Translations under genes and position numbers: made by a program
In this document: positions 1 through 64,000 of the stretch, piece by piece
Layout of the letters: each line of letters starts with the position of its first letter
Numbering within the stretch: position 1 is the first letter of the stretch
Assembly: GCA_964404485.1 (NCBI GenBank)
Contig: CAYOKJ010000002.1
Span: forward strand, 70-64,069
Reading direction: 5' to 3'
Origin: an uncultured Bacteroidales bacterium
GTDB lineage: Bacteria > Bacteroidota > Bacteroidia > Bacteroidales > JAIORY01
DNA: 64,000 bases
The notes under the pieces: generated by a model
Told to the model about the DNA's origin: nothing
The model's database searches: none
What the model saw: the letters and a program-made list of their open reading frames with translations, nothing else

Positions 1-377
1 CACAGCAAAGCGGTTTTGGAACTCCTGCTTTTGAAAATTCTCAGTTTACCAAAGAAGAAGATATTGAAGATCCTGTGAGTGTTTCCCCTGAAATATTCTC
101 ACCAAATGCCGATGGAGTTGATGATGTTTTAAATATTAATTACGAATTTGAAAACCCCGGCTACACAGGAAATATTACAATTTATAACTCTGCCGGAAAG
201 CTGACAAAAACCCTTGTCAGAAACGAACTGCTTGGAACAAAAGGAAGTTTTTCCTGGGATGGCATCAATCAAAATAATGAAAAAGCCAATATCGGAATTT
301 ATATTATTTACTTTGAAATTTTCGACCTGAATGGCACGGTTAAGCGTTACAAAAAGACTTGTGTGGTGGGGAGGTAA
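1..377 (+). CDS. 3' part of a large secreted protein ending in a T9SS type-B (gliding-motility-associated, CHU_C-like) C-terminal sorting domain; 5' end lies outside the window
   Basis: The reading frame is open from nt 3 to the TAA at 375-377, so the track start at 75 is an internal GTG. The tail FSPNADGVDDVLNI...SWDG...GIYIIYFEIFDLNG...CVVGR fits the FSPNGDGxND...WDG...GxY pattern of type-B CTDs. Confidence 0.7.
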   Translation, partial: QQSGFGTPAFENSQFTKEEDIEDPVSVSPEIFSPNADGVDDVLNINYEFENPGYTGNITIYNSAGKLTKTLVRNELLGTKGSFSWDGINQNNEKANIGIYIIYFEIFDLNGTVKRYKKTCVVGR

Positions 378-383
378 TATAGC

Positions 384-410
384 AAACCCTCCCGTACGGG
401 AGGGTTTTTC
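384..410 (+). terminator. Rho-independent terminator hairpin after the T9SS-CTD gene
   Basis: aaaccctcccGTACgggagggttt is a perfect GC-rich stem with a 4-nt loop, followed by a T-run, 7 nt after the stop codon. Confidence 0.75.
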
Positions 411-545
411 TATCTAAATTTTACATTTTTCTCCAAGAATTTAAAATGTAAAAATCTAAATGTAGAATGTAGAATATTTTCTGGTTTTACGTAAAATATT
501 GTGTTACTAAGCTTGCCATAGATTCACAGATTATTATTTTAAAGC

Positions 546-571
546 AAATCCTCCCGTACGGGAGGATTTTT
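546..571. repeat. Second, orphan copy of the same terminator hairpin
   Basis: aaatcctcccGTACgggaggattt plus a T-run is near-identical to 384-410, but no CDS ends in front of it. Confidence 0.6.
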
Positions 572-860
572 CATTTCGTTTTCAATGACAATGTTCATCA
601 TTATAAAAAGTCTTGGGTAGTGAGGAAGTGATATATAAAAATTATGTAAATTTTTATAAGACAGAACTTTAAAATGACTAAATTTATTCTAAACACATTC
701 TAAATAGTAATTTTTTTACATTTCAATAGCTTCGTATTTTGTTGTTTATCTTTATTTTACATGTTTTTTTAACTGAATTCTAAAAAGGTTTAAATAAAAA
801 AAATAGCTAATTTTATTTAAAAACATTCTAAATAGCAATTTCCCAATATTACTTGAAGCA

Positions 861-998
861 ATAGGAGGTTTTTCTTGGGATGGAATTAATCAAAACAATG
901 AAAAAGCCAATATCGGAATTTATATTATTTACTTTGAAATTTTCGACCTGAATGGCAAGTTTCGGCGTTACAAAAAGATTTGTGTGGTGGGAAGGTAA
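861..998 (+). pseudogene. Start-less duplicated 3' fragment of the T9SS type-B CTD gene
   Basis: About 135 nt align by eye to 242-377 with only scattered mismatches. The fragment encodes GGFSWDGINQNNEKANIGIYIIYFEIFDLNGKFRRYKKICVVGR* versus KGSFSWDG...NGTVKRYKKTCVVGR*. An in-frame TAG lies at 804-806 and no ATG follows it. Confidence 0.7.
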
Positions 999-1186
999 TT
1001 TGGTAATTCCTTAAAATTGTTTTATCATGTTAGCTGTCTGCTCCATCAGGGTTGTATTTTATTATAAGTGATTTTAGATTTAGAATTTAAATTTAAAATC
1101 TGTGAATCTGTAGCTTTTTTAAAAGATTCAAATCTCTATCCTAAAAAATATTTCCAAAAAAACTTGACAACCCTATACTAATAAAC

Positions 1187-1194
1187 TATATTTG
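1187..1194 (+). promoter_or_regulatory. Bacteroidota-type -7 promoter box (TAnnTTTG) upstream of the TetR gene
   Basis: TATATTTG lies 75 nt upstream of the ATG at 1269. Confidence 0.4.
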
Positions 1195-1268
1195 TACGAT
1201 AATTGTTGTTTTTTATGTTTTTCGTACAGTTTGTAAAATATGTAAAAAATTATGAGGAGATTTATTAG

Positions 1269-1865
1269 ATGAAGGAAATTAAAAATAAAAAGGTTTTGCA
1301 GATTGTAAGCACAGGCAAATCATTGTTCTGGAAGTATGGAATAAACAGGGTTACAATTGAAGAAATCTGTAAAGATGCTAAAGTCAGTAAAATGACTTTT
1401 TACAAGTTTTTTAAGAATAAAACAGAGCTGGTTAAATATCTTCTTGAAAAGTTAACAAACGATACCTGGGACCAATACTATGCAATAATGGATAAGGAAA
1501 TATCTTATCCTGAAAAAGTGAAACAGACTATTGAATTAAAAATGAATAATGCCAGTAATTTGAGTAGTGAGATTTATAAAAATTTTTATAAAAATGCTGA
1601 CCCTGAACTAAGAAAGTTTTTCAATGAACTATCAGCCGAATCACTCAAGAAAATAAGAAAAGATTATATAAAAGCACAAAAAGAAGGAAATATCCGAAAA
1701 GATATAAATCCTGATTTTATTCTTTATACGCTAAATTTTATGTTAGATAAAATGGCAAAAGATGAAAATTTAATTTCTATGTACCCAACACCCGGAGATC
1801 TTATTTATGAGTTAATTAATTTTTTCTTTTACGGCATAATGCCACGAAATGATGAAAATAAATAA
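1269..1865 (+). CDS. TetR/AcrR family transcriptional regulator
   Basis: N-terminal HTH VTIEEICKDAKVSKMTFYKFFKNKTELV, about 200 aa, first gene of an export cluster. Confidence 0.85.
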   Translation: MKEIKNKKVLQIVSTGKSLFWKYGINRVTIEEICKDAKVSKMTFYKFFKNKTELVKYLLEKLTNDTWDQYYAIMDKEISYPEKVKQTIELKMNNASNLSSEIYKNFYKNADPELRKFFNELSAESLKKIRKDYIKAQKEGNIRKDINPDFILYTLNFMLDKMAKDENLISMYPTPGDLIYELINFFFYGIMPRNDENK

Positions 1866-3015
1866 AAAGTTTTATATTATTTTTTTAATGTTTTTGACAA
1901 TTGTTATTTCTGTCAAAGGACAATCGGGTTTTATGAAAAACATAAAATTTAAAGGACAATTATCTGCTTGGCTATCACCCGACCCGGCAAATTCTTTTCA
2001 AACATTTACAGGCATCAGATATATCCCCGAATTATCCGCAAAAAAAGAACTTTCAAAAAAAGTTTCAATTGATGCTGAGATATCTTTAAATACTTTTGGA
2101 AATGCATTTATTCATTCTTTTGATAATACAGATTTTGATGGAAACATTAAACCTTACAGAATGTGGGTTCGTCTTTCAACAAAACAATTCGAGCTTCGTG
2201 CAGGATTGCAAAAGATTAATTTTGGCTCAGCTACTTTACTGCGTCCATTAATGTGGTTCGACAAAATTGATCCTCGCGATCCTCTTCAATTAACCGATGG
2301 CGTTTATGCTCTTCTGGCAAGGTACTATTTCCAAAATAATACTAATGTTTGGTTGTGGGGTCTTTACGGAAATAGTGGCACAAAAGGTTGGGAAATGATT
2401 CCATCTTTTAATGACAAAGTTGAATATGGTGGAAGATTTCAAATTCCTGTTTTAACCGGTGAACTTGCATTATCTTACCATTACCGAAAGGCAGATCTTT
2501 CAAAAATAAAGCCGGATGAATTATTATCATCAACTGATGTTCTTAATGAAAACAGAATCGCACTTGATGGAAAATGGGATCTTGGAATTGGTTTGTGGTT
2601 TGAATTATCGCTCACACATCAGGATTTTGATATTTCTCATTTGTATTACCGAAAAGCAATAAATCTGGGTGCTGATTATACTTTTGCCCTGGGAAACGGA
2701 TTGAATGTGATGACAGAATTTTTTACTTACGGTGTGTCAGAAGAAGTGTTTTCAAGCTCTGAGAATATATTCTTTTCAACACTATCATTAAATTATCCTC
2801 TCGGAATTGTTGATAATATTTCGACTATGGTTTATTACGATTGGACAAATAAAGATTGGTACAGATTTATTAACTGGCAACGAACTTATGATAACTGGAG
2901 TTTTTACCTGATGGGGTTTTGGAATCCGGATAAATTTCAAATTTATAATAATCAACAAGATTATAGTTTTTTCACAGGAACAGGAATTCAGTTTATGGTA
3001 GTTTTTAATCATTAA
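1849..3015 (+). CDS. Secreted, possibly outer-membrane beta-barrel, protein of the TetR-ABC-LolA-like cluster
   Basis: N-terminal signal peptide (FYIIFLMFLTIVISVKGQ), an aromatic/Gly-rich alternating pattern, and a 17-nt overlap with the TetR stop. The function is inferred from context only. Confidence 0.55.
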   Translation: MMKINKKFYIIFLMFLTIVISVKGQSGFMKNIKFKGQLSAWLSPDPANSFQTFTGIRYIPELSAKKELSKKVSIDAEISLNTFGNAFIHSFDNTDFDGNIKPYRMWVRLSTKQFELRAGLQKINFGSATLLRPLMWFDKIDPRDPLQLTDGVYALLARYYFQNNTNVWLWGLYGNSGTKGWEMIPSFNDKVEYGGRFQIPVLTGELALSYHYRKADLSKIKPDELLSSTDVLNENRIALDGKWDLGIGLWFELSLTHQDFDISHLYYRKAINLGADYTFALGNGLNVMTEFFTYGVSEEVFSSSENIFFSTLSLNYPLGIVDNISTMVYYDWTNKDWYRFINWQRTYDNWSFYLMGFWNPDKFQIYNNQQDYSFFTGTGIQFMVVFNH

Positions 3016-3055
3016 AAAGAAGTACTTAAAGTGACTATGGTTATATCTTAAATCA

Positions 3056-3300
3056 GTGTTCGGAGTTCGATATTCCAAAAGAAAAAGAATAATGAATATT
3101 GATTAACGAATGATGATTTTAGAAGGGAAAAATAAATAACGAATTAAGATTAATGAATACTGATTTTAGAAAAGGATTTGAAATCAAAAATCGTTACCCC
3201 GAAAGCTTTCGGGGGTGTTCGGGGTTCGGAATTCAAAAGAAAAAAATACTGAATAACGATTAACGAATGATGATTTTAGATGGAAAAAATGAATAATGAT
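3056..3300 (+). repeat. Two tandem copies of an ~85-nt intergenic repeat family, separated by a CCCCGAAAGCTTTCGGGG hairpin
   Basis: The copies start at 3056 and 3215 and share the core GTGTTCGGrGTTCG..ATTC..AAAAGAAAAA..GATTAACGAATGATGATTTTAGA. The hairpin is at 3197-3214. Confidence 0.75.
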
Positions 3301-3316
3301 TTAAATCAAAATAAAA

Positions 3317-4015
3317 ATGGAAAACTCAGAAATTATTTCTATTAAAGGCTTGGTCAAACGCTTTCCTATTGGTAAAGGATACTTTACAGCTTTAAATGGT
3401 ATTGACCTCTCTTTTGATAAAGGTCAGTTTGCGGGTGTTGTAGGACCAAGTGGTTCAGGGAAAACAACACTTTTAAATATTATTGGCTCTTTAGACTCGC
3501 CATCAGAAGGTGTAGCCAATGTTCTCGGACAGGATGTTAACAAACTTTCAACAAAAAAGGCTGCGATATTACGAAGAAAACACATGGGTTTTATTTTTCA
3601 AACTTATAATTTGCTCCCCGTATATACAGTTTTTGAGAATATTGAATTTCCTTTGCTTTTACTAAAAATGAGTAATTCGGAACGCAAAAAAGCTGTGATG
3701 GATGCTCTGGATTGGGTTGGAATATCAGACAAAGTTAAATCAAGACCCGCTCAACTTTCGGGTGGAGAATGCCAGAGAGTGGCTATCGCCAGAGCCATGG
3801 TTAAAAAACCCGCGCTTGTTTTAGCTGATGAACCAACTGCAAATCTTGATTCAGAAAATTCCTATAATATTTTGCAGACAATGGTTAATCTCAATAAAGA
3901 ATTGCAGACAACTTTCATCTTTGCCACTCACGACGATAAAGTAATTAAATATTTGAAGAGAAAAATTCTTCTCGAAGATGGTAAAGTTAAATCAGACAAT
4001 ATTATAACTAATTAA
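3317..4015 (+). CDS. ABC transporter ATP-binding protein (LolD/MacB-type)
   Basis: Walker A GPSGSGKTT, signature LSGGECQRVAIARA, Walker B LVLADEPT. Confidence 0.9.
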   Translation: MENSEIISIKGLVKRFPIGKGYFTALNGIDLSFDKGQFAGVVGPSGSGKTTLLNIIGSLDSPSEGVANVLGQDVNKLSTKKAAILRRKHMGFIFQTYNLLPVYTVFENIEFPLLLLKMSNSERKKAVMDALDWVGISDKVKSRPAQLSGGECQRVAIARAMVKKPALVLADEPTANLDSENSYNILQTMVNLNKELQTTFIFATHDDKVIKYLKRKILLEDGKVKSDNIITN

Positions 4016-4024
4016 GGAGGGCAC

Positions 4025-5200
4025 ATGATGTTATCATTAAAATTAGCATATAGAAATTTGGTTGGTGCAGGTCTGCGAACCTGGCTCAACGTATTTGTAT
4101 TGTCTTTTACTTACATTCTTATAATCTGGCATTATGGTATTATTGATGGTTGGAATCTGCAGGCAAAACAAGACATGAAAGACTGGGAGACTGGAAATGG
4201 ACAGTACTGGCAACAAAATTATGATCCTTATGATTTCTTTTCTTTTGAAGAAAGTCATGCCCAAATTCCTCAATCTTTTAATAAGGCAATTTGTGATGGC
4301 ACTATAACCCCTGTTTTAATTTTTCAAGCAACTATTTATCCTGAGGGAAGAATTCAAAATATCCTTTTAAAAGGTATTGATCCAAATCAAAAAATTATTA
4401 GTTTACCAACAGATGAAATGAATGTTGTTTCTGAGGAGATACCTGTAATGATAGGACGCAGAATGGCAAAAAACTGTAAACTAAAAGAAGGTGATATTAC
4501 AACAATGAGATGGAGAGACGTAAATGGAACTTTTGATGCCAAAGAAGTGAAAATTGTAAAAGTGTTTAATTGCAATGTTCCAAATGTGGATGCAGGACAA
4601 ATGTGGATTCCAATTAAAATTCTTCAGGAAATGATGCAAGCAAAAGATGAAGCAAGTATGTTCATCGTTGGAGAAAACCATGAAATTAATTATTCCGTTT
4701 TGGGCTGGGAATTTAAAAGTTACGACTACTTAATGACTGAAGTGGATGAAATGATCAAAATGAAAAAAATTGGTGGGTCGGTGTTTTATTTTATTCTTAT
4801 TCTTTTAGCAATGTTAGCAATATTCGATACACAGGTGCTTTCTATATTTAGAAGGCAAAAAGAAATCGGGACATATATTGCCATGGGTATGACTCGCCGA
4901 CAAGTAGTTGGGCTTTTTACTGTTGAAGGAGCCATGCATGCAATACTTGCAATTATTGTCGGTGCAATTTATGGAATTCCATTTTTATTATGGCAAATGA
5001 AAATTGGATTTACTATGCCTGCCGGTACTGATGATATGGGAATTGCAATAGCAGAAAAAATCTTCCCTGTTTATGGAGGAGGTTTAATTCTATTTACGGT
5101 GCTTTTGGTAATAATTATAACAACTATTGTTAGTTATATGCCGGCACGCAAGATTTCGAAAATGAAACCAACTGATGCAATAAAAGGAAAAATACAATGA
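4025..5200 (+). CDS. ABC transporter permease, FtsX/MacB-like
   Basis: One N-terminal TM helix, a large periplasmic domain and a C-terminal FtsX-type TM bundle. It lies directly after the ATPase gene. Confidence 0.8.
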   Translation: MMLSLKLAYRNLVGAGLRTWLNVFVLSFTYILIIWHYGIIDGWNLQAKQDMKDWETGNGQYWQQNYDPYDFFSFEESHAQIPQSFNKAICDGTITPVLIFQATIYPEGRIQNILLKGIDPNQKIISLPTDEMNVVSEEIPVMIGRRMAKNCKLKEGDITTMRWRDVNGTFDAKEVKIVKVFNCNVPNVDAGQMWIPIKILQEMMQAKDEASMFIVGENHEINYSVLGWEFKSYDYLMTEVDEMIKMKKIGGSVFYFILILLAMLAIFDTQVLSIFRRQKEIGTYIAMGMTRRQVVGLFTVEGAMHAILAIIVGAIYGIPFLLWQMKIGFTMPAGTDDMGIAIAEKIFPVYGGGLILFTVLLVIIITTIVSYMPARKISKMKPTDAIKGKIQ

Positions 5201-6471
5201 TACGATTTTTATTTAAAGGATTATTAAGAGATCGAAACCGCAGCTTGTTGCCTGTTTTGGTCGTAACAGCAGGTGTAGCACTCACCGTTTTCGCCTATTG
5301 TTATATAAATGGTATTTTGGGAGATAGTCTTGAATTTTCTGCAAAATATACTTCTGGGCATGTAAAAATTATGACCAATGCTTATGCTGAAATCAAAAAC
5401 CAAAAACCTAACGATCTTGCTCTTATTGAAATTAACGAACTATCTCAAAAGCTAAAAGTAGAATTTCCAGACATGGAATTTGTTCCTCGTATTAGTTTTG
5501 GGGGATTATTAGATTCTCCTGATGAAAACGGAGAAACCAAAAAACAGGGAATTGTAGCAGGAATGGCGGCTGACATACTCTCAAAAGACTCAAAAGAAAC
5601 TGACAGGCTGAACATAAGAAAATCCCTTAAAAAGGGACGGCTTCCCAAAAAATCAAATGAAGTATTGTTAAGCGATGAGTTTGCAAGCAGTCTCGAAGTT
5701 GAACCCGGAAATCAGGTTACTCTTATTAGCTCGTCGATGTATGGAGGAATGTCTATTCAAAATTTTATTGTTGTAGGGACAATAGAATTTGGCGTTCAGT
5801 TTATGGACAGAAGTGGAATGATTGCAGATATAACAGGAATTCAAAATGCTTTGGATATGAATGACGCCTGTGGTGAAATTTTAGGGTTTTTAGGTTCTAC
5901 AAATTATGATGATGAGCTTGCACTAAATGTTGAAACCACTTTTAATGAGAAATATTCGGATGTTAATGATGAATTTTCTCCTGTGATGAATCGCTTAAAA
6001 AACGATTCGATAATGGCTGGTTATTTTGATTTTATCGATTCGTTTGTTGGAATAATTATTTTCATATTTATTATGGCAATGTCTATTGTTTTGTGGAACA
6101 CCGGTCTGATTGGTGGTTTGCGTCGTTATGGTGAAATTGGTGTTCGACTTGCTATTGGCGAACAAAAAGGTCATATTTACAGATCGATGATTTTCGAAGC
6201 AATTTATATCGGACTTATTGGTTCTATTTTGGGTACAATTGTAGGACTTGTTTTTTCTTATTGGCTTCAGGAGGTTGGAATTGATGTTAGTAATTTTATG
6301 AAAAATTCGAAAATGATGATGCCAAGTGTTTTTAGAGCAAATCTAACAACTCCTGCATATTATATTGGTTTTATCCCTGGTCTGTTTTCAATTGTTTTGG
6401 GAACCATGTTATCTGGAATTGGGATTTATAAACGTAAGACAGCTCAGTTGTTTAAAGAGCTTGAAGCGTAA
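5197..6471 (+). CDS. ABC transporter permease, FtsX/MacB-like (second subunit)
   Basis: Same topology as the preceding permease, with an ATGA start/stop overlap to it. Confidence 0.8.
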   Translation: MIRFLFKGLLRDRNRSLLPVLVVTAGVALTVFAYCYINGILGDSLEFSAKYTSGHVKIMTNAYAEIKNQKPNDLALIEINELSQKLKVEFPDMEFVPRISFGGLLDSPDENGETKKQGIVAGMAADILSKDSKETDRLNIRKSLKKGRLPKKSNEVLLSDEFASSLEVEPGNQVTLISSSMYGGMSIQNFIVVGTIEFGVQFMDRSGMIADITGIQNALDMNDACGEILGFLGSTNYDDELALNVETTFNEKYSDVNDEFSPVMNRLKNDSIMAGYFDFIDSFVGIIIFIFIMAMSIVLWNTGLIGGLRRYGEIGVRLAIGEQKGHIYRSMIFEAIYIGLIGSILGTIVGLVFSYWLQEVGIDVSNFMKNSKMMMPSVFRANLTTPAYYIGFIPGLFSIVLGTMLSGIGIYKRKTAQLFKELEA

Positions 6472-6632
6472 AATTATTTTAGATTTTAGATTTTAGATTT
6501 GAAAAATAAATTCTGCAAAGCACATTCTCCTCCTATTTTTAGGAGGGGTTTGGGGAGGTAAAAATTAAATGAAACTATTCCTTTATAAATTGGGGGAGTT
6601 GGTAGAAAAAAATAAATTTTAAATCATTGCCT

Positions 6633-6750
6633 CGAAAGCTTTCGTGTGTATTCGGAGTTCAATATTCTGTAAAAACAGAAAAACGGAATGTTGAATGTCG
6701 ATTAACGAATAATGATTTGAGATGGAAAAAAATAAATCCCGAAGGGATTG
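6633..6750 (+). repeat. Third copy of the ~85-nt intergenic repeat, preceded by a CGAAAGCTTTCG hairpin
   Basis: GTGTATTCGGAGTTCAATATTC...GATTAACGAATAATGATTTGAGATGG aligns to the copies at 3056 and 3215. The aaatcccGAAgggatt hairpin is at 6734-6749. Confidence 0.65.
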
Positions 6751-6842
6751 AACTATGATTAACCCTGTACGAATTGCAGGGATAAAAATAAGAAAACACA
6801 AAAAACCCTGAAAAGGTTTAACAATTATAAAAAATTATACAA

Positions 6843-7577
6843 ATGAAAAAAATATTAATATTATTATTGTTGATTCCAAATTTTATTTTTGCTCAGTCTC
6901 CGACAGGAAAAGAACTTTTGGAAAAAATAGACCAAAACATGGCTGCGAAAAGTACCATCACTACTTCAAAAATGATAATTCATGGTAGGAGACAAACACG
7001 AATAATTGAAGCTAAAACCTGGGGAATTAGTGATAAAAAATCATATACCGAATATCTGGCACCGGCACGAGAGCAAGGAACAAAAATGTTAAAACTTGAA
7101 AATGAGCTTTGGATTTATTCTCCTTCTTCCGACAGGATAATTAAAATTTCCGGGCATATGTTACGGCAGTCTTTAATGGGTAGCGACCTCTCATACGAAG
7201 ATATGATGGAAAATGCAAAGTTGCTTGAACAATACGATGCAGGAGTTACCGGATCGGAAATTATTCGAGAGAATGATTGTTGGATTGTTGAACTTCAGGC
7301 AAAAACGGCAGAAGTTAATTATCAGGTTCGTAGAATTTGGGTTGATAAAATTAGGAACGTTCCCTTGAAAGAAGAACTATATGCTAAAAGCGGAAAACTC
7401 TTAAAAAAGATTGAATTATTTGATGTTACAAAAATTGGTTCTCGTTGGTATCCACATAAAATTGTTTTTAAAGACATGCTGAGAAAGGGCGATGGAACAG
7501 AGTTTATTGTTGGTGAAATTGAATTTGATAAAAAAATTCCTGAGTATGTTTTTTCAAAGGCTTCTTTAAGAAAGTAA
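6843..7577 (+). CDS. Outer-membrane lipoprotein-sorting (LolA-like) protein
   Basis: Signal peptide plus ...LWIYSPSSDRIIKISGHMLRQSLMGSDLSYEDM..., which is typical of the LolA_like family found next to FtsX/ABC exporters. Confidence 0.7.
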   Translation: MKKILILLLLIPNFIFAQSPTGKELLEKIDQNMAAKSTITTSKMIIHGRRQTRIIEAKTWGISDKKSYTEYLAPAREQGTKMLKLENELWIYSPSSDRIIKISGHMLRQSLMGSDLSYEDMMENAKLLEQYDAGVTGSEIIRENDCWIVELQAKTAEVNYQVRRIWVDKIRNVPLKEELYAKSGKLLKKIELFDVTKIGSRWYPHKIVFKDMLRKGDGTEFIVGEIEFDKKIPEYVFSKASLRK

Positions 7578-7589
7578 TCTTTTGTTTTG

Positions 7590-7700
7590 AATGGGAGCGC
7601 GGATTACACGGACGAACACGGATAATCGCGGAAATTATATTAAAAAACGATCCATGAAAATCTGTGTTAATCCGCGTACTCTGCGTTTCCGTTTCCATTA
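7590..7700. repeat. REP-like element with imperfect inverted arms
   Basis: GCGCGGATTACACGG (7597-7611) pairs with CTGTGTTAATCCGCG (7662-7676). It sits between convergent genes and is relatively GC-rich. Confidence 0.55.
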
Positions 7701-7795
7701 TATTAGCCTAATAACCTGAGTTCGACTACAAACTAATTGATTTTGTGTAACTTATGTCAATATGTGCTTTTTCTTTGTGATGCTTCGTGTCTTTG

Positions 7796-7875
7796 TTCCG
7801 AAAGCTTTCGGAATTGTGGCAAAAAAAGTAGCCACTAAGTCCCAATCCCGAAAGTTTTCGGGACTAAGAATCACT
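7796..7875. repeat. Cluster of short palindromic hairpins of the CGAAAGCTTTCG family
   Basis: TTCCGAAAGCTTTCGGAA (7796-7813), GTGGCaaaaaaagtaGCCAC, and CCCGAAAGTTTTCGGG (7847-7862). Confidence 0.6.
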
Positions 7876-7949
7876 AAGAATAATCATTGTATTTCCTTGA
7901 TTTACAGCATAAGAAAAAATATTAATAATCTAATCCAGGTTAATAAAAC

Positions 7950-8639
7950 CTAATTCACCGACACACCAATAGAAACCACACTGATTTTAATATCTGGGAT
8001 TTTGTGCAACGCCTGGGCGCAAGCTTCTATTGTTGCTCCTGTGGTTATTACATCATCAACCAACAAAACATGTTTGCATTTTAACAGCTCTTTACTATTT
8101 ACGTCGAAAATTTCATTTACATTTTCCCATCTTTTGAAGCGTGATTTTCTAGTCTGTGTTTCCGAAGCTTTTGTTCTAAAAAGAAGATCTGTTTTTATTT
8201 CAACTTTCATACCGGCAGATAATCCTATTCCAAAATACTCACTTTGGTTAAAACCTCTTTTTTTTTGCTTTTTGGGATGCAAAGGCACGGGAATTATCAA
8301 ATCAATTTCATCATATAATTTGGATTTTCTTAATTCATAAGCATAAAGTTTTCCTATTTTTACTCCTATTTGTTTTTTGCCTTTATATTTCAGCTGATGA
8401 ATTAATCGCTGCACTTTACTTCCTTTTGTGAAAAACAGAAAAGATGCAGCATTTTCAATTTTCACTCTTCCCCAGAAAATTTTGCTCACCTTATTTTCTT
8501 TCAGTAAATGAAAATTTGTTTTCGGCAAATGATACTGGCAAGGAGTACAAATTATATCTTCGTTTTGAAACAAAGAATTCCCACAGATTGCACAGGTACT
8601 TGGATAAATCAATGAGACAAAGTCTTGAAAAAAGGACAT
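7950..8639 (-). CDS. comF: ComF family protein (phosphoribosyltransferase-type)
   Basis: N-terminal Cys-rich finger (CAICGN...CTPC) and the C-terminal PRPP-binding motif VLLVDDVITTGATIEA. Confidence 0.8.
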   Translation of the reverse strand: MSFFQDFVSLIYPSTCAICGNSLFQNEDIICTPCQYHLPKTNFHLLKENKVSKIFWGRVKIENAASFLFFTKGSKVQRLIHQLKYKGKKQIGVKIGKLYAYELRKSKLYDEIDLIIPVPLHPKKQKKRGFNQSEYFGIGLSAGMKVEIKTDLLFRTKASETQTRKSRFKRWENVNEIFDVNSKELLKCKHVLLVDDVITTGATIEACAQALHKIPDIKISVVSIGVSVN

Positions 8640-8664
8640 ATTTGATTTTTTTTGAATTAAGAAA

Positions 8665-8850
8665 CTCGAACACTAATTAACGATTTTTGATTTTCATCTT
8701 TTTTAAATCATTATTCATCATTCGTTAATCGTTATTCGTTATTCATTATTTTTTTGAATTCCGAACCTTGAACTCTGATTAACGATTTTTGATTTAAAAT
8801 CCTTTCTTAAATCACCTTTCATCATTCGTTAATCGTTATTCGATATTAAT
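8665..8850 (-). repeat. Two further copies, in inverted orientation, of the ~85-nt intergenic repeat family
   Basis: The reverse complement of 8690-8775 reads GTTCGGAATTCAAAAAAATAATGAATAACGAATAACGATTAACGAATGATGA. The stretch 8776-8850 matches the AAAGGATTTGAAATCAAAAATCGTTA extension seen at 3170-3195. Confidence 0.7.
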
Positions 8851-9024
8851 TATCAACTTGAAAATATCTTTAATTTTTGTATATAGTTACTACTTAATAC
8901 CATTTTCACTTTTTTGTTCTAAAACTTCTTTCCTTTTCGGGATATTATATACTTTTGGTAGAATTTAAAATCACATTTTAACAATGTCAAACACTATTTC
9001 TGTCATAAAAAAGATTCAATATTT

Positions 9025-10761
9025 ATGCCTGATTATCCGATTATAGAAATAAAGAATTTATCGGTCAGTTTTAAAACTGATAATAGCATATTAACGGCTG
9101 TTGATAATATTAGTTTTTCTCTTGAAAAAGGAAAAACACTGGGAATTGTCGGGGAGTCGGGTTCGGGAAAATCGGTTACTTCTTTATCAATTATGCAACT
9201 TGTTGATTGTCCTCCGGGAAAAATAGCAAGTGGAAATATTTTGTTTTCCGATGAAGATGTGAAGCAAACCGATCTTTTAAAACTTCCCGAAAAGGAAATA
9301 AAAAAATACCGCGGAAACAAGATAGGGATGATTTTTCAGGAACCAATGACTTCGCTTAATCCTGTTTATAAATGTGGGAAGCAAATTTCTGAATCTATTC
9401 TGCAACATCAAAAAATTTCTCATAAAAAAGCAAAGCAGAAAAGCATTGATTTACTTACAGAATTGCAACTTCCACGTCCTGAAGACATCTACAATTCTTA
9501 TCCTCATCAACTTTCGGGCGGACAAAAGCAAAGAGTGATGATTGCCATGGCTATTTGTTGTAATCCCTCAGTTTTAATTGCCGACGAGCCAACAACAGCT
9601 CTTGATGTAACTGTTCAAAAATCTATTCTTCAGCTTATCAAAGCTCTTCAAAAAAAACATGGAATGAGTGTGATTTTTATCACTCACGATCTTGGAGTTA
9701 TTGCAGAAATCGCCGATAAATTGTTAATAATGTATGATGGAAAAATTGTTGAACGGGGAGATTTAAAAGAAATTTTTCAACATCCAAAACATCCCTATAC
9801 TAAAGGTTTGCTGGCTTGTCGTCCACCAATGGATGTTCGCTTAAAAAAACTACCCGTAATAAAAGATTTTCTTAATGAAAAAAACAAAATATCTGTTGAA
9901 GCTTTCACAAAAAAACTTATCATTTCTGATGAACAACGCAAAGCAGAACAACAATCTCTTTTTGAAAAAACACCTTTATTAAGACTCAGAAATGTTAAAA
10001 CTTATTTTCCCATAAAGTCAGGGTTATTGAGGAAAACAAAAAGTATTGTAAAGGCAGTTGATGATGTAAGTTTTGATGTTTATCCTTCCGAGACTTTAGG
10101 CTTGGTTGGAGAATCGGGTTGCGGAAAAACTACTCTTGGGCGTACAATTTTAAATCTGATAAATGCTTCGGAAGGTGAAATAATTTATAAAAACAGAAAT
10201 ATTTCACAACTTTCAAAAATAGAATTAAGAAAATTAAGAAAAGATATTCAGATAATTTTTCAGGATCCATATTCTTCGCTAAACCCACGAATGACTGCCG
10301 GTTCAGCTATCATGGAACCACTTAAAGCACATAACATTTATAAAAATTATAAAGAAAGAAAAGAAAAGGTTTTTGATTTGCTTAAAAAAGTTGGCCTCGA
10401 AAAAGCACATTATTATCGTTATCCACATGAATTTTCAGGTGGTCAGCGACAAAGGATTTGCATAGCCCGTGCTTTATCACTCAAGCCTGAATTTATAATT
10501 TGTGACGAATCGGTTTCTGCTTTAGATGTTTCTATTCAAGCTCAAGTATTAAATCTGCTTAACGACCTAAAAAAGGAATTTGGTTTTACTTACATTTTTA
10601 TTTCTCACGACCTTTCTGTTGTCAAGTTTATGTCTGACAGAATGATGGTTATGAAAGACGGTAAAATACAAGAAATTGGTGATGCTGACGAAATTTATTA
10701 TCATCCGAAAACTGAATATACTAAGCAGTTGATTGATGCAATACCTAAAGGAGAATTTTAG
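9025..10761 (+). CDS. ABC transporter ATP-binding protein with two fused cassettes (oligopeptide/dipeptide DppD-DppF / YejF type)
   Basis: Walker A GESGSGKS and GESGCGKT; signatures LSGGQKQRV and FSGGQRQRI. Confidence 0.85.
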   Translation: MPDYPIIEIKNLSVSFKTDNSILTAVDNISFSLEKGKTLGIVGESGSGKSVTSLSIMQLVDCPPGKIASGNILFSDEDVKQTDLLKLPEKEIKKYRGNKIGMIFQEPMTSLNPVYKCGKQISESILQHQKISHKKAKQKSIDLLTELQLPRPEDIYNSYPHQLSGGQKQRVMIAMAICCNPSVLIADEPTTALDVTVQKSILQLIKALQKKHGMSVIFITHDLGVIAEIADKLLIMYDGKIVERGDLKEIFQHPKHPYTKGLLACRPPMDVRLKKLPVIKDFLNEKNKISVEAFTKKLIISDEQRKAEQQSLFEKTPLLRLRNVKTYFPIKSGLLRKTKSIVKAVDDVSFDVYPSETLGLVGESGCGKTTLGRTILNLINASEGEIIYKNRNISQLSKIELRKLRKDIQIIFQDPYSSLNPRMTAGSAIMEPLKAHNIYKNYKERKEKVFDLLKKVGLEKAHYYRYPHEFSGGQRQRICIARALSLKPEFIICDESVSALDVSIQAQVLNLLNDLKKEFGFTYIFISHDLSVVKFMSDRMMVMKDGKIQEIGDADEIYYHPKTEYTKQLIDAIPKGEF

Positions 10762-11010
10762 GCTTTTTTTTAACAGATCTTTCCTTTTATCAATATAAAT
10801 TACTACTATTCAAAAGCTTTGGCAAAATGTGTGTTTAGTAAGGGTTTCATTCTGTCTGTTTAAATATTTTACAAAACATCATTTCGGTATAATCAAAATA
10901 GAATGTGTTTACTCTAAAAAATTAACGGAGTCGAAATCTATTTGGTGAAACTTTTTACCGATTTACTACTTTTATATTCAGGGTTTTAAATTTTTGTTTG
11001 CAAATACAAT

Positions 11011-11018
11011 TACCTTTG
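11011..11018 (+). promoter_or_regulatory. -7 promoter box (TAnnTTTG) for rnr
   Basis: TACCTTTG lies 24 nt upstream of the ATG at 11042. It falls inside the track's TTG-extended ORF, which argues for the shorter start. Confidence 0.45.
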
Positions 11019-11041
11019 TAAAGTTTCTTAATACAAAGATT

Positions 11042-13192
11042 ATGATTAAAAAGAAAAAAAAGGGTGCAAAAAAAAATACTTTCGTAAATAGTATTTTAAG
11101 TATTTTCGGTAACAATCCGTTCAGGGCTTATAACTACAAACAGGTTTCTCAACTTCTCGGTATAAGTGATAAAATAAGCAAAAACCTTGTAAATACTATC
11201 CTCAAAGAGCTTTGTCAAAATGAAGATTTGATAGAATTTAAGCCCGGAAAATATAAGGTCAACCCAGAAAATATTGTTAATTACGCTAATAAAACAGCAA
11301 ATATCACAGGAATTGTTGATATGAAACAAACCGGAAAAGCATATTTAATTTCTGATGAAGGTGGTGATGATATTTTTATTTCTGCAAATAATACCGGACA
11401 TGCACTAAATGGCGACAGAGTAAAAGTTTTGCTTTTTCCTCAACGAAAAGGACGTAAACCCGAAGGACAAATTACAGAAATTATTAAGCGTGCAAAAGAT
11501 CAATTCGTTGGAATTATAGAGGTTTCAAAAAACTTTGCTTTTCTTGTTCCAGACAGTAGTTCTGTTCCTGTTGATATATTTATTTCAAAAAATAATTTAA
11601 AGGGTGTAAAAAATGGAGAAAAGGCAATCGCAAAAATTACCAATTGGCCGGAGAAATCAAAAAATCCTTTTGGAGAAATAGTTGAAATTTTGGGTATGCC
11701 CGGAGATAATGAAGTTGAAATGCAATCTATTCTCGCTGAATATGATTTTCCACTTTCATTCCCGAAAAAAACTGAAAAAGAATTAGAAAAAATTTCTAAT
11801 CAAATATCAAAAGCAGAAATAAAGCTCCGTAAAGATTTCCGAGAAGTTCTTACTATTACAATAGATCCTTTTGATGCAAAAGATTTTGATGATGCTATTT
11901 CAATAAAAAAACTAAAATCAGGTAACTGGCAAATTGGTGTTCATATTGCAGATGTTTCTCATTTTGTAAAACCGGGAACGTCGATTAATAACGAAGCCTT
12001 AAAAAGAGGAACTTCAATTTATCTTGTTGACAGAGTTGTTCCTATGCTTCCCGAAAAGTTATCGAATAACATTTGTTCGTTACAGGCAAATAAAGATAAA
12101 CTTTGTTTTTCCGCAGTTTTCGAAATGGATGAAAATACAAAAGTTATAAACGAGTGGTTTGGAAAAACAATAATTAATTCTAACAGACGATTTAATTACG
12201 AAGAAGTTCAAAAAATACTTGAAACCGGAAAAGGAGAATTATCAGAAGAAATATGCGCTCTGAACAATCTGGCATCAAAACTTCGTAAGAATCGCTTTGA
12301 CAAGGGCTCTATAAATTTCCATTCACAAGAAGTAAAATTTGAGCTTGATGATGATGGAAAACCCTTAAGTATTTCTATAAAAGAATCGAAAGATTCTAAT
12401 AAATTGGTGGAGGATTTTATGCTTCTCGCCAACAGAAAGGTTGCCGAATTTATTGGTAAAAAAAGAGAGAACAAAACCCCAAAAACATTTATTTATCGAA
12501 TTCATGATGTACCCTCGCCGGAAAAGCTTAATACTTTTGTGAGTTTTGTCAGTAAGCTTGGTTATCAAATTAAAATGGATTCCACAAAAAATCTTATAAA
12601 TTCTTTTAATAATTTATTTAAAGAAATTGCCGGAAAGGCTGAAGAAAATATGATTGAAACTATTGCCATCAGAACTATGGCAAAAGCAGTTTATTCTACA
12701 GAAAATATTGGTCATTACGGACTAGCTTTTAAGTACTATTCTCATTTTACTTCGCCCATCAGGCGATATCCTGATTTAATGGTACACCGTTTGCTTGAAG
12801 CTTATTTAGAAAACAAACCTTCGGCAAACAAAAAAGAATATGAAGAATATTGTGAGCAATGTTCGCAATTGGAACGACGTGCAGTTGAAGCCGAACGAAC
12901 ATCAATAAAATACAAACAGGCAGAATATCTTCTCGATAAGATTGGGCAAAGTTTTGACGGTGTAATTTCGGGTGTCAGTAAATGGGGTATTTATGTTGAA
13001 ATTGTTGGAAATAAATGCGAGGGCATGGTTCGTTTAACTGACCTTTACGATGATTTTTATTATCTTGATGAAGATAATTATTGCGTAATTGGGTCGCAAT
13101 CAGGGAATAAATACAAGCTTGGCGATAATGTTATCGTTAAAGTAAAACGTATTGACCTTGCAAAAAAACAAATGGATTTCGAGCTAATGTAA
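11042..13192 (+). CDS. rnr: Ribonuclease R
   Basis: RNB catalytic core (ITIDPFDAKDFDDAIS, HIADVSHFV, FTSPIRRYPDLMVHR) plus a C-terminal S1 domain. The start is moved from the TTG at 10994 to the ATG at 11042. Confidence 0.9.
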   Translation: MIKKKKKGAKKNTFVNSILSIFGNNPFRAYNYKQVSQLLGISDKISKNLVNTILKELCQNEDLIEFKPGKYKVNPENIVNYANKTANITGIVDMKQTGKAYLISDEGGDDIFISANNTGHALNGDRVKVLLFPQRKGRKPEGQITEIIKRAKDQFVGIIEVSKNFAFLVPDSSSVPVDIFISKNNLKGVKNGEKAIAKITNWPEKSKNPFGEIVEILGMPGDNEVEMQSILAEYDFPLSFPKKTEKELEKISNQISKAEIKLRKDFREVLTITIDPFDAKDFDDAISIKKLKSGNWQIGVHIADVSHFVKPGTSINNEALKRGTSIYLVDRVVPMLPEKLSNNICSLQANKDKLCFSAVFEMDENTKVINEWFGKTIINSNRRFNYEEVQKILETGKGELSEEICALNNLASKLRKNRFDKGSINFHSQEVKFELDDDGKPLSISIKESKDSNKLVEDFMLLANRKVAEFIGKKRENKTPKTFIYRIHDVPSPEKLNTFVSFVSKLGYQIKMDSTKNLINSFNNLFKEIAGKAEENMIETIAIRTMAKAVYSTENIGHYGLAFKYYSHFTSPIRRYPDLMVHRLLEAYLENKPSANKKEYEEYCEQCSQLERRAVEAERTSIKYKQAEYLLDKIGQSFDGVISGVSKWGIYVEIVGNKCEGMVRLTDLYDDFYYLDEDNYCVIGSQSGNKYKLGDNVIVKVKRIDLAKKQMDFELM

Positions 13193-13202
13193 TCTTATAA
13201 TC

Positions 13203-13379
13203 TTAGTTTTTTGAAGGATACAAATAGATGATTAATCCTCCTATTACAGGACTAAAAATCATACAAAGAAAAAATGACCATTCTGTACCCGGTTTTTTCT
13301 TTTTTCCTATATTTTCTGAAATTATCAATGACAAAATATACCAAATGGTAAAAACCAATATTATTATAATTTCATTCAT
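13203..13379 (-). CDS. Possible small membrane protein (58 aa), below the track length cutoff
   Basis: My own translation is MNEIIIILVFTIWYILSLIISENIGKKKKPGTEWSFFLCMIFSPVIGGLIIYLYPSKN*, which has two hydrophobic helices. It lies 20 nt downstream of the PepSY-TM gene on the same strand. Confidence 0.35.
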   Translation of the reverse strand: MNEIIIILVFTIWYILSLIISENIGKKKKPGTEWSFFLCMIFSPVIGGLIIYLYPSKN

Positions 13380-13399
13380 TTTAAATTTTATTTAATTCA

Positions 13400-13954
13400 T
13401 TAATGAAATAGAAATAGAAACAATAAAGGGATTATTATTCCCAGAATCGTAAGCCAGGCACCTCTGCCGGTAATTCCTTTTTTCCCTTTAATAATAAATA
13501 ATCCTGTTATGGCAATTAATATTAAAGCTCCGGCAAAAATATCAGAAAATGATGTCCACCACAAACCAGGATTATAATGAAGGTAATTAATTTCTTTAAA
13601 GATTGGTCTTTTTCGTGTTTTTTCAATTGTTCCAATACCTTTTGAAATATTAAAAACAGCAACACCGTTTTTTAAAAATACTTTAAGAGTGTTATCATTG
13701 GGAAAATAATGTTTTTTATAATATCTTCCTTCATTAAATTTATCAAGGAAATTTACAATATCAGTTTTATTCATGTCAGTATTTATTACATTATTAAACT
13801 CAACATTATTTTTAATAATAATATAATTCGGATTCCAATCATCTAAATGATTAATTGCAATTCCTGACAAAGCATAAATTATTGTCATCCCAAAAAACAA
13901 AAAACCAAGATCGCGATGGATCACACGGTTCCATTTTCTCCACTTAAATTTCAT
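13400..13954 (-). CDS. PepSY-associated TM helix domain protein
   Basis: KWRKWNRVIHRDLGFLFFGMTIIYALSGIAINH is the characteristic N-terminal helix motif, and a C-terminal TM pair is present. Confidence 0.6.
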   Translation of the reverse strand: MKFKWRKWNRVIHRDLGFLFFGMTIIYALSGIAINHLDDWNPNYIIIKNNVEFNNVINTDMNKTDIVNFLDKFNEGRYYKKHYFPNDNTLKVFLKNGVAVFNISKGIGTIEKTRKRPIFKEINYLHYNPGLWWTSFSDIFAGALILIAITGLFIIKGKKGITGRGAWLTILGIIIPLLFLFLFH

Positions 13955-14033
13955 TTTATATAATTTTTGTTTTACAAATATAAAAAAAGCCGGAATTATT
14001 AATCCCGACTTTATATATATTTTTTAAATTGCT

Positions 14034-14660
14034 TTATTCCGCTTTTGGTTCCGTTGCAAATTTATATTCTGAACATACAATAGAATAATATACCAAATAC
14101 CCTTTTTCTGTTTCGGCAATTTCTGCTCTAAGATTTTCTATTTGCTTAAATCCATCTATATGTTCACCCTGGTCAGCATTTTTACCTTTAGAAGTTTTAT
14201 GATCTCCTTCGCCTTCTTTTTCTTGTTTATCTAATCCTTTCCCTTTTTCAGATTCTTCATTATTGGCTAATAGTTCATTTTCCCAATCATTAAGGTAATC
14301 TTCATCTATTCTCAGTTCTTCAACAATACCCTCAACTTTAATTGATTTTCCAACCCATTCTGTATTAAAAGCCGGCATATTTTCTCCAACTGTGATTTTA
14401 ACTCTTCCTTTTGAATTATCATCAATAATAAACATTTTGTCGCCACCATGCATACAAACATGATCAACTATTCCTTTAATATAAACAGCTTTTCCTGTCA
14501 GGCTTTCAGCTGTATCGTCAAATTCAGCAATACTAACAACTATTGGACTAACAGCTGTTATTATGCTTTTATCATTATTGTTTTCAGTTTGTTTTTGTTG
14601 ATTTCCACATGAAAATAAAAAACCTGAAATAATTACTAATATTATTAAATTTCGTGTCAT
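14034..14660 (-). CDS. Hypothetical lipoprotein
   Basis: Lipobox LFSCGN after a signal peptide, and an acidic low-complexity C-terminal half. Confidence 0.5.
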   Translation of the reverse strand: MTRNLIILVIISGFLFSCGNQQKQTENNNDKSIITAVSPIVVSIAEFDDTAESLTGKAVYIKGIVDHVCMHGGDKMFIIDDNSKGRVKITVGENMPAFNTEWVGKSIKVEGIVEELRIDEDYLNDWENELLANNEESEKGKGLDKQEKEGEGDHKTSKGKNADQGEHIDGFKQIENLRAEIAETEKGYLVYYSIVCSEYKFATEPKAE

Positions 14661-14720
14661 AATTTTTTTATTATTATTAATTAATGAATTTGTAAAAGTA
14701 TGTAATTAGTTTAATATTTA

Positions 14721-16232
14721 TTAATTAAAATCACTGCCTATTTTTATTCCATCATATTTTTTTTCTACACCATTTTTGTAATAAATTTTCATGAAAACGC
14801 TACCATCATAATTATATTTTATCCACTCCCCGTTTTTTTTACCCATTACATAAAAGCCTTCTTCTTTTTTATTTCCATTATCCCAATAATAAATATGTAT
14901 TCCGTTTGGATTATCATCAATAAATTTTCCTTCAAAACTTTTTTTACCATTATTATAAAAATGCTTCCATATTCCATTGCGCTTTCCATCAATATATTCA
15001 CCTTCTTCTTTATTATCACCAATTTTATATATCCAAAAACCATTTTTTAATCCTTCAAAATATTCGCCTTTAGTAATAATATTTCCGAGTTGGTTAAATT
15101 CGGTTAAAATTCCATTTGCAATGCCTTCCGAAAAATTTTCTTCTCTTAATAATCTTCCCGATTGATAATACCAGCTCCATTTTTCTATTAATTTTCCATT
15201 GTCATTAAATTTTCCTTCCTGTTCTAATTTTCCACTTTTATGATAATATTTCCATTCTCCTGTTTTAATATCTTTTCTATAATTCCCTTTGGCTTTAATA
15301 TTTCCGTTATCAAAATATTCATTCCAAAAACCATCTCTTTCTCCTTTTTGAGTAATAATTCCCTTTCCTATTATTACACCATTTTTAAAAATATATGAAT
15401 TTTCAACAGTTCCATCTTCCGAATATTCACGCCTTATTCCTTCAGGAACACCATCTTTATAACTTGCAACAATTTTTACTTTTCCGTTTTTATAATAATC
15501 CTTTTTTACATCTAATTTTTTTAGTTTAGCAACATTTTCCTGAATTACTCCATCTGTAAATTTTTCAGCTTTTTTTAGATTTCCATCGTTGCTATATTTT
15601 TTAAAAAAACCTTTTTTATTACCATGCTTATATTTCCCGACTAATTTCAATTTTCCATCAGGATAATAATATTTCCAAATGCCGTGTTTTTTATTTTGTT
15701 GATCGAAGCGATTAATATTTTCTTTGTCAACAATAAATCCTTTTTTATAATAAAATAAAGTAATTATTCTTCCATCAGCTGCATATTCCTTACAAATTCC
15801 TTCTTCTAATCCATCAATAAAATTTACACTTCTTTTTATTTTTTCATCAGAATAAAAATTTTGTGTTAAACCATTTTTTATGTCATCAATAAAATTTTCA
15901 CTAATAATTTCTTCTTCCTGATAGATTTTTCTTCTTCCGTTTTTCTTTCCTTTTTTATAATTTATCTCAAGAATAATATCTCCATTATCGTTATAAAATT
16001 TCCATACAGAATCGAGTTTAAAATTTTTACGATTTCCTTCAGATATTAATATTTCATTCAAATTATATGTTTTCCAATATCCGTCCGGTTTTTCACCACG
16101 CATAAATCCTTCGCTTGATTTTTTTCCATTTTTATGATAAAAAATATTATAACCATCGGGGTTAATATCATTTTGCGATATTGCTGAATTAATGATAAAA
16201 AGAAATACAAGTATTATTTTAAATTTAAACAT
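14721..16232 (-). CDS. MORN-repeat-variant (YwqK-like) repeat protein, secreted
   Basis: About 20 tandem G-x-W-x-x-Y/F-x-x-NG-x-K repeats follow a signal peptide. Confidence 0.7.
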   Translation of the reverse strand: MFKFKIILVFLFIINSAISQNDINPDGYNIFYHKNGKKSSEGFMRGEKPDGYWKTYNLNEILISEGNRKNFKLDSVWKFYNDNGDIILEINYKKGKKNGRRKIYQEEEIISENFIDDIKNGLTQNFYSDEKIKRSVNFIDGLEEGICKEYAADGRIITLFYYKKGFIVDKENINRFDQQNKKHGIWKYYYPDGKLKLVGKYKHGNKKGFFKKYSNDGNLKKAEKFTDGVIQENVAKLKKLDVKKDYYKNGKVKIVASYKDGVPEGIRREYSEDGTVENSYIFKNGVIIGKGIITQKGERDGFWNEYFDNGNIKAKGNYRKDIKTGEWKYYHKSGKLEQEGKFNDNGKLIEKWSWYYQSGRLLREENFSEGIANGILTEFNQLGNIITKGEYFEGLKNGFWIYKIGDNKEEGEYIDGKRNGIWKHFYNNGKKSFEGKFIDDNPNGIHIYYWDNGNKKEEGFYVMGKKNGEWIKYNYDGSVFMKIYYKNGVEKKYDGIKIGSDFN

Positions 16233-16236
16233 ATAA

Positions 16237-16764
16237 TTATTTTACTGTTTTTCCTTTAACAACTCTTTGATTAATTTCTTGTCGGTAAATTTCATCTTTT
16301 TTTATCCATAATCTTGTGTTTTCAGCTTTTGAATCTACATTGTAAATTAATGTATCGTAAACTATTCCATAATAACTACCAATATTTTTATTTAATAATA
16401 TTTTATAAAAGTTATCTTGATTTTTTTTATGAAAAGTCACAGTATTATCATTTTCGAAAGAAATAAAAAGTTTGTCATTAGTAAAACTATCGCATGTCCC
16501 CGGAGTATTTTTAGCAATTATTATTTGGTCAATATAATTTCCATTTTCAAACACTATTTCACCTCTTGCTATTTTAGCTTCATTAATAGGCATAACTCTT
16601 TGTAAAATAACAGTATTTGAAATATAAAACTGAACTTTTTTAATATCTAATTTTTTATTTTCTATGTTTTTTCTAAGATTTTGTGTAAAATAAATTCTCT
16701 TAGTACAAGATAATGTAAACATCATTAATGCTATCAGACCGATTAAAATTATTTTATTTTTCAT
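16237..16764 (-). CDS. Hypothetical lipoprotein
   Basis: Signal peptide with a TLSC lipobox. It lies 4 nt downstream of the MORN gene on the same strand. Confidence 0.5.
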   Translation of the reverse strand: MKNKIILIGLIALMMFTLSCTKRIYFTQNLRKNIENKKLDIKKVQFYISNTVILQRVMPINEAKIARGEIVFENGNYIDQIIIAKNTPGTCDSFTNDKLFISFENDNTVTFHKKNQDNFYKILLNKNIGSYYGIVYDTLIYNVDSKAENTRLWIKKDEIYRQEINQRVVKGKTVK

Positions 16765-16806
16765 GATTAAAATTTAATAATTAGCTACTTTCTAAAAATT
16801 ATATTT

Positions 16807-17745
16807 TTATTTTTTATTATTAATAACTTTAGATAATTGAAGCATTTTTTCAATAGATTTTTTTGCTTTTTCAATTTTTATATTATCTAATTTTATTTCC
16901 GGTTTTTCATTAACAAGACAATCATATACTTTTTGTAAAGTATTTTTTTTCATATATTCACAATCATTACAAGAACAGTTTTCATCAGACGGAACAATTA
17001 AAAATTCTTTTTCCGGAGAATCTTTTTTCATTTGATGAAGTAATCCTGTTTCACTTGCAATAATTATTTTTTTAGAGTCAGATGATTTTGCATATTCAAG
17101 CATTTGCGCTGTTGATCCAATAAAATCTGCGAGTTCTAAAACAGCTGCATTACATTCGGGATGAGCTATTAATTTTGCTTTGGGATTTTTAACTTTAATT
17201 TTTATTACAGCTTCATTATTTAATTTATCATGAACTTCACAAACACCATCCCATAAAACCATATTTCTTCCGGTTAAATTATTAATATATCCACCTAAAT
17301 TTTTATCAGGAGCAAAAATAATTTTTTCATCTTTTGGAAAACTTTCTACAATTTTTACAGCATTTCCTGATGTACAAACTACATCTGAAATAGTTTTAAT
17401 ATCAGCTGTACAATTAATATATGAAATAACTATATGATCGGGATATTTTTCTTTAAACTTTTTAAATTCATTTAGAGGGCATGAATCAGCAAGTGAACAT
17501 CCTGCATCCATATCCGGAATAATTACTTTAGTTTTCGGATTAATTATTTTAGCTGTTTCAGCCATAAAATGAACTCCACAAAAAACTATTATCTTTGCTT
17601 CTATTTCAGCAGCTTTTTTAGCTAAAGCTAAACTATCTCCTACATAATCAGCAATATCTTGTATTTCTGGTATTTGATAAAAATGCGCTAATAATACCGC
17701 ATTTTTTTCTACTTTTAATTTTTTAATTTTTTCTGTTAAATTCAT
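16807..17745 (-). CDS. nadA: Quinolinate synthase
   Basis: LLAHFYQ..IQDIADYVGDSLALA, HFMAETAKI, conserved Cys residues, and the typical length of about 310 aa. Confidence 0.9.
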   Translation of the reverse strand: MNLTEKIKKLKVEKNAVLLAHFYQIPEIQDIADYVGDSLALAKKAAEIEAKIIVFCGVHFMAETAKIINPKTKVIIPDMDAGCSLADSCPLNEFKKFKEKYPDHIVISYINCTADIKTISDVVCTSGNAVKIVESFPKDEKIIFAPDKNLGGYINNLTGRNMVLWDGVCEVHDKLNNEAVIKIKVKNPKAKLIAHPECNAAVLELADFIGSTAQMLEYAKSSDSKKIIIASETGLLHQMKKDSPEKEFLIVPSDENCSCNDCEYMKKNTLQKVYDCLVNEKPEIKLDNIKIEKAKKSIEKMLQLSKVINNKK

Positions 17746-18235
17746 TAATTGTTTTTATAATATTTAAGCTATATATTTCAGCACTAAAATTAATATTTTT
17801 ATTTTCTTTAATTTTAAACAGTTTTAATAATATATATAATATATTTATTAATTAAAATTTTAAATGTATTATTATTAGACTTGTTAATAAACTAAATTTT
17901 TAATGATTATTGTAATTAAAATGTATCAAAATTATTATTAAATATTTAATAATTACATTATTAAAATAAATATATTTTTCACCAAATAGCTAATAATTTT
18001 GTTAATAATAGTTTAATAAATTTTGATAATAATTTTAATCATTAAGCTTTATAAACAATTTGTTAATTATTTAAATATTTATTATAAAATTATAACAATT
18101 TTTAAAGGAATAAACATTATTTTGTTTATAACTAATAAAAAATTGATTTTAAGATAATAGCGTAAATATAAACTTTTTTTGATTTAAATAAAATCTTAAT
18201 TTTAAAGTAATTAATAAAGATAATTAATTTTTAAG

Positions 18236-18243
18236 TAATTTTG
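18236..18243 (+). promoter_or_regulatory. -7 promoter box (TAnnTTTG) for rpiB
   Basis: TAATTTTG lies 20 nt upstream of the ATG at 18263. Confidence 0.45.
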
Positions 18244-18262
18244 TATTTAATAAATTATTAAC

Positions 18263-18712
18263 ATGTTTGATAAAAGTAAAAATATATTAATTGGAAGCGA
18301 TCACGGTGGGTTTGAAATGAAGGAATTTATTAAGAAAAACTTATTAAAAGAAGGCTATAAAATAAAGGATTTTGGGACAAATTCTACTGAAAGTGTAGAT
18401 TATCCTGATTTTATTCACCCAGTGGCAAAAATTATTAATGATAGTGAAAATGATTTAGGAATAATACTTTGTGGAAGTGGAAATGGTGCACAGATGACGG
18501 CAAATAAATATATAAATGTAAGAGCTGGATTATGTTGGACGGAAGAACAGGCAAAGCTTATAAGAATGCATAATAATGCAAATATTATTTCTATTCCAGG
18601 AAGATTTGTTGATTTTGAGCTTGGATTAAAAATGGTAAAAGTATTTTTGGAAACCGATTTTGAAGGTGGACGACATAAACAAAGAGTTAATAAAATATCA
18701 CAAATTCGTTAA
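18263..18712 (+). CDS. rpiB: Ribose-5-phosphate isomerase B
   Basis: IGSDHGGFEMKE, ILCGSGNGAQMTANK, 149 aa. Confidence 0.9.
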   Translation: MFDKSKNILIGSDHGGFEMKEFIKKNLLKEGYKIKDFGTNSTESVDYPDFIHPVAKIINDSENDLGIILCGSGNGAQMTANKYINVRAGLCWTEEQAKLIRMHNNANIISIPGRFVDFELGLKMVKVFLETDFEGGRHKQRVNKISQIR

Positions 18713-18721
18713 AAAGCATAA

Positions 18722-20095
18722 ATGACGGAACTACATAAAAAATTTATAAAGGATTCTGAAAAAAAAGCTTTTGATATTAATCATCGCAATACCATAAAGT
18801 TTAATATTTCGAGATATGAAAAGGCTGTTATTAATGGAAAAAAGCAATTCAAAAATCTTGAACTTGCGCGAAATAGAGCTGCAAATATTAAACATAAAGT
18901 TATTAGCGAAACTGAAAATTATTTAAACGAATTTGAGGCTAATTTTATTAAACATGGTGGAAAAGTTATCTGGGCTGAAGACAGTAACGAGGCTATTAAA
19001 GAAATACTTAAAATATTAAAAAAGCATAATACAAAAAAGGTAGTAAAGTCAAAATCTATGACTACCGAAGAAATTGAATTAAATCAATCTCTCGAAAAAA
19101 ACAATATAGAGTCACTTGAAACCGATCTTGGTGAATACATAGTTCAGCTTAATAATGAAAAACCTTATCATATTGTAACTCCGGCAATGCATTTATCTAA
19201 AGAAGATATTGCAAAATTATTTAATAAAAAATTTAAAACACCGAATAATAGTACACCGGAGGAAATAACTGCTTTTGTAAGACAGCTTTTAAGAGAAAAA
19301 TTTACAGAAGCGGATGTAGGAATTACAGGAGCTAATTTTCTTATTTCAGATATTGGAGCTGTTGCATTGACCGAAAATGAAGGAAATGGTGTAATGTCTA
19401 TGGCATTCCCAAAAGTTCATATTGCAATTGCGGGTATAGAAAAATTAATTCCATCATTGGAAGATCTTAATCTTTTTTGGCCATTACTTTCAACATACGG
19501 AACAGGACAAAATATTACAGTTTATAATTCTATTATTACAGGCCCAAAACAAGAAGATGAACTTGATGGTCCCGACGAAATGTATGTTGTTTTATTAGAT
19601 AATAATCGTACTAATTTACTAGCAAAAGAAAAACAACGAAGAGCACTATCTTGTATAAGATGTGGGGCTTGTCTTAATAATTGTCCTGTTTATAAAAATA
19701 TTGGGGGACATTCTTATAACACAACATATAGCGGACCAATAGGAGCGGTTATAACTCCATATTTAAAAAGTATGGATGATTATAAACATTTAAGTTTTGC
19801 TTCGTCGTTATGTGGAAAATGTACAGATAATTGTCCAGTAAAAATACCCTTACATCAATTATTGCTTTACAATAGAAATGATTCTATTAAAGAAAGTAAA
19901 ATAAAATTTTCAGAAAAATTAATGATGTTTGGATGGAAAAAAGTTATGCTTAATCGCTCTTTAATGGATATTGTTGGAGGAAATCTAAAAAATATTGCAA
20001 TTAAAATGTTTTTTAGAAAAGCTTGGGGACCACGACGCGAACTACCAAAGATACAGCCAAAATCTTTTAAGAAGCTTTGGAATATAAGAAGGTGA
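18722..20095 (+). CDS. LutB/LldF-type iron-sulfur protein (LUD domain plus two 4Fe-4S motifs)
   Basis: CIRCGACLNNCPVY and CGKCTDNCPV cluster motifs follow a LUD-like N-terminal domain. Confidence 0.7.
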   Translation: MTELHKKFIKDSEKKAFDINHRNTIKFNISRYEKAVINGKKQFKNLELARNRAANIKHKVISETENYLNEFEANFIKHGGKVIWAEDSNEAIKEILKILKKHNTKKVVKSKSMTTEEIELNQSLEKNNIESLETDLGEYIVQLNNEKPYHIVTPAMHLSKEDIAKLFNKKFKTPNNSTPEEITAFVRQLLREKFTEADVGITGANFLISDIGAVALTENEGNGVMSMAFPKVHIAIAGIEKLIPSLEDLNLFWPLLSTYGTGQNITVYNSIITGPKQEDELDGPDEMYVVLLDNNRTNLLAKEKQRRALSCIRCGACLNNCPVYKNIGGHSYNTTYSGPIGAVITPYLKSMDDYKHLSFASSLCGKCTDNCPVKIPLHQLLLYNRNDSIKESKIKFSEKLMMFGWKKVMLNRSLMDIVGGNLKNIAIKMFFRKAWGPRRELPKIQPKSFKKLWNIRR

Positions 20096-20116
20096 AAAAG
20101 CTAATGGCATATATTT

Positions 20117-21217
20117 TTAGTCAAGTAATTCGGAAATTTTGTTTCGGAGGTCTTCGCCTCGTAAATTTTTAGCAATAATAATTCCGTCAGGGTTAATCAA
20201 AATACTATGAGGGATTGATCGTACACCGTATAATTTTCCGGCTTCACATTTCCAACCTTTTAAATCCGAAACTTGCGTCCATGCAAGACTATCATCAACT
20301 ATTGCTTGTTTCCATTTTTCGCTATTATTATCAAAAGATATTCCAATAATATCAAAACCATTATCTTTGTAATCGTTATAAACAGATACAATATTTGGAT
20401 TTTCCCTTCTACATGGAATACACCAGGCTGCCCAAAAATCCATCAACAAATACTTACCTTTTAATGAAGACAAAGTTATAGGATTTCCTGTTGTATCATT
20501 TAATGTAAAATCAACAATTGGTTGATTAATATCTACTCTTTTCAAGATTTTAACTCTTTCGGTGAGTTTATTATAATAAATTGAGCCATAAACAGATTCA
20601 TCGAAATTGCTTGTAATTGAATCAAGAGTACTTAAATTAAAGTGATATGAATTTCTGTAAATAATATAAGGTGAAACAAAATTGCTGTCATTATTAAAAG
20701 CATAAGATATTAAAAATTCTATTTTTGCATAATCATTTTTTGTAAAAAGAGAATCAGCATAATCAAGCTTTAGTTTATCATTTTCCGCTTTAGCTTCTTT
20801 ATAAATATTTTCATAAATATTTCTATCTATCTCATTAAAACTATCCATTTGATTTTTATAGGAATTATAAATATTTTGCGAAGATGATCCGGTAATAACA
20901 GCATCAATATTTCCGGTAGTATCAATATTCATTTCTATTGTTATTTCTGCCGGTTCAACAAACACAAAAGTATTTAATTTTTTCCCTTCAACAGAAATAT
21001 AATAAACTTCAGCAAAATCAACACGTCCTTTTAAGGTGAAACCACCGTCTTTTATATTTGATGAATCACAAATAATTTTATCCCCGTCAACATAATGAAT
21101 CAAGTATAATTTAGTAGTATCATTTACATTAATTGTTCCTTTTATCGAAAAATTGCTATTGTTTGTACAAGATGACAATAATACAATTGCCACAATAATA
21201 GATAAATATTTTTTCAT
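20117..21217 (-). CDS. TlpA-family thiol:disulfide oxidoreductase lipoprotein
   Basis: Thioredoxin-fold active site FWAAWCIPC, the lipobox LLSSC, and a 4-nt overlap with the mreD stop. Confidence 0.8.
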   Translation of the reverse strand: MKKYLSIIVAIVLLSSCTNNSNFSIKGTINVNDTTKLYLIHYVDGDKIICDSSNIKDGGFTLKGRVDFAEVYYISVEGKKLNTFVFVEPAEITIEMNIDTTGNIDAVITGSSSQNIYNSYKNQMDSFNEIDRNIYENIYKEAKAENDKLKLDYADSLFTKNDYAKIEFLISYAFNNDSNFVSPYIIYRNSYHFNLSTLDSITSNFDESVYGSIYYNKLTERVKILKRVDINQPIVDFTLNDTTGNPITLSSLKGKYLLMDFWAAWCIPCRRENPNIVSVYNDYKDNGFDIIGISFDNNSEKWKQAIVDDSLAWTQVSDLKGWKCEAGKLYGVRSIPHSILINPDGIIIAKNLRGEDLRNKISELLD

Positions 21218-21732
21218 TTTTTCATTTTAATATTATAAAATAAATATTGAATAATAATTACCAAAGATAATGTAATAATAGTACCAAGTAAAATATTGTA
21301 AAAAGTTAACAAAATTTCGTTAAAACTAAATATATCAAGAAAATACAAAACAAAATTATGAACAAAAATTAATATCAGTGAATATAAAAAAAACCATCTG
21401 AAACCAAAACTTTTTATTCCTATTTGCATATTTGGTTCAATATCTTTTCCTGTGGATAAATATTTTATTAAAGATGGTCGAATAAAAGCAACAAGTACAG
21501 TTGCAGCTGCGTTAATACCAATTGATTTCATAAAAATATCAACACCAAAACCCAAGGAAAATGCAGAAACCAACAGCAACCATTTTGGTGTTTCTTTTGG
21601 TAGCAATAGGATAAAAAGTATATAAAAATATGGATTAAGATATCCGTTGAATTTAATATTATTCAACAACAATACTTGTATTAATAATAACACAATAAAA
21701 CGAATAATATTTCTTGTAATAATATTACTCAT
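21214..21732 (-). CDS. mreD: Rod shape-determining protein MreD
   Basis: Polytopic hydrophobic protein of 172 aa that overlaps the end of mreC by 8 nt. Confidence 0.6.
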   Translation of the reverse strand: MSNIITRNIIRFIVLLLIQVLLLNNIKFNGYLNPYFYILFILLLPKETPKWLLLVSAFSLGFGVDIFMKSIGINAAATVLVAFIRPSLIKYLSTGKDIEPNMQIGIKSFGFRWFFLYSLILIFVHNFVLYFLDIFSFNEILLTFYNILLGTIITLSLVIIIQYLFYNIKMKK

Positions 21733-22540
21733 GCTGCGAATCCTTTACTAAATTAATTTCTTCTTTTTTGTTAATATTTTGAATTACATAAACATAATTC
21801 AGGCTATTAAAATCAGTTGAAAAATTTAAAACCGCACTATTTAAACTTTCTCCCATTTTGGTTTTGTATTTATCAAAAGTTCCAATCATTATTTTTTCAG
21901 GAAAAACAAAAGAAAAACCACTTGTAATAATTGTATCGCCTTTTATTAAATTAATATGAGTTGGAATATCTGTAATGGTTCCTTTTTTATAGGAATTTTC
22001 ATTCCAAATTAAATTTACAAGTTGAAGATTTTTTTTAATTTTCGCACTTATTTTTGCGTCTTTATGGATTACCGACATTACTGTACAATAATTTTTTGAA
22101 ACACCAATTACAATTCCCACAATTCCCTCATTACAAACAACACCCATATCTGCTTCAATTCCATTCTTTCTTCCTTTGTTTAGCATAAGATAATTACTAC
22201 TACGGTTAGTGGAGTTGTTAATTACTTTTGCGCTTATGTAATTATAATTTGTGTCTTGATGAGGTATTAATGTGCTATCCATAGCATTTTGATCGAAAGA
22301 AATAGTTTTTAATTTTCCAATTTCCTCCGATAACTCACGATTAACAGATGCAAGATTAAAATACTCTGAAATATTATTTGCACCTGAAAAAAGAGAACCT
22401 GTAAAATGATTTGTTGCGTTTATTATTGCAGAACCTTGAAATCTATTATTATTAATGATTAATATCACTGAGAATATTTCTAATAAAAGAAACAGAAAAA
22501 AGAAATGATATTTTATCAAAAACGAAAAAAAGTATCGCAT
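21725..22540 (-). CDS. mreC: Rod shape-determining protein MreC
   Basis: N-terminal TM helix, a coiled region, then a beta-rich domain (GIVGIV...). It sits directly downstream of mreB. Confidence 0.75.
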   Translation of the reverse strand: MRYFFSFLIKYHFFFLFLLLEIFSVILIINNNRFQGSAIINATNHFTGSLFSGANNISEYFNLASVNRELSEEIGKLKTISFDQNAMDSTLIPHQDTNYNYISAKVINNSTNRSSNYLMLNKGRKNGIEADMGVVCNEGIVGIVIGVSKNYCTVMSVIHKDAKISAKIKKNLQLVNLIWNENSYKKGTITDIPTHINLIKGDTIITSGFSFVFPEKIMIGTFDKYKTKMGESLNSAVLNFSTDFNSLNYVYVIQNINKKEEINLVKDSQHE

Positions 22541-22655
22541 GGTTTAAAATATTAATAACAAAGGTTCTACTTTTGAAGTTGTAAATTTTATTGATTGATT
22601 CAGACATTTAATCATTCTATCATTAATTTTTAATACAACCAAAATAACCCATCAT

Positions 22656-23678
22656 TTACTTAATAAGGAAAGTAAATTTATCAAAATTCTTTAGTGCAAT
22701 TCCTGTTCCTCTTGCCACAGCTCTAAGTGGATCATCAGCAACATGTACAGGAAGTTTAGTTTTAAGATGAAGACGTTTATTTAACCCTCTAAGCATCGAA
22801 CCACCACCTGCAAGATAAATACCTGTTCTGAAAATGTCAGCTGAAAGTTCAGGAGGAGTCATCTCAAGAGCATTTAAAACAGCAGTTTCTATTTTAGAAA
22901 TAGATTTATCAAGAGCTTGTGCAATTTCGGTATAATTAACAGTAATTTCTTTAGGAATTCCGGTTAACATGTCTCTTCCATGAACTGCATAATCATCAGG
23001 CGGATTATCAATTTCTGTCATGGCTGCCCCAACTTCAATTTTAATTCTTTCGGCAGTGCGTTCTCCAATATTAATATTATGTTGTTTACGCATATAATCA
23101 ACGATATCAACAGTAAAATCATCACCTGCAATACGAATAGATTTATTATTAACTATTCCGCCAAGGGCAATTACTGCAATTTCGCTTGTACCACCACCAA
23201 TATCAATAACCATGTTTCCGGTAGGTTCCAGAACATCAATTCCTATTCCAATAGCAGCTGCCATTGGTTCGTGAATAAGCCTAACTTCTTTTGCACCTGC
23301 TTGCTCAGCTGAGTCTTTTACAGCTCTTTCTTCTACTTCGGTTATCCCGGAAGGAATACAAATTACCATTTTTAATGCAGGCGGAAAAATAGATTTTTTT
23401 GTCCCTATCATTTTGATAAATTCACGAATCATATATTCTGACGATTTAAAATCAGCAATAACCCCACTTCTTAAAGGACGAATAGTTTTTATATTTTCGT
23501 GGGTTTTTCCATGCATCATCATGGCTTTTTTACCTACAGCAATAATTTTTCCTGTATTACGCTCAAGTGCAATTATTGATGGTTCGTCAACAACAACCTT
23601 ATCGTTATAAATTATTATAGTGTTTGCAGTGCCTAAGTCCATTGCAATTTCTTTTGTTAAAAATGAAAATAGTCCCAT
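22656..23678 (-). CDS. mreB: Rod shape-determining protein MreB
   Basis: Actin-fold motifs DLGTANT, VIDIGGGTSEIAV, GIYLAGGGSMLRGL. Confidence 0.95.
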   Translation of the reverse strand: MGLFSFLTKEIAMDLGTANTIIIYNDKVVVDEPSIIALERNTGKIIAVGKKAMMMHGKTHENIKTIRPLRSGVIADFKSSEYMIREFIKMIGTKKSIFPPALKMVICIPSGITEVEERAVKDSAEQAGAKEVRLIHEPMAAAIGIGIDVLEPTGNMVIDIGGGTSEIAVIALGGIVNNKSIRIAGDDFTVDIVDYMRKQHNINIGERTAERIKIEVGAAMTEIDNPPDDYAVHGRDMLTGIPKEITVNYTEIAQALDKSISKIETAVLNALEMTPPELSADIFRTGIYLAGGGSMLRGLNKRLHLKTKLPVHVADDPLRAVARGTGIALKNFDKFTFLIK

Positions 23679-23711
23679 TATTTTAAAATTAAAATTAATT
23701 TATAAAGCAAA

Positions 23712-25229
23712 TTAATGCTTAAAATGTCTTGTTCCGGTAAATACCATTGACATACCATTATTATTGCAAAAATCTATAGAGTCTTTATCTCTTATTGATC
23801 CACCCGGTTGAATAACGGCATTAATCCCTTCTTTATTAGCAATTTCTACTGAATCGGCAAAAGGGAAAAAAGCATCGGAAGCCATAACCGCACCATTAAG
23901 ATCAAAACCAAATTCTTTGGCTTTAATAATTGCTTGTTTTAGTGCATCAACCCTGGATGTTTGCCCCACTCCACTTGCGATAAGTTGCTTGTTTTTTGCC
24001 AAAACAATTGTATTTGATTTTGTATGTTTTACAATTTTGTTAGCAAAAACCAAATCTATCTTTTCAGACTCAGTTGGGGCGGTTTTTGTTACTACTTCAA
24101 AATCCTCAACTGATTCGGTTTTTAAATCTTTTACTTGTTGAATTGCTCCGTTTAAAATTGATCTGAATTGCTTATCAGGAAAATCAAACGAATTTTTTTG
24201 TAAAATTATTCTATTTTTCTTTGATTTAAGTATTTCCAAAGCATTATTTTCATATCCTGGTGATAAAATTATTTCACAGAAAAGTTTATTGATTTCTTTT
24301 GCTGTTTTTTCATCAATAATTTTATTACAAATTAATACACCGCCAAAGGCAGAAACAGGATCTCCGGCAAGTGCTTTTTTCCAGGCATCTATCAAATTAT
24401 CTCTACTGGAGATTCCACATGCATTGTTGTGTTTTAAAATTGCAAAAGTAGTTTCATCAAAATCGTTTATCAGATTTATTGCAGCATCAAGGTCAACTAA
24501 ATTATTGTAAGAAATTGTCTTGCCGTGAAATTGTTCAAAGACTTCATCGAGTTTCCCATAAAAAATTCCTTCTTGATGAGGATTTTCACCATATCTTAAA
24601 GTATTAGATTTTGTTATACTTTTCTTAAAAGATTTAATGTCTTCATGTGTATTAAAATAATTAAAAATAGCTATGTCGTAATTTGATGAAATATTATAAG
24701 CATGAGCTGCGAATTTCTTTCTTTCTTCTATAGTAGTAAAACCTTTGTTGTTTTCGAGCAAATTTAACAATTCAGAATATTGGTCGGAAGAAGGAATAAT
24801 CAACACATCCTTAAAATTTTTTGCTGCTGCCCTGATAAGCGAAATACCGCCAATATCAATTTTTTCTACTATTGCCTGTTCTTCAGAAGTCTGTTTTATA
24901 GTTTCTTCAAATGGATAAAGGTCAACAATTACCAAATCAATTTCGGGTATTTTATAATTTTTCATTTCTTCAATGTCACCTTGGTTTTCTCTTCTGCCAA
25001 GAATACCCCCAAAAACTTTTGGATGCAGAGTTTTTACTCTTCCACCTAAAATCGAAGGGTAAGAAGTTAAAGATTCTACAGAAATAGCATTTATTCCTAA
25101 ATCTGCAATAAACTTAAAAGTACCACCCGTTGAGTAAATATTTATTCCTAACTTGTTTAGTTTTTTTACGATCTCTTCTAAGCCATCTTTGTAAAAGACT
25201 GAAACTAATGCATTTTTGATTTTTTTCAA
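23712..25229 (-). CDS. purH: Bifunctional AICAR transformylase / IMP cyclohydrolase
   Basis: ALVSVFYKDG, GGRVKTLHPKVFGGIL, and the C-terminal QPGGSIRD...FTGTRHFKH. Confidence 0.95.
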   Translation of the reverse strand: MKKIKNALVSVFYKDGLEEIVKKLNKLGINIYSTGGTFKFIADLGINAISVESLTSYPSILGGRVKTLHPKVFGGILGRRENQGDIEEMKNYKIPEIDLVIVDLYPFEETIKQTSEEQAIVEKIDIGGISLIRAAAKNFKDVLIIPSSDQYSELLNLLENNKGFTTIEERKKFAAHAYNISSNYDIAIFNYFNTHEDIKSFKKSITKSNTLRYGENPHQEGIFYGKLDEVFEQFHGKTISYNNLVDLDAAINLINDFDETTFAILKHNNACGISSRDNLIDAWKKALAGDPVSAFGGVLICNKIIDEKTAKEINKLFCEIILSPGYENNALEILKSKKNRIILQKNSFDFPDKQFRSILNGAIQQVKDLKTESVEDFEVVTKTAPTESEKIDLVFANKIVKHTKSNTIVLAKNKQLIASGVGQTSRVDALKQAIIKAKEFGFDLNGAVMASDAFFPFADSVEIANKEGINAVIQPGGSIRDKDSIDFCNNNGMSMVFTGTRHFKH

Positions 25230-25377
25230 GATTCTGAGTGTTTGAGTTTTGCGACTGCAATTTTATTAAAAATCAGAACAATAAACAATTAAAATCTTGA
25301 ATTTTTGTTGCGAATTTATTTCATAAGTTTAACAAAATGCTTTATTTTCGTAAACAAAACAAAAAACATATAATCCA

Positions 25378-26634
25378 ATGTTTAAAAAAATGATAATATT
25401 AAAATTGATTCGCGAAAGCTATATTTTTGCATTTCAGTCGATAAAAGCAAATAAAACCCGTACCATTCTTTCTTTAACAGGTATTACAATTGGAATATTT
25501 TCTATTATTTCAATTTTTACTGTTTTCGATTCAATGGAGCGATCAATCCATTCAAGTATTGATTCTTTGGGCGACAATGTAATTTTTGTACAAAAATGGC
25601 CTTGGGCAATGGGGGGTAATTATCCCTGGTGGAAATACTGGCAACGACCAGAACCAAAATTACAGGATTTAAAACAAATTCAAAAACGTAGCAAGACAGC
25701 CAAGGCAAGTTCATTAATGTTGGAAGTAAGCAGAAATATTAAATATCAAAATACTACAATCGAAGATGTTCAAATTTCTGCTGTTACACAAGACTATAAT
25801 AAAACAATGTCATTTGATTTGCAGCAAGGTAGATATTTTACACCAATAGAATCGAATGGTGGTAGTAATGTTGTAATAATTGGAAGCGAAATTGCCCAAA
25901 ATTTATTTGGACGCGCCGATGCTTTGGAAAAAAAGATTAAAATATTTGGACGTAAAATGCTTGTTATCGGGGTGATAAAAAAAGAAGGAAATAATCTCTT
26001 TGGAAACTCATCAGACGAAATTGCAATTATACCATATAATTTTGCCAGAACCGTACTGGATGTAAAAAATATTAGCTCTTCGATTATTGTGGTAGCAAAA
26101 GAAAATATTTCAAACGAAGAATTAAAAGATGAACTAACAGGAGTAATTCGTTCGATTCATAAACTAAAACCATCTGAAGATGATAATTTTTCGATAAACG
26201 AAACAGATATTATTTCGAAAGGTTTTGACGATATGTTTGGATTTATTGCCGGTATTGGTTGGATAATTGGCGCTTTTTCTTTGCTTGTTGGTGGTTTTGG
26301 AATTGCTAATATTATGTTTGTTTCGGTAAAAGAAAGAACAAGTCAAATAGGAATTCAAAAATCCCTTGGCGCAAAAAATTATTTTATTTTATTACAATTC
26401 CTTTTCGAAGCTATTTTTCTTTCATTAATGGGAGGTGTAGGGGGTTTGTTGATAGTTTATTTATTGTCACTTATTGTTTCAAGCTCAATGGATGGATTTT
26501 CACTTGTATTAACAAGCGGTAATATTATTTTAGGAATTAGTGTTTCTGCTGTTATTGGTTTATTGTCGGGAATTATTCCGGCATACATGGCTTCAAAGTT
26601 AAATCCTGTTGAAGCAATGCGTTCAAGTTTTTAA
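25378..26634 (+). CDS. ABC transporter permease, MacB/FtsX-like
   Basis: A MacB-type periplasmic domain lies between TM1 and the C-terminal FtsX bundle (KSLGAKNYFIL...). Confidence 0.8.
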   Translation: MFKKMIILKLIRESYIFAFQSIKANKTRTILSLTGITIGIFSIISIFTVFDSMERSIHSSIDSLGDNVIFVQKWPWAMGGNYPWWKYWQRPEPKLQDLKQIQKRSKTAKASSLMLEVSRNIKYQNTTIEDVQISAVTQDYNKTMSFDLQQGRYFTPIESNGGSNVVIIGSEIAQNLFGRADALEKKIKIFGRKMLVIGVIKKEGNNLFGNSSDEIAIIPYNFARTVLDVKNISSSIIVVAKENISNEELKDELTGVIRSIHKLKPSEDDNFSINETDIISKGFDDMFGFIAGIGWIIGAFSLLVGGFGIANIMFVSVKERTSQIGIQKSLGAKNYFILLQFLFEAIFLSLMGGVGGLLIVYLLSLIVSSSMDGFSLVLTSGNIILGISVSAVIGLLSGIIPAYMASKLNPVEAMRSSF

Positions 26635-26731
26635 AATTAATTTATTAAAGCATAATGGATTACATAATTAAGGTAAAGAAACCTTAAAAAACAGGATAAT
26701 ATTATTACCTTTACGCCACTAAAAAAACATT

Positions 26732-28477
26732 ATGGACAAGCGTTGGGTAATAAAAAAACAAGCTGATAAAAAGGCTGCTGATAAACTTGCCCAAGAGCTG
26801 AAAATATCATATAATTTAGCAAATTTACTAGTTCAGCGCGACGTTAATACATATAGCGAGGCTAGAGCTTTTTTCCGTCCTGAACTTTCTCAACTTCACG
26901 ATCCCTTTCTGATGAAAGATATGGACAAGGCAATCATCAGAATGGAGAAAGCCATCCAAAATAATGAAAAAATTCTTATTTATGGCGATTACGACGTTGA
27001 TGGTACTACAGCCGTTTCTCTTGTTTATACTTTTCTTAAGAAATTTTACAAAGAAATAGATTTTTATATTCCTGATAGATATGGCGAAGGATATGGAATT
27101 TCTACCCGTGGAATTGATTTTGCTTCTGAAAATAATTTTGCTCTCGTTATTGCTCTTGATTGTGGAATTAAAGCTGTTGAAAAAATTGAATATGCGAAAT
27201 CAAAAAATGTTGATTTTATTATTTGTGACCATCATCGCCCCGGAGATACAATTCCTGACGCAAGTGCTGTTTTAGACTCAAAAAGATTAGATTGCAATTA
27301 TCCTTACAAAGAATTATCCGGTTGTGGAGTTGGCTTTAAACTTATTCAGGCATATCAACAAAAAAATGATTTTCCATTTTATGAACTTGAGGAATATCTT
27401 GATCTTGTTGCTGTGAGCATCGCTTCCGATATTGTTGCTATTACCGGAGAAAATAGAATACTGGCACATTTTGGATTAATCCGTATAAATACTAATCCAA
27501 GGCCGGGTATAGAAGCAATTTTACGATATAGTAATATCAGACGAAAACCTTTCAGAAATTTATATAAAAAAAATATTTTTTCAATAGAGCTTACCATTAG
27601 CGATTTAGTGTTTTTGATCGGACCACGAATTAATGCTGCAGGAAGAATAAAAAGTGCAAAAAATTCTGTTGAATTACTTGTTTCAGAAGGCATGAAATAT
27701 GCACAATTACTAAGCGAACAAATAAATGTTTTAAATACTGAGCGTCGTATTCTTGACCATCAAATAACAATTGAAGCTCTTCAAATGATTAAGGATGACG
27801 AGAAACTATTAAAATGTAAAAGCACTGTTGTTTTCAATGAAAACTGGCACAAAGGTGTAATCGGAATTGTAGCTTCTAGGCTAACAGAAACCTATTACCG
27901 TCCAACAATTGTTCTTACAAAATCTGATGGTTTAATAACCGGTTCTGCCCGCTCAGTCAAAAACTTTGACGTTTATAACGCAATAGAATCGTGTCGTGAT
28001 TTGTTGGAGCATTTCGGCGGTCATAAATACGCTGCCGGACTTTCTTTAAAACCAGAAAACCTGGATGCTTTTACAAAGAAATTTAATAAAATAGTTGATT
28101 CAACGATTGAGGAGGAAATGCTTATTCCTGAAATAGAAATTGATTCGAAAATTAGTCTGAACGAAATAAACAATAAATTTTTTAGAATACTTCGGCAGTT
28201 TTCTCCTTTTGGTCCTGGAAATATGGCTCCGATTTTTCTTACCGAAAATGTTGTTGATACAGGAGAAGCTCGCATTGTTGGTAAAAATCATTTAAAACTA
28301 AGTATTGTTCACCCCGATATTACCAGTTTACCAATATCTGCAATTGCTTTTCAGCAAGGACATCAAATTACTAATGTGAAAAAAAATATCCCTCTGAATA
28401 TATGTTACCATATTGAAGAAAACGAGTGGAATAATAATATATCGCTACAGCTTAATATTAAAGATATAAAACAATAA
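26732..28477 (+). CDS. recJ: Single-stranded-DNA-specific exonuclease RecJ
   Basis: DHH motifs (YGDYDVDGTT, LDCG, ICDHHRPGD) and DHHA1 (GGHKYAAG). Confidence 0.9.
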   Translation: MDKRWVIKKQADKKAADKLAQELKISYNLANLLVQRDVNTYSEARAFFRPELSQLHDPFLMKDMDKAIIRMEKAIQNNEKILIYGDYDVDGTTAVSLVYTFLKKFYKEIDFYIPDRYGEGYGISTRGIDFASENNFALVIALDCGIKAVEKIEYAKSKNVDFIICDHHRPGDTIPDASAVLDSKRLDCNYPYKELSGCGVGFKLIQAYQQKNDFPFYELEEYLDLVAVSIASDIVAITGENRILAHFGLIRINTNPRPGIEAILRYSNIRRKPFRNLYKKNIFSIELTISDLVFLIGPRINAAGRIKSAKNSVELLVSEGMKYAQLLSEQINVLNTERRILDHQITIEALQMIKDDEKLLKCKSTVVFNENWHKGVIGIVASRLTETYYRPTIVLTKSDGLITGSARSVKNFDVYNAIESCRDLLEHFGGHKYAAGLSLKPENLDAFTKKFNKIVDSTIEEEMLIPEIEIDSKISLNEINNKFFRILRQFSPFGPGNMAPIFLTENVVDTGEARIVGKNHLKLSIVHPDITSLPISAIAFQQGHQITNVKKNIPLNICYHIEENEWNNNISLQLNIKDIKQ

Positions 28478-28556
28478 AACCGCGTATTTTTAGTTTTTTA
28501 TTTCAGGCATTATTTAATATTCTAACATTGATGTAATCTGAAGATTAGGATTAATA

Positions 28557-28564
28557 TATTTTTG
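28557..28564 (+). promoter_or_regulatory. -7 promoter box (TAnnTTTG)
   Basis: TATTTTTG lies 21 nt upstream of the ATG at 28585. Confidence 0.4.
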
Positions 28565-28584
28565 TATTTGAAAAAACATAAATC

Positions 28585-30933
28585 ATGAGAAATCTAAGAA
28601 AACTTACTTTAATATTTTTACTTAGCTTTTATTTTTTGAATTCATTTTCACAGGGAATCGGAATAGGTGAATGGAGAAACCATTTACCACACAAAAATTG
28701 TATCTCGGTTGCCGAAGCAAATAATAAAATTTATTGTGCTACACCATATAGTTTATTTTATTATGATAAAAATGATAATAGTGTTGAACAACTAAACAAA
28801 ATAAATGGATTATCTGATTTTGGTGTAAGTATTATCGAATCCGACAAAAACAATAATATCCTTTTGATTGCTTATACAAACGCAAATATTGACTTAATAA
28901 AAGATGGAAATATTATTAATATTCCTGACATTAAACGAAAAACAATTATTGGAAAAAAAACAATAAACAATATTTTATTTGTTGATAAGTTGGCTTATCT
29001 TTCTTGTGGATTTGGAATTGTTGTTTTGGATGTTGAAAATGAGGAAATTTTAGATACTTATTTTATTGGACCACAAGGTAATCAAATAGATGTTCTGGAT
29101 TTAACATACAACGACACATCATATTTTGCCGCAACAGAAAACGGTATTTATACAGCTGCAATTGATGAAGCAAACCTTGCAAATTATGCTGTTTGGTCAA
29201 AGCCTGAAAATTTTCCAAATCAAAATACAAAGTTCGATGAGATAGAATATTTTAGTGGCAAACTTATTGCAAACAATTATCAAAGTGGTTATGCTAACGA
29301 CACTTTGTTTGTTTTTGACGGATTGACCTGGGACTATTTTGAGTCTGGATTTTCTGCTGATTTTAGAAGCCTGAAATCTTTTAACGAAAATATATTAATT
29401 GTTTCGAATACAGTAATTAATATTTATAACGAAGACTTTATACTGGAAAACACAATTCATAATCCAAACTCATTTTTTCTTTCTCCAAATGATGCAATTA
29501 TCGATAATAATAATTTTGTTTGGATTGCAGATACATATAATGGACTGGTTAAGGTATTTGCTGAAAATTCAGCAGAAAGAATATTACTTGAAGGGCCGGC
29601 AACTGCAAATGTATTTTCTCTGTCTTCAAAAGGAGATGCTTTATGGGTTGCACCGGGCAGCAGAACCAGCGACTGGGGAGCACTTTATAAAAGAGATGGT
29701 GTTTTTTATTTTAATGATAATGAATGGACAAGATATTATTATAACAACAATCCGGCATTTGAACAAATTCATGATGTAGTTACAATTGCAATTGATCCAA
29801 CAAATTCGCAAAGAGTTTTTGCAGGGGCTTATCGTAACGATAGTGCCATTGTTGAATTTTTAGGAAACGAAGTTGTAAATATTTATACAGAAGAAAACAG
29901 CTCTTTACAAAAATGGCCGGCAGCCGATCAGATTGCAATTACAGGAATGGATTTTGATTCAGAAAATAATTTATGGGTTGCCAATTCCGGTGCGCCAAAT
30001 ATTCTTTCTGTAAGAGTTGCCAATGGTACTCCTGACGGAAAATGGAATTCATTTAATCTGGGTTCTGTTGCTTCTGGTATTGATATTGGTGAATTAATTG
30101 TTGATGATTATAACCAAAAATGGATAATCAAAAGAAAAACAGTAGAAAGCCCGTATTATTTGTTTGTTTTTAGTGAAAATAACACAATTGAAAATACATC
30201 AGATGATAATATTAAAGGAATAACATCTGCTCCCGGACACGGTAACATTTCAGGAAATAAAGTTTATTGTGTTGCAAAAGATCAGGATGGAGAAATTTGG
30301 ATTGGAACAGATGAAGGTATTTCGGTTATTTATTCTCCAGAAAATGTTTTTACAAATAATAATTTTGATGCTCAGCGTATTTTAGTAGAACAAGATGGCT
30401 ATGTGCAGTATCTTCTCGAAACAGAAGTTGTTACAAGTATTTGTGTTGACGGGGATAATAAAAAATGGATAGGTACAGATAATACCGGTGTTTTTTTATT
30501 GTCAGCGGATGGCACCGAAGAAATTCTTCATTTTACTGTTGAAAATAGTCCTTTGCTTTCAAATATGATTAGTGACATAGCTATTAATAATGATGGAGAA
30601 GTTTTTATAGGTACAGCAAATGGAATAATTTCATATAGGGGGACAGCTACCCCGGGAACTCCAACATTTGAAAATGTTTATGCTTTTCCAAATCCGGTGA
30701 GAGAAGGATTTACTGGAAAAATAGGAATTAAAGGATTAGTAAATAGGGCTGATATAAAAATAACGGATATTAACGGAACCCTGATTTATGAAACTAAAGC
30801 AGAAGGCGGACAAGCAATTTGGGACGGAAGAAACTTTAACGGAAGAAAAGCTCAAACAGGTGTCTATCTCGTATTTTCAACTAATGAAGATGGTAGCGAA
30901 ACGATGGTTACTAAGATTCTTATTATTAATTAA
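28585..30933 (+). CDS. Double beta-propeller protein with a T9SS type-A C-terminal domain (PorZ-like)
   Basis: Signal peptide, two-component-regulator-propeller-like repeats (W.GT..G), and a C-terminal FPNPV...GVYLVF...ILII sorting domain. At 782 aa its size is similar to my recollection of PorZ. Confidence 0.5.
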   Translation: MRNLRKLTLIFLLSFYFLNSFSQGIGIGEWRNHLPHKNCISVAEANNKIYCATPYSLFYYDKNDNSVEQLNKINGLSDFGVSIIESDKNNNILLIAYTNANIDLIKDGNIINIPDIKRKTIIGKKTINNILFVDKLAYLSCGFGIVVLDVENEEILDTYFIGPQGNQIDVLDLTYNDTSYFAATENGIYTAAIDEANLANYAVWSKPENFPNQNTKFDEIEYFSGKLIANNYQSGYANDTLFVFDGLTWDYFESGFSADFRSLKSFNENILIVSNTVINIYNEDFILENTIHNPNSFFLSPNDAIIDNNNFVWIADTYNGLVKVFAENSAERILLEGPATANVFSLSSKGDALWVAPGSRTSDWGALYKRDGVFYFNDNEWTRYYYNNNPAFEQIHDVVTIAIDPTNSQRVFAGAYRNDSAIVEFLGNEVVNIYTEENSSLQKWPAADQIAITGMDFDSENNLWVANSGAPNILSVRVANGTPDGKWNSFNLGSVASGIDIGELIVDDYNQKWIIKRKTVESPYYLFVFSENNTIENTSDDNIKGITSAPGHGNISGNKVYCVAKDQDGEIWIGTDEGISVIYSPENVFTNNNFDAQRILVEQDGYVQYLLETEVVTSICVDGDNKKWIGTDNTGVFLLSADGTEEILHFTVENSPLLSNMISDIAINNDGEVFIGTANGIISYRGTATPGTPTFENVYAFPNPVREGFTGKIGIKGLVNRADIKITDINGTLIYETKAEGGQAIWDGRNFNGRKAQTGVYLVFSTNEDGSETMVTKILIIN

Positions 30934-31033
30934 GCATCAAAGGTTAACTTAATTAAAATTAAAAATAAAATTACTTTCCCAAATTTCTAAAATTCACATA
31001 TTGAATCCAATAAAACAATTTAACTACAAACAA

Positions 31034-32104
31034 ATGAAAAACATTTTTACAAAACTATTTTTTGCTTTTGCAATACTTTTATTAATTTCAGCTTGCAGTA
31101 ATAATGAAACAAAAAATAAACATCAAAAACGAATAACTAAAGCTGATACTGTTGATGCAACTAATGATTTTTATGATAATGCCGAATTGTATAATTTAGA
31201 AATGTTTGACATCGAAGTTGTGGGCGAAATCCTAAATCCGGGAAAAGTTGATTTATCAAAATTGCCTCTACATAGTGTTATTGTAAAAGAAACTGTTCTT
31301 TCGGATGATGGTAATAAATTTATCGGAGCTTACCGTTACGATGGTTATTCTTTGTATGACATTTTAAATAACAGAAAATTAAATAAAAAGAATGAAAATC
31401 ATTTCAAGCCAATTATTGATTTATATGTTGAGGTAGAAAATGAGCTTGGCGAAAGTGTGAAAATCAGCTGGGGAGAAATTTTTTACCCCAATCATTTACC
31501 CGAAATTATCATTGCTTCAAGAGTTATGAGAATAGTTCCTTCGAAAACCAATGAATTATGGGAATTACCAAAAAAATCAAAACTAATTATTAAAAACGAT
31601 CTTTTTACTGAACGAAATATTAGCAAACCTCAAAAAATTACCGTTAAGTCGTATGATAAAAAATTTAAAGTAGAAAAAGGTAAAAATCCACTATTTTCAT
31701 CAGAAATAAAAATTTATAATGAGAAAAACAAGCCAACTATAATTTCTACAAACCCTGCGGATATAAAAAACCATACAGTACATACGATTTATTACGGGAG
31801 AGGCAGAGGCATTCACAGTACAGAGCCTTTTACAGGAATATATTTTAAAGATTTGCTTCAGCAATATTTCCCTCTTACAAAAGAGTCAATTATGAATGGA
31901 ATTTTCGTTATTGCTGCTGACGATGGTTACAGAGTAGTTTATACTTTAAGTGAAATTTATAATAGAAATGATCAATCAGAAATTTTGTTAATTTGTGATC
32001 AGAAAGCTATAAACAATGGTATTTTTAAATTATTTCCAAGTTGTGATTTCTTTTCGGATAGAGCCGTGAAAGCAATAACGGAAATACATTATTCGGAAAA
32101 ATAA
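31034..32104 (+). CDS. Hypothetical lipoprotein
   Basis: MKNIFTKLFFAFAILLLISAC lipobox. The track's TTG start at 31001 is probably an over-extension. Confidence 0.5.
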   Translation: MKNIFTKLFFAFAILLLISACSNNETKNKHQKRITKADTVDATNDFYDNAELYNLEMFDIEVVGEILNPGKVDLSKLPLHSVIVKETVLSDDGNKFIGAYRYDGYSLYDILNNRKLNKKNENHFKPIIDLYVEVENELGESVKISWGEIFYPNHLPEIIIASRVMRIVPSKTNELWELPKKSKLIIKNDLFTERNISKPQKITVKSYDKKFKVEKGKNPLFSSEIKIYNEKNKPTIISTNPADIKNHTVHTIYYGRGRGIHSTEPFTGIYFKDLLQQYFPLTKESIMNGIFVIAADDGYRVVYTLSEIYNRNDQSEILLICDQKAINNGIFKLFPSCDFFSDRAVKAITEIHYSEK

Positions 32105-32126
32105 TATCTTTAAAAAAAATTTAAAG

Positions 32127-32852
32127 ATGCTTCACAAAACCCGTGGAATAGTTTTACATCAAATTAATTATTCTGAAACCAGTGTAATTGCTAAGATTTA
32201 TACTGAGCAATTTGGATTGCAATCATACATTATCAGAGGGGTTAGAAAAGCTAAATCCAAAATTAAGAGAAATTTATTACAGCATCTTTCGCCCGTTGAT
32301 ATGATTGTTTATCATAAGGAAAAAAGTAACATTCAAAATATTAAAGAGATAAAAGTAGATTTTCAATTGCAAAGCATTCCTTTTGAAATTACAAAAGGAT
32401 CAATAGCAATTTTTATTAATGAAATTTTATACAAATCGGTAAAAGAAGAAGAAGCTAATCCAAATCTTTTTGAGTTTATTTTTAATTCTGTTAAACTTCT
32501 GGATGAAACAAAAGACAAATACATAAATTTCCATTTGTTGTTTATGATACATCTTACAAAATTCCTTGGCTTTTTTCCAAGAGGGAATTATTCGCCTGTA
32601 AAAACATTTTTTGATATGGAGGAAGGTGTATTTTGTGGTAGTAAACCCTTACACGGAAATTATATTAAGGAACCCATAAGCAGGAAATTTTTCGATTTGC
32701 TGAAAACAGAATTACCTGATCACGCTTCTGTATGCCTCAACCAAAAAGAAAGGCAAGATATTCTTCAAAAGCTAATTGATTATTATTGTCTTCATCTTCC
32801 TGTTTTTAAGGGAATAAAATCACATCATATTTTAAGGGAGGTTTTGGAGTGA
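32127..32852 (+). CDS. recO: DNA repair protein RecO
   Basis: The N-terminal OB-fold region HKTRGIVLHQINYSETSVIAKIYTEQFGLQSY and the length of about 240 aa are typical. Confidence 0.75.
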   Translation: MLHKTRGIVLHQINYSETSVIAKIYTEQFGLQSYIIRGVRKAKSKIKRNLLQHLSPVDMIVYHKEKSNIQNIKEIKVDFQLQSIPFEITKGSIAIFINEILYKSVKEEEANPNLFEFIFNSVKLLDETKDKYINFHLLFMIHLTKFLGFFPRGNYSPVKTFFDMEEGVFCGSKPLHGNYIKEPISRKFFDLLKTELPDHASVCLNQKERQDILQKLIDYYCLHLPVFKGIKSHHILREVLE

Positions 32853-33202
32853 AAGGAGTTATTAATTTTAGTTTTTGGGAAAAGGCAGTAGATGATTTTT
32901 CTACATTTTACATCGAAATCGTAACTCTAAAATCACAAATCTAAAATTTTAAATCAACTTGCTTGTTATATATTTTTTATATATGTTTGTAACTTAATGT
33001 GAAGAAAATAAAAAAGTAAGCTTATTTACTCATATTGAAAAAATAAACGTAAGAGTAACTTTAGTTGGATGTTACCCACAAGCTGAAACCCCACAGCATA
33101 TTTTACACATTTGGTTTTTGCCGACACACTATTCAACCCTGAAAAAACCAAAAGAGTAAAATTCTCCCGACCTTCTTATAGATTTATATATTAAATAATA
33201 AT

Positions 33203-33253
33203 ATACAATTGTATTGTTTGTAAATATTTTAATATATCTTTGCTCTTTACAAA
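33203..33253 (+). promoter_or_regulatory. Candidate operator sites around the promoter of the XRE operon
   Basis: Perfect 12-bp palindrome ATACAATTGTAT (33203-33214). The inverted pair TTTGTAAA (33217-33224) / TTTACAAA (33246-33253) brackets the -7 box. Confidence 0.4.
33235..33242 (+). promoter_or_regulatory. -7 promoter box (TAnnTTTG) of the XRE / PHP-ATPase / AlbA_2 operon
   Basis: TATCTTTG lies 30 nt upstream of the ATG at 33272. Confidence 0.5.
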
Positions 33254-33271
33254 TTTATATCAAAGTCTAAA

Positions 33272-33490
33272 ATGGACTCTATGAATAGGATTAAAATAGT
33301 TTTAAAAGAACAAGGACGAACCCAGACTTGGTTAGCTGAAAAAATTGGAAAAAGTTTTGTTGTTGTGACCAACTATTGTAACAATAACTCCCAGCCAAGT
33401 ATTCAGGTTTTGACTAATATATCTAAAATTTTAGATGTTGATGTCCGAGAATTACTCGTTTCCACAAAAAACAATTTAAAAAATGGATAA
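33272..33490 (+). CDS. XRE/Cro-type helix-turn-helix transcriptional regulator (72 aa)
   Basis: RIKIVLKEQGRTQTWLAEKIGKSFVVVTNYCNNNSQPSIQVLTNISKILDVDVRELL is a canonical HTH_3 layout. Its stop overlaps the next start by 8 nt (ATGGATAA). Confidence 0.85.
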   Translation: MDSMNRIKIVLKEQGRTQTWLAEKIGKSFVVVTNYCNNNSQPSIQVLTNISKILDVDVRELLVSTKNNLKNG

Positions 33491-36125
33491 ACATCTAAAC
33501 ATATTCAAAAATGGAAGTTTTTGGCTAAGAGCCGATTTCCATTTACACACAAAAGCGGATAAAGAGTTTATTTATATTGGTGAAGAAAATTCCTTTATTT
33601 CATCTTATGTTGACAAGCTTGATGAGGAAAAAATCAAAGTTGCATTCATAACAAATCACAATAAATTTGATATAAATGAATATACAGCTTTATCAAAAAA
33701 GGCACTTAAGAAGGAAATATATATAATACCGGGAGTTGAACTTTCTGTAAATGACGGAGCAAATGGTATTCACTGTTTGGTAATTTTTAACCCAACAGAA
33801 TGGTTAGAAAATAATACGGATTTTATTAACCAATTTTTAACTCAAACATTTGCAGGAAAAGCAAATTACGAAAATGAAAATGGAAGGTCAAATGATAATT
33901 TAATTGAAACAATAAAAAAATTAGATGCATTTGAAAAAGACTATTTTATAATTATGGCTCACATTGAACAAACAAGTGGTTTTTTCAATGAATTTAACGG
34001 AGGAAGAATAGAAGAATTAGGGAAACAACCATTATTCCGAAAATCAGTATTAGGCTTTCAAAAAGTGCGGACACGTGATTATATAAAAAATCTCAAATTA
34101 TGGTTAGGGAATGAATTGCCAGCATTTGTTGAAGGTTCAGACCCTAAAAAGATTGATGAAATTGGGAAAGGCGAACCAACGTTTTTAAAACTTGGAGCAT
34201 ATAATTTCGAAGCAATAAAATATGCTTTGTTGGATAAGAATTTTCGTCAATCAAAATTATTAAAAAACCCAACTAATGGATATATAAAATCTATTAGTTT
34301 CAAAGGTGGTAAATTGGATGAAAATACTGTGTATTTGAATCATTCAATGAATAATTTGATAGGAATAAGAGGTAGTGGAAAATCTTCAATTTTAGAAGCC
34401 ATTCGGTACGCCTTAGATATAAGTTTAACAAAAGACCAGAATGTTGATTTTGAATATAAAAATAATTTGGTAAATGCACTTTTAAGTAGTGGTGGAAAGA
34501 TTACTTGTGTTTTGGTTGATGACCAGGGCAATGAATATAAAACAGAAAAAATATTAGGAGACAGAACAAACATATACAAAGATAATGAACTTCAATTAGG
34601 CTTAAAACCTAATGCCATTGTTAAAAAACCAATATACTTTGGGCAAAAAGACCTTTCACAAATTGGAGATTCATTATCAACAGAATACTTAATAAGCAAA
34701 CTCATAGGAGACCGATTAATAAATAAAAAACGAGAAATTGAAAACAAGAATCAAATCATCCTAAACTTATTGAATGAAATTAAAAGGGTTGATGCCAACT
34801 TAGATACTAAATCTGCATATGAAGAAAGATTGGCAGAGTTAAAATTAAAAATTCAAGTTTTTAAAGACAATGAAATTGACAAAAAACTAGAAAAACAAAT
34901 TGCCTTTGATAAAGACATAAACTTTATTAAACGAGTTGACAAATTCGAGGTTAAAATCATTGATGCTTTAGATGAATTTATTCAAGAATATGATGATGGA
35001 TTTGACAACTTTAAAACGTACGTATCTAAAGAAAATATAACGGATATAGAAAAAGTTTCTCAATCGTTAATCTCTTTTGAAAAAATATTTGATGATTTAA
35101 GAAACATCATAATTTCACTTATTACTAAAAATAAAGAACTCACAGAAACCCAAAAAGGTTTTACAAACAAATACAATGAATTAAAAGAAGAGTTTTCAAA
35201 CATTAAAAGAGACATAAAACTTCCAAATATTCAAGCAGATGACTATGTAAAATACACTAAAGAACTCGATTTAACGAAAGCACAACTTTCTGAACTAGAG
35301 AAGCTTTCCAAAAAGAAAAATGAATTACAGACTCAGCTTGAACAATCATTAGTTTCTCTTCAAGGATTATGGCATAACGAATTTGAAATCATTCAGGATG
35401 AAATTAGAAAGGTTAATTATGGTCAACCTCTTGTTGTTATAAATGGACAAGAGATTCCCGTAATCAAGATAAAAGTTGATTTCAAAAAAAATACAGATAA
35501 TTTTAAATCATATTTAAAAGAAAATCTCAGGGGGAGCAATCTTAGGGATAATAATATTCAAACTATAATTGATAACTATTCTGATTTAATTAGCGTCTTC
35601 AATGATTTCTCAATTGAAAATAGCAATATTCAAAATAGTTTATCAGAAACACAACTTCATACCTTTAAGGAGTATTTCAAATCTAATATTGGAGCCTTTT
35701 TAACCTATCGAATTCCTGATAAGTTCGAAATCATATACAGAGGACGCCCTCTAAACGTACATTCACTAGGACAAAGAGCATCAGCTTTAATTATTTTCTT
35801 GCTCACTTTGAAAGATAGTGACTTAATTATTATTGACCAACCAGAAGATGATTTGGATAACCAAACTATTTACAATGATGTTATCAAAGTCTTAAAAGAG
35901 TTAAAGAATACGTCACAGTTTATCTTTGCCACACACAACCCAAACATTCCTGTTTTGGGAGACTGTGAGCAAATCATCTCTTGTAAATATCACTCCAATT
36001 CAATTCAAACTGATTTAGGAAGTATTGATGATGAAACAATACGAAAAAAGATTGTGAATATTATGGAAGGTGGAGAAGAAGCATTTAATAATAGAAAAAT
36101 AATTTACGAATTATGGAAGCATTAG
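33483..36125 (+). CDS. PHP-family phosphoesterase fused to an SMC/Rad50/SbcC-like ABC ATPase with a long coiled-coil insert (Ppl-like candidate defence protein)
   Basis: PHP ligand candidates H20-x-H22 (ADFHLHT), H59 (ITNHN), E86 (GVELS), H97 and H160. Walker A GIRGSGK300SS. About 350 aa of heptad-rich K/E/L sequence. Signature-like S761-LGQR, Walker B LIIID785QPE788DDLD, and H-loop FATHN. Confidence 0.7.
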   Translation: MDKHLNIFKNGSFWLRADFHLHTKADKEFIYIGEENSFISSYVDKLDEEKIKVAFITNHNKFDINEYTALSKKALKKEIYIIPGVELSVNDGANGIHCLVIFNPTEWLENNTDFINQFLTQTFAGKANYENENGRSNDNLIETIKKLDAFEKDYFIIMAHIEQTSGFFNEFNGGRIEELGKQPLFRKSVLGFQKVRTRDYIKNLKLWLGNELPAFVEGSDPKKIDEIGKGEPTFLKLGAYNFEAIKYALLDKNFRQSKLLKNPTNGYIKSISFKGGKLDENTVYLNHSMNNLIGIRGSGKSSILEAIRYALDISLTKDQNVDFEYKNNLVNALLSSGGKITCVLVDDQGNEYKTEKILGDRTNIYKDNELQLGLKPNAIVKKPIYFGQKDLSQIGDSLSTEYLISKLIGDRLINKKREIENKNQIILNLLNEIKRVDANLDTKSAYEERLAELKLKIQVFKDNEIDKKLEKQIAFDKDINFIKRVDKFEVKIIDALDEFIQEYDDGFDNFKTYVSKENITDIEKVSQSLISFEKIFDDLRNIIISLITKNKELTETQKGFTNKYNELKEEFSNIKRDIKLPNIQADDYVKYTKELDLTKAQLSELEKLSKKKNELQTQLEQSLVSLQGLWHNEFEIIQDEIRKVNYGQPLVVINGQEIPVIKIKVDFKKNTDNFKSYLKENLRGSNLRDNNIQTIIDNYSDLISVFNDFSIENSNIQNSLSETQLHTFKEYFKSNIGAFLTYRIPDKFEIIYRGRPLNVHSLGQRASALIIFLLTLKDSDLIIIDQPEDDLDNQTIYNDVIKVLKELKNTSQFIFATHNPNIPVLGDCEQIISCKYHSNSIQTDLGSIDDETIRKKIVNIMEGGEEAFNNRKIIYELWKH

Positions 36126-37270
36126 AATTATTAGACTTAATACATAAAGGAGAATCCAGTGAAGTTCAATTTAAGATACGGGTCAATGATGCGTATAAAA
36201 CAGGAACTGAAATGGTTGCATTTTCAAATACAAAAGGAGGATTATTAATAATCGGAATTGATGATAAAACTGGAGATATAAATGGATTATCTTACGAAGA
36301 ACTTCAGGAAACTAATCAATTATTAGCAAATGCAGCATCAGATAATGTTAAACCTCCCATTTACATTTATACCGAGACAGTTGAAATAAGTGACAAAAAA
36401 GTAGTCGTTGCTCGAATTTCAGAAGGAATTAGTAAACCTCACACGGATAACAAAGGTATTATTTGGGTTAAGAATGGTTCTGACAAAAGAAAAGTTGTTG
36501 CTAGAGAAGAAATGGCAAGGCTATTACAAAGTAGTGGTAATTTATTTGCTGATGAAACAATAGTTAATGGTACCACTATAAACGATATTAATGAAGATTT
36601 TTTTAAAAACTTTATAAAATCAAAAACCAAGAAGTCTATTGATGAATTAGGACTGTCCATTTCGGGAATGTTGTCGAATATGGGAATGCTCAAAGATGGA
36701 AATTTATCTCTTGGGGGGTTACTTCTATTTGGGAAAAACCCGCAACAATATAGACCTGCTTTCACAATACAATGTGTGTCAATTGCTGGGAATGATATTA
36801 GTTCAAATGATTACAGAGATAAAGAAGACCCATTTATAGGAAACCTTCAAGAGCTTTATGATAAAACCCTTTCTTTTATTACCCGAAACTTAAAGAAAAT
36901 ACAAAAAGAAGAAAGTTTTAATTCACCATCAGTTCTCGAATTACCAATTGAAACTATTGAGGAACTCCTTGTTAATGCTTTGGTTCATAGAGATTATTTC
37001 ATTCTTTCAAGCATTAAGGTTTTTATTTTCGACAATCGGGTAGAAATAATAAGCCCCGGAATATTACCTAATACATTGACAATTGAGAATATTAAAGTTG
37101 GCACCTCAATTCAGAGAAACCCAATGTTATATTCAAACTCAAGATATGTTCTTCCATTTTTTGGTGTTGGTAGCGGAATACCCAGAGCATATGAAAATGT
37201 ACCGGATTTAGAATTAATTAATGATATTGATAGAGAACTCTTTATTTCAATAATCAAACGGAATAGTTAA
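36113..37270 (+). CDS. AlbA_2 (Schlafen-like 'divergent AAA') plus HATPase_c_4 domain protein (COG2865-like), lacking a C-terminal wHTH
   Basis: N-terminus GESSEVQFKIRVND...EMVAFSNTKGGLLIIGIDDKTGDINGL fits AlbA_2. C-terminus ELLVNALVHRDYF...RVEIISPGILPN...SIQRNPML...GVGSGIPR fits HATPase_c_4. The start overlaps the upstream stop by 13 nt. Confidence 0.7.
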   Translation: MEALELLDLIHKGESSEVQFKIRVNDAYKTGTEMVAFSNTKGGLLIIGIDDKTGDINGLSYEELQETNQLLANAASDNVKPPIYIYTETVEISDKKVVVARISEGISKPHTDNKGIIWVKNGSDKRKVVAREEMARLLQSSGNLFADETIVNGTTINDINEDFFKNFIKSKTKKSIDELGLSISGMLSNMGMLKDGNLSLGGLLLFGKNPQQYRPAFTIQCVSIAGNDISSNDYRDKEDPFIGNLQELYDKTLSFITRNLKKIQKEESFNSPSVLELPIETIEELLVNALVHRDYFILSSIKVFIFDNRVEIISPGILPNTLTIENIKVGTSIQRNPMLYSNSRYVLPFFGVGSGIPRAYENVPDLELINDIDRELFISIIKRNS

Positions 37271-37579
37271 AAAATGAAACCAACACCAAAAGCCATACAC
37301 ATTGTCAAGTCGCTCGAAAAAGCCAACCGCACTTGCCAAAACTTGTCAATAAGTATGGCTTTGCTAACCACACGAAAAAAAACAGCCAGTGGGTAACAAA
37401 ACCTATACGTAATGCGAGGTTCAGAACTAAATTGAAAGATTATGCAAGCACTGAAATATCGTCATAAAAATATAGTGAAGTGCTTCGGAAACCCGCACTA
37501 CGCATAGCCAAATCATTTGCATATTAATATATTATCTTCTTCCATCTTTACATTTATCATTATTATAAAGAAATAAGAA

Positions 37580-37612
37580 AAATCCTCCAGATTTTTAAAA
37601 TCTGGAGGATTT
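37580..37612. terminator. Perfect bidirectional hairpin terminator about 310 nt downstream of the AlbA_2 gene
   Basis: AAATCCTCCAGATTTT / AAAATCTGGAGGATTT is a perfect inverted repeat flanked by A/T runs. Confidence 0.6.
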
Positions 37613-37651
37613 GCCGAAATAACAAATTTTTCATTTCAAAAAATATTCTTA

Positions 37652-37668
37652 GAATCTGTGGCAATTTT
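37652..37668. repeat. Solo copy of the GAATCTGTGGCAATTTT REP-like motif
   Basis: The 16-mer AATCTGTGGCAATTTT is identical to the right arm at 47470-47485. Related motifs occur at 513-532, 1097-1114 and 54607-54620. Confidence 0.6.
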
Positions 37669-37902
37669 AAAATTTATACTTTCTCTCCAAAAAGAAGAAT
37701 AAAATTTTCTTTCACTAAACATTTCAATTAATTAATATTAATTCATCACTAATGACATTTTGTAAGGTGCAGACAGTAAGGTTAATGAACAGTTTGTTGT
37801 AAAAAAAGCCAAGGTATAACTTTATAAAAGAACAATATATTAAAGTAATACGTTTAAAAAAATTCATTGTTTCCCAAATGGTAATGGCAGACATTCGAGA
37901 AT

Positions 37903-38064
37903 AATGGCAGATATTATTATTGAATCAATTTTTAATAAAGATATATTTACTTGGAATAACTCAAATATGGTGAAACCGGATAAAATACGAAAAAACTATA
38001 TTGTTGCAATTAAAGAGGCTGATAATGGAAATATTAACCCATTGATAGAATTTGCAAGAAATTG
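37903..38064 (+). pseudogene. Short remnant resembling the C-terminal tail of a Fic/DOC-family protein
   Basis: My translation is MADIIIESIFNKDIFTWNNSNMVKPDKIRKNYIVAIKEADNGNINPLIEFARN*. The R..Y..A...AD.G....L..F pattern is the usual end of Fic-type proteins. No Fic core (HPFxxGNGR) lies upstream. TAATGGCAGA is duplicated at 37881 and 37901. Confidence 0.35.
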
Positions 38065-38133
38065 AAAACGTATTAAAAAGAGGAAAATGAATTTCTGTAA
38101 AAAGTAAAATATCGGCTAATCTATTATAAAGTC

Positions 38134-38817
38134 TTATTTTAAACTTTGATTAAACAATCTAAAAAAATTCTCTTTCACCAAGTTTTTCACCTCCCCAAAA
38201 TCAAGTTTTTCACCAAGTTCTTTTTCCATAGAAGTCACACCTTTATCTGTAAAACCGCAAGGATTTATATAATTATAATAATTAAGATCTGTGTTTACAT
38301 TAAATGCAAACCCATGCATTGTAATCCACCTGCTTGCTTTTACACCGATAGCACATATCTTTCGTGCTTTAAGTTTATTGTGGGTGTCAATCCAAACTCC
38401 TGTAGCTCCTTCAAGGCGTTCAGCATTTATATTATAATTTTTTAAAGTCAGAATAATTACTTCTTCAAGTTGAAAAATATATTTTTTAACTCCCAACGAA
38501 AAAGCCTCAAGATTGATAATTGGATAACCAACAATTTGTCCCGGTCCGTGATAAGTAATATCTCCCCCTCTGTTTATTTTAAAAAACGAAACACCTTTTT
38601 TTTGTAATTCAAAATTGTTTAATAAAAGATTATTTTCCGACCCACTTTTGCCAATTGTATAAACATTAGAATGTTCGCAAAACAATAAATAATTTGGAAT
38701 TTCTTTGTTCTGACTTTTCAACTCCAGAGATTCCTTAAACAGTTTTTCCTGAAAATCCCATGCTTTTTTATATTCGATCAAGCCAAGATCCATGAATATT
38801 ATTTCTTTATTTCTCAT
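38134..38817 (-). CDS. lipB: Lipoyl(octanoyl) transferase
   Basis: NRGGDITYHGPGQIVGYPI and KICAIGVKASRWITMHGFAFNV are catalytic-region motifs. Confidence 0.9.
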   Translation of the reverse strand: MRNKEIIFMDLGLIEYKKAWDFQEKLFKESLELKSQNKEIPNYLLFCEHSNVYTIGKSGSENNLLLNNFELQKKGVSFFKINRGGDITYHGPGQIVGYPIINLEAFSLGVKKYIFQLEEVIILTLKNYNINAERLEGATGVWIDTHNKLKARKICAIGVKASRWITMHGFAFNVNTDLNYYNYINPCGFTDKGVTSMEKELGEKLDFGEVKNLVKENFFRLFNQSLK

Positions 38818-38824
38818 TTTGTAA

Positions 38825-38998
38825 GTCTTCTGTTAATTTGCTTCGCGTAATTTGTCCTCCTTCGTCTGACGTAATTTATTGTAATTTGCCCTTCAGGTGT
38901 TAATTATAAAAGCCTATTTAAAATTACCATAAATTACTATCAATTACAACAAATCATAACCAATTACCACAAATTACAATTAATTACAACTAATTATA
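38825..38998. repeat. Low-complexity tract rich in AATTAC / GTAATT hexamers between lipA and lipB
   Basis: The motif recurs about a dozen times (…caattacaacaaatcataaccaattaccacaaattacaattaattacaac…). Confidence 0.6.
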
Positions 38999-39859
38999 TT
39001 AAGTTTTCAAAACGTGTTTCTCTGCCCTGTATGATGATCGAACCAAAGGACTGCTTTCAACAAAAGCAAAACCTTTTTGCAGTCCTGCATTTTCATATTT
39101 CAAAAACTGTTCAGGTGTAACATATTCAAATACCGGCATATGATTTTTTGAAGGTTGCAGGTACTGACCGATTGTAAAAACCTTGCAACCCACATTTAAC
39201 AGATCATCCATAGTTTTAAAAACCTCTTCCTCGGTTTCTCCTATTCCTGCCATTATTCCTGATTTCGAAGTAACTCCTCTTTCAGAAATATATTTTATTA
39301 CATCAAGACTTCTGCGATAATTTGCTACACTTCGTACTTGTGGTGTAATTCTTTCAACTGTTTCAAGATTGTGTGAAATAACTTCGGGTTTTGCGTAAAT
39401 AATAATGTCAAGAAGTTCGTGTTTTCCCATGAAGTCTGGAATTAAAGTTTCAATAGTTGTTTCGGGATTAAGTCTTTTAATAGCTCTGATAGTCTCTGCC
39501 CAGATACTTGCTCCGCCATCGGGTAAATCATCACGGTCTACGGAAGTTAAAACACAATGTTTCAACCCCATCAATTGTACTGAGTTTGCAACACGTTCCG
39601 GTTCTTGGAAGTCAACAGGAAATGGCTTTCCGGTTTTCACTCCACAAAATTTACACGAGCGTGTGCAGATATCACCAAGTATCATTAAAGTTGCCGTGCC
39701 TCTACCCCAGCAGTCCGACATATTCGGGCAACTGCCGGAAGTACAAATTGTATGAAGCTTATTTTTTTCGACAATATCTCGTATTTCCAAATATTTTTTT
39801 CCACCCGGAATTTTCACTTTCAGCCAATCCGGTTTTGTTCTTTTTCTTTTATTTGTCAT
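38999..39859 (-). CDS. lipA: Lipoyl synthase
   Basis: Auxiliary cluster CPNMSDCW and the radical-SAM motif CTRSCKFC. The start is set at MTNKRKR (39859), because CAAAATTA at 39895-39902 (a -7 box on the minus strand) places the transcription start downstream of the track's 39892 ATG. Confidence 0.9.
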   Translation of the reverse strand: MTNKRKRTKPDWLKVKIPGGKKYLEIRDIVEKNKLHTICTSGSCPNMSDCWGRGTATLMILGDICTRSCKFCGVKTGKPFPVDFQEPERVANSVQLMGLKHCVLTSVDRDDLPDGGASIWAETIRAIKRLNPETTIETLIPDFMGKHELLDIIIYAKPEVISHNLETVERITPQVRSVANYRRSLDVIKYISERGVTSKSGIMAGIGETEEEVFKTMDDLLNVGCKVFTIGQYLQPSKNHMPVFEYVTPEQFLKYENAGLQKGFAFVESSPLVRSSYRAEKHVLKT

Positions 39860-40013
39860 TTTTATCAGAATATTAACAATTAAAAAATGCAATGCAAAAT
39901 TAATATACTAAATGCATAAACTAAAAAAATTTCAAAATAATTAACTCTTTGATTTCAAGTTCAAAATTTCTCTTTAAAATAAAAATAAATATTAGTCATT
40001 TTAAATTTACTTC

Positions 40014-40021
40014 TATCTTTG
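40014..40021 (+). promoter_or_regulatory. -7 promoter box (TAnnTTTG) for lysS
   Basis: TATCTTTG lies 17 nt upstream of the ATG at 40038. Confidence 0.5.
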
Positions 40022-40037
40022 CAAAAAACATAAACAG

Positions 40038-41756
40038 ATGTCATTAGAACTAACTGAACAAGAACAAATCAGAAGAAATTCTTTAAAGGAATTATATAAA
40101 TTAGGTATTGACCCATATCCGGCAGAAACCTTTGAAACAAATATTTCTGCTAAAGAAATAAAAGAAAACTTTAAAGAAGGAAGCAATCTTTATCAGAATA
40201 TTTCGATAGCCGGACGTATTATGAGCCGCAGAATAATGGGTGCTGCTTCGTTTGTAGAAATTCAGGATTCTACCGGAAGAATACAATTATATTTTAAAAG
40301 AGACGAAATTTGTCTCGGCGAAGACAAAAGCTTTTACAATATTGTTTTTAAAAGATTACTTGATATTGGTGATATCATTGGAATTAAGGGATATGTTTTT
40401 CTCACTCAGATGGGCGAAATAACTATACACGTTAAAGAATATAAGCTTCTTTCGAAATCGCTCAAACCATTACCAATTGTAAAAGAAAAAGACGGAAAAA
40501 CCTATGATGCATTTACCGATCCTGAGCAAAGATACAGACAAAGATATCTCGATCTGATTGTAAATCCACAGGTGAAAGAAACTTTTGTTCAAAGGTCGAA
40601 ATTGGTAAATTCTATGCGTTCGTTTCTTAACGTGAAAGATTATGTTGAGGTTGAAACCCCCATTTTGCAACCACTTTACGGAGGTGCTGCAGCCCGTCCT
40701 TTCAAAACTTATCATAATACTATGGACATGACCTTGTATTTGAGGATTGCAAATGAGTTATATTTGAAAAGACTTATTGTTGGAGGCTATGATGGCGTTT
40801 ACGAATTTTCGAAAGATTTTAGGAACGAAGGAATGGATCGTTTTCACAATCCTGAATTCACTCAGATGGAACTTTATGTAGCCTATAAAGATTATGAGTG
40901 GATGATGAATCTAGTTGAGGAAATGGTTGAAAAAATATCACAGGATCTTCACGGAACAACAAAAGTTAATGTTGGTGAAAATACAATTGACTTTAAACGA
41001 CCGTGGAAAAGATTTACAATGTACGAAGCAATTGAACATTTTACGGGAATTGATATTTCTGAAATGAGTGAACAAGAAATTGTTAAAGTTGCAGAAAATC
41101 ATGGTGTTGCTGTTGATAAAAGCATGGGAAAAGGAAAACTTATTGATGAAATTTTCGGTGAAACCTGCGAAGCAAAACTTATTCAGCCAACATTTATTAC
41201 TGATTATCCTGTTGAAATGTCGCCTTTGGCAAAAAAACACAGATCAAAAAAAGGTCTTGTTGAACGCTTTGAAGCAATTTGTAATGGTAAAGAAATTTGT
41301 AATGCATTTTCTGAATTAAACGACCCTATCGATCAAAGAAAACGTTTTGAATCTCAGATTGAGCTTGGTAAACGCGGAGATGAAGAATCAATGGTTTTAG
41401 ATGAAGATTTTTTGAGAGCTATTGAATTTGGAATGCCCCCAACCGCAGGACTAGGAATAGGAATCGATCGTCTGGCAATGATAATGACAAACTCACACTC
41501 TATTCAGGATGTATTATTTTTCCCCCAGATGAGATTGGAAAAAAAGGCTTTTGTTTCAACAGATGAAGAATTTATGGAAATGGGAATATCTTCAGACTGG
41601 ATTCCACTTGTCAGAAAAAAAGGAATAAACACAATTGAAGAACTAAAACAATCGAACCCAAATAAATTAATGAACGACCTTAATGGTTTGAGAAAAAAGC
41701 TAAAACTAAAAATTGCAGCATTATCACCTGACGTAATCAACAATTGGTTTAATTAG
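40038..41756 (+). CDS. lysS: Lysine--tRNA ligase (class II) with a ~70-aa C-terminal extension
   Basis: OB anticodon domain followed by class II motifs (FRNEGMDRFHNPEFT, GLGIGIDRLAMI). From memory, the extended C-terminus is usual in Bacteroidota LysS. Confidence 0.95.
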   Translation: MSLELTEQEQIRRNSLKELYKLGIDPYPAETFETNISAKEIKENFKEGSNLYQNISIAGRIMSRRIMGAASFVEIQDSTGRIQLYFKRDEICLGEDKSFYNIVFKRLLDIGDIIGIKGYVFLTQMGEITIHVKEYKLLSKSLKPLPIVKEKDGKTYDAFTDPEQRYRQRYLDLIVNPQVKETFVQRSKLVNSMRSFLNVKDYVEVETPILQPLYGGAAARPFKTYHNTMDMTLYLRIANELYLKRLIVGGYDGVYEFSKDFRNEGMDRFHNPEFTQMELYVAYKDYEWMMNLVEEMVEKISQDLHGTTKVNVGENTIDFKRPWKRFTMYEAIEHFTGIDISEMSEQEIVKVAENHGVAVDKSMGKGKLIDEIFGETCEAKLIQPTFITDYPVEMSPLAKKHRSKKGLVERFEAICNGKEICNAFSELNDPIDQRKRFESQIELGKRGDEESMVLDEDFLRAIEFGMPPTAGLGIGIDRLAMIMTNSHSIQDVLFFPQMRLEKKAFVSTDEEFMEMGISSDWIPLVRKKGINTIEELKQSNPNKLMNDLNGLRKKLKLKIAALSPDVINNWFN

Positions 41757-41815
41757 AAAATAATAAAAATTTTCAAATTATTTTATGTAATATTTTGCAT
41801 GTTTTCAAATCTTTA

Positions 41816-41823
41816 TATATTTG
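41816..41823 (+). promoter_or_regulatory. -7 promoter box (TAnnTTTG)
   Basis: TATATTTG lies 36 nt upstream of the ATG at 41859. Confidence 0.45.
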
Positions 41824-41858
41824 CACCCTAATTATAAATAATTTTAAAAAATATCATC

Positions 41859-42812
41859 ATGAATAAATTTAAAAGACTTTTGACTGTATTGTTTTTCAGT
41901 TTTTCAATAATTACTTTTTCACAAACAATAAACGAAGCCGGAAATACATTAAATGATGGAATAAATTTTAATAAGGGTGGAGATATTAGCTCTGCTATTC
42001 AATCGTATAATGAATGTGTTGATATTTGTAATTTATTAGGAGTAGAAGGCGATGAGCTTAAAGCACAAGCCCAGAAACAATTAGTTTCTCTTCATTATAA
42101 AGAGGGTATTAGTTTTTACATAAGCAAAAAATATGAAGAGGCAATTAATAAATTTAAAATTTCTGCCAAACTTGCAAAAGAAACAGGTGACACAAAAGCT
42201 GTAAAAAAAGCAAATAATATTATTCCAAAAGTATATTGTTCCGAAGGAATGACTCTTTTAAAAGGCAAAAAATATGCTGATGCAAATTTAAGTTTTAATA
42301 AATCAATTAAACTTTCACCTTCCTATACTAAAGCATTTTATGGAAATGTATTGGTTTCTAAATATCAAAAACACGATGACAATATTATTACTGCAGCAAA
42401 AAAAATAATAGATTTAGGTAAAGATGGTGACAAGTATGTAAACAAATCAAAATCTGTTATTAAAAAATATTTTCTTGCTTCAGGAACCGAGTCTCTTAAA
42501 AAAATGGATTATATTAACGCATTTAAAGATTTATCGTTATCAACTAATTATGGTGTCGTTGAAGCAGATACATATTATTATATTGCTCTTTCCAATATTG
42601 GTTTAAAAAAATGGGATGACGCAATTGTATCTTCAAACAAGGCAATTGAATTAGAGAAAGAAGATAAATCAGATTTTTATTTTGTTTTAGGAAAAGCCTA
42701 TGAGGGAAAAGCTGATAATACAGCTGCATGTACCGCTTATAAAAATGTTACCTCAGGGCCAAATGTAAAAGCTGCAAAATATCAAATAGAAATTGTTATT
42801 AAATGTAAATAA
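41859..42812 (+). CDS. TPR-repeat secreted protein
   Basis: Signal peptide plus repeated A..Y/F...A...P-type 34-aa units. Confidence 0.6.
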   Translation: MNKFKRLLTVLFFSFSIITFSQTINEAGNTLNDGINFNKGGDISSAIQSYNECVDICNLLGVEGDELKAQAQKQLVSLHYKEGISFYISKKYEEAINKFKISAKLAKETGDTKAVKKANNIIPKVYCSEGMTLLKGKKYADANLSFNKSIKLSPSYTKAFYGNVLVSKYQKHDDNIITAAKKIIDLGKDGDKYVNKSKSVIKKYFLASGTESLKKMDYINAFKDLSLSTNYGVVEADTYYYIALSNIGLKKWDDAIVSSNKAIELEKEDKSDFYFVLGKAYEGKADNTAACTAYKNVTSGPNVKAAKYQIEIVIKCK

Positions 42813-42855
42813 AAACTGTCTAATATAAGATAAATTTCAAACAAAGCAATTATTT

Positions 42856-42891
42856 AAATGGCATTCTATTTTATTATGAATGCCATTTTTG
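42856..42891 (+). terminator. Rho-independent terminator
   Basis: AAATGGCATTC-(11 nt)-GAATGCCATTT is a perfect stem followed by a T-run. Confidence 0.7.
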
Positions 42892-43170
42892 GTATTATTA
42901 ATATTTTTATTGTAATTGTTTTTGTTTTTATTGACCTGTTATTATTATATTTGTTTTTTAAATCTAAAGGTGTTTATGGAGCAACTTAGCAAAAACGAAA
43001 AAATAATAATTTGGGTAATTACTATTGTTTTAACAGTTATTCTGTCTTTTTGGGTGGTTTAATTTAATAATAATACGAAGATTAATATTCTTTCTACTTT
43101 GTCAGACATCATAATTACCATTCAATATCTTGATATAATAAAAAAATAAAAAAAATCCCTTTTTAATATA

Positions 43171-44787
43171 TTGAAAATGGTTTCAAATAATCAACAAGCG
43201 AAAAATAGTAAAAATCAATCTAAAAATGAAAGGATTGAGGATTTTAGTGTTTTGCAAAATAAATATAATAGTATTAAAAACCTTCTTCTTCTTTCAAACA
43301 AAACAATATGGGAAACCGATTCCGATTTTAAGTTTGTTTTTACTTCAGAAAATAAAACAAGCCTACCAGGCTACAATAGCGAAGAATTAAATGGAAAAAG
43401 TATTTTTGATTATATTCTTCACGAAAACAAAAATCAATTAAAGAAAGAACTTCAGAACAAAATAGAACGGGATAATTCATTTAGCAATTTTGAAATATCA
43501 ATATTGTCGAAAGATGATAAAGTAAACTACATGTTGATAAGTGGAATTATATTGTTTGAGGACGATGGAAAAATAAAAAACTATTTTGGAGTACTTGAAA
43601 ATAACACAAAAGAAAAAAAAGAACATCTGAAATTACAATCACAAAAACAAAAAGCAGAAAAAGATTCAAAATCAAAATCTCTTTTTCTTGCCAAAATGAG
43701 TCATGAAATCAGAAATCCGATGAACGGAATTATTGGAACTGTAAATCTGTTAAAAGACACTAAATTGTCAATTAATCAACGAGATTTTCTTGACATTATT
43801 AAAGTATCAGGAAATAGTCTAATGTCAATTATTAATGATATACTAGACATATCAAAAATCGAAGCAGGAAAAATTGAGCTTGAAAATGAAGATTTTAATG
43901 TTAACATTTTGATTAATGATATAATGAAAATGTTAGGTTATAAAGCTGCTGAAAAAAGATTGATTTTTAGAAAAGAAATAAATGAAAATGTACCCGAAAT
44001 TGTAAAAGGAGATATTTTTAGATTAAAACAAGTAATAATAAATCTTACAAATAATGCTATTAAATTTACTAAACAAGGGTATGTTACTATAGAGGTTGAA
44101 AAACTTCAACAGAACAACAATCAAGTTAAATTAAAATTTAAAGTTGTTGATACTGGTATAGGGATAAGTAAAGAAGGAAAGAGAAAATTATTTCAGGAGT
44201 TTTCTCAAACCGATGCTTCGATATCACGAAAGTATGGTGGTTCGGGATTAGGATTAATAATTTCTAAGAAATTTATTGAATTGATGGATGGAGAGATATT
44301 TGTTGAAAGCAAAAAGGGAGAAGGTTCAACTTTTTGGTTTGTTTTAGAAATGGAAATAGGTACAAAAATAATCTCAGAACAATCCAATTTTAAAAAAGTA
44401 CCAACAGAAATAATGAAGAAAAAATTGTCAATACTGATGGTTGAAGACAATATTATTAATCAAAAAGTTACAATGGCTAATCTTTTTCAGTTTGGTCATG
44501 ATGTTGAAATTGCTGAAAACGGGAAAAAAGCAGTAGAAATGTTTATTAGTGGCGAATATGATATAATTCTTATGGACATTCAAATGCCGGTAATGGATGG
44601 TTATGAAGCAACAAAAGAAATTAGAAAATACGAAGAAAAAAATAATATTTCAGACAAAATAAAAATTGTAGCAATTACAGCAAATGCTATGAAAGAAGAT
44701 CGTTCTAAATGTTTAAAAGCCGGAATGAATGAATACATTACCAAGCCAATAAAACAAGCTGAATTAAAAAGAGTGCTTAAGATTTAG
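43171..44787 (+). CDS. Hybrid sensor histidine kinase / response regulator (PAS-HisKA-HATPase-REC)
   Basis: H-box SHEIRNPMNG, N-box NLTNNAIKFT, DTGIGI, GGSGLGL, and REC ILMDIQMPVMDG...KP. The true start may be the ATG at 43177. Confidence 0.85.
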   Translation: MKMVSNNQQAKNSKNQSKNERIEDFSVLQNKYNSIKNLLLLSNKTIWETDSDFKFVFTSENKTSLPGYNSEELNGKSIFDYILHENKNQLKKELQNKIERDNSFSNFEISILSKDDKVNYMLISGIILFEDDGKIKNYFGVLENNTKEKKEHLKLQSQKQKAEKDSKSKSLFLAKMSHEIRNPMNGIIGTVNLLKDTKLSINQRDFLDIIKVSGNSLMSIINDILDISKIEAGKIELENEDFNVNILINDIMKMLGYKAAEKRLIFRKEINENVPEIVKGDIFRLKQVIINLTNNAIKFTKQGYVTIEVEKLQQNNNQVKLKFKVVDTGIGISKEGKRKLFQEFSQTDASISRKYGGSGLGLIISKKFIELMDGEIFVESKKGEGSTFWFVLEMEIGTKIISEQSNFKKVPTEIMKKKLSILMVEDNIINQKVTMANLFQFGHDVEIAENGKKAVEMFISGEYDIILMDIQMPVMDGYEATKEIRKYEEKNNISDKIKIVAITANAMKEDRSKCLKAGMNEYITKPIKQAELKRVLKI

Positions 44788-44869
44788 TTATATAAAAATG
44801 CCCGGAGCTACTCTGTATTTACAATAACTTTTAACATTCTTAACTTTAGTTCACTTTATTTACTAAAGC

Positions 44870-46933
44870 TTATTTTATCAATATCATTTTCCTGCTAGCT
44901 GAATATTTCCCGGTTTTCATTCTTACAAAATATAAACCACCGGGTACATTTTTTCCTGCTCTGTCTTTTGCTCTCCATTTTACAGAATGATTTCCTGAAG
45001 AAAAAATTCCATCAACAAGAATACAAATTTTTTGTCCTTGAATATCAAAAATTTCAATAGCTACATTAGAAGCTTTCTTAAGAGAAAAATTAATTTGAGT
45101 TTCTGAACTAAACGGATTAGGATAATTATTTCCAAGGAAAGTTGTTAAACCTGCAATATTATTATCTTCACCTTGAACAAGGTCTTCATCAACACAAATA
45201 AATACCTGGTGAGTATTTACATCGGTTTCGATAAACATTGTATCACAAAGTAAATTACCTGTAATATCAATAGGAATGCCAATATGAACTGTTAACACTA
45301 AAGAATCACCAGCAGGTAAAATGTAAGGAAAATCAATTGTCCATGGTTCGACGAACCACCAAAAACCTGCATCAAACCCTTCGTTGTTTATGTTATTAAT
45401 TGTTACATCAACACTATTGAAATTATTTATCGTAACATCTAAACCATCTATCATGCTCATATAATCAAGAAAGATTAAAGAATCGGGGTTAATATTTACG
45501 TCAGGGTTTAATGGATTTCCAACTGTAAAAACATGAGGATCGGGAGAACCAATAAACGGATGGTCTTCGCTTCTTCCCGAATAATCGGCAGCATGAATAT
45601 AATAAGAAATTTTGCTTCCAACAGCTTGTTGAGGAATTGTTGCTTTAAAAGCACTTCCAGATATTGGAGCCATTGTTACAGATGTGTAAGACCCATTGTT
45701 AACTTTATAATAAACGAGTAATGAATCTGAATATAAATCCTCACCACTATATGGAAAGAAACTTGCAATTATGTCAAATTCATTTTCCTGTGGAACTTCT
45801 CCAAGCAAAGGAATATGACGGATGTACAACATTCCTCTATCTGCCATTCCTCTGGTGCGGCAGTGCAAAGCATCGGTGTTTTCCCATCCGTAACCTTCAT
45901 CATCAACTCCTATAATTTCATAACCGGGCATTGCTTCTTCATAAATCTCAAGTGCATCATCATCCCATTGACTTCCTGTAATCGGGATAAAAACCTTTTC
46001 ATTTAATATAAGTGAATTTGTATAAGGAGTTCCCGGATAATTGCCCGGAGTAAAAACCCTGAATACCTGGTATAAATTTCCATAAGAACTTATTTGTTCG
46101 GCAAAATAATTTGCAACATATTCAAAATCTTCATAACGATAGTCAGTAACAGCAACCTGACCAATTAAAACTTTATCAACATCAAGAAATTTTCCCCAGC
46201 AGTCAATATGGTAAATATAATCGTCAAGAGGATCGGGAAGTACATGATAAGTATGAATTCCGAGATAACTTTCAACAAAACTATCAACATCATCGTGAGA
46301 CAAAGAAGGGTTTTCCTCCCAAATCAATTCTGTTGAAGCAGATATACCCATCCCGTCGGTCATATAATTCCCTCCTGTAGAAATAAGGTTCATCCCAAAT
46401 AAATCTATTCCAAGATAATTTGCAACGGCTATTGGAATATTATCGTCATTTGGGCGTGGGCGATTATATGGGAAATTTACTATTCCAACATCATTATTGC
46501 CGTCAACAACATACCAAGGACCATAATCTCTTGTCCAATAAGAATCGGAAGGAGCATGAATAAAATCACAATTATCAAGATTAATTCCTGCAGCTGAATA
46601 TTGATTTTTTATTGAATTTTCCTGATTTTGATTTGTAACTATTGTTGTAACTTGACAATCTTCTGCCATTTCAACAATAAGAGCCATCGGGATACCAAAA
46701 GGATAACGAACAAGAACACTTTCCATTCTTTCGAATTCGGCAGTTTGTCTAACACTTCCTTCCGGAGGATCGGTAGGATAGAAATCTTTACCGATTTCAT
46801 CTTTCCTGAGCATTTCTTCGGGAGTCATGTGGTGAGTTAATTTCTTTTCCTGTGCAAGTAAAGAATTAAATGGCTGAAAAACAAAAAAGAAGATTATTAG
46901 AGAGATTAGATATTTTGATATATTGTATTTCAT
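44870..46933 (-). CDS. Secreted agmatine-deiminase / Porphyromonas-type peptidyl-arginine-deiminase family protein with a T9SS type-A CTD
   Basis: Signal peptide; TGGNYMTDGMG, YHIDCWGKF, the catalytic-Cys region TDALHCRTRGMAD; Ig-like middle region; C-terminal NYPNPFSSETQINF...GLYFVRM sorting domain. Confidence 0.7.
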   Translation of the reverse strand: MKYNISKYLISLIIFFFVFQPFNSLLAQEKKLTHHMTPEEMLRKDEIGKDFYPTDPPEGSVRQTAEFERMESVLVRYPFGIPMALIVEMAEDCQVTTIVTNQNQENSIKNQYSAAGINLDNCDFIHAPSDSYWTRDYGPWYVVDGNNDVGIVNFPYNRPRPNDDNIPIAVANYLGIDLFGMNLISTGGNYMTDGMGISASTELIWEENPSLSHDDVDSFVESYLGIHTYHVLPDPLDDYIYHIDCWGKFLDVDKVLIGQVAVTDYRYEDFEYVANYFAEQISSYGNLYQVFRVFTPGNYPGTPYTNSLILNEKVFIPITGSQWDDDALEIYEEAMPGYEIIGVDDEGYGWENTDALHCRTRGMADRGMLYIRHIPLLGEVPQENEFDIIASFFPYSGEDLYSDSLLVYYKVNNGSYTSVTMAPISGSAFKATIPQQAVGSKISYYIHAADYSGRSEDHPFIGSPDPHVFTVGNPLNPDVNINPDSLIFLDYMSMIDGLDVTINNFNSVDVTINNINNEGFDAGFWWFVEPWTIDFPYILPAGDSLVLTVHIGIPIDITGNLLCDTMFIETDVNTHQVFICVDEDLVQGEDNNIAGLTTFLGNNYPNPFSSETQINFSLKKASNVAIEIFDIQGQKICILVDGIFSSGNHSVKWRAKDRAGKNVPGGLYFVRMKTGKYSASRKMILIK

Positions 46934-47012
46934 TTTTTATAGAATTTAGTTTTTGCAAAAATAAAAAACATAATCAATAAGTCAATAATTAATATAATTG
47001 ATTACAATTATT

Positions 47013-47020
47013 TATATTTG
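47013..47020 (+). promoter_or_regulatory. -7 promoter box (TAnnTTTG) for tatA
   Basis: TATATTTG lies 29 nt upstream of the ATG at 47049. Confidence 0.5.
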
Positions 47021-47048
47021 CAGAGTATAAACTTTTAAAACAGGAAAA

Positions 47049-47255
47049 ATGAAACTATTTGTATTATTAGGAATACCTGGAGTGTGGTCAATTGTCTTAA
47101 TTCTTGTTGTAGTTTTATTGCTTTTTGGAGGGAAAAAAATACCTGAATTAATGAAAGGTGTGGGCAGAGGCATTAAAGAATTTAAAGATGGCGTGAATCC
47201 GAAGGACGAAGACGAAAAAAAGAAAAAGGACGAAGACTCAAAAGAGAAAAAATAA
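47049..47255 (+). CDS. tatA: Twin-arginine translocase subunit TatA/E
   Basis: TM helix followed by [23 protein letters not shown] and a charged tail. Confidence 0.85.
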
Positions 47256-47365
47256 ATCTTATTTTTCGAATAACGGATTTTAGGTGTAATTTCAAATGCA
47301 GTTACTAAAATGGTTTCACCACAAATTTAATGGAAGACATTAAAACTACAATAATTCAATAAAAT

Positions 47366-47484
47366 AAATTGCCACAGATTACTCACGATATTGTTTATTT
47401 TTATTGGTGTTCGTGATATCACTTTGTTAAGTTCACTGATAATTCAAATAATTATCTTCTTAATCAGTGAATCTGTGGCAATTT
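47366..47484. repeat. 119-bp element bounded by perfect 15-bp inverted repeats (MITE- or REP-pair-like, or a structured RNA)
   Basis: AAATTGCCACAGATT (47366-47380) is the exact reverse complement of AATCTGTGGCAATTT (47470-47484). Nested internal inverted repeats are present (ttcactgataa / ttaatcagtgaa). Confidence 0.7.
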
Positions 47485-47559
47485 TGTAATAACATTTTAT
47501 CAAGAGCATTTTTATTAATTAATTACCCTGTAAAATAATATTAGAACTACTAAAATTAA

Positions 47560-47567
47560 TACTTTTG
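47560..47567 (+). promoter_or_regulatory. -7 promoter box (TAnnTTTG) for the lytic transglycosylase gene
   Basis: TACTTTTG lies 68 nt upstream of the ATG at 47635. Confidence 0.4.
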
Positions 47568-47634
47568 CAAACTCTTATAAATACTAAAGTTTACAATTTT
47601 GGAGTTTGTCATTTTATAAAAAGAAATATTAATA

Positions 47635-49341
47635 ATGAACTATAATTTATCAAAATATATACGAATAATTTTATTAGCTGTTTTTTGTTGTTTTGTTTTA
47701 ATTGTTTCTGCACAGGAAGAAATTTCCATACCGGACTCATTAATTTCTAAACCTGATTCTGTAATTATTAAAACTGAACAGATAATTGTTGCAGAAGATA
47801 ATTTACAAATTATTGAAATGCTTGACAGTCTGGTTCATATAAAATATTTTGGAGATTATAATTTTACTACAGATACCTCAATTCTAAATGTTTATAATTA
47901 TTCCAAAGATTCGATACCTGTTTTTCCAGATTCTGTTTTAAAAGCAAGAATTGAATTATTAAACGGAGAAACCCCCTTTGAACTAATCTTTAATAAAAAT
48001 GTAAAAAATTATATCAATCTTTATGCTGTAAAAAAGCGGGCACTAACCTCAAAAATGCTTGGTTTGGCAGAGGTTTACTTTCCGCTTTTCGAAGAACAAT
48101 TAGATAAATACAATATTCCTCTCGAATTAAAATATCTTGCAATTGTTGAGTCTGCATTAAATCCTAGAGCAGGTTCGCGTGTTGGTGCAAAAGGATTGTG
48201 GCAATTTATGTATGGAACGGGAAAAGTTTACGGATTAAAAGTTACTTCATTAATTGACGACAGATACGATCCATTAAAAGCAACTGTGGCAGCTTGCGAG
48301 CATTTGAGAGATTTATATGACATTTACGGAAACTGGTCGCTTGCTTTAGCGGCTTATAATTCGGGTGCAGGAAATGTTAATAAAGCTTTACGAAGATCGG
48401 GAAATGTAAAAAGTTACTGGGCTATTTGGCCATTTCTGCCTCGAGAAACAAGAGGTTATGTTCCTGCTTTTATCGCAGTAAACTATGTTATGAGCTATTC
48501 TACAGAACATAATTTATATCCAATTGATCCGGGAATACTTTTTAATGAAATTGATACTATTAAGGTAAAAGATGTTCTTTCCTTTGGTCAGATTTCGGAA
48601 ATGTTGGGGGTTCCCTATGAAGATGTTAAGTTTTTAAATCCTCAATACAAAAAACAAATTATTCCGCCAAGTAACGGAAAAGAATACTTTTTACGACTTC
48701 CGAAAAAATATATAGGCGATTTTATTGAAAACGAAACTGCTTTATATAATTATAAAACAAAAAAAGGAATACAAAAAGACAAACTTCTGGCTCAGATTGA
48801 AAAAGCAAAAAACAGAAATTTTCATATTGTCAGAAGTGGCGAAAACTTAGGAGTAATTGCAAAAAGATACCGTTGCTATATTAACCAAATTAAACGTTGG
48901 AATAATTTAAGAGGAAATACTATTTATCCCGGACAAAAACTTATTGTATATGGTTCGGCTTATTCATCACAAAAACAAAAAAGCCATAAAACACCTGTTA
49001 AAAGGTCAACACAAGGATCAGCACATATTGTGAAAAATGGTGAAAATTTAGCATTGATTGCAAAAAAATATAATTGTACAACTACCGATCTTAAAGAATG
49101 GAATAATTTGAAAAGTTCTAAAATTTTTCCTAAGCAAAAACTTGTTGTTTACAAACCTGTTAGCAGTACAACAAAATCCGGAAAATTTATGTATCACACA
49201 ATTCGCAAGGGCGACACTTTGTGGGATATTGCCAAAGAATATGATGGAGTTACTGTTGAACAAATCAAACGTCTGAACAAGATCAGAAACTACCGCCGTT
49301 TAAAACCCGGACAAAAAATAAAGATTGCAGTGATTAGCTAA
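47635..49341 (+). CDS. Membrane-bound lytic murein transglycosylase (MltD-like) with three LysM domains
   Basis: SLT active-site region AIVESALNPRAGSRVGAKGLWQFM. Three C-terminal H.V..G..L..IA..Y LysM repeats. Confidence 0.85.
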   Translation: MNYNLSKYIRIILLAVFCCFVLIVSAQEEISIPDSLISKPDSVIIKTEQIIVAEDNLQIIEMLDSLVHIKYFGDYNFTTDTSILNVYNYSKDSIPVFPDSVLKARIELLNGETPFELIFNKNVKNYINLYAVKKRALTSKMLGLAEVYFPLFEEQLDKYNIPLELKYLAIVESALNPRAGSRVGAKGLWQFMYGTGKVYGLKVTSLIDDRYDPLKATVAACEHLRDLYDIYGNWSLALAAYNSGAGNVNKALRRSGNVKSYWAIWPFLPRETRGYVPAFIAVNYVMSYSTEHNLYPIDPGILFNEIDTIKVKDVLSFGQISEMLGVPYEDVKFLNPQYKKQIIPPSNGKEYFLRLPKKYIGDFIENETALYNYKTKKGIQKDKLLAQIEKAKNRNFHIVRSGENLGVIAKRYRCYINQIKRWNNLRGNTIYPGQKLIVYGSAYSSQKQKSHKTPVKRSTQGSAHIVKNGENLALIAKKYNCTTTDLKEWNNLKSSKIFPKQKLVVYKPVSSTTKSGKFMYHTIRKGDTLWDIAKEYDGVTVEQIKRLNKIRNYRRLKPGQKIKIAVIS

Positions 49342-49452
49342 TTTTTCAAGAATAAATTCTTACAAATTATTTTTATTATAGCGAAATTTATAAAATATCG
49401 TTATAAAATAAATATTAATTTAGCAGAGAAGGAAAAAAATTAATTATTAAGC

Positions 49453-50610
49453 ATGAAAAATTTTCAAGGAAGAATAATTTCACAATTACCGCATTATGAC
49501 ACTTCAATATTTTCGGTTATGTCGAAGCTTGCCAACGAGCATAATGCAATAAATCTATCACAGGGATTTCCGGATTTTGATATTTCTGAGGAGCTGATTG
49601 AGCTTGTTAATCATTATATGAAAGAAGGTTATAATCAATATGCACCAATACAGGGAGTGCTTCCTCTTCGTCAAAATATTTCAAAAAAAGTTAAAAAAAC
49701 CTATGATGTTAATTATGATCCTGAAAAGGAAATAAATATTACAGCTGGAGCAACACAGGCTATTTATACGATTATATCTGCATTTATTAAAGATGATGAT
49801 GAAGTAATAATATTTGAACCGGCTTATGACAGTTATGCTCCTGCAGTAGAGCTAAATGGCGGAAGAGTTAAATATGCAAAACTTAAAAGCCCGACTTATG
49901 AAATAGACTGGAATGAACTACCGAAAATGATAACGATACAAACAAAACTGATTATAATCAATTCGCCTCATAATCCTACCGGAGCAATTATTAGTAAGAA
50001 TAATATGATTAGATTGGAGAGCTTGACAAAAAATACAGACATTGTTATTTTAAGTGATGAAGTTTATGAACATTTGATTTTTGATGAAAAAGAACACCAA
50101 AGTGTATGTCGTTTTCCAAAGCTTGCCGAAAGAAGTTTTGTTGTAGGTTCTTTTGGAAAAACTTTTCATGCCACCGGATGGAAAATAGGTTTTGTGCTTG
50201 CCCCTGAAAATTTAATGACTCAATTCCGAAAAGCACATCAGTTTATAGTTTATGCTTGCAATACACCTATACAATATGCCATTGCTGACTTTTTAACACA
50301 CACAAAGAATTATAATAAAATTGGAAAATTCTATCAGAAAAAACGCGATTTTTTTGTAAAAAACATTCAGAAATCACGCTTTAAAATAATTCAGTCTCAT
50401 GGAACATATTTTCAATTACTTGATTATAGTAACATCAGCGATATTAATGAAATGGATTTTGCTTTATGGCTGATAAAAGAACATGGAATTGCAGCTATAC
50501 CTGTTTCGTCTTTTTACCATCGTGTAAACGAAAATAAAATGCTGAGATTTTGTTTTGCCAAAAAAGATGAAACATTGAAAAAAGCTGCTCAAATATTATG
50601 CAAGATCTGA
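49453..50610 (+). CDS. Class I/II PLP-dependent aminotransferase (YbdL / glutamine-transaminase-K-like)
   Basis: NSPHNPTG, and the PLP-lysine region GSFGKTFHATGWKIG. Confidence 0.8.
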   Translation: MKNFQGRIISQLPHYDTSIFSVMSKLANEHNAINLSQGFPDFDISEELIELVNHYMKEGYNQYAPIQGVLPLRQNISKKVKKTYDVNYDPEKEINITAGATQAIYTIISAFIKDDDEVIIFEPAYDSYAPAVELNGGRVKYAKLKSPTYEIDWNELPKMITIQTKLIIINSPHNPTGAIISKNNMIRLESLTKNTDIVILSDEVYEHLIFDEKEHQSVCRFPKLAERSFVVGSFGKTFHATGWKIGFVLAPENLMTQFRKAHQFIVYACNTPIQYAIADFLTHTKNYNKIGKFYQKKRDFFVKNIQKSRFKIIQSHGTYFQLLDYSNISDINEMDFALWLIKEHGIAAIPVSSFYHRVNENKMLRFCFAKKDETLKKAAQILCKI

Positions 50611-51392
50611 AAATATCCATAATTCAATCTGAAATTATTTGGGAAAAGCCTGATAAAAATATTAATCATTTCAACAAAAAGATTGATGAAATAATTGAGG
50701 AAACCGATCTTATTATACTTCCTGAAGTTTTCAGTACCGGTTTTCCTGTTGACCCAAATAATTTTGCTGAAACCCTTAACGGAAAAACGATTAATTGGCT
50801 TAAACAAAAAGCTTCTGAAAAAAACTGTGTAATAACAGGAAGTATTTTAATTGAGGAAAACAAAAAGTTTTATAATTGTTTAATATGGATGCCGGCGGAT
50901 GGAAAATTTAAAATGTATAATAAACGACATGTTTTTCATCTTGGCGAGGAATCGGATTTAATTTCTCCGGGGAAAGAAAAGTTAATAGTTGAATTAAAAG
51001 GATGGAAAATCTGTCCAATGATTTGTTTTGATTTAAGATTTCCTGTCTGGAGTAAAAACCGTTTTATAAATAATACTTTTGAATACGATCTTTTGGTTTA
51101 TGTTGCAAATTGGCCTGCACAAAGAAGTTATCCCTGGAAACAGTTGTTGATTAGCCGCGCAATAGAAAATTTATCATATCTTGTTGGAGTAAACAGAATT
51201 GGTACCGATGGAGAAAATAATAATTATTCAGGTGATTCGGCAGTAATAAATCCAGCAGGAAAGATCATTTCAAATATTAATCCCGGCAAGGAGCAAACAG
51301 AAACTATAAAATTATCATACAAAGACCTTAATCAATTTCGAAATGATTTTAATGTAGGCTGTGACTGGGATAACTTTGAAATAAATGACTAA
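50598..51392 (+). CDS. Nitrilase-superfamily omega-amidase (YafV-like)
   Basis: E-K-C triad contexts LPEVF, YNKRHVF and ICPMICFDLRFP. It overlaps the aminotransferase stop by 13 nt. Confidence 0.8.
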   Translation: MQDLKISIIQSEIIWEKPDKNINHFNKKIDEIIEETDLIILPEVFSTGFPVDPNNFAETLNGKTINWLKQKASEKNCVITGSILIEENKKFYNCLIWMPADGKFKMYNKRHVFHLGEESDLISPGKEKLIVELKGWKICPMICFDLRFPVWSKNRFINNTFEYDLLVYVANWPAQRSYPWKQLLISRAIENLSYLVGVNRIGTDGENNNYSGDSAVINPAGKIISNINPGKEQTETIKLSYKDLNQFRNDFNVGCDWDNFEIND

Positions 51393-51652
51393 TGATAATT
51401 ATGATGTTTAAATCAGTGAGACTTTAATTTTGTGAAGCAAACATTTAGTCGAACTGATCCCGAGCGTAGCCGAGGGATCTCCAGGGTTATATTCCCCGCA
51501 GCTTGCGGCGGAGAGCTTCATTTGTCAGAAAACAACTTTAAGGTACAAACAATTGTCTGTCAATTTGTTATTGTTCATAGCAAATTAAATACTTATTATT
51601 ATCATTATATAAAATTTATGAATTAATTTCGCAGCCGAAAAATATTATTATT

Positions 51653-52993
51653 ATGAATATTATTATCGCAGGAGATGGAGAAGTTGGTTTATACCTTGCA
51701 CAAGAGTTAGCCAACGAAAATCATGATATCACAATTATCGATCAACATGAAGATTTGCTAAAAATGGTTGAATCACATACAGATCTTATGACAGTGATGG
51801 GTAATCCAACTTGTATTTCGGTATTGAAAAATGCCAATGTTAGTAAAGCTGATTTATTAATCTCGGTTGTTCATAATGAAAATATTAATTTGGTAACAGC
51901 AATGCTTGGAAAACAACTGGGTGCAAAAAGTACCATTGCCAGGATTAACAATCTTGAAAATCTTAGCAAAGAGAATTTACAAATATTCAAAAACCTGGGA
52001 ATTGATTCGTTAGTTTGCCCAGAAGATATTGCAGCACAGGAAATTATCAGTCTTCTTAAGCAAACTGCTGCAACAGAAATTTTTGATTTTTCAGATGGAA
52101 AGCTTTCATTGTTTCTTATTAAGATTGAAGAAAATGCTCCTGTTGTTAATAAAACACTAAACCAAATTGCTGAAGAATACCCCAAATTACAATTTCGTTC
52201 TGTTGCTATTCATCGCAATTCTGAAACCATCATCCCAAAAGGTGACGATATAGTAAAAGCAAATGATTTATCATATGTTATTTGCAAACCCAATGGTATA
52301 AATGAACTTTTTAAGCTGAGCGGAAAAGTGCCAATTGAAATTAATAATGTGATGATAATTGGTGGAGGCAGAGTGGGCAGAACTACTGCAAAAAAACTCG
52401 AAAAAGATTTAAATATTAAATTGTTCGAGATTGATAAAGGAAAATGTATTTCTCTTAGCGATTCGCTCGATGAAACTCTAATTATCAATGGTGATGCACG
52501 AGATATTCAATTACTGATTGACGAAGATATTAAAGGAATTGATGCATTTATTGCTGTTACCGATAATTCGGAAACAAATATACTAACTTGTCTTCATGCC
52601 AGAAAATATGGTGTAAAACGTACAATTGCCCTTGTCGAAAATCTTGATTATATTGACATTTCCCAAAATATTGGTATTGACACTATCATTAACAAAAAAC
52701 TAATTACTGCGAGCTATATAGTGCAATTTACCATGGGAGCTGAGGTAACCTCAATCAAATGCCTTAGTGGTATTGATGCTGAGGTTATGGAATTTGTTGC
52801 AAAACCAAACTCACAAGTAACAAAAAAACCCATTTCAAAACTTAAGATTCCTAAGGGAGCAATTATTGGTGGTATTGTCAGGGGTAAAAAAGGTTTTATT
52901 GCAATAGGAGATTTACAAATTATGGAAAACGACAAAGTTGTTATTTTTACTTTACCGGAAGCAATTCATAAAATTGGAAAGCTTTTCAATTAA
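51653..52993 (+). CDS. trkA: Trk system potassium uptake protein TrkA
   Basis: Two Rossmann GxGxxG motifs (IIAGDGEVG, IIGGGRVG), each followed by an RCK_C domain. Confidence 0.9.
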   Translation: MNIIIAGDGEVGLYLAQELANENHDITIIDQHEDLLKMVESHTDLMTVMGNPTCISVLKNANVSKADLLISVVHNENINLVTAMLGKQLGAKSTIARINNLENLSKENLQIFKNLGIDSLVCPEDIAAQEIISLLKQTAATEIFDFSDGKLSLFLIKIEENAPVVNKTLNQIAEEYPKLQFRSVAIHRNSETIIPKGDDIVKANDLSYVICKPNGINELFKLSGKVPIEINNVMIIGGGRVGRTTAKKLEKDLNIKLFEIDKGKCISLSDSLDETLIINGDARDIQLLIDEDIKGIDAFIAVTDNSETNILTCLHARKYGVKRTIALVENLDYIDISQNIGIDTIINKKLITASYIVQFTMGAEVTSIKCLSGIDAEVMEFVAKPNSQVTKKPISKLKIPKGAIIGGIVRGKKGFIAIGDLQIMENDKVVIFTLPEAIHKIGKLFN

Positions 52994-53139
52994 AAAATTT
53001 ACCTCCTTTTTTACTAACACTCCGAGTTTTATATCTGAACTCATTATAAATAACCGAAAATTAATTAGTTTTAAAAAAAGATATTAATTGAAAATATTAA
53101 CTTCGAGGCGTCAAAAATATAAAATAGTTTTTTATAATC

Positions 53140-54606
53140 ATGCGTAGTTGGGCAAATTTCAATATTAAAATAATTATTCGTTTAATTGGGTATCTTTTAA
53201 TATTCGAAGGCTTTTTTATGTTTCTTTGTTTACCTTTTTCATGGTATTACTGTGGAGCTGGGTGTAATTCATTATTGATATCAGGACTTATTACTGCTGG
53301 CACTGGTGCTATTCTTTTCTTTTTTACAAGAAAAAATATTAGAAAAAACATAGGAAAAAGAGAAGGATATATTATTGTTTCGATAACATGGATTATTATT
53401 TCACTTTTTGGAACATTGCCATTTATAATAAGTGGTGCAATTCCAAATTTTACTAATGCTTTTTTTGAAACTATTTCAGGATTTACAACTACAGGAGCTT
53501 CGGTTTTAAGTGATATTGAGTCCTTGCCAAAGGGAATACTTTTTTGGCGTAGTATTACTCACTGGATAGGTGGAATGGGAATAATTGTTTTGTCAGTTGC
53601 AGTTTTACCTGTCTTGGGAATTGGTGGTATGCAGCTTTTTATGGCTGAAATGCCCGGTCCTCAACCCGACAAACTTCATCCACGAATTACAGAAACAGCA
53701 AAACGACTTTGGGCTATTTATGTTCTTCTTACTTTTATAGAAACAGTTTTTCTAATTTTTGGCGGAATGAGCTTTTTCGATGCTCTTTGTCATTCATTCG
53801 GGACGATGGCAACTGGAGGTTTTTCTACACAAAACGATAGTATTGCCGGATATTCACCATACATTCAATATGTTATAATTGTTTTTATGATTTTAGCCGG
53901 AACTAATTTTACTTTGCATTATTATGCCCTTCACGGGAAGCTGAAAAAAGTATGGCAAAACGAGGAGTTCAGATATTATTTCTTTCTTATATTAATTATC
54001 GGGATTATAATTACATTTTTTCTTTTTGTTTTTAATTATGGAGATTTTGAGAAATCATTTCGCGATTCCTTATTTCAGGTAGTTTCTATTATTACAACTA
54101 CCGGATATATCACTTCCGATTACTTGATATGGCCGGGAGGAGTATTATGGGTTATAATCTTTTTGTTGATGTTTATTGGTGGTAGCGCCGGTTCAACAGG
54201 TGGTGGAATGAAAATTATCAGGCAACTATTACTTTTTAAAAACACAATTGCTGAATTCAAACGTGCAATACATCCAAATGCAGTAGTCACAGTAAAATAC
54301 AACAAAAAGTCTGTTCCTCAGCAAATCATTTTTCTAATTATGGCATTCTTTTTTACTTATATTATAATATTCGGTTTTGGTACTTTTGTTATGACATTAT
54401 TTGGTTTGGATTTTGAAACAGCTATAGGTGCAACAATTGCATCTCTGGGAAACATTGGTCCCGGAATTGGTAATGTTGGTCCAACAGGAAATTACGCATT
54501 TATTCCCACAGGTGGTAAATGGTTTCTTTCGTTTTTAATGCTTCTTGGACGACTTGAACTCTTTACAGTTCTTATTATTCTTTCACCTGCTTTTTGGAGA
54601 AAATAA
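53140..54606 (+). CDS. trkH: Trk-type potassium transporter membrane subunit TrkH
   Basis: Polytopic protein with repeated selectivity-filter-like GFTTTGAS, MATGGFST, TTTGY and GNIGPG motifs. Confidence 0.9.
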   Translation: MRSWANFNIKIIIRLIGYLLIFEGFFMFLCLPFSWYYCGAGCNSLLISGLITAGTGAILFFFTRKNIRKNIGKREGYIIVSITWIIISLFGTLPFIISGAIPNFTNAFFETISGFTTTGASVLSDIESLPKGILFWRSITHWIGGMGIIVLSVAVLPVLGIGGMQLFMAEMPGPQPDKLHPRITETAKRLWAIYVLLTFIETVFLIFGGMSFFDALCHSFGTMATGGFSTQNDSIAGYSPYIQYVIIVFMILAGTNFTLHYYALHGKLKKVWQNEEFRYYFFLILIIGIIITFFLFVFNYGDFEKSFRDSLFQVVSIITTTGYITSDYLIWPGGVLWVIIFLLMFIGGSAGSTGGGMKIIRQLLLFKNTIAEFKRAIHPNAVVTVKYNKKSVPQQIIFLIMAFFFTYIIIFGFGTFVMTLFGLDFETAIGATIASLGNIGPGIGNVGPTGNYAFIPTGGKWFLSFLMLLGRLELFTVLIILSPAFWRK

Positions 54607-54728
54607 GTTGCCACGGATTTATACTAATTCTTAACAATTTTGCAAAGCAATTGCATACAGCATTCGCCGAATAATCAATATTTTAGAAAAAAATAAACTA
54701 AAAAAGTTCCTTGAATAATTTAATTTAC

Positions 54729-54736
54729 TACTTTTG
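54729..54736 (+). promoter_or_regulatory. -7 promoter box (TAnnTTTG) at the left edge of the restriction-modification island
   Basis: TACTTTTG lies 23 nt upstream of the ATG at 54759. Confidence 0.4.
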
Positions 54737-54758
54737 GTAATATATAATCAAATACGAT

Positions 54759-54890
54759 ATGAAATTTAAAATGACTCATCTTAATAGTGGTGTTTTACAC
54801 GCCAAATCGGCATGTAAAGAACACCTTTTTCAAGATATAAAAGAGAAATATAAACCATTAACTATATTACAACGTTGTATGCAAGGCTGA
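54759..54890 (+). CDS. Possible 43-aa ORF of unknown function upstream of hsdR
   Basis: My translation is MKFKMTHLNSGVLHAKSACKEHLFQDIKEKYKPLTILQRCMQG*. A good -7 box lies just upstream, but I recognise no family. Confidence 0.25.
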   Translation: MKFKMTHLNSGVLHAKSACKEHLFQDIKEKYKPLTILQRCMQG

Positions 54891-55135
54891 GAAACCCAGT
54901 TACATAAAACAAACTGATTAGAAAATTGCAAAATCGAATAGACAAAATATTAGCACTGATTGAAACTTACTGCAAGAAAAAATTAGTTTTTGCCGACCCG
55001 CTTTTGCCCTTCGGGACAATTAGGGAAGCCTGCCCACAAATAGCACATTTGTTTTTTGCCAACGCTAAAATCCAAACGCAAAAAAACAAAAGAGCTATTT
55101 CTTTCCATCACACAATAAATATGTACTTTTAGAGC

Positions 55136-57532
55136 ATGGTAAAGAAACTTATAATCATAAACCAAGATAGTGAAGCGGATACATGCAGAAAAGAAGTAAC
55201 ACCAAAGCTTTATCATGCTAATTGGAGTGATGAACAAATATTAGAACAAAGAACTTTTACCGATGGAAAAATAGTTGTACTTGGAAGAAAAGCGAGACGA
55301 AAAAAGGGAAAAAGAGCTGATTATATTCTTAGATACAAAACAGATTATCCGATTGCTGTAATTGAAGCAAAAAAGAAATATACCAAAGCAGCCGATGGAC
55401 TACAACAAGCTAAAGATTATGCTGAAATTTTGGGATTAAACTTTGCTTATGCATCAAATGGTGTTGAAATTATTGAATATGATTTTACAACAGGATTAGA
55501 AAGTAAAATAATTAACTTCCCTACACCCGAAGAACTCTGGAAAAGAGAATCAATAAAAGAAAATATTGATGAATCAATACAAGAAACTTTATTAAAACCA
55601 TTTCATTCTTTTGCAAGTAAAAAGCCAAGATATTATCAAACAATTGCAATTAACAGAGCAGTTAAAAAGATTTTAGAAGGCAAAAAAAGATTGTTATTAA
55701 CAATGGCAACAGGGACAGGAAAAACAACTGTTTCATTTCAAATTATTTATAAATTATGGAATAATCGATGGAATCAAAGAAATGACCATCGCAGACCTAA
55801 AATATTATTTATTGCAGACCGAAGCATATTAGTTAATGACCCTCATTCAAAGGATTTTGCAATATTTGGCGATGCAAGATGTTTAGTCCCTGACGAAGGG
55901 ATTGTAACAAGTCGTGAGATATATTTTTCAACTTATCAATCACTTGCTGAATATGAAAGTAAAGAAGGAAATTTTAGGAAATTTCCAAGAGACTTTTTCG
56001 ATATGATTATAATTGATGAGTGTCATAGAGGAAGTGCATCTGATGAAAGCAATTGGAGGAAAATTTTAGACTATTTTACAGAATCAGTTCACTTGGGATT
56101 AACAGCAACGCCACTTAGAGAAGATAATAGAGACACCTACGAATATTTCGGAAATCCGATTTACACATACAGTTTAAAACAAGGAATTGATGACGGATTT
56201 CTTGCTCCTTACATTGTTCACCGAATTGTAACCGAAGCTGATGCAACCGGATGGCGACCAGAAAAAGGACAAGTTGATGCACGAGGAAATGAAATTGCAG
56301 ACGGAATTTACACAACAACTGATTTTGAAAGAACATTATCCTTACTTCCGCGAACAAAAGCGGTTGCCAAACACTTGGCAGATTACATGACTAAAAATGG
56401 CAGATACAGCAAAACAATTGTTTTTTGCGTTGATCAGGAACATGCCGACCATATGCGAAGGGAGTTAAACAACTTAAATTCAGATATTACAAAAGATTAT
56501 CCAAATTACATTGTTCGCATTGTTTCAGAGGAAGGAGACGTAGGAAAAGGTCATTTGAGTGATTTTATGGATATTGACGAGGAATTTCCTGTAATTGTTA
56601 CAACTTCAAAGCTTTTGAGTACTGGAGTATATATTCCAACTTGTGCAAATATAGTTTTATTCAGAAACATAAATTCAATGACTGAATTTAAACAGATTAT
56701 TGGTCGTGGCACAAGAGTAAGAGAAGATAAAGGAAAACTATTTTTTACAATTTTAGATTATACAGGTAGTGCATCAAGAAATTTTGTTGACCCTGATTTT
56801 GATGGTGAACCACCATTGATTACAAATGAAGAAATTGACGAACAAGGACAAACCATTGAAGGTACTTTTGAGGAAGAAATAAACGAAACCGAAGAAATTG
56901 ACAATTGGGATGAACCTACAGAAACAGATTTTGAGAATATTCCAGATAATGAAGAAAACGACAGACCTCGTAAATATTATGTAGAAGAAGGAATCCTGTC
57001 AATTGTTGCTGAAACAGTTCAGATTTTAGATAGTCAGGGGAAACTACAGACAATCCAATATAGAAAATACACTAAAGACAAAATCTCAAATCTTTACCCA
57101 TCAGCAAATGAGTTTAAAAAAGCGTGGTTAGATTTAAACATTAGAAGGAACATAATTTCACAACTTGAAGAACAAGGCATTTTAATTGAAGATTTGAAAA
57201 AAATCACAAAACTTGTTGATGTTGACGCCTTTGATTTATTGCGTTATGTGGCTTTCGATTTGAAACCTTTAACCAGAAAACAACGAGCTAATTTACTTTT
57301 AAAAAATAAAGCTGATTTATTTTCTGAATATTCCGAAGGTGCAAGAGAAATTATCGAAATCATTATCTCAAAATATGTTGATTTTGGCATAGACCAGTTG
57401 AAACCTGAAATTATTCAGGTAGAACCAATTTCAAGCAAGGGAAATATTTTGGAAATTGCCGACAGATTTGGAGGGATTGACAAATTCAAAACACTAATAA
57501 ACGAATTACAAAAACAATTATACGCAGCGTAA
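55136..57532 (+). CDS. hsdR: Type I restriction enzyme R subunit (EcoEI/EcoAI-like, with an EcoEI_R_C-type C-terminal domain)
   Basis: N-terminal PD-(D/E)xK motif (RADYIL...VIEAKK), SF2 motor motifs MATGTGKT and IIDECHRGSA, TATP, QIIGRGTR, and C-terminal LLRYVAFD... Confidence 0.9.
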   Translation: MVKKLIIINQDSEADTCRKEVTPKLYHANWSDEQILEQRTFTDGKIVVLGRKARRKKGKRADYILRYKTDYPIAVIEAKKKYTKAADGLQQAKDYAEILGLNFAYASNGVEIIEYDFTTGLESKIINFPTPEELWKRESIKENIDESIQETLLKPFHSFASKKPRYYQTIAINRAVKKILEGKKRLLLTMATGTGKTTVSFQIIYKLWNNRWNQRNDHRRPKILFIADRSILVNDPHSKDFAIFGDARCLVPDEGIVTSREIYFSTYQSLAEYESKEGNFRKFPRDFFDMIIIDECHRGSASDESNWRKILDYFTESVHLGLTATPLREDNRDTYEYFGNPIYTYSLKQGIDDGFLAPYIVHRIVTEADATGWRPEKGQVDARGNEIADGIYTTTDFERTLSLLPRTKAVAKHLADYMTKNGRYSKTIVFCVDQEHADHMRRELNNLNSDITKDYPNYIVRIVSEEGDVGKGHLSDFMDIDEEFPVIVTTSKLLSTGVYIPTCANIVLFRNINSMTEFKQIIGRGTRVREDKGKLFFTILDYTGSASRNFVDPDFDGEPPLITNEEIDEQGQTIEGTFEEEINETEEIDNWDEPTETDFENIPDNEENDRPRKYYVEEGILSIVAETVQILDSQGKLQTIQYRKYTKDKISNLYPSANEFKKAWLDLNIRRNIISQLEEQGILIEDLKKITKLVDVDAFDLLRYVAFDLKPLTRKQRANLLLKNKADLFSEYSEGAREIIEIIISKYVDFGIDQLKPEIIQVEPISSKGNILEIADRFGGIDKFKTLINELQKQLYAA

Positions 57533-57535
57533 TAA

Positions 57536-59071
57536 ATGGCAAAAAAAGAGACTAAAACAACAGCACAAAGATTATCGGGGATTGTAAAATCGTGCCGGCA
57601 AATAATGAGGAAAGACAAAGGTTTGAATGGTGATGCTGACCGTTTGCCAATTCTTACATGGATAATGTTTTTGAAGTTTTTAGATGACAACGAAAAAATT
57701 CATGAATCGGAAGCATTATTAAAAAGCAAAACTTTTAAACCAACATTAAAAAATCCTTATCGCTGGAGAGATTGGGCAAAAGACACAAACCTAACCGGAG
57801 ATGATTTATTGCCATTCATAAATAATGAAAAAGCCACCTTCCCTGATGGTACAGAGGGAACAGGTTTATTCTACTATTTAAGAAGTTTGCAAAGTGAAAG
57901 CGGAAAAGAAAGAGCCGATGTAATTTCAACCGTTTTCAAAGGAATTAACAATCGAATGATAAATGGTTATTTGCTTCGTGATGTTGTAAATAAAATAGAT
58001 GAAATACAATTTACATCAAACGAAGAGATTTATACACTATCGCATTTGTACGAAAGTATTTTAAAAGAAATGCGTGATGCTTCGGGTGATGCAGGAGAAT
58101 TTTATACACCAAGACCAGTAGTTCAATTCATGGTAAATATGATAAATCCTCAATTGGGCGAAACTGTACTTGACCCCGCATCAGGCACAGGTGGCTTTCT
58201 TGTGGCTGCGTTTGAGCATTTGAAAAAGCAAGCCAAAACTTTAGAACAATTCAAAGTTTTACAAAAACAATCGGTAATTGGTGGAGAAGCAAAGCCGTTA
58301 CCATATTTATTGGTTCAAATGAACCTGCTATTACACGGCTTAGAATATCCACAAATTGACCCTTTAAACTCATTGCGTTTTAAGTTGCAGGAGATTGGCG
58401 ATAGTGAGCGTGTAGATACAATTATTACAAATCCACCATTTGGGGGTGAAGAAGAAAAAGGAATCCTAAATAATTTCCCGAAAGGCAAACAAACCACCGA
58501 AACAGCATTTCTATTTCTTCAACTTATCATGCGAAAGTTAAAACGTAAAAAGGCAGAACAAAAAGGCGGAAGGGCTGCCGTTGTAGTTCCCAATGGAACT
58601 CTGTTTGCTGATGGCGTGGCAAACCGAATAAAAAAGCAATTAGTAGAAGATTTCAATTTACACACAATAGTCCGTTTGGGCGATGGGGTTTTTGCACCAT
58701 ATACCGATATTCCTTCAAATCTATTGTTTTTTGAACATGGAAAGCCAACAAAAGAAATTTGGTATTATGAAATTTCTGTTCCTGAAGATAAAAAGAAATA
58801 CAGTAAAACAAAGCCAATACAAAATGAAGAATTTACTGAGATAAGCCAATGGTGGAACGATAGAAAAGAAACAGAATGGGCTTGGAAAGTAAACATAAAT
58901 GATATTGTAAAAGAGAACGGAAATGGCTCTGTATCTGTAAACCTTGACATAAAAAACCCAAATCGTAAAAGTGAATTTGAATATCAGGAACCATCAAAAC
59001 TGATTTCTTCGATAGTTGAAAGGGAAAAGGAAATTTTAAAACTAATGGAAGAAATACAATCAGGAATATGA
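57536..59071 (+). CDS. hsdM: Type I restriction-modification N6-adenine DNA methyltransferase M subunit
   Basis: Motif I DPASGTGGFL, motif IV NPPFGG, and an HsdM_N-type N-terminus. It starts 4 nt after the hsdR stop. Confidence 0.9.
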   Translation: MAKKETKTTAQRLSGIVKSCRQIMRKDKGLNGDADRLPILTWIMFLKFLDDNEKIHESEALLKSKTFKPTLKNPYRWRDWAKDTNLTGDDLLPFINNEKATFPDGTEGTGLFYYLRSLQSESGKERADVISTVFKGINNRMINGYLLRDVVNKIDEIQFTSNEEIYTLSHLYESILKEMRDASGDAGEFYTPRPVVQFMVNMINPQLGETVLDPASGTGGFLVAAFEHLKKQAKTLEQFKVLQKQSVIGGEAKPLPYLLVQMNLLLHGLEYPQIDPLNSLRFKLQEIGDSERVDTIITNPPFGGEEEKGILNNFPKGKQTTETAFLFLQLIMRKLKRKKAEQKGGRAAVVVPNGTLFADGVANRIKKQLVEDFNLHTIVRLGDGVFAPYTDIPSNLLFFEHGKPTKEIWYYEISVPEDKKKYSKTKPIQNEEFTEISQWWNDRKETEWAWKVNINDIVKENGNGSVSVNLDIKNPNRKSEFEYQEPSKLISSIVEREKEILKLMEEIQSGI

Positions 59072-60066
59072 GTAAATCAAAAATAAACGAAATAGCTATT
59101 TACGAAACCGAAGATGGTCAGGTAAAAGTTGGTGTCCTGTTTGAGCAAGACAATCTTTGGCTTACCCAGAAACTAATGGCAGAACTTTTTGAATGTAGTG
59201 TTGATAATATTTCTTTACACTTAAAAAACATATTTAAAGACAATGAATTGGATAAGAAATCAGTTGTCGAGGATTACTCGGTAACTGCATCCGATGGCAA
59301 ATCATACAAAACAAAGCACTACTCTCTTGAAGCAATTATTGCAGTTGGATACCGTATAAACACTACAAGAGGCACACAGTTTAGAACATGGGCAACAGAC
59401 AAATTAAAAAGTTACATCTTTAAAGGTTTTGCCATAGACAAAGACCGGTTTATAAAAGGAAGCAGATTTGATGCACGGTTTTTTGATGACTTACTAGAAG
59501 AGATAAGAGAAATTCGGGCAAGCGAAAGAATGGTATATCAGAAAATAACTGATATTTACGTAACTTCGGTTGATTACTCTACCGACACATTAGAAACCGA
59601 CCGCTTTTTTGCAACGGTACAAAACAAACTTCATTTTGCCATAACAGGAAATACTGCTGCCGAAATAATATCTGAAAGAGCCAATAGCATTAAAGAGAAT
59701 ATGGGCTTGACCACTTGGCGAAAAGCACCAAAAGGCAAAATTTACAAAAGTGATGTTACCATTGCCAAAAACTATTTGCAGAAAGCAGAAATAAAAAAAC
59801 TGAACCACATTGTAGATATGTATCTTGATTATGCTGAGTTTCAGGCAAGCAAAGCCAAACCAATGTACATGAAAGATTGGGCAGTGAAATTAGATGCCTT
59901 TTTACAATTTAACGAAGAAGAAATACTTAATGATAAAGGAAAAATATCAAAAGTAGTTGCAGCAGAACTTGCTGTAAGAGAATACGAAGCGTTTAGAATA
60001 AAGCAAGACCAAAATTATATTTCCGACTTTGACAAGGCTGTAAAACAATTAAAAAAGAAGTCTTGA
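59068..60066 (+). CDS. RhuM-family protein embedded in the type I R-M operon
   Basis: IAIYETEDGQVKVGVLFEQDNLWLTQKLMAELFECSVDNISLHLKNIF...AVGYRINTTRGTQFRTWAT matches the conserved RhuM N-terminal region. ATGA overlap with hsdM. Confidence 0.7.
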   Translation: MSKSKINEIAIYETEDGQVKVGVLFEQDNLWLTQKLMAELFECSVDNISLHLKNIFKDNELDKKSVVEDYSVTASDGKSYKTKHYSLEAIIAVGYRINTTRGTQFRTWATDKLKSYIFKGFAIDKDRFIKGSRFDARFFDDLLEEIREIRASERMVYQKITDIYVTSVDYSTDTLETDRFFATVQNKLHFAITGNTAAEIISERANSIKENMGLTTWRKAPKGKIYKSDVTIAKNYLQKAEIKKLNHIVDMYLDYAEFQASKAKPMYMKDWAVKLDAFLQFNEEEILNDKGKISKVVAAELAVREYEAFRIKQDQNYISDFDKAVKQLKKKS

Positions 60067-61217
60067 TGAAGAAGGATTGGAATAAATATAAGATTGGTGA
60101 TATTTTATTTCGAGTTAAAGACTCCTTTAATCTTAGTGAGCTTGAAGAATATAAAAGAGTTACAGTAAGAGGAAAGGGTGTTGGTGTTTCCATGCGAGAT
60201 ACAGCAAAAGGTTTAAATATTGGTACAAAAAGACAATTCAGAGTAAGGTCAAATCAATTTTTGATTTCGAAGATTGATGCCATGAATGGTGCTTATGGAA
60301 TAATACCAGATGAATGTGACAATGCTATTATTACAGGAAATTTTTGGACTTATAATTTTGATGGAAATGTATTATTAAAAGAATACTTACATTATTTATC
60401 AATTGCTTGTTTGTTTACGGATTTCAGTAAAAGAGCAAGTTCAGGAACTACAAACAGAAAATATCTTGATGAAGGTAAATTTTACAATCTTGAAATTGAG
60501 TTACCCTCACTTCCCGAACAGAAACGAATTGTAAAAATAATCAAGTCGGTTGAGGCGAAAAGGCAAAACATTAATAAACTGAATAAGGAGCAGGAAAGAG
60601 AGATAAAAAACATATTGTACAGCACTTACATTGATATAATCAAAGATGCTGAATATAAACCAATGGTAGAGGTTGCACCAATAATCAGACGACCTGTTAA
60701 TATTAGTGCAGAAGAAAAATATCCTGAATTGGGAATTAGATGTTTTGGAAATGGAACTTTTCATAAACCTGCTTTAAGCGGAATAGAAGTTGGCACAAAA
60801 AAACTTTTTCAAATAAAAACAGGCGATTTGGTTTTTAGTAATGTGTTTGCATGGGAAGGAGGAATTGCCGTAGCAAAAGAGGAAGATAACGACCGTTACG
60901 GTTCACACCGTTTTATTTCATGCAATTGCAATTTAGAACAGGTAAAACCATTATTTCTAAGCTTTCATTTTCTTGCACCAAAAGGCTTAGAAGAAATTAA
61001 CAACTGTTCACCAGGTGGAGCAGGTAGAAACAAAACATTAGGGCTTAAAAAACTTGAAGCATTAAAAGTTCCTGTTCCAAAAATTGATAAACAAAGAAAA
61101 TTTGAAAACTTATTGAATCAATTCAATCAACTTAAAGAACAAAGAGAAGAAAGAGAAAAGGAATTGACAAAACTAATTCCTAGTTTGTTGGACAAAGCAT
61201 TTAAAGGAGAATTGTAA
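60066..61217 (+). CDS. hsdS: Type I restriction-modification specificity subunit
   Basis: Two target-recognition domains are separated by the conserved helical spacer LPSLPEQKRIVKII...; the C-terminus carries the matching VPVPKIDKQRKFENLL... The ATG overlaps the rhuM TGA by 1 nt. Confidence 0.85.
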   Translation: MKKDWNKYKIGDILFRVKDSFNLSELEEYKRVTVRGKGVGVSMRDTAKGLNIGTKRQFRVRSNQFLISKIDAMNGAYGIIPDECDNAIITGNFWTYNFDGNVLLKEYLHYLSIACLFTDFSKRASSGTTNRKYLDEGKFYNLEIELPSLPEQKRIVKIIKSVEAKRQNINKLNKEQEREIKNILYSTYIDIIKDAEYKPMVEVAPIIRRPVNISAEEKYPELGIRCFGNGTFHKPALSGIEVGTKKLFQIKTGDLVFSNVFAWEGGIAVAKEEDNDRYGSHRFISCNCNLEQVKPLFLSFHFLAPKGLEEINNCSPGGAGRNKTLGLKKLEALKVPVPKIDKQRKFENLLNQFNQLKEQREEREKELTKLIPSLLDKAFKGEL

Positions 61218-61218
61218 A

Positions 61219-63354
61219 ATGGAAGAAAAAGGATATATAACAGCATTAGGAATAGGTTATTCTGGAGCTCTACCAAAAATAAAAAAGAATGATGAAAAAA
61301 TACAACCTGTTTTTGAGGCTTTAACAAATTCACTTGAGGCTATTAAATCGTTGAAAAATGACAATGGAAAAATTACAATCAAGCTATTTTTAGACAAGAC
61401 ACTGCATTCTGATGAAAATAAGGATTATTCTTTCCAAAAAATAGTTGTTGAAGATAATGGTATTGGTTTTAATGAAGAAGAGTTTGCCAGACTGGTTGAC
61501 CTTTATGATGAAGGTAAAGGGTATTTTAATAAAGGTTCTGGACGAATACAGTTCTTGCATTTTTTCAACAAAACAGAAATTACAAGTGTTTATAAAAGTG
61601 AGAAATCAGCTACAGGGTTTAAACAGCGAAATTTCTCATTATCAAAATCTAAAGCTTTTTTACAAAACAATGCTATTATTCGTGTTGATGATATAAAAGA
61701 TATTTCTGCAACAGAACCTTTCACAATTCTTACTTTTAATACTCCATTGCATGATGAGGATACTTTGTATTATAAATCATTGACGGTTGATGATATTAAG
61801 AATCATATTAAAGATCATTACTTAGCATATTTTTGCGAAAATAGAGATACTTTACCAAAAATTGTTATCCAATCATATATTAACGACATTAGTAGTGGTG
61901 AAACAGAAATTGTTGCTAATGATATCCCAAGAGTAGATCAACAAAAAGAAATTGATGTTTACTATAGTAAAATAACTGGAAATAGAATTACAAAAACAGA
62001 TAACAAAGAAGTTTTAAACCTTAAAGCATTCAAGATACCAAAAGATAATTTAGATAAAAATGGATTAAAACTTATTAGTAAGGGTGAGATAGCGATAGAC
62101 TTTACAATAGACTCACTATTAGATACTGATCATATTGAAAATAATCGTTATTTGTTTTTATTATCAGGAGATTATATAAACAATAAGGATAGTGATACAA
62201 GAGGAGAATTACAGATTCCAAAAAAAGCTGATTTTAAGAAAAATGAACTTTCTCTATTTGACGAAGAAGAAATATTGATGGATGATATTGAAGAAAAAGC
62301 AAATGAAGAGATTGAGAAACTATATGAGGAAATTAAATGTAATGCAGAAAAGAAAAAGAAAAATATTGAAGAGCTAAGAAAAATGTTCTTATTAAACGAT
62401 GAAACTATAAAATCTATAAGAATTGGTATTAACGATAGTGATGATAAAATATTAGAGAAAGTATATCAGGCAGATGCAAAAATAATAGCTAAAGGAGATG
62501 CGGAAATAAAACAGCAAATTAAACTGCTTGAAGAATTAAATCCCGCCGAAAAAGACTATGAGGACATATTCAAAACTCAAGTTGATGAATTAGTAAAAGC
62601 TATTCCTTTGCAAAACAGAACAGCTTTAACTCACTACGTTGCAAGACGTAAACTTGTACTGGAATTATTTGATAAAATTTTAGAAAACCAATTAGAAATT
62701 CAAAAAACAAGTTCTCGTAATATAGATGAGAAATTATTACATAATTTAATATTCCAGCAAAGTTCTGATAATACTGAAGATAGTGATTTATGGTTAATTA
62801 ATGAAGATTTTATTTATTTTAAAGGAGTTTCTGAAAGCAAATTGAAAGATGTTAAAATTGATAATGAATTTATCTTTAAAAAAGAATTTGAAAAAGAAGA
62901 AACCGAGTATTTATTATCATTAGGCGAAAATAGAAAAATTAAAAAACCTGACATTTTACTTTTTCCTGATGAGTCTAAATGTATAATAATAGAGTTGAAA
63001 AACCCTGATGTACCTATCAGGACGCATTTAGGACAAATTGATTTTTATGCAGGTCTTATTCGAAATCTTACAAAAGACACTTTTAACCTTGATACATTTT
63101 ATGGTTATTTAATTGGAGAATCTATTGACCCAAGAGATGTAAGGTTAACAGACCAACGTTTTATTCAATCCTACCATTTAGATTATATGTTTCGATCCAG
63201 CACGCCTGTTGCAGGTGACATTTTTCCTAATACGAAAAAAAGCGATGGTTCAATTTATACAGAAGTCATTAAATACTCAACCTTATTAGAACGTTCTTTA
63301 ATGCGAAACAAAATATTTATAGATAAAATAACTAAACCTATAAAATTACATTGA
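61219..63354 (+). CDS. GHKL (Bergerat-fold) ATPase fused to a C-terminal PD-(D/E)xK nuclease-like domain, coupled to hsdS
   Basis: N-box FE33ALTN37SLEA, G1 box D79NGIGF, G2-like GSGRIQF, and a central K/E-rich coiled region. The C-terminal KKPD578ILLFPDESKCIIIE592LK594NP has a D...ExK arrangement. The start lies 1 nt after the hsdS stop. Confidence 0.55.
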   Translation: MEEKGYITALGIGYSGALPKIKKNDEKIQPVFEALTNSLEAIKSLKNDNGKITIKLFLDKTLHSDENKDYSFQKIVVEDNGIGFNEEEFARLVDLYDEGKGYFNKGSGRIQFLHFFNKTEITSVYKSEKSATGFKQRNFSLSKSKAFLQNNAIIRVDDIKDISATEPFTILTFNTPLHDEDTLYYKSLTVDDIKNHIKDHYLAYFCENRDTLPKIVIQSYINDISSGETEIVANDIPRVDQQKEIDVYYSKITGNRITKTDNKEVLNLKAFKIPKDNLDKNGLKLISKGEIAIDFTIDSLLDTDHIENNRYLFLLSGDYINNKDSDTRGELQIPKKADFKKNELSLFDEEEILMDDIEEKANEEIEKLYEEIKCNAEKKKKNIEELRKMFLLNDETIKSIRIGINDSDDKILEKVYQADAKIIAKGDAEIKQQIKLLEELNPAEKDYEDIFKTQVDELVKAIPLQNRTALTHYVARRKLVLELFDKILENQLEIQKTSSRNIDEKLLHNLIFQQSSDNTEDSDLWLINEDFIYFKGVSESKLKDVKIDNEFIFKKEFEKEETEYLLSLGENRKIKKPDILLFPDESKCIIIELKNPDVPIRTHLGQIDFYAGLIRNLTKDTFNLDTFYGYLIGESIDPRDVRLTDQRFIQSYHLDYMFRSSTPVAGDIFPNTKKSDGSIYTEVIKYSTLLERSLMRNKIFIDKITKPIKLH

Positions 63355-63361
63355 ATAAATC

Positions 63362-64000
63362 ATGCTTGGCAAAACCCACCAATTAGTAGCAAACCTTTCT
63401 TTGGCATGTCTTAGTCAAAAAGAGAGGCATATTATGTATCCAAGATGGGGAGGCATTGAATCTGGTGCAACTTTATCGGATGAATTTAGGATTATGTGGG
63501 AAATTGAGGAAGTAGGTTCAGACAAAAAACAACTTGTTCATCGGTGTTATGTGGATAGCAAGGATACTAAAAACCACGGATGTATCACCAGATCATTAAA
63601 CCATGCTGAGGGCTGTATTGGTTTTATAGAAACCTACTCAAAAGAAGATAGTTCTGAAGAGGAATTCTTAGAGAATCTGGGGATGCTTATGGGAATTACA
63701 AGTCACCATATTGCAGATTTATGTACACCGGTTCATGTTGGCCATAGAATAAATTTTAAGAATTTGGGGTACTCTTCACTTTCCAGGTTCCACAATAAAG
63801 TAGAAAGAGATATTTTTCGTTTTCAAAATAAATCTTCTATAAAGTTCTCAAAACCAAAACTTGTTGAATTATCGGATAAGTATTTTTGGACTATTGCAAA
63901 TGATACATATAACAACATCTTTCTAAAGCTTGAAGCTATTTATAAAACAAAGGCTGAACCATCTATGATTGATATTTCCTCTCAGGTAGTTAGTAATGCG
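63362..64000 (+). CDS. S1/P1-nuclease / zinc-phospholipase-C superfamily protein (3' end outside the window; not in the supplied track)
   Basis: My own translation from the ATG at 63362 is open for 213 codons to the window end. Candidate metal ligands are H6 (GKTHQLV), H60, H115-x3-D119-x5-H125 (SHHIADLCTPVH) and H144-x3-E148 (FHNKVE). This reproduces the ligand spacing I recall for P1 nuclease and B. cereus PLC. Confidence 0.55.
   Translation, partial: MLGKTHQLVANLSLACLSQKERHIMYPRWGGIESGATLSDEFRIMWEIEEVGSDKKQLVHRCYVDSKDTKNHGCITRSLNHAEGCIGFIETYSKEDSSEEEFLENLGMLMGITSHHIADLCTPVHVGHRINFKNLGYSSLSRFHNKVERDIFRFQNKSSIKFSKPKLVELSDKYFWTIANDTYNNIFLKLEAIYKTKAEPSMIDISSQVVSNA

What the first reader, a model, noticed from the sequence alone, without database searches (positions are those of the whole stretch)
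33203..37270. Central accessory operon: XRE repressor, PHP::SMC-like ATPase and AlbA_2/HATPase_c_4 protein as a candidate undescribed defence or DNA-surveillance system
Three genes share one promoter (TATCTTTG at 33235) and are translationally coupled, with an 8-nt ATGGATAA overlap and a 13-nt overlap. They sit between the housekeeping genes recO and lipB, next to gene debris (a Fic-like tail, an orphan terminator, a REP motif). The content is a small Cro/XRE regulator, a large phosphoesterase-ATPase fusion with coiled coil, and a Schlafen-like AlbA_2 protein. That fits the regulator, sensor/motor, effector logic of anti-phage systems. As I recall, Gao et al. 2020 described a single-gene PHP+ATPase system called 'Ppl'. 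I do not know of an obligate pairing of such a gene with an AlbA_2/HATPase_c_4 partner and a dedicated XRE gene, so that pairing may define a distinct multi-gene variant.
Basis: partly seen in the sequence, partly recalled or inferred. Interest (0 to 1): 0.88.

Follow-up and report, generated by a model that had tools for sequence, protein, structure and literature searches.

The report
TRL operon on an integron-like cassette
The three genes are real and travel together, but the pair at their core was already described in 2020 as the "temperature restriction locus" (trlF–trlG); here it sits on a mobile, integron-like gene cassette of the kind that mostly carries restriction-modification genes, so it is probably an untested anti-phage or growth-arrest module.

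Summary
Observation confirmed. Three overlapping genes lie at 33272–37270: a 72-aa XRE regulator, an 880-aa PHP/SMC-like ATPase and a 385-aa AlbA_2 + HATPase_c_4 protein.

The "undescribed pairing" claim is wrong. The large protein passes NCBIfam's curated "TrlF family" model. The last two genes are full-length homologues of trlF–trlG of the Photorhabdus TRL operon (Hapeshi 2020). There, trlG mutations relieve a growth arrest at 36 °C.

The pair is conserved across phyla, with short overlaps. The regulator is swapped (HTH_3 here, HTH_73 or HTH_17 elsewhere).

A defence role is supported by context only:
- trlFG sits inside Type I and Type III R-M operons.
- It occurs on plasmids, ICEs and islands.
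- It is found in 0.7% of E. coli genomes.

New here: the Bacteroidota operon is a ~4.4-kb cassette. It has co-varying end repeats and a 148-nt attC-like structured site, found as tandem arrays in relatives. Its 5′ leader and XRE controller are shared with R-M cassettes.

Both proteins carry an invariant Gln at canonical catalytic Glu positions (TrlG Schlafen site, TrlF Walker B). This argues against a simple Schlafen-type RNase.

No phage test exists in the literature searched.

The parts
33070..33085 (+). Left cassette edge (TGTTACCCACAAGCTG). It contains a GTT core (R'-like) and is the reverse complement of 37383-37398.
   Evidence: These are the only two matches in the window. Left and right edges co-vary in 9 cassettes: 92.7% of cells paired, 9 of 14 pairs with double changes, 0 of 500 shuffles as good. 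The same 'GTT + ~12 variable nt' edge occurs in most leader-bearing loci.
33100..33162 (+). Conserved leader hairpin (CACATTTGGTTTTT...AAAAACCAAAAGAG).
   Evidence: DNA fold -11 kcal/mol, z = -4.5. It is conserved across trl cassettes. A second copy lies at 55044-55094. There are at least 120 exact core matches in Bacteroidota genomes, each followed by an ORF 80-175 nt downstream.
33199..33216 (+). Palindromic element (TAATATACAATTGTATTG; consensus CAATAcAtaatTaTATTG). Candidate operator for the XRE protein.
   Evidence: It is conserved in position and symmetry in the upstream alignment of 20 cassettes. Binding has not been tested.
33235..33242 (+). TATCTTTG, a Bacteroidota -7-type promoter box (TAnnTTTG).
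   Evidence: It is present in the sequence and conserved in nearly all Bacteroidota copies about 30 nt upstream of the XRE start. The consensus is from my own knowledge. No transcription data are available.
33272..33490 (+). XRE/HTH_3 controller (72 aa).
   Evidence: Pfam HTH_3 2.2e-10. It is 76-91% identical in 19 of 20 Bacteroidota trl loci. Homologues also head R-M cassettes. The nearest PDB relatives are uncharacterised XRE proteins, SinR and HipB.
33483..36125 (+). TrlF: an N-terminal PHP-like phosphoesterase fused to an SMC/Rad50-like ABC ATPase with a ~250-aa coiled coil.
   Evidence: NCBIfam TrlF_fam_ATP scores 513 bits against a cutoff of 350, over residues 10-875. It is 40% identical over its full length to Photorhabdus TrlF. 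The AF2 model has pLDDT 75. Foldseek hits are MukB, Smc, JetC, Rad50 and RecF, 1.6e-11 to 1e-6. Invariant residues are H20/H22, H59, E86, H97, H160, K300, Q388, S761-Q764, D785-Q786 and H818.
36113..37270 (+). TrlG: an AlbA_2 (Schlafen-fold) domain plus a GHKL-like HATPase_c_4 domain.
   Evidence: Pfam hits. It is 46% identical over its full length to Photorhabdus TrlG. It retains 9 residues whose substitution abolishes growth arrest in Photorhabdus. The AF2 model has pLDDT 72. Foldseek hits are 3LMM at 3.5e-16, SLFN5/11/12/13/14 and SAMD9 at 6e-5 to 4e-3, and GHKL kinases for the C-terminal half.
37289..37362 (+). Conserved downstream hairpin with the same CACATT(T)G / CAA(A)AGAG-type arms as the leader hairpin.
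   Evidence: Reported as inverted repeat I2. DNA fold -13.5 kcal/mol, z = -2.9. It is conserved in the type-A right flanks.
37383..37530 (+). attC-like structured site. It has an R''-like edge (CAGCCAGTGGGTAAC) and a ~105-nt imperfect hairpin. In this window it lacks the downstream CGTT edge.
   Evidence: Covariance model R1 scores 98.3 bits, E = 4.6e-21, and this is the only strong site in the window. The consensus structure has 10 of 18 pairs with compensatory double changes. The same site type forms tandem arrays in relatives.

Best explanation
The locus is a Bacteroidota member of the TRL module, trlF-trlG. It has a non-orthologous XRE controller and is carried on a ~4.4-kb integron-like gene cassette inserted between recO and lipB.

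Most likely function: an abortive-infection or anti-mobile-element module that arrests growth when triggered.

Proposed working, with shown and inferred steps marked:
1. The XRE protein represses its own promoter through the palindrome next to the -7 box. This keeps the toxic genes low (inferred from conservation).
2. TrlF is a dimeric SMC/Rad50-like ATPase with a fused PHP phosphoesterase. It acts as a DNA-binding sensor or nuclease. Its Walker B has Gln where SMC proteins have the catalytic Glu, which suggests a slow ATP switch rather than a motor (fold and motifs shown; activity inferred).
3. TrlG is the growth-arresting effector. This was shown genetically in Photorhabdus, where only trlG mutations relieve the arrest. 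It needs both its AlbA_2 motif and its GHKL ATP-lid motifs.
4. TrlG has an invariant Gln at the position of one of the two metal-binding Glu residues that are essential in SLFN11. It therefore probably acts by ATP-dependent binding or clamping of nucleic acid, or with an altered catalytic centre, and not as a canonical Schlafen RNase (inferred).
5. TrlF probably restrains or licenses TrlG. This would explain why no trlF mutants were recovered in Photorhabdus (inferred).
For: Identity:
- The TrlF HMM is above its cutoff.
- Both proteins are full-length homologues of those in the Photorhabdus locus L095, which reproduces polA-trlR-trlF-trlG-dsbA.
- All 13 published wild-type residues match. Nine missense loss-of-function sites fall in (near-)invariant columns that the window protein retains.

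Module conservation:
- The TrlG gene overlaps the TrlF gene in Bacteroidota, Nitrospirota, Planctomycetota, Desulfobacterota, Proteobacteria and others.

Defence and mobility context:
- trlFG lies inside Type I R-M operons with two different gene orders.
- It lies between Type III Mod and Res genes.
- It lies next to JetC/JetD.
- It occurs on 54 plasmids, 34 of them conjugative.
- It occurs in 38 of 5,426 E. coli genomes at 98.7% identity or more.
- One copy is bracketed by IS110 elements near AbiEii and MmeI genes.

Cassette:
- Co-varying end repeats.
- An attC-like site.
- Tandem arrays in relatives.
- The first large gene behind the shared leader is a DNA methylase or restriction helicase in about 55 of 89 loci.

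Growth-arrest phenotype: PMC7554251.

Catalytic-site substitutions.
Against: - No phage or plasmid challenge of any TRL locus was found in the literature searched.
- PADLOC 2.0 has no model for the pair.
- The only experimental phenotype is temperature-dependent growth arrest, which its authors did not link to defence.
- Some copies, this window included, sit among housekeeping genes with no adjacent defence genes. The window's Type I R-M cluster is 18 kb away.
- Solo TrlG-like genes are common.
- PHP assignment is below Pfam's threshold and has no PDB sequence match.
- Both AF2 models are of only moderate confidence.
- The sensor/effector roles are inference. The absence of trlF mutants could have other causes.
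- No integron integrase was found near the arrays.
Confidence: 0.6

Rival explanations
1. Physiological growth governor, as proposed by the TRL paper. The operon is a stress- or temperature-responsive switch that stops replication under unfavourable conditions, for example to synchronise with a host or to limit IS activity. It has no role against phages.
For: In Photorhabdus, transcription rises on temperature upshift. Deleting the operon or mutating trlG allows growth at 36 °C, and complementation restores the restriction.
Against: - Distribution is patchy: 21 of 46 Photorhabdus genomes, 12 of 1,218 V. cholerae genomes and 38 of 5,426 E. coli genomes.
- Copies in different orders are nearly identical.
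- The module is carried by plasmids, ICEs and cassettes, and is embedded in R-M operons.
- Many defence and toxin systems autoactivate at high temperature, so the phenotype may be autoimmunity. That last point is my inference.
Confidence: 0.1
2. Addiction or stabilisation module. TrlG is a toxin and TrlF (and/or XRE) its antidote. Selection acts because the module stabilises cassette arrays, plasmids and islands, as toxin-antitoxin cassettes do in chromosomal integrons. There is no anti-phage activity.
For: - TrlG causes growth arrest, and no trlF mutants were recovered.
- The cassette has its own promoter and regulator, unlike typical promoterless cassettes.
- The module is frequent on conjugative plasmids.
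Against: - The proteins are very large and multi-domain for a toxin-antitoxin pair.
- The module is repeatedly inserted within R-M operons and not at plasmid maintenance regions.
- The single-gene relative Ppl is reported as anti-phage (Gao 2020, from my own knowledge; the name is in NCBIfam and PADLOC).
- Addiction and defence are not mutually exclusive.
Confidence: 0.15
3. Accessory subunits of R-M enzymes. TrlF and TrlG work only together with Type I or Type III R-M complexes, for example as an extra nuclease or as a PrrC-like guard against anti-restriction. The stand-alone copy in this window is a non-functional or decaying relic.
For: - The genes are translationally coupled within hsd operons in E. 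coli, Klebsiella, Aeromonas, Pseudomonas and Vibrio.
- They lie between Mod and Res genes in Nitrospirota.
- An AAA_13 (PrrC/RloC-type) ATPase co-occurs in the same operons.
Against: - Stand-alone copies, including Photorhabdus (functional) and about 20 Bacteroidota cassettes, are intact. They are 66-94% identical, keep all motifs and have their own regulator.
- The window copy has no frameshifts.
Confidence: 0.1
4. DNA-repair complex: a single-chain analogue of SbcCD/Mre11-Rad50, with PHP as the nuclease, that processes hairpins or breaks for the cell's own benefit.
For: The fold resembles Rad50, SMC and RecF, with a fused phosphoesterase. The locus lies next to recO in this window.
Against: - Distribution is accessory and horizontally transferred.
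- The recO neighbourhood is not conserved in other copies.
- A relative of this genome has recO-lipB without the operon.
- The module causes growth arrest and not protection.
Confidence: 0.03

Closest known systems
TRL (temperature restriction locus) trlR-trlF-trlG of Photorhabdus laumondii (Hapeshi et al. 2020, Front Microbiol 11:548800)
   Same: - Same gene order, with short overlaps.
- TrlF passes the curated family model and is 40% identical.
- TrlG has the same AlbA_2 (residues 14-128) plus HATPase_c_4 (~300-367) architecture. It is 46% identical and conserves the residues hit by loss-of-function mutations.
- Both are accessory insertions between housekeeping genes.
   Different: - The regulator is an HTH_3/XRE protein, not the HTH_73 TrlR.
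- The host is a Bacteroidota MAG-like organism.
- The operon sits on an attC-like cassette.
- No phenotype is known here.
Ppl (Gao et al. 2020), a single-gene PHP + ATPase anti-phage protein
   Same: Same overall architecture: an N-terminal PHP-like domain, an ABC/SMC-like ATPase and a coiled coil. Partial HMM matches: PADLOC Ppl 3e-35 and NCBIfam Ppl 4.6e-50.
   Different: - It scores 170 bits against a cutoff of 1000 for the Ppl equivalog.
- It belongs to the sister TrlF family.
- It is almost always coupled to a TrlG gene, or in one clade to an SF1 helicase-nuclease.
Schlafen / SAMD9 AlbA_2-domain antiviral nucleases (SLFN11, 12, 13, 14)
   Same: - The TrlG N-domain has the same fold.
- It shares the AFxNTxGG...IGVxD motif.
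- It keeps the E-x4-X-F-K motif with the first Glu and the Lys retained.
- These proteins have an antiviral, growth-arrest biology.
   Different: - The second metal-binding Glu (SLFN11 E214) is an invariant Gln in TrlG. Schlafens that lack one of the E/E/K residues are nuclease-deficient (PMC9482658).
- The partner domain is GHKL-like, not an SF1 helicase.
PrrC / RloC: ABC-ATPase anticodon nucleases embedded in Type I R-M loci
   Same: An ATPase-containing suicide module inserted between hsd genes. This suggests a guard that fires when restriction is neutralised. It resembles this locus in how it might work.
   Different: - No sequence relationship was shown.
- TrlFG is a two-protein module.
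- No anticodon-nuclease domain is present.
- The window copy is stand-alone.
- The analogy rests on gene context and my own knowledge of PrrC.
Integron gene cassettes with attC sites; CALINs; integron-borne defence cassettes
   Same: - The site has an outer AAC/GTT core pair, an unpaired spacer and a long imperfect stem with bulges.
- Sites form co-oriented tandem arrays with 0.45-1.2-kb cassettes.
- Each cassette's two ends are complementary.
- The solo cassette at a non-array site resembles off-target insertion.
- Defence cargo is as reported for integrons.
   Different: - The trl cassette is 4.4 kb, holds three genes and has its own promoter and regulator.
- The end complementarity spans ~14 nt instead of 7.
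- No IntI was found beside the arrays.
- Two Xer/IntI-like recombinases in related loci score below the integron-integrase cutoff.
- No curated attC model was run.
R-M controller (C) proteins
   Same: A small HTH_3 protein is encoded first, just downstream of a palindrome overlapping its own promoter. Homologues head R-M cassettes.
   Different: No C-box consensus or DNA binding was tested. Sequence similarity to characterised C proteins was not shown; the PDB hits are SinR, HipB and uncharacterised XRE proteins.

Membership tests
TRL operon (trlR-trlF-trlG) | TrlF-family PHP/AAA-like ATPase | tested here: met
   NCBIfam NF045780 scores 513.2 bits against a cutoff of 350, aligned over residues 10-875. 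It is 40% identical to Photorhabdus TrlF over residues 6-879.
TRL operon (trlR-trlF-trlG) | TrlG: AlbA_2 + HATPase_c_4 protein encoded immediately downstream and overlapping trlF | tested here: met
   Pfam hits. The overlap is 13 nt. It is 46% identical to Photorhabdus TrlG over its full length. Nine loss-of-function residues are conserved.
TRL operon (trlR-trlF-trlG) | TrlR regulator (HTH_73 family) upstream | tested here: not met
   Photorhabdus and pYR3 TrlR are HTH_73 (5e-25 and 9e-31). The window regulator is HTH_3, and tblastn found no match to it in L095, the Photorhabdus locus.
TRL operon (trlR-trlF-trlG) | Temperature-dependent growth restriction that depends on trlG | not testable with these tools
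   The phenotype is known only from PMC7554251.
Ppl (Gao 2020) | Match to the Ppl equivalog model; single-gene system | tested here: not met
   NF042955 scores 170.5 bits against a cutoff of 1000. The gene is coupled to TrlG in 29 of 33 loci.
PHP phosphoesterase superfamily | PHP fold with HxH and further His/Asp/Glu metal ligands | tested here: inconclusive
   Pfam PHP scores 18-22 bits, below the gathering score of 26.4, but is the top family for 10 of 11 N-termini. H20/H22, H59, E86, H97 and H160 are invariant. There is no PDB sequence hit. The fold search was dominated by the ATPase part.
SMC/Rad50-like ABC ATPase | Walker A, Q-loop, signature motif, H-loop and a head split by a coiled coil | tested here: met
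   Invariant GIRGSGKSS, Q388, SLGQ and H818. Helices span residues 397-645. Foldseek hits MukB, Smc, JetC and Rad50.
SMC/Rad50-like ABC ATPase | Walker B Asp-Glu (catalytic glutamate) | tested here: not met
   HMMER aligns TrlF D785-Q786 to the D-E of T. maritima SMC. Q786 is invariant in 35 sequences. E788 lies two residues later.
Schlafen-type endoribonuclease | AlbA_2 / Schlafen core fold | tested here: met
   Pfam 2.8e-22. Foldseek matches SLFN14, 13, 5, 11 and 12 at 6e-5 to 4e-3 with probability 1.0, from a model of moderate confidence.
Schlafen-type endoribonuclease | Catalytic E-x4-E-F-K (SLFN11 E209, E214, K216) | tested here: not met
   TrlG has E14-SSEV-Q19-F-K21, with Q19 invariant in 35 sequences. 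The SLFN11 motif was verified in PDB chains. The essentiality of E209, E214 and K216 is from PMC9482658. The equivalence is a motif alignment, not a structural superposition.
Integron gene cassette | attC-type recombination site: AAC/GTT core pair, spacer, imperfect stem with bulges | tested here: met
   Consensus fold of 23 sites: 18 pairs, 10 of them with compensatory double changes. The window site scores 98 bits. No curated attC model or IntegronFinder was available.
Integron gene cassette | Co-oriented tandem arrays of cassettes | tested here: met
   Arrays occur in relatives: L009 has 11 sites, L005 has 7, L151 has 10 or more and L270 has 8. The window itself has a single site.
Integron gene cassette | Integron integrase (IntI) with attI and Pc next to the array | tested here: inconclusive
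   No tyrosine recombinase was found in the window or beside the fetched arrays. L243 and L264 recombinases score 215-232 bits on TIGR02249 (cutoff 265) and 230-233 bits on NF040815 (cutoff 220). Those two loci have no model hits.
R-M controller (C) protein | Small HTH protein autoregulating from a palindromic box at its own promoter, upstream of a toxic gene | tested here: inconclusive
   HTH_3 hit. A conserved palindrome lies next to the -7 box. Homologues head R-M cassettes. Binding and autoregulation are not testable here.

The most novel reading that the evidence does not exclude
trlF-trlG is a widespread, uncatalogued abortive-infection module linked to R-M systems. Its effector is a Schlafen-fold/GHKL protein with a remodelled, Gln-containing active site. 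It is controlled by a PHP-SMC-like sensor that is a natural Walker-B E-to-Q variant.

In Bacteroidota the module travels as an unusually large, self-regulated cassette. That cassette belongs to a previously unrecognised family of integron-like defence cassettes that share a portable hairpin leader and XRE controller with R-M systems.
Probability: 0.35. Interest if true: 0.8.

Novelty: new member of a known kind. Interest (0 to 1): 0.55.

Why it matters
The TRL pair is common: 452 TrlF clusters at 50% identity, and TrlG relatives in at least 575 species genomes. It occurs on IncC resistance plasmids, Pseudomonas ICEs and Vibrio and E. coli islands. Yet it is absent from PADLOC 2.0, and it has a single phenotypic paper.

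If it is an R-M-linked abortive-infection system, three things follow:
- It would add a bacterial Schlafen-fold effector and a fused nuclease-SMC sensor to known immunity.
- It would reinterpret the Photorhabdus temperature limit as autoimmunity.
- It would give a direct experimental handle, because E. coli strains and plasmids carry it.

Separately, the attC-like arrays and the shared leader point to a cassette system in Bacteroidota that stockpiles large R-M and defence operons. That would extend the "integrons as defence biobanks" idea beyond small promoterless cassettes of Proteobacteria.

Tried and rejected
1. Literature searches for 'TrlF' alone or with 'ATPase' returned only spectroscopy and unrelated papers. 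The name was resolved by searching trlE/F/G together.

2. I considered TrlF to be a plain member of Ppl. Rejected: 170 bits against a cutoff of 1000.

3. I considered TrlG to be a canonical Schlafen RNase effector. Weakened by the invariant Q19.

4. I tested whether the flanking hairpins match known RNAs. There were no Rfam matches in 32800-38200.

5. I read the 4.3-kb inverted repeats as ordinary transposon ends:
- Per-locus local alignments were not individually significant.
- A crude 13-mer test for non-trl cassettes was no better than its controls, 9 loci against 11 and 8.
- The covariation test on aligned edges and the discovery of the inter-cassette site gave the better explanation.

6. 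I predicted that the outer flanks of a cassette would be mutually complementary (B' upstream, B downstream), as for a simple insertion into one site. This was not found. The flanks belong to neighbouring cassettes of an array.

7. I searched for an integrase with phmmer, using island integrases as queries. Nothing turned up in the window. The two Xer/IntI-like proteins found elsewhere fall below the IntI cutoff and are not next to model hits.

8. A PHP profile search against PDB sequences found nothing.

9. The close relatives by RecO (L125, L126) end right after recO, so they cannot show whether the operon is present.

Full report
**1. The observation**

The three ORFs exist as described:
- 33272-33490 (72 aa), 33483-36125 (880 aa) and 36113-37270 (385 aa), all on the + strand.
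- They overlap by 8 nt (ATGGATAA) and 13 nt.
- They lie between recO (32127-32852, +) and lipB (38134-38817, -).

Profile searches recover the domain calls:
- The small protein is HTH_3 (2e-10).
- The 385-aa protein is SLFN_AlbA_2 (2.8e-22) plus HATPase_c_4 (3.6e-12).
- The 880-aa protein hits AAA_21, SMC_N and AAA_23.
- PHP is only weak (0.003), below Pfam's gathering score. When homologous N-termini are scanned one by one, PHP is the best family for 10 of 11.
- The HxH motif and further His/Glu positions are invariant.

The 'Fic-like tail' is real. The frame 37844-38065 reads ...KKIHCFPNGNGRHSRIMADIII..., which is the Fic motif, and it is preceded by stop codons.

**2. What it is**

The 880-aa protein passes NCBIfam's curated model 'TrlF family AAA-like ATPase' (513 bits, cutoff 350, aligned end to end). 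It reaches only 170 of the 1000 bits required for 'anti-phage protein Ppl'.

The name comes from Hapeshi et al. 2020 (PMC7554251):
- In Photorhabdus laumondii a three-gene operon lies between polA and dsbA.
- trlR encodes a small regulator.
- trlF is annotated as histidinol phosphatase.
- trlG encodes AlbA_2 (residues 14-128) plus HATPase_c_4 (298-365) and is mis-annotated as recG.
- The operon restricts growth above about 35 °C.
- Spontaneous tolerant mutants map to trlG.
- Deleting the operon gives tolerance and complementation restores restriction.
- Transcription rises on upshift.
- The authors noted a patchy distribution and conservation of the operon in other genera.

I recovered a Photorhabdus locus (L095) with exactly that arrangement:
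- The window's proteins are full-length homologues: TrlF 40% and TrlG 46% identity.
- All 13 published wild-type residues match L095.
- Nine of ten missense loss-of-function sites fall in invariant or near-invariant columns. These are S16, V35, A36, A75, R126, P318, S331, N335 and G354.
- The window protein retains all nine.

So the core pair is a member of the TRL family, and the 'undescribed pairing' has been described.

**3. Synteny**

Starting from TrlF:
- All 20 Bacteroidota-type loci (66-88% identity) have the TrlG gene directly downstream with a ~10-nt overlap.
- 19 of these 20 have the XRE gene directly upstream.
- The pair is also kept in Nitrospirota, Brocadia and Nitrospinota (57% identity) and at ~40% identity in Bacteroidales and Desulfobacula.
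- Four loci at ~40% identity lack TrlG. Instead they have an upstream SF1 helicase fused to a nuclease-type domain, overlapping trlF in L028/L029/L033.

Starting from TrlG:
- At least 575 species genomes encode a relative.
- Among the best 80 loci, 39 of 62 assessable have TrlF directly upstream.
- 23 do not. These are solo or longer TrlG-like genes, and one sits inside a Type I R-M operon.

The regulator is not orthologous between lineages:
- HTH_3 in this window.
- HTH_73 in Photorhabdus, Yersinia pYR3 and V. cholerae.
- HTH_17 in the IncC, Aeromonas and Pseudomonas version.

**4. Context**

The pair is repeatedly embedded in restriction-modification operons:
- HTH_17-hsdR-trlF-trlG-hsdS-AAA_13-hsdM, with 4-nt overlaps. 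This form occurs on IncC plasmid pNDM102337 next to Tn7-like genes, on integrase-borne islands of Aeromonas and E. coli, and in a P. aeruginosa ICE.
- HTH_73-hsdM-hsdS-trlF-trlG-hsdR in V. cholerae.
- Between a Type III-like methylase and a Res/endonuclease gene in Nitrospirota.
- Next to JetC/JetD in Desulfobacula.

Other signs of mobility:
- 54 plasmids carry it, 34 of them conjugative.
- Only 38 of 5,426 complete E. coli genomes carry the IncC-type variant. Identity is 98.7% or more, and Type I R-M genes are always alongside.
- One Bacteroidota copy is bracketed by two IS110 transposases, with AbiEii and an MmeI-type enzyme nearby.
- A relative of the window's organism has PorZ-RecO-158 bp-LipB-LipA with no operon, so the window locus is an insertion.

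None of this is a phage assay. PADLOC 2.0 has no model for the pair, and I found no paper that tests TRL against phages.

**5. The proteins**

TrlF:
- The AF2 model has pLDDT 75.
- It shows a beta/alpha N-domain (13-237), an ABC head split by long antiparallel helices (397-645), and a small inserted domain.
- Foldseek finds MukB, Smc, JetC, Rad50, condensin and RecF heads (1.6e-11 to 1e-6).
- Walker A, Q-loop, signature motif and H-loop are invariant.
- The Walker B reads IIIDQPEDDLD. HMMER's alignment to T. maritima SMC puts D785-Q786 on the SMC D-E.
- The family therefore carries a natural Gln at the catalytic-Glu position.
- From general knowledge of ABC ATPases, an E-to-Q change permits ATP-driven head engagement but slows hydrolysis. 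That suggests a switch rather than a motor. This is my inference.

TrlG:
- The AF2 model has pLDDT 72.
- It matches the uncharacterised 3LMM over its whole length.
- Its N-domain matches Schlafen and SAMD9 AlbA_2 domains.
- Its C-terminal half matches GHKL ATP-binding domains.
- SLFN11 needs E209, E214 and K216. Family members that lack one of these are nuclease-deficient (PMC9482658).
- I verified the SLFN11 segment PESQLVEFK...AFANTGGGYLFIGVDDK against PDB chains.
- TrlG reads GE14-SSEV-Q19-F-K21...AFSNTKGGLLIIGIDDK, and Q19 is invariant in 35 sequences.
- So TrlG keeps the fold and part of the site but lacks one metal ligand.
- The Photorhabdus loss-of-function mutations hit both this motif (S16N, V35I, A36V) and the GHKL glycine-rich and Asn motifs (N335D, G354V).

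**6. How it most likely works**

Shown:
- Membership of the TRL family.
- A TrlG-dependent growth arrest in one species.
- A conserved gene pair.
- Mobile and R-M-linked contexts.

Inferred:
- The module is an abortive-infection or anti-mobile-element device.
- The XRE protein keeps it low by binding the conserved palindrome next to the -7 box.
- TrlF is the DNA-sensing, possibly DNA-cutting, SMC-like component.
- TrlG is the effector. It arrests growth by ATP-dependent nucleic-acid binding, or through a remodelled catalytic centre.
- TrlF restrains or licenses TrlG. Consistent with this, no trlF mutants were found among about 20 independent tolerant mutants, although trlF is more than twice as long as trlG.

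Confidence: about 0.6 that it is a defence or abortive module, and about 0.3 for this division of labour.

Rivals:
- A physiological growth governor, the original authors' view.
- A pure addiction module.
- An obligate R-M accessory.
- A repair complex.

**7. An unexpected finding in the flanks**

About 200 nt upstream and about 260 nt downstream are conserved in Bacteroidota copies whose neighbours are unrelated.

The edges:
- The left edge (33070-33085, TGTTACCCACAAGCTG) and a right motif (37383-37398) are reverse complements.
- Across nine cassettes the two edges co-vary.
- 92.7% of cells are complementary, and 9 of 14 positions show changes on both sides.
- 0 of 500 shuffles are as good, and slid controls give 24-50%.
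- Caveat: the pairing was derived by eye from these same sequences.

The structured site:
- Right after the right edge lies a ~105-nt imperfect hairpin.
- The same unit recurs in relatives as [12 nt]AAC-NNNG-TATA...TATAC-N4-6-CGTT[12 nt], often several per locus.
- Its consensus fold has an outer AAC/GTT stem, a short spacer and a long bulged stem.
- 10 of 18 pairs have compensatory double changes.

The covariance model built from it finds:
- One strong site in the window (37383-37530, 98 bits).
- 165 sites in 142 fetched loci, co-oriented and in tandem arrays.
- Examples are 11 sites in Tamlana L009, 7 in Winogradskyella L005 and 8 in L270.
- Typical cassettes are 0.45-1.2 kb, and the trl operon appears as one 4.4-kb cassette within these arrays.

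Interpretation:
- Adjacent cassettes have mutually complementary ends of their own, for example GTTAGGCACAAT.../...ACTGTGCCTAAC.
- This is the architecture of integron cassettes and attC sites.
- Integrons are reported in Bacteroidota, off-target insertion yields solo cassettes, and integron cassettes are known defence reservoirs. Those reservoirs, however, are small and mostly promoterless.
- I did not find an integron integrase. None is in the window.
- Two Xer/IntI-like recombinases in related loci score below the IntI cutoff, and those loci have no site hits.
- I therefore call the system integron-like and not an integron.

**8. The leader is shared with R-M cassettes**

- The leader hairpin core (CACATTTGKTTTTTGCCRAC) occurs twice in the window, where none is expected by chance.
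- The second copy (55044-55094) precedes a Type I R-M cluster: HsdR, HsdM, RhuM, HsdS and a 711-aa GHKL protein.
- At least 120 exact matches occur in Bacteroidota genomes, each followed by an ORF 80-175 nt downstream.
- 19 of these loci start with a close homologue of the window's XRE protein.
- The first large gene of 89 loci falls mainly in these Pfam families: N6_Mtase 22, ResIII 13, C5 DNA_methylase 11, N6_N4_Mtase 9. MmeI, TIR and STAND domains also occur.
- The XRE gene and leader are therefore a portable controller module for defence cassettes, reminiscent of R-M C proteins. They are not a dedicated partner of trlFG.

**9. Verdict**

- Novelty: a new member of a known kind (the TRL operon) with a swapped regulator.
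- Interest is moderate. The operon is a good, tractable candidate for an uncatalogued R-M-linked abortive system. The cassette and leader architecture is the more surprising result and deserves its own follow-up.

Noticed in passing
window 37383-37530; arrays in L009, L005, L151, L030, L019, L001, L270, L263, L265, L253, L257: A 148-nt attC-like structured site separates co-oriented tandem gene cassettes in many Bacteroidota genomes. It has an AAC/GTT core pair, a spacer and a long bulged stem, and 10 of 18 pairs show compensatory changes. A covariance model finds 165 sites in 142 loci. The trl operon is one unusually large cassette among them. No integron integrase was found nearby.
   Followed up: partly
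window 33100-33162 and 55044-55094; L163-L281: A conserved hairpin leader (core CACATTTGKTTTTTGCCRAC) lies 80-175 nt upstream of the first gene of many different cassettes. It is often followed by a close homologue of the window's XRE protein. The cargo is mostly R-M genes: N6_Mtase 22, ResIII 13, C5 methylase 11 and N6_N4_Mtase 9, out of 89 loci.
   Followed up: partly
window 55136-63354: A second defence cluster sits right after trkA/trkH. It comprises Type I R-M HsdR, HsdM, RhuM and HsdS, plus a 711-aa protein with weak GHKL (HATPase_c_3) matches. It is preceded by the same leader hairpin. Its far end lies at or beyond the window edge.
   Followed up: partly
window 35835-35846 (TrlF D785-E788) and 36152-36175 (TrlG E14-K21): Both proteins carry an invariant Gln where related enzymes have a catalytic Glu. 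In TrlF the Walker B is D-Q instead of the SMC D-E. In TrlG the motif is E-x4-Q-F-K instead of the Schlafen E-x4-E-F-K. This may indicate switch or binder roles rather than turnover enzymes.
   Followed up: partly
L028, L029, L033 (4568-8002) and L031 (5075-7834): A TrlF clade at ~40% identity lacks TrlG. It is instead preceded by a large SF1 helicase (AAA_11/AAA_12) fused to an RNase_H_2/RecB-like or DUF2726 nuclease-type domain; this gene overlaps trlF in L028/L029/L033. This looks like a partner swap. Eukaryotic group III Schlafens combine AlbA_2 with an SF1 helicase.
   Followed up: partly
L045 (7001-8158), L047, L052, L114 (6965-8485) and 19 other loci: Solo TrlG-like genes occur without TrlF. 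Some are 65-75% identical to the window protein, one is pseudogenised (L047), some are 500-600 aa long, and one lies between hsdR and hsdS (L114).
   Followed up: partly
window 37844-38065: A truncated Fic-family remnant keeps an intact HCFPNGNGRHSR motif (37865-37900) but has stop codons upstream. It lies outside the cassette, between the attC-like site and lipB.
   Followed up: yes
window 37580-37612: A perfect 16-bp palindrome (AAATCCTCCAGATTTT/AAAATCTGGAGGATTT) folds at -14.6 kcal/mol with z = -6.75. It is terminator-like, lies outside the cassette and serves no obvious gene.
   Followed up: partly
L015 (Izemoplasmatales MAG), L207 (Clostridia MAG), L214 (Limnohabitans MAG), L219 (Oceanicaulis MAG): Bacteroidota-type trl cassettes or leader elements appear on short contigs binned into non-Bacteroidota MAGs. 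This is either binning contamination or cross-phylum transfer, and the two were not distinguished.
   Followed up: no
phage records OR846775.1 and OR848124.1 (hits H31, H32): Two short 'Listeria phage' records (18-20 kb, unannotated) encode a full-length TrlF homologue at 41% identity. I did not check whether TrlG follows, or whether these are true phages.
   Followed up: no
L040 9435-10550; L152-L162: In the proteobacterial hsd-trlFG operons, a ~370-aa AAA_13 ATPase is always encoded between hsdS and hsdM. This is the Pfam family that, to my knowledge, includes PrrC/RloC-type proteins. The R-M operon therefore carries two extra ATPase modules.
   Followed up: no

Follow-up and report, generated by a model that had tools for sequence, protein, structure and literature searches.

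Ppl is a single-gene anti-phage system of E. coli (Rousset et al., 2022; PMC13434339; PMC12904381). Its mechanism is that of a PHP 3'-5' exonuclease acting on single-stranded DNA, which NTPs inhibit and 3'-OH ends activate (PMC12904381). The NTP-dependent inhibition is also noted in PMC13434339, which cites Xu et al. (Mol Cell 2026).

A second relevant system is the temperature restricting locus (TRL) of Photorhabdus laumondii, an operon with the gene order trlR-trlF-trlG (Hapeshi et al., 2020, PMC7554251). In Photorhabdus the operon is induced on a temperature up-shift and stops growth, and its deletion is tolerated. Mutations in trlG abolish the heat-induced growth arrest: the 29 suppressor mutants included 19 SNPs and one IS insertion in trlG, and none in trlF. 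Either TrlF is therefore not needed for this toxicity, or the cells cannot bear to lose it. Virulence is not the same in a trlG point mutant as in a strain lacking the whole operon, and the presence of TRL is patchy (21/46 Photorhabdus genomes and 12/1218 V. cholerae genomes). Temperature restriction in Photorhabdus is the only recorded phenotype for TrlF or TrlFG.

Proteins combining a Schlafen domain with a GHKL ATPase are known from a third literature, in which a 'Schlatpase' cleaves tRNA as the effector in SLFN-pAgo defence (bioRxiv 10.64898/2026.05.29.728809). Active SLFN domains have the motif E-x4-(D/E)-x-K, and the mutation D32A kills RzAgo. The locus described here ties together the TRL operon, Ppl defence and the Schlafen+GHKL effectors. 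It lies in a stretch of 64,000 nucleotides from an uncultured Bacteroidales bacterium, the genome being low in GC and Flavobacteriia-like; the whole stretch is referred to below as the window. Its features are listed in Table 1.

Table 1. Features of the trl cassette, with their positions in the window.
Feature	Position	Strand	Evidence
5' boundary 'L' element	33070..33172	+	nhmmer E=2.9e-17; blastn extents, alignment
Candidate Bacteroidota-type promoter (TTTG ... TAtcTTTG), upstream of trlR	33214..33242	+	Alignment of 18 upstream regions
trlR, XRE/Cro-type HTH regulator, 72 aa	33272..33490	+	Pfam HTH_3 2.2e-10
trlF, PHP nuclease + SMC-like ABC ATPase, TrlF family, 880 aa (ATG start)	33483..36125	+	NCBIfam NF045780, ORF
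trlF residues 10-260, PHP domain	33510..34262	+	AF2, Foldseek, Pfam PHP in homologues
trlF residues 267-396, N-terminal ABC-head lobe (Walker A G294-S301, Q-loop Q388)	34281..34670	+	Pfam SMC_N/AAA_23, invariant columns, profile vs PDB
trlF residues 397-646, antiparallel coiled coil, arms 397-511 and 519-646	34671..35420	+	AF2, heptad test, Foldseek
trlF residues 647-880, C-terminal ABC-head lobe	35421..36122	+	Pfam AAA_21 1.2e-8, invariant columns, motifs common to Ppl
trlG, Schlafen (AlbA_2, residues 14-128) + GHKL ATPase (HATPase_c_4, 300-367), 385 aa	36113..37270	+	Pfam 2.8e-22, 3.6e-12
3' boundary 'R' element	37270..37520	+	Inverted-repeat search, blastn extents, alignment

The product of the central gene matches the NCBIfam equivalog NF045780 ('TrlF family AAA-like ATPase') with 513.2 bits against a cutoff of 350 (E=2.2e-153), over residues 10-875 of the protein and positions 1-943 of the 944 in the model. 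Its close homologues carry the NCBI name TrlF family. At E<=1e-30 the family comprises 452 cluster representatives (50% identity clusters), which, among the full-length matches listed, match nearly the whole query. The window protein is another member of the catalogued TrlF family, to which the anti-phage protein Ppl is sister; the fusion is not novel. Since the combination of PHP and SMC-like domains already has a family name, thousands of known members and, in Ppl, one relative of studied mechanism, the stakes are modest, and the window adds one member.

Alignment of TrlF with the E. coli plasmid Ppl WP_015059139.1 using hhalign gave a probability of 100% (E=3.4e-49) over 815 columns, and TrlF is a full-length homologue of Ppl. 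The two proteins are built alike throughout, with a PHP domain followed by the Walker A lobe, the coiled coil and the C-terminal lobe. They have in common the motifs DFHxH, HN, PGVE, H97, AH160, GSD220, Walker A and the H-loop, and also the unusual Walker B sequence DQPEDDLD and a C-terminal MEGGxxAF. They differ in that the identity is only about 19-21%, and the last PHP motif is GSDAHH in Ppl and GSDPK in TrlF, while a phage TrlF keeps DAH like Ppl. Furthermore, Ppl is encoded by a single gene, whereas in the window TrlF is accompanied by an XRE regulator and by a Schlafen+GHKL partner that is conserved. The window protein scores 170.5 bits against the Ppl equivalog NF042955, well below its cutoff of 1000 bits; given this, and given that Ppl works alone, the mechanism may differ. 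The PADLOC model for Ppl matches TrlF partially, in two stretches (3e-35). PADLOC has no model for a TrlFG system, and the cassette gives partial matches to Ppl and PDC-M49A only.

An earlier note on this DNA had proposed a head / coiled-coil / head protein fused to a PHP domain, and had cited motifs for each part. A residue-by-residue check of the 880-aa ORF located all of these motifs where they had been placed. In the PHP part they are ADFHLHT at 17-23 (H20, H22), ITNHN at 56-60 (H59), GVEL at 84-87 (E86), H97, and MAHI at 158-161 (H160). The Walker A stretch is GIRGSGKSS at 294-302 (K300), and the C-terminal lobe contains SLGQR at 761-765, IIIDQPEDD at 782-790 (D785, E788) and FATHN at 815-819. 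A family alignment was made of 81 TrlF representatives with 25-53% identity to the query. In this alignment H97, H160, G294, G297, K300, Q388, S761, G763, D785, Q786, P787, E788 and H818 are invariant, and D18, H20, H22, E86 and D220 are kept in 80/81. Such invariance or near-invariance at these levels of identity implies that the motif residues do not occur by chance. A further conserved motif, M-E862-G-G-x-x-A-F-x-x-R871, is found near the C-terminus.

The N-terminal part is predicted confidently. For residues 1-266, AF2 gave a model with a pLDDT of 92.6 and a pTM of 0.91, and all 28 of the Foldseek matches in the PDB with E<=0.001 are PHP phosphoesterases, RNase AM, PHP domains of Pol III alpha/PolC or histidinol phosphatase (3e38, E=1.9e-8; RNase AM PHP, TM 0.64). 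The proposed PHP fold, a distorted TIM-like barrel, is thereby borne out. The window protein does not reach the gathering score of Pfam PF02811 (18.3 vs 26.4 bits); the Pfam PHP domain is matched in 25/55 TrlF homologues at E<=0.01, the best at 4.4e-7. With canonical positions assigned by motif order, H20/H22, H59, E86, H97, H160 and D220 are kept in 72-81 of the 81 sequences. The final canonical PHP histidine is Lys222 in the window TrlF, and it is a lysine in 67/81 family members, so that nuclease activity of TrlF is not assured.

The remainder of the protein is predicted to form a single ABC head with a coiled coil inserted between its two lobes. The modelled head superposes on those of Smc, MukB, JetC, RecN and Rad50 in Foldseek, with E values for head plus coil down to 1e-11 and TM scores up to 0.61 (human Rad50). 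RecN and RecF are also among the best structural matches, and the family profile matches SMC6 in the PDB (6e-15), as well as the Smc and Rad50 heads. Motifs of the SMC/Rad50 class are present and invariant in the family: Walker A, Q-loop, signature (S761-x-G-Q), Walker B aspartate (in D785-Q-P-E788) and H-loop (H818), with a D-loop DDLD, and the lobes are parted by an antiparallel coil. The catalytic glutamate that would directly follow the Walker B aspartate is absent from TrlF, which has D785-Q786-P787-E788; Q786 is invariant in 81/81 representatives, and Ppl has a glutamine at the same site. The DQPE site looks better suited to nucleotide binding than to fast hydrolysis.

The centre of the protein is an antiparallel coil, as had been proposed, and is not globular. 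It is shorter than the 350 residues first suggested, at about 250 residues (~397-646). In the AF2 secondary structure the turn lies at 512-518, between arms of about 115-128 residues each, and residues 650-745 are alpha/beta and belong to the C-terminal head lobe, outside the coil. The hydrophobic power at period 3.5 was equalled by 8/2000 shuffles for one arm and 0/2000 for the other. The PHP fold, the single ABC head and the coiled centre on which the earlier structural reading depended are thus all present in the models.

A head split by an antiparallel coil is also the arrangement in SbcCD/Mre11-Rad50, RecN, RecF, MukB, JetC (Wadjet) and LmuB (Lamassu), and in SbcCD/Mre11-Rad50 a nuclease is associated with the ABC head, as in TrlF. 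There, however, the nuclease is a calcineurin-type Mre11/SbcD subunit, whereas in TrlF a PHP domain is fused in cis. The coil of TrlF is also short in comparison with SMC-class complexes, with no hinge or CxxC zinc hook; no zinc-hook cysteines are found at its apex (residues ~505-525). No metallophosphatase partner of the SbcD/Mre11 type was identified by Pfam, the neighbours of trlF being the XRE gene and the Schlafen+GHKL gene. The SbcCD-like architecture thus holds for the topology, and is otherwise an analogy only, with no SbcD/Mre11 partner, no zinc hook, and a glutamine in place of the catalytic glutamate.

The gene trlF is translationally coupled to both of its neighbours. The 3' end of trlR overlaps the start of trlF by 8 nt, and trlF in turn runs 13 nt into the start of trlG. 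In a genome scan, orthologues of trlR (76-91% identical) lie directly 5' of trlF in 19 Bacteroidota loci, and likewise in Arenibacter. The partner trlG is more widespread, lying directly 3' of trlF in 29/33 loci sampled across phyla, including Nitrospirota, Brocadia, Nitrospinota and Desulfobacula; on account of this conservation TrlF is not a single-gene system here. The proposal of a single-chain system under XRE control omits this Schlafen+GHKL partner. As for the regulator, trlR is upstream in the same operon, and conservation of the XRE gene is limited to the Bacteroidota clade.

The cassette corresponds to the P. laumondii TRL in having, in the same order, a small HTH regulator (79-aa TrlR), a protein of about 880 aa annotated as 'histidinol phosphatase' and an AlbA_2+HATPase_c_4 protein of about 385 aa. 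The TrlG domains there are at 14-128 and 298-365, against 14-128 and 300-367 in the window. This match is by gene order, gene types and TrlG domain boundaries. The host is a gammaproteobacterium there and a member of the Bacteroidota here, and the window cassette has boundary elements common to other defence cassettes.

The closest known relatives of TrlG are Schlatpase modules such as the effector part of SLFN-pAgo, which have the same pair of Pfam domains (PF04326 + PF13749); the PADLOC pAgo model matches the N-terminal module of TrlG at 3e-15. TrlG differs in that it stands alone and is paired with TrlF rather than Argonaute. Its Schlafen motif also departs from that of active domains, being E14-x4-Q19-x-K21 in 15/15 aligned orthologues. 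It does keep the Schlafen box (VAFSN), the GHKL residues E283/E284-x3-N288 and the glycine boxes. Together with the invariant DQPE Walker B of TrlF, the E-x4-Q-x-K motif provides concrete predictions on nucleotide sensing versus hydrolysis.

The three genes constitute a mobile cassette found in unrelated contexts. On an E. coli IncC plasmid the gene order is hsdR-trlF-trlG-hsdS-anticodon nuclease, and in Arenibacter the cassette is inside an ICE. One locus (L033) lies between genes that we take from their translations to be mod- and res-like, apparently of a type III R-M system, and another (L026) precedes what we likewise read as a res-like gene. A third (L047) adjoins TA genes. In a P2-like phage of Yersinia a solo trlF occupies the hotspot between gpA and gpQ, and family members with no partner are also present in several genomes and on IncF plasmids of E. 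coli, so that TrlF, like Ppl, can be sufficient by itself. There are 1169 plasmid records with a match, 836 of which are predicted to be conjugative. In the window, recJ (26732-28477) and recO (32127-32852) lie upstream of the cassette. All 13 of the 13 contigs read that have an identical RecO also carry the cassette, and thus no empty site was seen. Flanking recO or lipB genes are common to none of the other trl loci compared.

Comparison by blastn shows that homology with the trl cassettes of other genomes starts at the L element, and ends near 37368-37509. The L element contains GCCRAC-type repeats and a hairpin formed by CACATTTGGTTTTT (33106-33119) and AAAAACCAAAAGAG (33143-33156). The R element has a hairpin at 37289-37310/37341-37362, and its sequence GTGGGTAACA (37389-37398) is the inverse of TGTTACCCAC (33070-33079) in the L element. 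Homology between cassettes starts with CGTT(R)(Y/K)(R) and ends with ...AAACGTT, the copies always being in direct orientation. The candidate promoter of trlR is conserved among Bacteroidota trl cassettes in the 18 upstream regions aligned, and presumably represents the TTTG/TAnnTTTG Bacteroidota consensus. An L-type element of about 100 nt is also present 5' of type I, ISP, IIG and III R-M genes, Wadjet, Avs2, GajB-like and other defence genes.

We read trlRFG as a defence module because it is embedded in R-M operons, an ICE, plasmids and the P2 hotspot, and because its boundary element is common to defence systems. On the basis of homology to Ppl and of context, we infer that the cassette functions as a mobile anti-phage/anti-MGE module that works like Ppl, and it is plausible that TrlF targets foreign DNA. 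Our main hypothesis, to which we assign a probability of roughly 0.6, is that TrlF is a Ppl-like nuclease, gated by nucleotide and sensing DNA ends or structures, that TrlG is a second component, and that the net role is defence against phage or mobile DNA. In such a mechanism TrlR would repress the operon, and NTP bound at the Walker A / DQPE site would keep TrlF off. Once NTP levels fell and foreign DNA, whether invading or replicating, presented free 3' ends, the PHP domain would be licensed to carry out 3'-5' degradation of DNA. TrlG could be a growth-arresting effector, as the Photorhabdus genetics suggest, or alternatively an ATP-dependent nucleic-acid-binding regulator, as the E-x4-Q-x-K motif suggests. 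The outcome would probably have an abortive, growth-arrest component. Growth arrest on stress is a usual side-phenotype of abortive-infection systems. Our analysis suggests that the temperature restriction is self-toxicity of a defence module.

The roles of the two proteins could also be divided differently. TrlG might be the sole effector, as an RNA or tRNA nuclease or by some other growth arrest, with TrlF as its sensor or restrainer and the invader DNA spared by the PHP domain. The PHP domain may then be a phosphatase, or may act on a signal in the form of a nucleotide or a DNA end, while detection of DNA ends and activation of TrlG would fall to the SMC-like part. The Photorhabdus genetics fit such a division well, the temperature-tolerant mutations falling in trlG and not in the larger trlF, and the trlG point mutant differing in virulence from the operon deletion. 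So do the intact GHKL E/N and glycine boxes of TrlG, and the SLFN-pAgo and Cash systems, in which Schlafen domains serve as the tRNase effectors of varied sensors. We nevertheless consider it unlikely, given the altered Schlafen motif of every TrlG aligned, the occurrence of TrlF alone in phage, plasmids and several genomes, and the near-invariance of the PHP metal ligands. It is distinctly improbable that the cassette is a selfish addiction or growth-control module (TA-like or a temperature switch), selected for stabilising the mobile DNA on which it travels or for regulating host growth rather than for blocking phage. The heat induction, growth arrest and tolerated deletion of the Photorhabdus operon would suit such a module, as would the many conjugative plasmids and the TA genes beside one locus, but the embedding in R-M operons, the P2 hotspot and a cassette framework common to a dozen defence systems argue against it. 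Moreover, anti-phage activity is proven for the homologue Ppl, and growth arrest under stress also fits abortive infection.

In Pol III alpha and PolX, PHP domains are exonucleases that serve in proofreading or in the processing of ends. This, the head / coiled-coil / head topology, the structural matches to Rad50, RecN and RecF, and the recJ and recO genes upstream would be consistent with a housekeeping role in DNA repair, TrlF being a fused functional analogue of SbcCD/Mre11-Rad50 that acts on hairpins and double-strand ends. We regard this as very improbable: the recO and lipB flanks are peculiar to this locus among those compared, conserved ends and a conserved promoter belong to the cassette itself, which is sited in an ICE, R-M operons, plasmids and phage, its distribution is patchy, and TrlF has a Schlafen-type obligate partner in place of Mre11/SbcD, and no zinc hook.

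Returning to TrlF as a Ppl-like nuclease with TrlG as second component, we propose, tentatively and with some doubt, that TrlFG is a distinct two-protein immune system, in which a Ppl-like sensor of NTP and DNA ends is combined with a non-canonical Schlafen+GHKL protein, and that it is carried on a seemingly undescribed Bacteroidota defence-cassette platform. The platform may consist of 5' elements of about 100 nt and 3' elements of about 250 nt with a CGTT core, in direct orientation and sometimes in arrays, around no fewer than a dozen types of defence system. The boundary element could be a handle for finding new Bacteroidota defence genes and for understanding how they move. No recurrent recombinase was found upstream of the cassettes with boundary elements. 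Compared with integron attC sites (expected cores RYYYAAC / GTTRRRY), the boundary core often departs from GTTRRRY. Weaker L-like nhmmer matches are present at the equivalent 3' position in two of the loci (L009 and L036).

The product of trlF belongs to the TrlF family. It matches the NCBIfam equivalog NF045780, 'TrlF family AAA-like ATPase', over residues 10-875 with 513 bits (cutoff 350), and is well under the cutoffs of the sister models Ppl_antiphage (170 vs 1000) and Spaf_1101 (174 vs 475). NCBI likewise gives the name TrlF family to homologues with 70-79% identity from Tamlana, Arenibacter, Flavobacterium and Myroides. The fusion of a PHP domain to an SMC-like ATPase is already a known architecture. 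The earlier note was right about this structure, and incomplete in that it described a gene under an XRE-type regulator and missed the third gene of the operon, trlG, found here.

The same trio of gene types forms the Temperature Restricting Locus (Trl) of Photorhabdus laumondii, in which trlR encodes a 79-aa putative transcription factor, trlF is annotated as a histidinol phosphatase, and TrlG has an AlbA_2 domain at 14-128 and HATPase_c_4 at 298-365 (Hapeshi et al., 2020, PMC7554251). The operon is induced by a temperature up-shift, and growth at 36-37 °C follows spontaneous trlG mutations or deletion of the operon (PMC7554251). For the window protein, the fused SMC-like ATPase, the partner gene and the mobile setting speak against the old annotation as a metabolic histidinol phosphatase, which was rejected.

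Coordinates of the features discussed (nucleotides are window positions; residues are those of TrlF)
Feature	Position	Strand	Description
L element	33070-33172		5' of trl cassette; ~100 nt non-coding, GCCRAC-type repeats, hairpin CACATTTGGTTTTT...AAAAACCAAAAGAG
Promoter-like motif	33214-33242		TTTG...TAnnTTTG, conserved, upstream of trlR
trlR	33272-33490		72-aa HTH_3 protein, 8-nt overlap with trlF
trlF	33483-36125	+	ATG start, 880 aa
trlG	36113-37270		385 aa, SLFN_AlbA_2 14-128 and HATPase_c_4 300-367, 13-nt overlap with trlF
R element, 3' flank	37270-37520		conserved among trl cassettes; L-like motifs
Second L-element copy	55022-55113		HMM of L element, E=4e-17; directly 5' of type I R-M operon
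Type I R-M operon	hsdR 55136-57532		after second L copy; hsdR, then hsdM, rhuM, hsdS
TrlF N-terminal domain	residues 13-255		alternating beta/alpha (AlphaFold2 model)
TrlF ATPase N-lobe	residues 267-392		AlphaFold2 model
TrlF long helices	residues 397-511 and 519-646		turn 512-518 (AlphaFold2 model)
TrlF C-lobe	residues 650-860		alpha/beta (AlphaFold2 model)
TrlF PHP-type motifs	H20/H22, H59, E86, H97, H160		ADFHLHT, ITNHN, GVEL, H97, MAHI
TrlF ATPase motifs	K300, S761, D785 and E788, 815-819		GIRGSGKSS, SLGQR, IIIDQPEDD, FATHN

On translation, every motif listed in the earlier note lies at the residue given there. Pfam identifies AAA_21 (1.2e-8), SMC_N (9.5e-8) and AAA_23 in the single sequence; PHP is below threshold (18.3 bits vs a gathering score of 26.4). 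Among 55 homologues, PHP is recognised in 25 (best 4.4e-7), AAA_21 in all 55 and SMC_N in 52. An AlphaFold2 model of the whole protein, built from the 55-sequence alignment, has a mean pLDDT of 83.9 and a pTM of 0.65. Residues 1-266 modelled separately reach a pLDDT of 92.6 and a pTM of 0.91, and all 28 Foldseek matches of this model at E<=0.001 are PHP phosphoesterases, PHP domains or histidinol phosphatase, including 3e38 (1.9e-8), the PHP domain of RNase AM (TM 0.64) and those of Pol III alpha/PolC. The PHP fold proposed for the N-terminus is thus borne out.

When the whole model was compared with the PDB, Foldseek returned only SMC-class heads with coils: Pyrococcus Smc (1.2e-11), MukB, JetC, condensin and cohesin heads, RecN, RecF, Lamassu LmuB, and Rad50 (TM up to 0.61, normalised to human Rad50). 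A search of PDB sequences with the single protein gave marginal SMC/ABC matches only, and the family profile matched SMC6 best (6e-15), then SMC3, Smc, Rad50 and AriA. The fold and profile matches agree with the proposal that the two ATPase halves form an SMC/Rad50-like head. No structure of Ppl, a single-gene anti-phage protein of E. coli, or of TrlF was among the PDB matches by sequence or by fold. The coiled coil claimed for the central region is supported by the two long helices and by their heptad periodicity, the hydrophobic period-3.5 power of the two arms being equalled by 8/2000 and 0/2000 shuffles, but it spans about 250 residues rather than 350.

Scanning 1.84 billion cluster representatives exhaustively with HMMER gave 6660 matches at E<=1e-3, of which 452 reach E<=1e-30; from these, 81 family representatives (25-53% identity to the query) were aligned. 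Residues H97, H160, G294, G297, K300, Q388, S761, G763, D785, Q786, P787, E788 and H818 are invariant, and D18, H20, H22, E86 and D220 are kept in 80 of the 81. Judged from this alignment, the motifs are under selection. The Walker B motif reads D-Q-P-E (residues 785-788, at 35835-35846), with Gln at the usual place of the catalytic Glu in 81/81 and in E. coli Ppl, so that by its sequence the head would amount to a natural 'E-to-Q' ABC ATPase. The likeness to SbcCD/Mre11-Rad50 drawn in the earlier note holds for the coil-bearing SMC-class head and its attached nuclease, but not for the Glu after the Walker B Asp, the CxxC hook at the coil apex or the calcineurin-type nuclease partner, all of which TrlF lacks.

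The closer comparison is with Ppl. Profile-sequence comparison of TrlF with the annotated E. coli plasmid protein WP_015059139.1, used as the Ppl reference, gives a probability of 100% (E=3.4e-49, 815 aligned columns, 19% identity). Both share the PHP motifs DFHxH, (D/N)HN, PGVE, H97, AH160 and GSD220, the Walker A motif, the unusual Walker B block DQPEDDLD, the H-loop and a C-terminal MEGGxxAFxxR motif. They differ in the last PHP motif, which is D-x-K in the window protein and in 67/81 family members, whereas Ppl and the phage-borne TrlF retain DAH, and in that Ppl is a single-gene system. PMC12904381 describes Ppl as a PHP ssDNA 3'-5' exonuclease that is kept inactive by NTPs on both its PHP and NTPase domains, and is switched on by NTP depletion together with 3'-OH ends from phage homing endonucleases. 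NTP-dependent inhibition of Ppl is also noted in PMC13434339, which cites Xu et al., Mol Cell 2026.

TrlG has the same pair of domains, AlbA_2 and PF13749, as the Schlatpase supradomain of SLFN-pAgo, whose nuclease motif is E-x4-(D/E)-x-K and whose cleavage is lost in D32A (bioRxiv 10.64898/2026.05.29.728809). Alignment of 15 orthologues (42-100% identity, the E. coli plasmid copy included) shows that the Schlafen box VAFSN (35-39), the GHKL residues E283/E284-x3-N288 and the glycine boxes are kept, and because of these residues TrlG probably binds ATP and oligomerises. At the (D/E) position, however, all 15 have Gln, in G-E14-S-S-x-V-Q19-F-K21 (motif E14-x4-Q19-x-K21). Gln19 alongside intact GHKL ATP-site residues points to an RNase site that is non-canonical or inactive, and an active RNase in the Schlafen domain is doubtful, as read from motif alignment rather than structural superposition. 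A literature search found no paper joining Schlafen, PHP and phage.

With one genome taken per species, 33 full-length TrlF loci were recovered. In 29 of them tblastn places trlG immediately after trlF, its start preceding the trlF stop by about 10 nt, and among these 29 are loci from Nitrospirota, Ca. Brocadia, Nitrospinota, Desulfobacula and a ruminant Bacteroidales MAG. The remaining four have TrlF (~40% identity) without TrlG, and a recognisable TrlR is confined to the Bacteroidota clade. Entries assigned to Dasania (Gammaproteobacteria), to a Chloroflexi MAG and to a Dehalococcoidia MAG have near-identical solo-TrlF loci (L034, L035, L039), and a 72%-identical Bacteroidota-type cassette occupies a 4.3-kb contig of an 'Izemoplasmatales' MAG (L021); these placements likely reflect mis-binning or very recent transfer.

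The genomic settings are varied. In Arenibacter algicola the trio is within an integrative conjugative element (TraG, TraM, DUF4138, IS21) and adjoins an HD-CE/HATPase_c_3 gene. On the E. coli IncC plasmid LC744502 (L049), trlF-trlG at 147573-151357 interrupts a type I R-M operon, with the annotated order hsdR, trlF, trlG ('transcriptional regulator'), hsdS, anticodon nuclease. Judged from translations, other loci appear to lie between a mod-like methylase and a res-like helicase (L033), before a res-like helicase (L026), or after JetC/JetD-like genes (L038). In Yersinia phage vB_YenM_42.18 (L045, 8621-11239), an 872-aa 'chromosome partition protein' passes the TrlF model with 465 bits and stands by itself between gpA and gpQ of a P2-like phage, the interval known as the defence hotspot of this phage group. 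A wastewater 'Listeria phage' contig and IncF plasmids also encode solo proteins that pass the model, and in PLSDB 1169 plasmids have a TrlF match, 836 of them predicted conjugative. A Y. ruckeri plasmid match was rejected as a TRL trio, being a solo TrlF adjoining an Abi gene. The window flanks recJ, porZ, recO, lipB, lipA and lysS are common to none of the other loci; no empty insertion site was seen, as all contigs examined with identical RecO or TrlF carry the cassette. Such a distribution is that of a mobile accessory module rather than of a repair gene, and it is very improbable that TrlF performs housekeeping SbcCD-like repair.

The observed fold and motifs, the arrangement of the operon, the homology to Ppl and a mobile setting of defence type together lead us to favour a defence model for trlRFG, to which we give a probability of about 0.6. 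TrlF would bind NTP at a head with Gln in place of the catalytic Glu. Other ABC ATPases become trapped with nucleotide bound when this Glu is changed to Gln, and because of this a nucleotide-sensing rather than a motor role would fit the head. NTP depletion combined with exposed DNA ends would then lead the PHP domain to degrade DNA, with TrlR repressing the operon. TrlG would either execute growth arrest, favoured because all Photorhabdus suppressors are in trlG and none in the larger trlF, or gate TrlF, favoured because of the Q19 motif and because solo TrlF and Ppl proteins are self-sufficient. The same observations bear on the reading that TrlG is the sole effector and TrlF its sensor: the suppressors speak for it, but the Q19 motif and the self-sufficient solo proteins speak against it, and we consider it rather unlikely. 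That trl is an addiction or growth-control module we regard as improbable.

The more novel thread is the pairing of TrlF with TrlG, with two non-canonical catalytic motifs, together with an element shared at the cassette boundaries. Nucleotide homology with other Bacteroidota trl cassettes starts at ~33080-33106 and ends at ~37368-37509, so that it takes in ~190 nt ahead of trlR and 100-240 nt beyond trlG. The R element, at the 3' boundary, contains a hairpin with 22-nt arms (37289-37310/37341-37362) that differ between loci by paired changes, and GTGGGTAACA (37389-37398) is the inverse of TGTTACCCAC (33070-33079) in the L element at the 5' boundary. In L008 the R-end sequence immediately precedes the L element, and in L016, L022 and L036 additional cargo shifts this sequence by ~3 kb.

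When public metagenomes were scanned with an exact pattern, the L element turned up at 118 or more loci (L058-L175), and at nearly all of them a large same-strand ORF starts 80-250 nt further downstream. Clustering of 181 cargo proteins gave 116 clusters, representatives of which include R-M proteins of types I, ISP, IIG and III, a type II methyltransferase, Wadjet JetC, Avs2, PDC-M16A, a GajB-like helicase, a subtilase, Hsp70-like and TPR proteins and a PLD-SNF2 protein. The boundary element independently places trlRFG among defence cargo. In 17 sources there are two or three L copies, spaced 2.3-7.3 kb and invariably in direct orientation, sometimes as arrays. Homology from cassette to cassette opens at a CGTT core and closes at ...AAACGTT, an organisation that recalls integron cassettes, although the core is often unlike the integron GTTRRRY. 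A recurrent recombinase upstream of L elements was not found (one tyrosine-recombinase-like pair among 86 ORFs of >=200 aa), no integrase was matched, Rfam gave nothing at E<=1 on 32500-38300, and a literature search on integron/attC in Bacteroidota defence found no description of the element.

A scan for sigma-70 promoters and terminators gave counts inside the range of shuffled controls. Between the cassette and lipB, a 53-aa ORF (37904-38065) was suspected of resembling a Fic C-terminus and rejected as such, having no Pfam match; several metagenome assemblies annotate this ORF as a gene. A perfect 16-bp palindrome, AAATCCTCCAGATTTT / AAAATCTGGAGGATTT, lies at 37580-37612, 310 nt downstream of trlG, and is terminator-like on the minus strand only.

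Follow-up and report, generated by a model that had tools for sequence, protein, structure and literature searches.

The last part of the 64,000-nucleotide stretch of a salt-lake Bacteroidota genome analysed here (the window) holds six plus-strand open reading frames that run from position 55136 to the window end, and we consider it probable that they form an intact type IB restriction–modification (R-M) operon that serves as a scaffold for separable defence cassettes: a RhuM gene (gene 3), a predicted GHKL ATPase–nuclease gene (gene 5) and a gene for a putative zinc enzyme (gene 6). A description as R-M plus further defence modules is fair because the type I set is complete, the extra genes are packed against it and the neighbours of genes 5 and 6 elsewhere are R-M and defence genes. 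In other genomes the three extra genes occur separately, and the overall arrangement is already known.

Locus organization and operon end

The frames are hsdR (55136–57532, 798 aa), hsdM (57536–59071, 511 aa), the RhuM gene between hsdM and hsdS (59068–60066, 332 aa), hsdS (gene 4; 60066–61217, 383 aa counted from an ATG, with a TTG present at 60063), gene 5 (61219–63354, 711 aa) and gene 6 (63362–64000, the window end). Spacings of 3 nt (hsdR to hsdM), a 4-nt overlap (hsdM with the RhuM gene), a 1-nt overlap (RhuM gene with hsdS, TGATG), 1 nt and 7 nt had been given in an earlier interpretation made from the letters of this DNA (the sequence-only reading) and were reproduced exactly from the frame coordinates. 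We regard the six frames as real and not due to chance because they are 241–798 aa long at 32% G+C and have strong family matches or belong to large conserved families. From the spacing alone, we infer co-transcription and translational coupling of the six genes. No RNA run that contains the locus was found.

The sequence-only reading also held that the window ends before the operon does, which is right in that gene 6 is cut 28 codons early, but nothing of the operon lies beyond gene 6. Extension used contigs that encode identical proteins (L001–L006), from several salt-lake samples and all of one lineage. Gene 6, whose last 28 codons and stop lie outside the window, was read at its full 241 aa from L001:12144–12869 and ends the cluster; an IS3-family element (orfA, 113 aa, and an rve transposase, 287 aa) begins 2–3 nt after its stop codon and is absent from the sister loci described below.

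Upstream, the leader from the trkH stop to hsdR (54607..55135, plus strand) contains a small open reading frame call of doubtful reality (54926–55132, 68 aa, TTG start) and a palindromic element of ~65 nt at about 55030–55100, with 20-nt arms at 55038–55057 and 55081–55100. A second copy lies past gene 6 and the insertion sequence (L001 14340–14405), and the sister island L135 is flanked by a copy on either side. A shift in contig depth was seen at about 54621 in run X1.

A predicted type IB core and a full-length RhuM protein

HsdR is predicted to combine an N-terminal PD-(D/E)xK nuclease, an SF2 helicase motor and an EcoEI_R_C domain (Pfam HSDR_N, ResIII and EcoEI_R_C); it scores 979 bits against the EcoAI/FtnUII equivalog NF046051 of NCBIfam (cutoff 550) and matches PADLOC REase_I at 2.7e-221. 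HsdM matches as an N6-adenine DNA methyltransferase subunit (Pfam N6_Mtase, 1.1e-64, and HsdM_N; PADLOC MTase_I, 2.7e-181), and HsdS has two target-recognition halves (Pfam Methylase_S in two stretches; PADLOC Specificity_I, 1.5e-97), only the 3′ half of its gene being kept in sister operons L135 and L139 (blastn alignment, L001 9400–9998 only). All three subunits are full length and HsdR is above the equivalog cutoff, in agreement with the complete type I system proposed earlier, and by these profile matches hsdR, hsdM and hsdS are identified as an intact type IB (EcoAI-family) set.

The RhuM protein scores 338.7 bits against Pfam PF13310 (cutoff 33.7) across profile positions 1–249 of 252, and matches the PADLOC phage-defence candidate PDC-S05 at 1.4e-139. 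Its gene is missing from sister operons L135 and L139, in which hsdM adjoins hsdS directly. The PADLOC comparison suggested by the sequence-only reading, run with PADLOC-DB 2.0.0, matched MTase_I, REase_I, Specificity_I and PDC-S05 and has no model for either gene 5 or gene 6; the domain calls made for genes 1–5 hold under Pfam, NCBIfam, PADLOC, and motif and fold comparison.

Gene 5 encodes a putative paraMORC3-type ATPase–nuclease

Motifs and model assign gene 5 a paraMORC3-type architecture, with a GHKL and MutL-like transducer region (residues ~1–330), a coiled coil (~340–500) and a C-terminal PD-(D/E)xK nuclease (~560–700). Its family comprises more than 750 homologues of ~710 aa each; among 32 of them with 51–68% identity, the GHKL (Bergerat) motifs N37, D79xGxG83 and G106xG108 are invariant, as are the nuclease motifs D578 and E592xK594, which are followed by a RecB-type QxxxY (Q606xxxY610). 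The AF2 model (pLDDT 78 overall, 87–94 at residues 110–320) had its best Foldseek matches in MutL N40 (1b63), PMS1 (3h4l), SMCHD1 (6mw7), Topo VI-B (1mx0) and Hsp90, and the alignments to 1b63, 3h4l, 6mw7 and 1mx0 spanned 300–530 columns over the GHKL and transducer regions (E 1e-10 to 1e-7).

In Pfam, HSDR_N was matched by 24 of the 32 members and HATPase_c_3 by 16, gene 5 itself falling below the threshold of the latter (21.3 versus 25 bits); weak PADLOC Cas4 matches were obtained for 12/32. The Shedu signature DUF4263 (PF14082) was found in none of the 32 at E ≤ 1, PADLOC SduA models likewise matched none of them at E ≤ 1, and a gene-5 profile search of PDB sequences matched no Shedu chain. 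Because DUF4263 and SduA were not matched, it is on architecture only that we transfer to gene 5 the function of VcSduA, a Vibrio cholerae protein with GHKL and PD-(D/E)xK domains whose anti-phage activity needs both ATPase and nuclease residues (PMC12137116).

Gene 6 is predicted to adopt a zinc phospholipase C fold

Gene 6 belongs to a family of ~245-aa proteins with 53 representative clusters among 1.84 billion, mostly fragments. Its AF2 model (pLDDT 92.5) shows the all-alpha phospholipase C (PLC)/P1 fold (Foldseek probability 1.00; TM 0.63–0.66 to 1ah7, 2ffz, 2wxt and 8cqm), with TM 0.65 to Bacillus cereus PC-PLC (1ah7) and further matches to Clostridium perfringens alpha-toxin and Listeria PLC. 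Pfam PF00882 (Zn_dep_PLPC) is matched weakly by 26 of 30 family members (best E 6.4e-5), gene 6 itself lying under the gathering threshold (15.0–15.2 versus 26.8 bits), and no defence-database, Pfam or NCBIfam model is matched by gene 6 above threshold. The label 'S1/P1-like' in the sequence-only reading is correct for the superfamily, but not beyond it: TM to the S1/P1 nuclease TBN1 (3sng) is 0.40, and PF02265 (S1-P1) appears in only 2/30 members (best E 0.007). We therefore place gene 6, on its modelled fold, in the zinc phospholipase C/P1-nuclease group and nearer to phospholipase C than to S1/P1.

The tri-zinc ligands of PC-PLC (1AH7), which we take to be W1, H14, D55, H69, H118, D122, H128, H142 and E146, have putative counterparts in gene 6 in eight of nine cases, the N-terminal Trp being absent. 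Five are aligned (H115, D119, H125, H144 and E148 with H118, D122, H128, H142 and E146; hhalign, E 0.0036) and three, H6 (in at least 90% of members), D40 and H60 (both invariant), match by order and spacing only. R22, P27-R28-W29, H72, H128, D150, W221 and W235 are also invariant. Gene 6 has no signal peptide, and since it also lacks the N-terminal Trp ligand it is presumably cytoplasmic. No zinc-PLC-fold or P1-fold enzyme acting as an anti-phage component was found in the literature searched, and sequence and model together suggest that the gene 6 family is a rare, undescribed family of zinc enzymes found in defence islands. Gene 6 is without a known defence relative, and any candidate substrate named for it here is a guess.

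Sister operons and the recurrent position of gene 5

The closest sister operons (L135 and L139) have the order hsdR–hsdM–hsdS–405-aa gene–KwaA–KwaB–gene 6, with ~80% nucleotide identity to the present locus in hsdR–hsdM and 84% in gene 6. Their gene-6 proteins, behind Kiwa, are 87–89% identical to the one studied here. Sister operons have thus exchanged the cassette that separates hsdS from gene 6.

Gene-5 homologues were surveyed at 80 genome loci. Type I genes lay within 6 kb in 23 of these; when only the 46 loci flanked by 5 kb or more on each side are counted, the figure is 14. In 14/80 loci hsdS lay directly upstream of gene 5, at gaps of −14 to +18 nt, the stop codon of one gene often overlapping the start codon of the next, and seven loci had the exact hsdS–gene 5–hsdR sandwich; a place right after type I hsdS is a recurrent position of gene 5, documented here. 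The other 57/80 loci lacked type I genes in that 6-kb range, and their variable neighbours, counted without a matched genomic background, were rich in PADLOC matches (type IIG/III R-M, GajA, AriA and PtuA). Most gene-5 homologues stand alone, and many of the copies away from type I genes are more than 100 nt from either neighbour.

An alternative interpretation makes gene 5, perhaps along with gene 6 and RhuM, an accessory subunit in physical partnership with the type I enzyme, the GHKL module, for example, looping or clamping DNA between recognition and cleavage sites and adding a second nuclease. The tight, recurrent placement of gene 5 after hsdS, together with its HsdR-N-like nuclease, could mean cooperation and not passive embedding; such a looping or clamping mechanism has been put forward for paraMORCs by Iyer et al. 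(PMC2292703), and gene 6, which stays 3′-terminal in three related type IB operons while the middle changes, could belong to the R-M unit. We nevertheless consider this unlikely, because the majority of gene-5 loci have no type I gene nearby and many copies are widely spaced, because HsdR is complete here and has its own nuclease, because nuclease-bearing paraMORC3 genes are mostly standalone according to Iyer et al. and VcSduA is active alone in Escherichia coli (PMC12137116), and because gene-6 homologues adjoin Kiwa, Avs1b, SIR2 and HNH genes at sites with no type I gene close by. An R-M scaffold with separable cassettes is the reading that we carry forward.

Gene 6 in defence islands

Homologues of gene 6 at 37 independent metagenome loci stand, in a survey without a matched background, beside KwaA/KwaB, Avs1b, a SIR2 protein, HNH nucleases, hsdR-like genes, MkoA and AriA, usually as the terminal gene of whichever operon precedes them. 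The only recurrent neighbour is family d1, a 400-aa protein with a nuclease-like motif (9/37 loci), and no antitoxin-like partner recurs in the 37 loci. In these neighbour surveys the two extra nuclease-type genes, 5 and 6, lie amid R-M and defence genes elsewhere, in support of the sequence-only reading.

Gene 6 might still have no part in defence and be an unrelated zinc phosphoesterase of the cytoplasm, a regulator, or a toxin or addiction factor, riding at the end of mobile islands for the sake of island maintenance. Its tiny family, the lack of an above-threshold database match, its usually terminal place in the operon and the palindromic element of ~65 nt that flanks the whole island are consistent with this idea, which we rate as quite improbable: its neighbours are mostly recognized defence genes of many systems, the usual signature of a defence gene; no antitoxin-like partner accompanies it; and its active-site residues are invariant, so that it is an enzyme under selection.

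A dedicated two-gene module added to the R-M system, with gene 5 as ATPase–nuclease sensor and gene 6 as zinc-hydrolase effector, is very improbable and is largely refuted by co-occurrence counts (no gene-6 homologue in 80 gene-5 loci and no gene 5 in 37 independent gene-6 loci), since, although the two genes lie 7 nt apart and the pair is kept in all contigs with identical proteins across several salt-lake samples, those contigs represent one lineage and are therefore not independent evidence, and closely related gene-6 proteins stand behind Kiwa instead. The dedicated extension of R-M by genes 5 and 6 implied by the sequence-only reading fails on the same counts and on the sister operons, which hold the 405-aa gene and KwaA–KwaB in that place; its broader composite of R-M and second-line defence survives in that further defence genes are packed in, but not as a linked pair. 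Scattering of genes 5 and 6, named there as what would overturn the composite, was found with respect to each other but not with respect to defence genes.

Proposed roles and significance

In the scaffold reading, the hsdR leader would drive transcription of all six genes together, so that the add-ons would be expressed with the R-M system, and the type I enzyme would work canonically and need none of the three. Gene 5 would act as a lone second-line DNA nuclease after the example of VcSduA, its GHKL/transducer region dimerizing and using ATP to gate the C-terminal PD-(D/E)xK domain. Gene 6 would be an independent effector or accessory that hydrolyses a phosphodiester at a tri-zinc site in the cell, with membrane phospholipid, single-stranded nucleic acid or a nucleotide signal as candidates.

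More tentatively, and as something we hold possible but short of probable, gene 6 may represent a new, rare family of cytoplasmic tri-zinc PLC-fold phosphodiesterases in anti-phage immunity and, separately, gene 5 may have a previously unnoted partnership with HsdS/HsdM. If so, gene 6 could be portable, joined 3′ to defence operons of unrelated kinds (type I R-M, Kiwa, Avs, SIR2 or HNH) as an effector or accessory, and might degrade its target once the upstream system triggers. The locus draws attention to this putative undescribed zinc phospholipase C-fold family of defence islands. Nuclease-bearing paraMORC3 genes, which in 2008 were thought to have no conserved neighbours, lie directly after type I hsdS in about one-sixth of the loci sampled. 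The sister operons show cassette exchange at fixed slots (paraMORC3 versus the 405-aa gene and Kiwa) and provide a clean natural experiment, in which nothing differs but the presence of RhuM and the cassette that follows hsdS and precedes gene 6.

Comparison with known systems

The core shares with the type IB systems EcoAI and FtnUII its full-length hsdR, hsdM and hsdS and the EcoEI_R_C domain, and differs in its order, hsdR–hsdM–(RhuM)–hsdS, and in having two more genes 3′ of hsdS. Gene 3 is a full-length, high-scoring member of the RhuM family, and its placement between hsdM and hsdS is as reported for other genomes, where type I core genes flank RhuM genes (PMC9881135); the family is a defence candidate only, without an established biochemical function.

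Published paraMORC3 proteins combine GHKL, S5 and RecB-like RE-fold nuclease domains, are common in Bacteroidetes, often as standalone genes, and are prevalent in Proteobacteria too (PMC2292703). Gene 5 is predicted to share the intact GHKL, the S5/transducer and the C-terminal RecB-like nuclease, a likeness to the published architecture and not to the sequence of named members. paraMORCs as a whole were tied mainly to helicase-containing (type III-like, SWI2/SNF2) R-M loci, and the nuclease-bearing paraMORC3 genes were noted to be mostly standalone (PMC2292703). GHKL-Shedu (type 1D) proteins were 'previously annotated as paraMORC3' (PMC12137116; 10.1101/2023.08.10.552793), and 602 of 5,499 Shedu genes lie inside R-M loci (10.1101/2023.08.10.552793). 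VcSduA and gene 5, compared via models and architecture, are alike as single proteins with a GHKL ATPase at the N terminus, a PD-(D/E)xK nuclease at the C terminus and another domain between the two; the gene-5 nuclease, however, scores as HSDR_N or Cas4-like and not as DUF4263/SduA.

With the zinc phospholipases C (1AH7 PC-PLC, the alpha-toxin N-domain and Listeria PlcB), gene 6 is predicted to have in common the all-helical fold and the five aligned ligands, but it differs in its lack of a signal peptide, its sub-threshold Pfam score, its extra invariant residues and its defence-island setting; S1/P1 nucleases are a much weaker match.

As a whole, the locus is a further example of a known pattern in which type I R-M operons are landing pads for defence genes. 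Embedded defence genes are frequent in type I R-M systems, and 'guilt-by-embedding' has been described for type I R-M, BREX, DISARM and Hma loci (10.1101/2024.01.29.577857), PrrC being the classic type I case. Genes 5 and 6 differ from embedded genes proper in that they follow the last core gene, while elsewhere gene 5 does lie between hsdS and hsdR. Here too, the extra genes stand inside or flush with a type I operon, the cassettes of sister operons differ, and none of the extra genes is restricted to R-M loci.

A type IB operon with additional genes

Six same-strand (+) genes occupy the end of the window: hsdR (55136-57532, 798 aa), hsdM (57536-59071, 511 aa), a RhuM gene (gene 3; 59068-60066, 332 aa), hsdS (60066-61217, 383 aa), a GHKL ATPase-nuclease fusion (gene 5; 61219-63354, 711 aa) and a zinc-enzyme-fold protein (gene 6; 63362 to the window end, 241 aa at full length). 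The intergenic distances of 3, -4, -1, +1 and +7 nt are exactly those of the sequence-only reading, whose description of six near-gapless ORFs is borne out, and this tight spacing makes co-transcription of the six genes likely. Consensus scans for promoters and terminators are uninformative on co-transcription: sigma-70-like sites (44 versus 42.8) and the Bacteroidota -7 motif TAnnTTTG (108 versus 116) occurred at chance level, and terminator-like stems were weak. Upstream of hsdR lie trkA, trkH and then a 529-nt leader; the host is assigned to the Bacteroidota because the window encodes a type 9 secretion system (T9SS) PorZ equivalog.

HsdR scores 979 bits as an EcoAI/FtnUII-family (type IB) equivalog, for which the cutoff is 550, and has ResIII, HSDR_N and EcoEI_R_C domains; both hsdM and hsdS are full length. 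The product of gene 3 matches RhuM with a high score, entered in PADLOC as defence candidate PDC-S05, and earlier work has described RhuM genes lying between the core genes of type I systems (PMC9881135). Contigs from three salt-lake sequencing runs (X10, X12 and X16) match the window up to 59094, just past the hsdM stop, and again from 61223, at the gene 5 start, and carry unlike sequence in between, a hint that strains living alongside may have a different RhuM/hsdS segment.

Two sister operons (L135 and L139), with hsdR-hsdM DNA ~80% identical to the window, have the order hsdR-hsdM-hsdS-[405 aa]-KwaA-KwaB-gene6, in which Kiwa was confirmed and the terminal gene-6 protein is 87-89% identical to that of the window; they are without RhuM, gene 5 and the insertion sequence described below. 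Since hsdS is conserved between the sisters and the window in its 3' half alone, two slots have been exchanged, one running from hsdM to the conserved half of hsdS and the other from hsdS to gene 6. The 405-aa protein between hsdS and KwaA-KwaB (L139:5460-6677 and L135:5440-6660), conserved and without a family match, is another embedded gene of these operons.

Gene 5 resembles paraMORC3 proteins

Gene 5 belongs to a large family (>750 matches, all ~700-740 aa), and in an alignment of 32 homologues with 51-68% identity the Bergerat ATP-binding motifs (N37, D79xGxG83 and G106xG108) and a PD-(D/E)xK motif (D578 and E592xK594, followed by QxxxY) are invariant. In the AlphaFold2 model (pLDDT 78), the GHKL and transducer portion resembles MutL N40, PMS1, SMCHD1, topoisomerase VI-B and Hsp90 (E values down to 1e-10), and C-terminal to it lie a long helical region and then the nuclease. 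Pfam identified HSDR_N in 24 and HATPase_c_3 in 16 of the 32 family members and DUF4263 in none, while PADLOC returned no SduA match and weak Cas4 matches only. The full-length relatives on proteobacterial plasmids are all remote (22-28% identity).

The same architecture was described by Iyer et al. for paraMORC3, a GHKL, S5 and RecB-like RE-fold nuclease protein that is prevalent in Bacteroidetes and Proteobacteria and often standalone (PMC2292703). Proteins with the paraMORC3 layout were later placed with Shedu as type 1D (10.1101/2023.08.10.552793); they include VcSduA, whose anti-phage protection requires both its ATPase and its nuclease residues (PMC12137116). Gene 5 can be likened to VcSduA by architecture, but the Shedu signature domain was not detected in it, and membership of Shedu finds no support from HMMs.

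Among 80 gene 5 loci from genomes of different species (Bacteroidota, Campylobacterota, Spirochaetota, Acidobacteriota, Kiritimatiellia and others), 23 have type I genes no more than 6 kb away, as do 14 of the 46 loci whose flanks extend for 5 kb or more in each direction. The immediate upstream gene is hsdS in 14/80, at gaps of -14 to +18 nt, and the exact order hsdM-hsdS-gene5-hsdR recurs in 7/80. This recurrent position after hsdS, along with the HsdR-N-like nuclease, suggests the main alternative interpretation, namely that gene 5 cooperates with HsdM/HsdS. In the preferred interpretation, drawn from the architecture and the example of VcSduA, gene 5 would be an ATP-gated nuclease acting alone. 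The other 57 loci have variable neighbours, usually more than 100 nt away, and PADLOC matches are abundant near them (type IIG, type II and type III R-M components, GajA, AriA and PtuA).

Gene 6 is closer to phospholipase C than to S1/P1 nuclease

The gene 6 family is small, with 163 proteins at 90% clustering and 53 representative clusters, mostly fragments, among 1.84 billion proteins. Invariant residues include D40, H60, H72, H115, H116, D119, H125, H144, E148 and D150, and H6 and H128 are each shared by ≥90% of the family. The top PDB matches of the confident AlphaFold2 model (pLDDT 92.5) are Bacillus cereus PC-PLC (TM 0.65), the Clostridium perfringens alpha-toxin N-domain and Listeria PLC, versus a TM of only 0.40 for the S1/P1 nuclease TBN1; similarly, 26/30 family members weakly matched Zn_dep_PLPC and 2/30 matched S1-P1. 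Profile alignment to the PC-PLC sequence of 1AH7, which is identical to the PDB chain, pairs gene 6 H115, D119, H125, H144 and E148 with the zinc ligands H118, D122, H128, H142 and E146, and gene 6 H6, D40 and H60 suit the remaining histidine/aspartate ligands by order and spacing. Unlike the secreted zinc PLC enzymes, gene 6 is missing the N-terminal Trp ligand, and it has no signal peptide. The comparison of ligands, fold and HMMs therefore retains the description of gene 6 as an S1/P1-like zinc enzyme at superfamily level, but places it closer to phospholipase C. Judged from its sequence, gene 6 encodes an enzyme that is under selection and has a predicted tri-zinc site.

Genes 5 and 6 occur independently

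No gene-6 homologue was present in the 80 gene 5 loci (0/80) and no gene 5 in 37 independent gene-6 metagenome loci (0/37); on these counts the idea that the two genes form a linked pair is rejected. The composite R-M and defence module proposed from sequence alone is partly supported: the R-M system is accompanied by additional genes of defence type, but orthologues of the 711-aa gene and the zinc-enzyme gene were not found together in these loci.

Gene 6 is found in defence islands, usually as the last gene of an operon, and its neighbours in the 37 loci include HNH nucleases, a SIR2 protein, KwaB, hsdR-like genes, a NucS/PDDEXK protein, MkoA, AriA and Cap2-like E1-E2; an 84%-identical gene 6 adjoins an Avs1b gene. 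Searches of viral contigs and of plasmids returned zero gene-6 homologues. An unannotated family of ~400 aa (d1) directly adjoins gene-6 homologues on the same strand in 9/37 loci (L094:2189-3352, L097:631-1830, L098:897-2240, L106:1404-2630, L107:10775-12007, L110:10766-11995 and L111:8786-9943, with partial copies at L109:1096-1842 and L114:1-1092) and may normally partner the gene-6-type zinc enzyme. Its members contain a D...ExK-like motif (GADGLIVE...VIEVKS), and searches of Pfam, PADLOC and PDB sequences gave no match. A distant relationship of d1 to gene 5, or to the L139 405-aa gene, is rejected: hhalign gave each a probability of <1%.

Operon end and island boundaries

The locus can be followed past the window on contigs from several salt-lake metagenomes whose gene 5 or gene 6 product is identical to the window's. 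The window was read as ending before the operon does; it cuts gene 6, of which the last 28 codons and the stop are missing, but in the extended contigs the cluster closes with gene 6 and the operon gains nothing more. An IS3-family element (orfA of 113 aa and rve transposase of 287 aa; terminal inverted repeats TGTCTTGTCCTGAAAT / AAATTCAGGACGAGTCA) begins 2-3 nt past the gene 6 stop in the extended contig L001 (L001:12872-14340, equivalent to about 64090-65558 of the window) and is absent from L135 and L139. Homologues of gene 6 are uniform in size at ~245 aa, and therefore the element did not truncate the gene. Past it the assemblies disagree (AbiEii/DUF6088 and cysS versus an Rce1-like gene versus adh_short), as expected because the IS is a repeated element. 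In one assembly, a DUF6088 and AbiEii (nucleotidyltransferase toxin) pair follows the IS (L001:14788-16240); if this join is real, the defence island is longer.

Within L001, a repeat scan found no long direct repeats on either side of the island. A palindromic element of ~65 nt (core AGCACATTTGCAA...TTGCAAAAGAGC), visible only by alignment against the sister loci, has one copy 5' of hsdR (window 55030-55100; L135:250-320) and another 3' of gene 6, past the IS in L001 (14340-14405) and directly after gene 6 in L135 (8910-8975). In both L135 and the window's lineage the two copies enclose the entire island; the element could mark the island's edge, serve in recombination or have a regulatory function. 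In salt-lake run X1, one contig of depth 26.3, free of variants and starting at 54621, represents the island, whereas the trkH region (53000-54600) has a depth of 38-54 and many variant positions, with loose ends at 54617-54650; because the island is lower in depth and variant-free next to a variant-bearing trkH, some of the population probably lacks it.

A possible second defence locus lies ~20 kb upstream, where an 880-aa TrlF-family AAA-like ATPase (33483-36125; NF045780, 513 bits against a cutoff of 350), which also resembles the anti-phage protein Ppl, is overlapped by a 385-aa ORF (36113-37270).

Comparison with embedded defence systems

We propose that a canonical type I system here would carry separable defence cassettes that share its transcription. 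The part of this composite that may be new is the gene 6 family. The evidence agrees with the published 'embedding' picture, in which type I R-M systems are among the loci holding nested defence genes (10.1101/2024.01.29.577857), and the composite is a further case of an already known kind.
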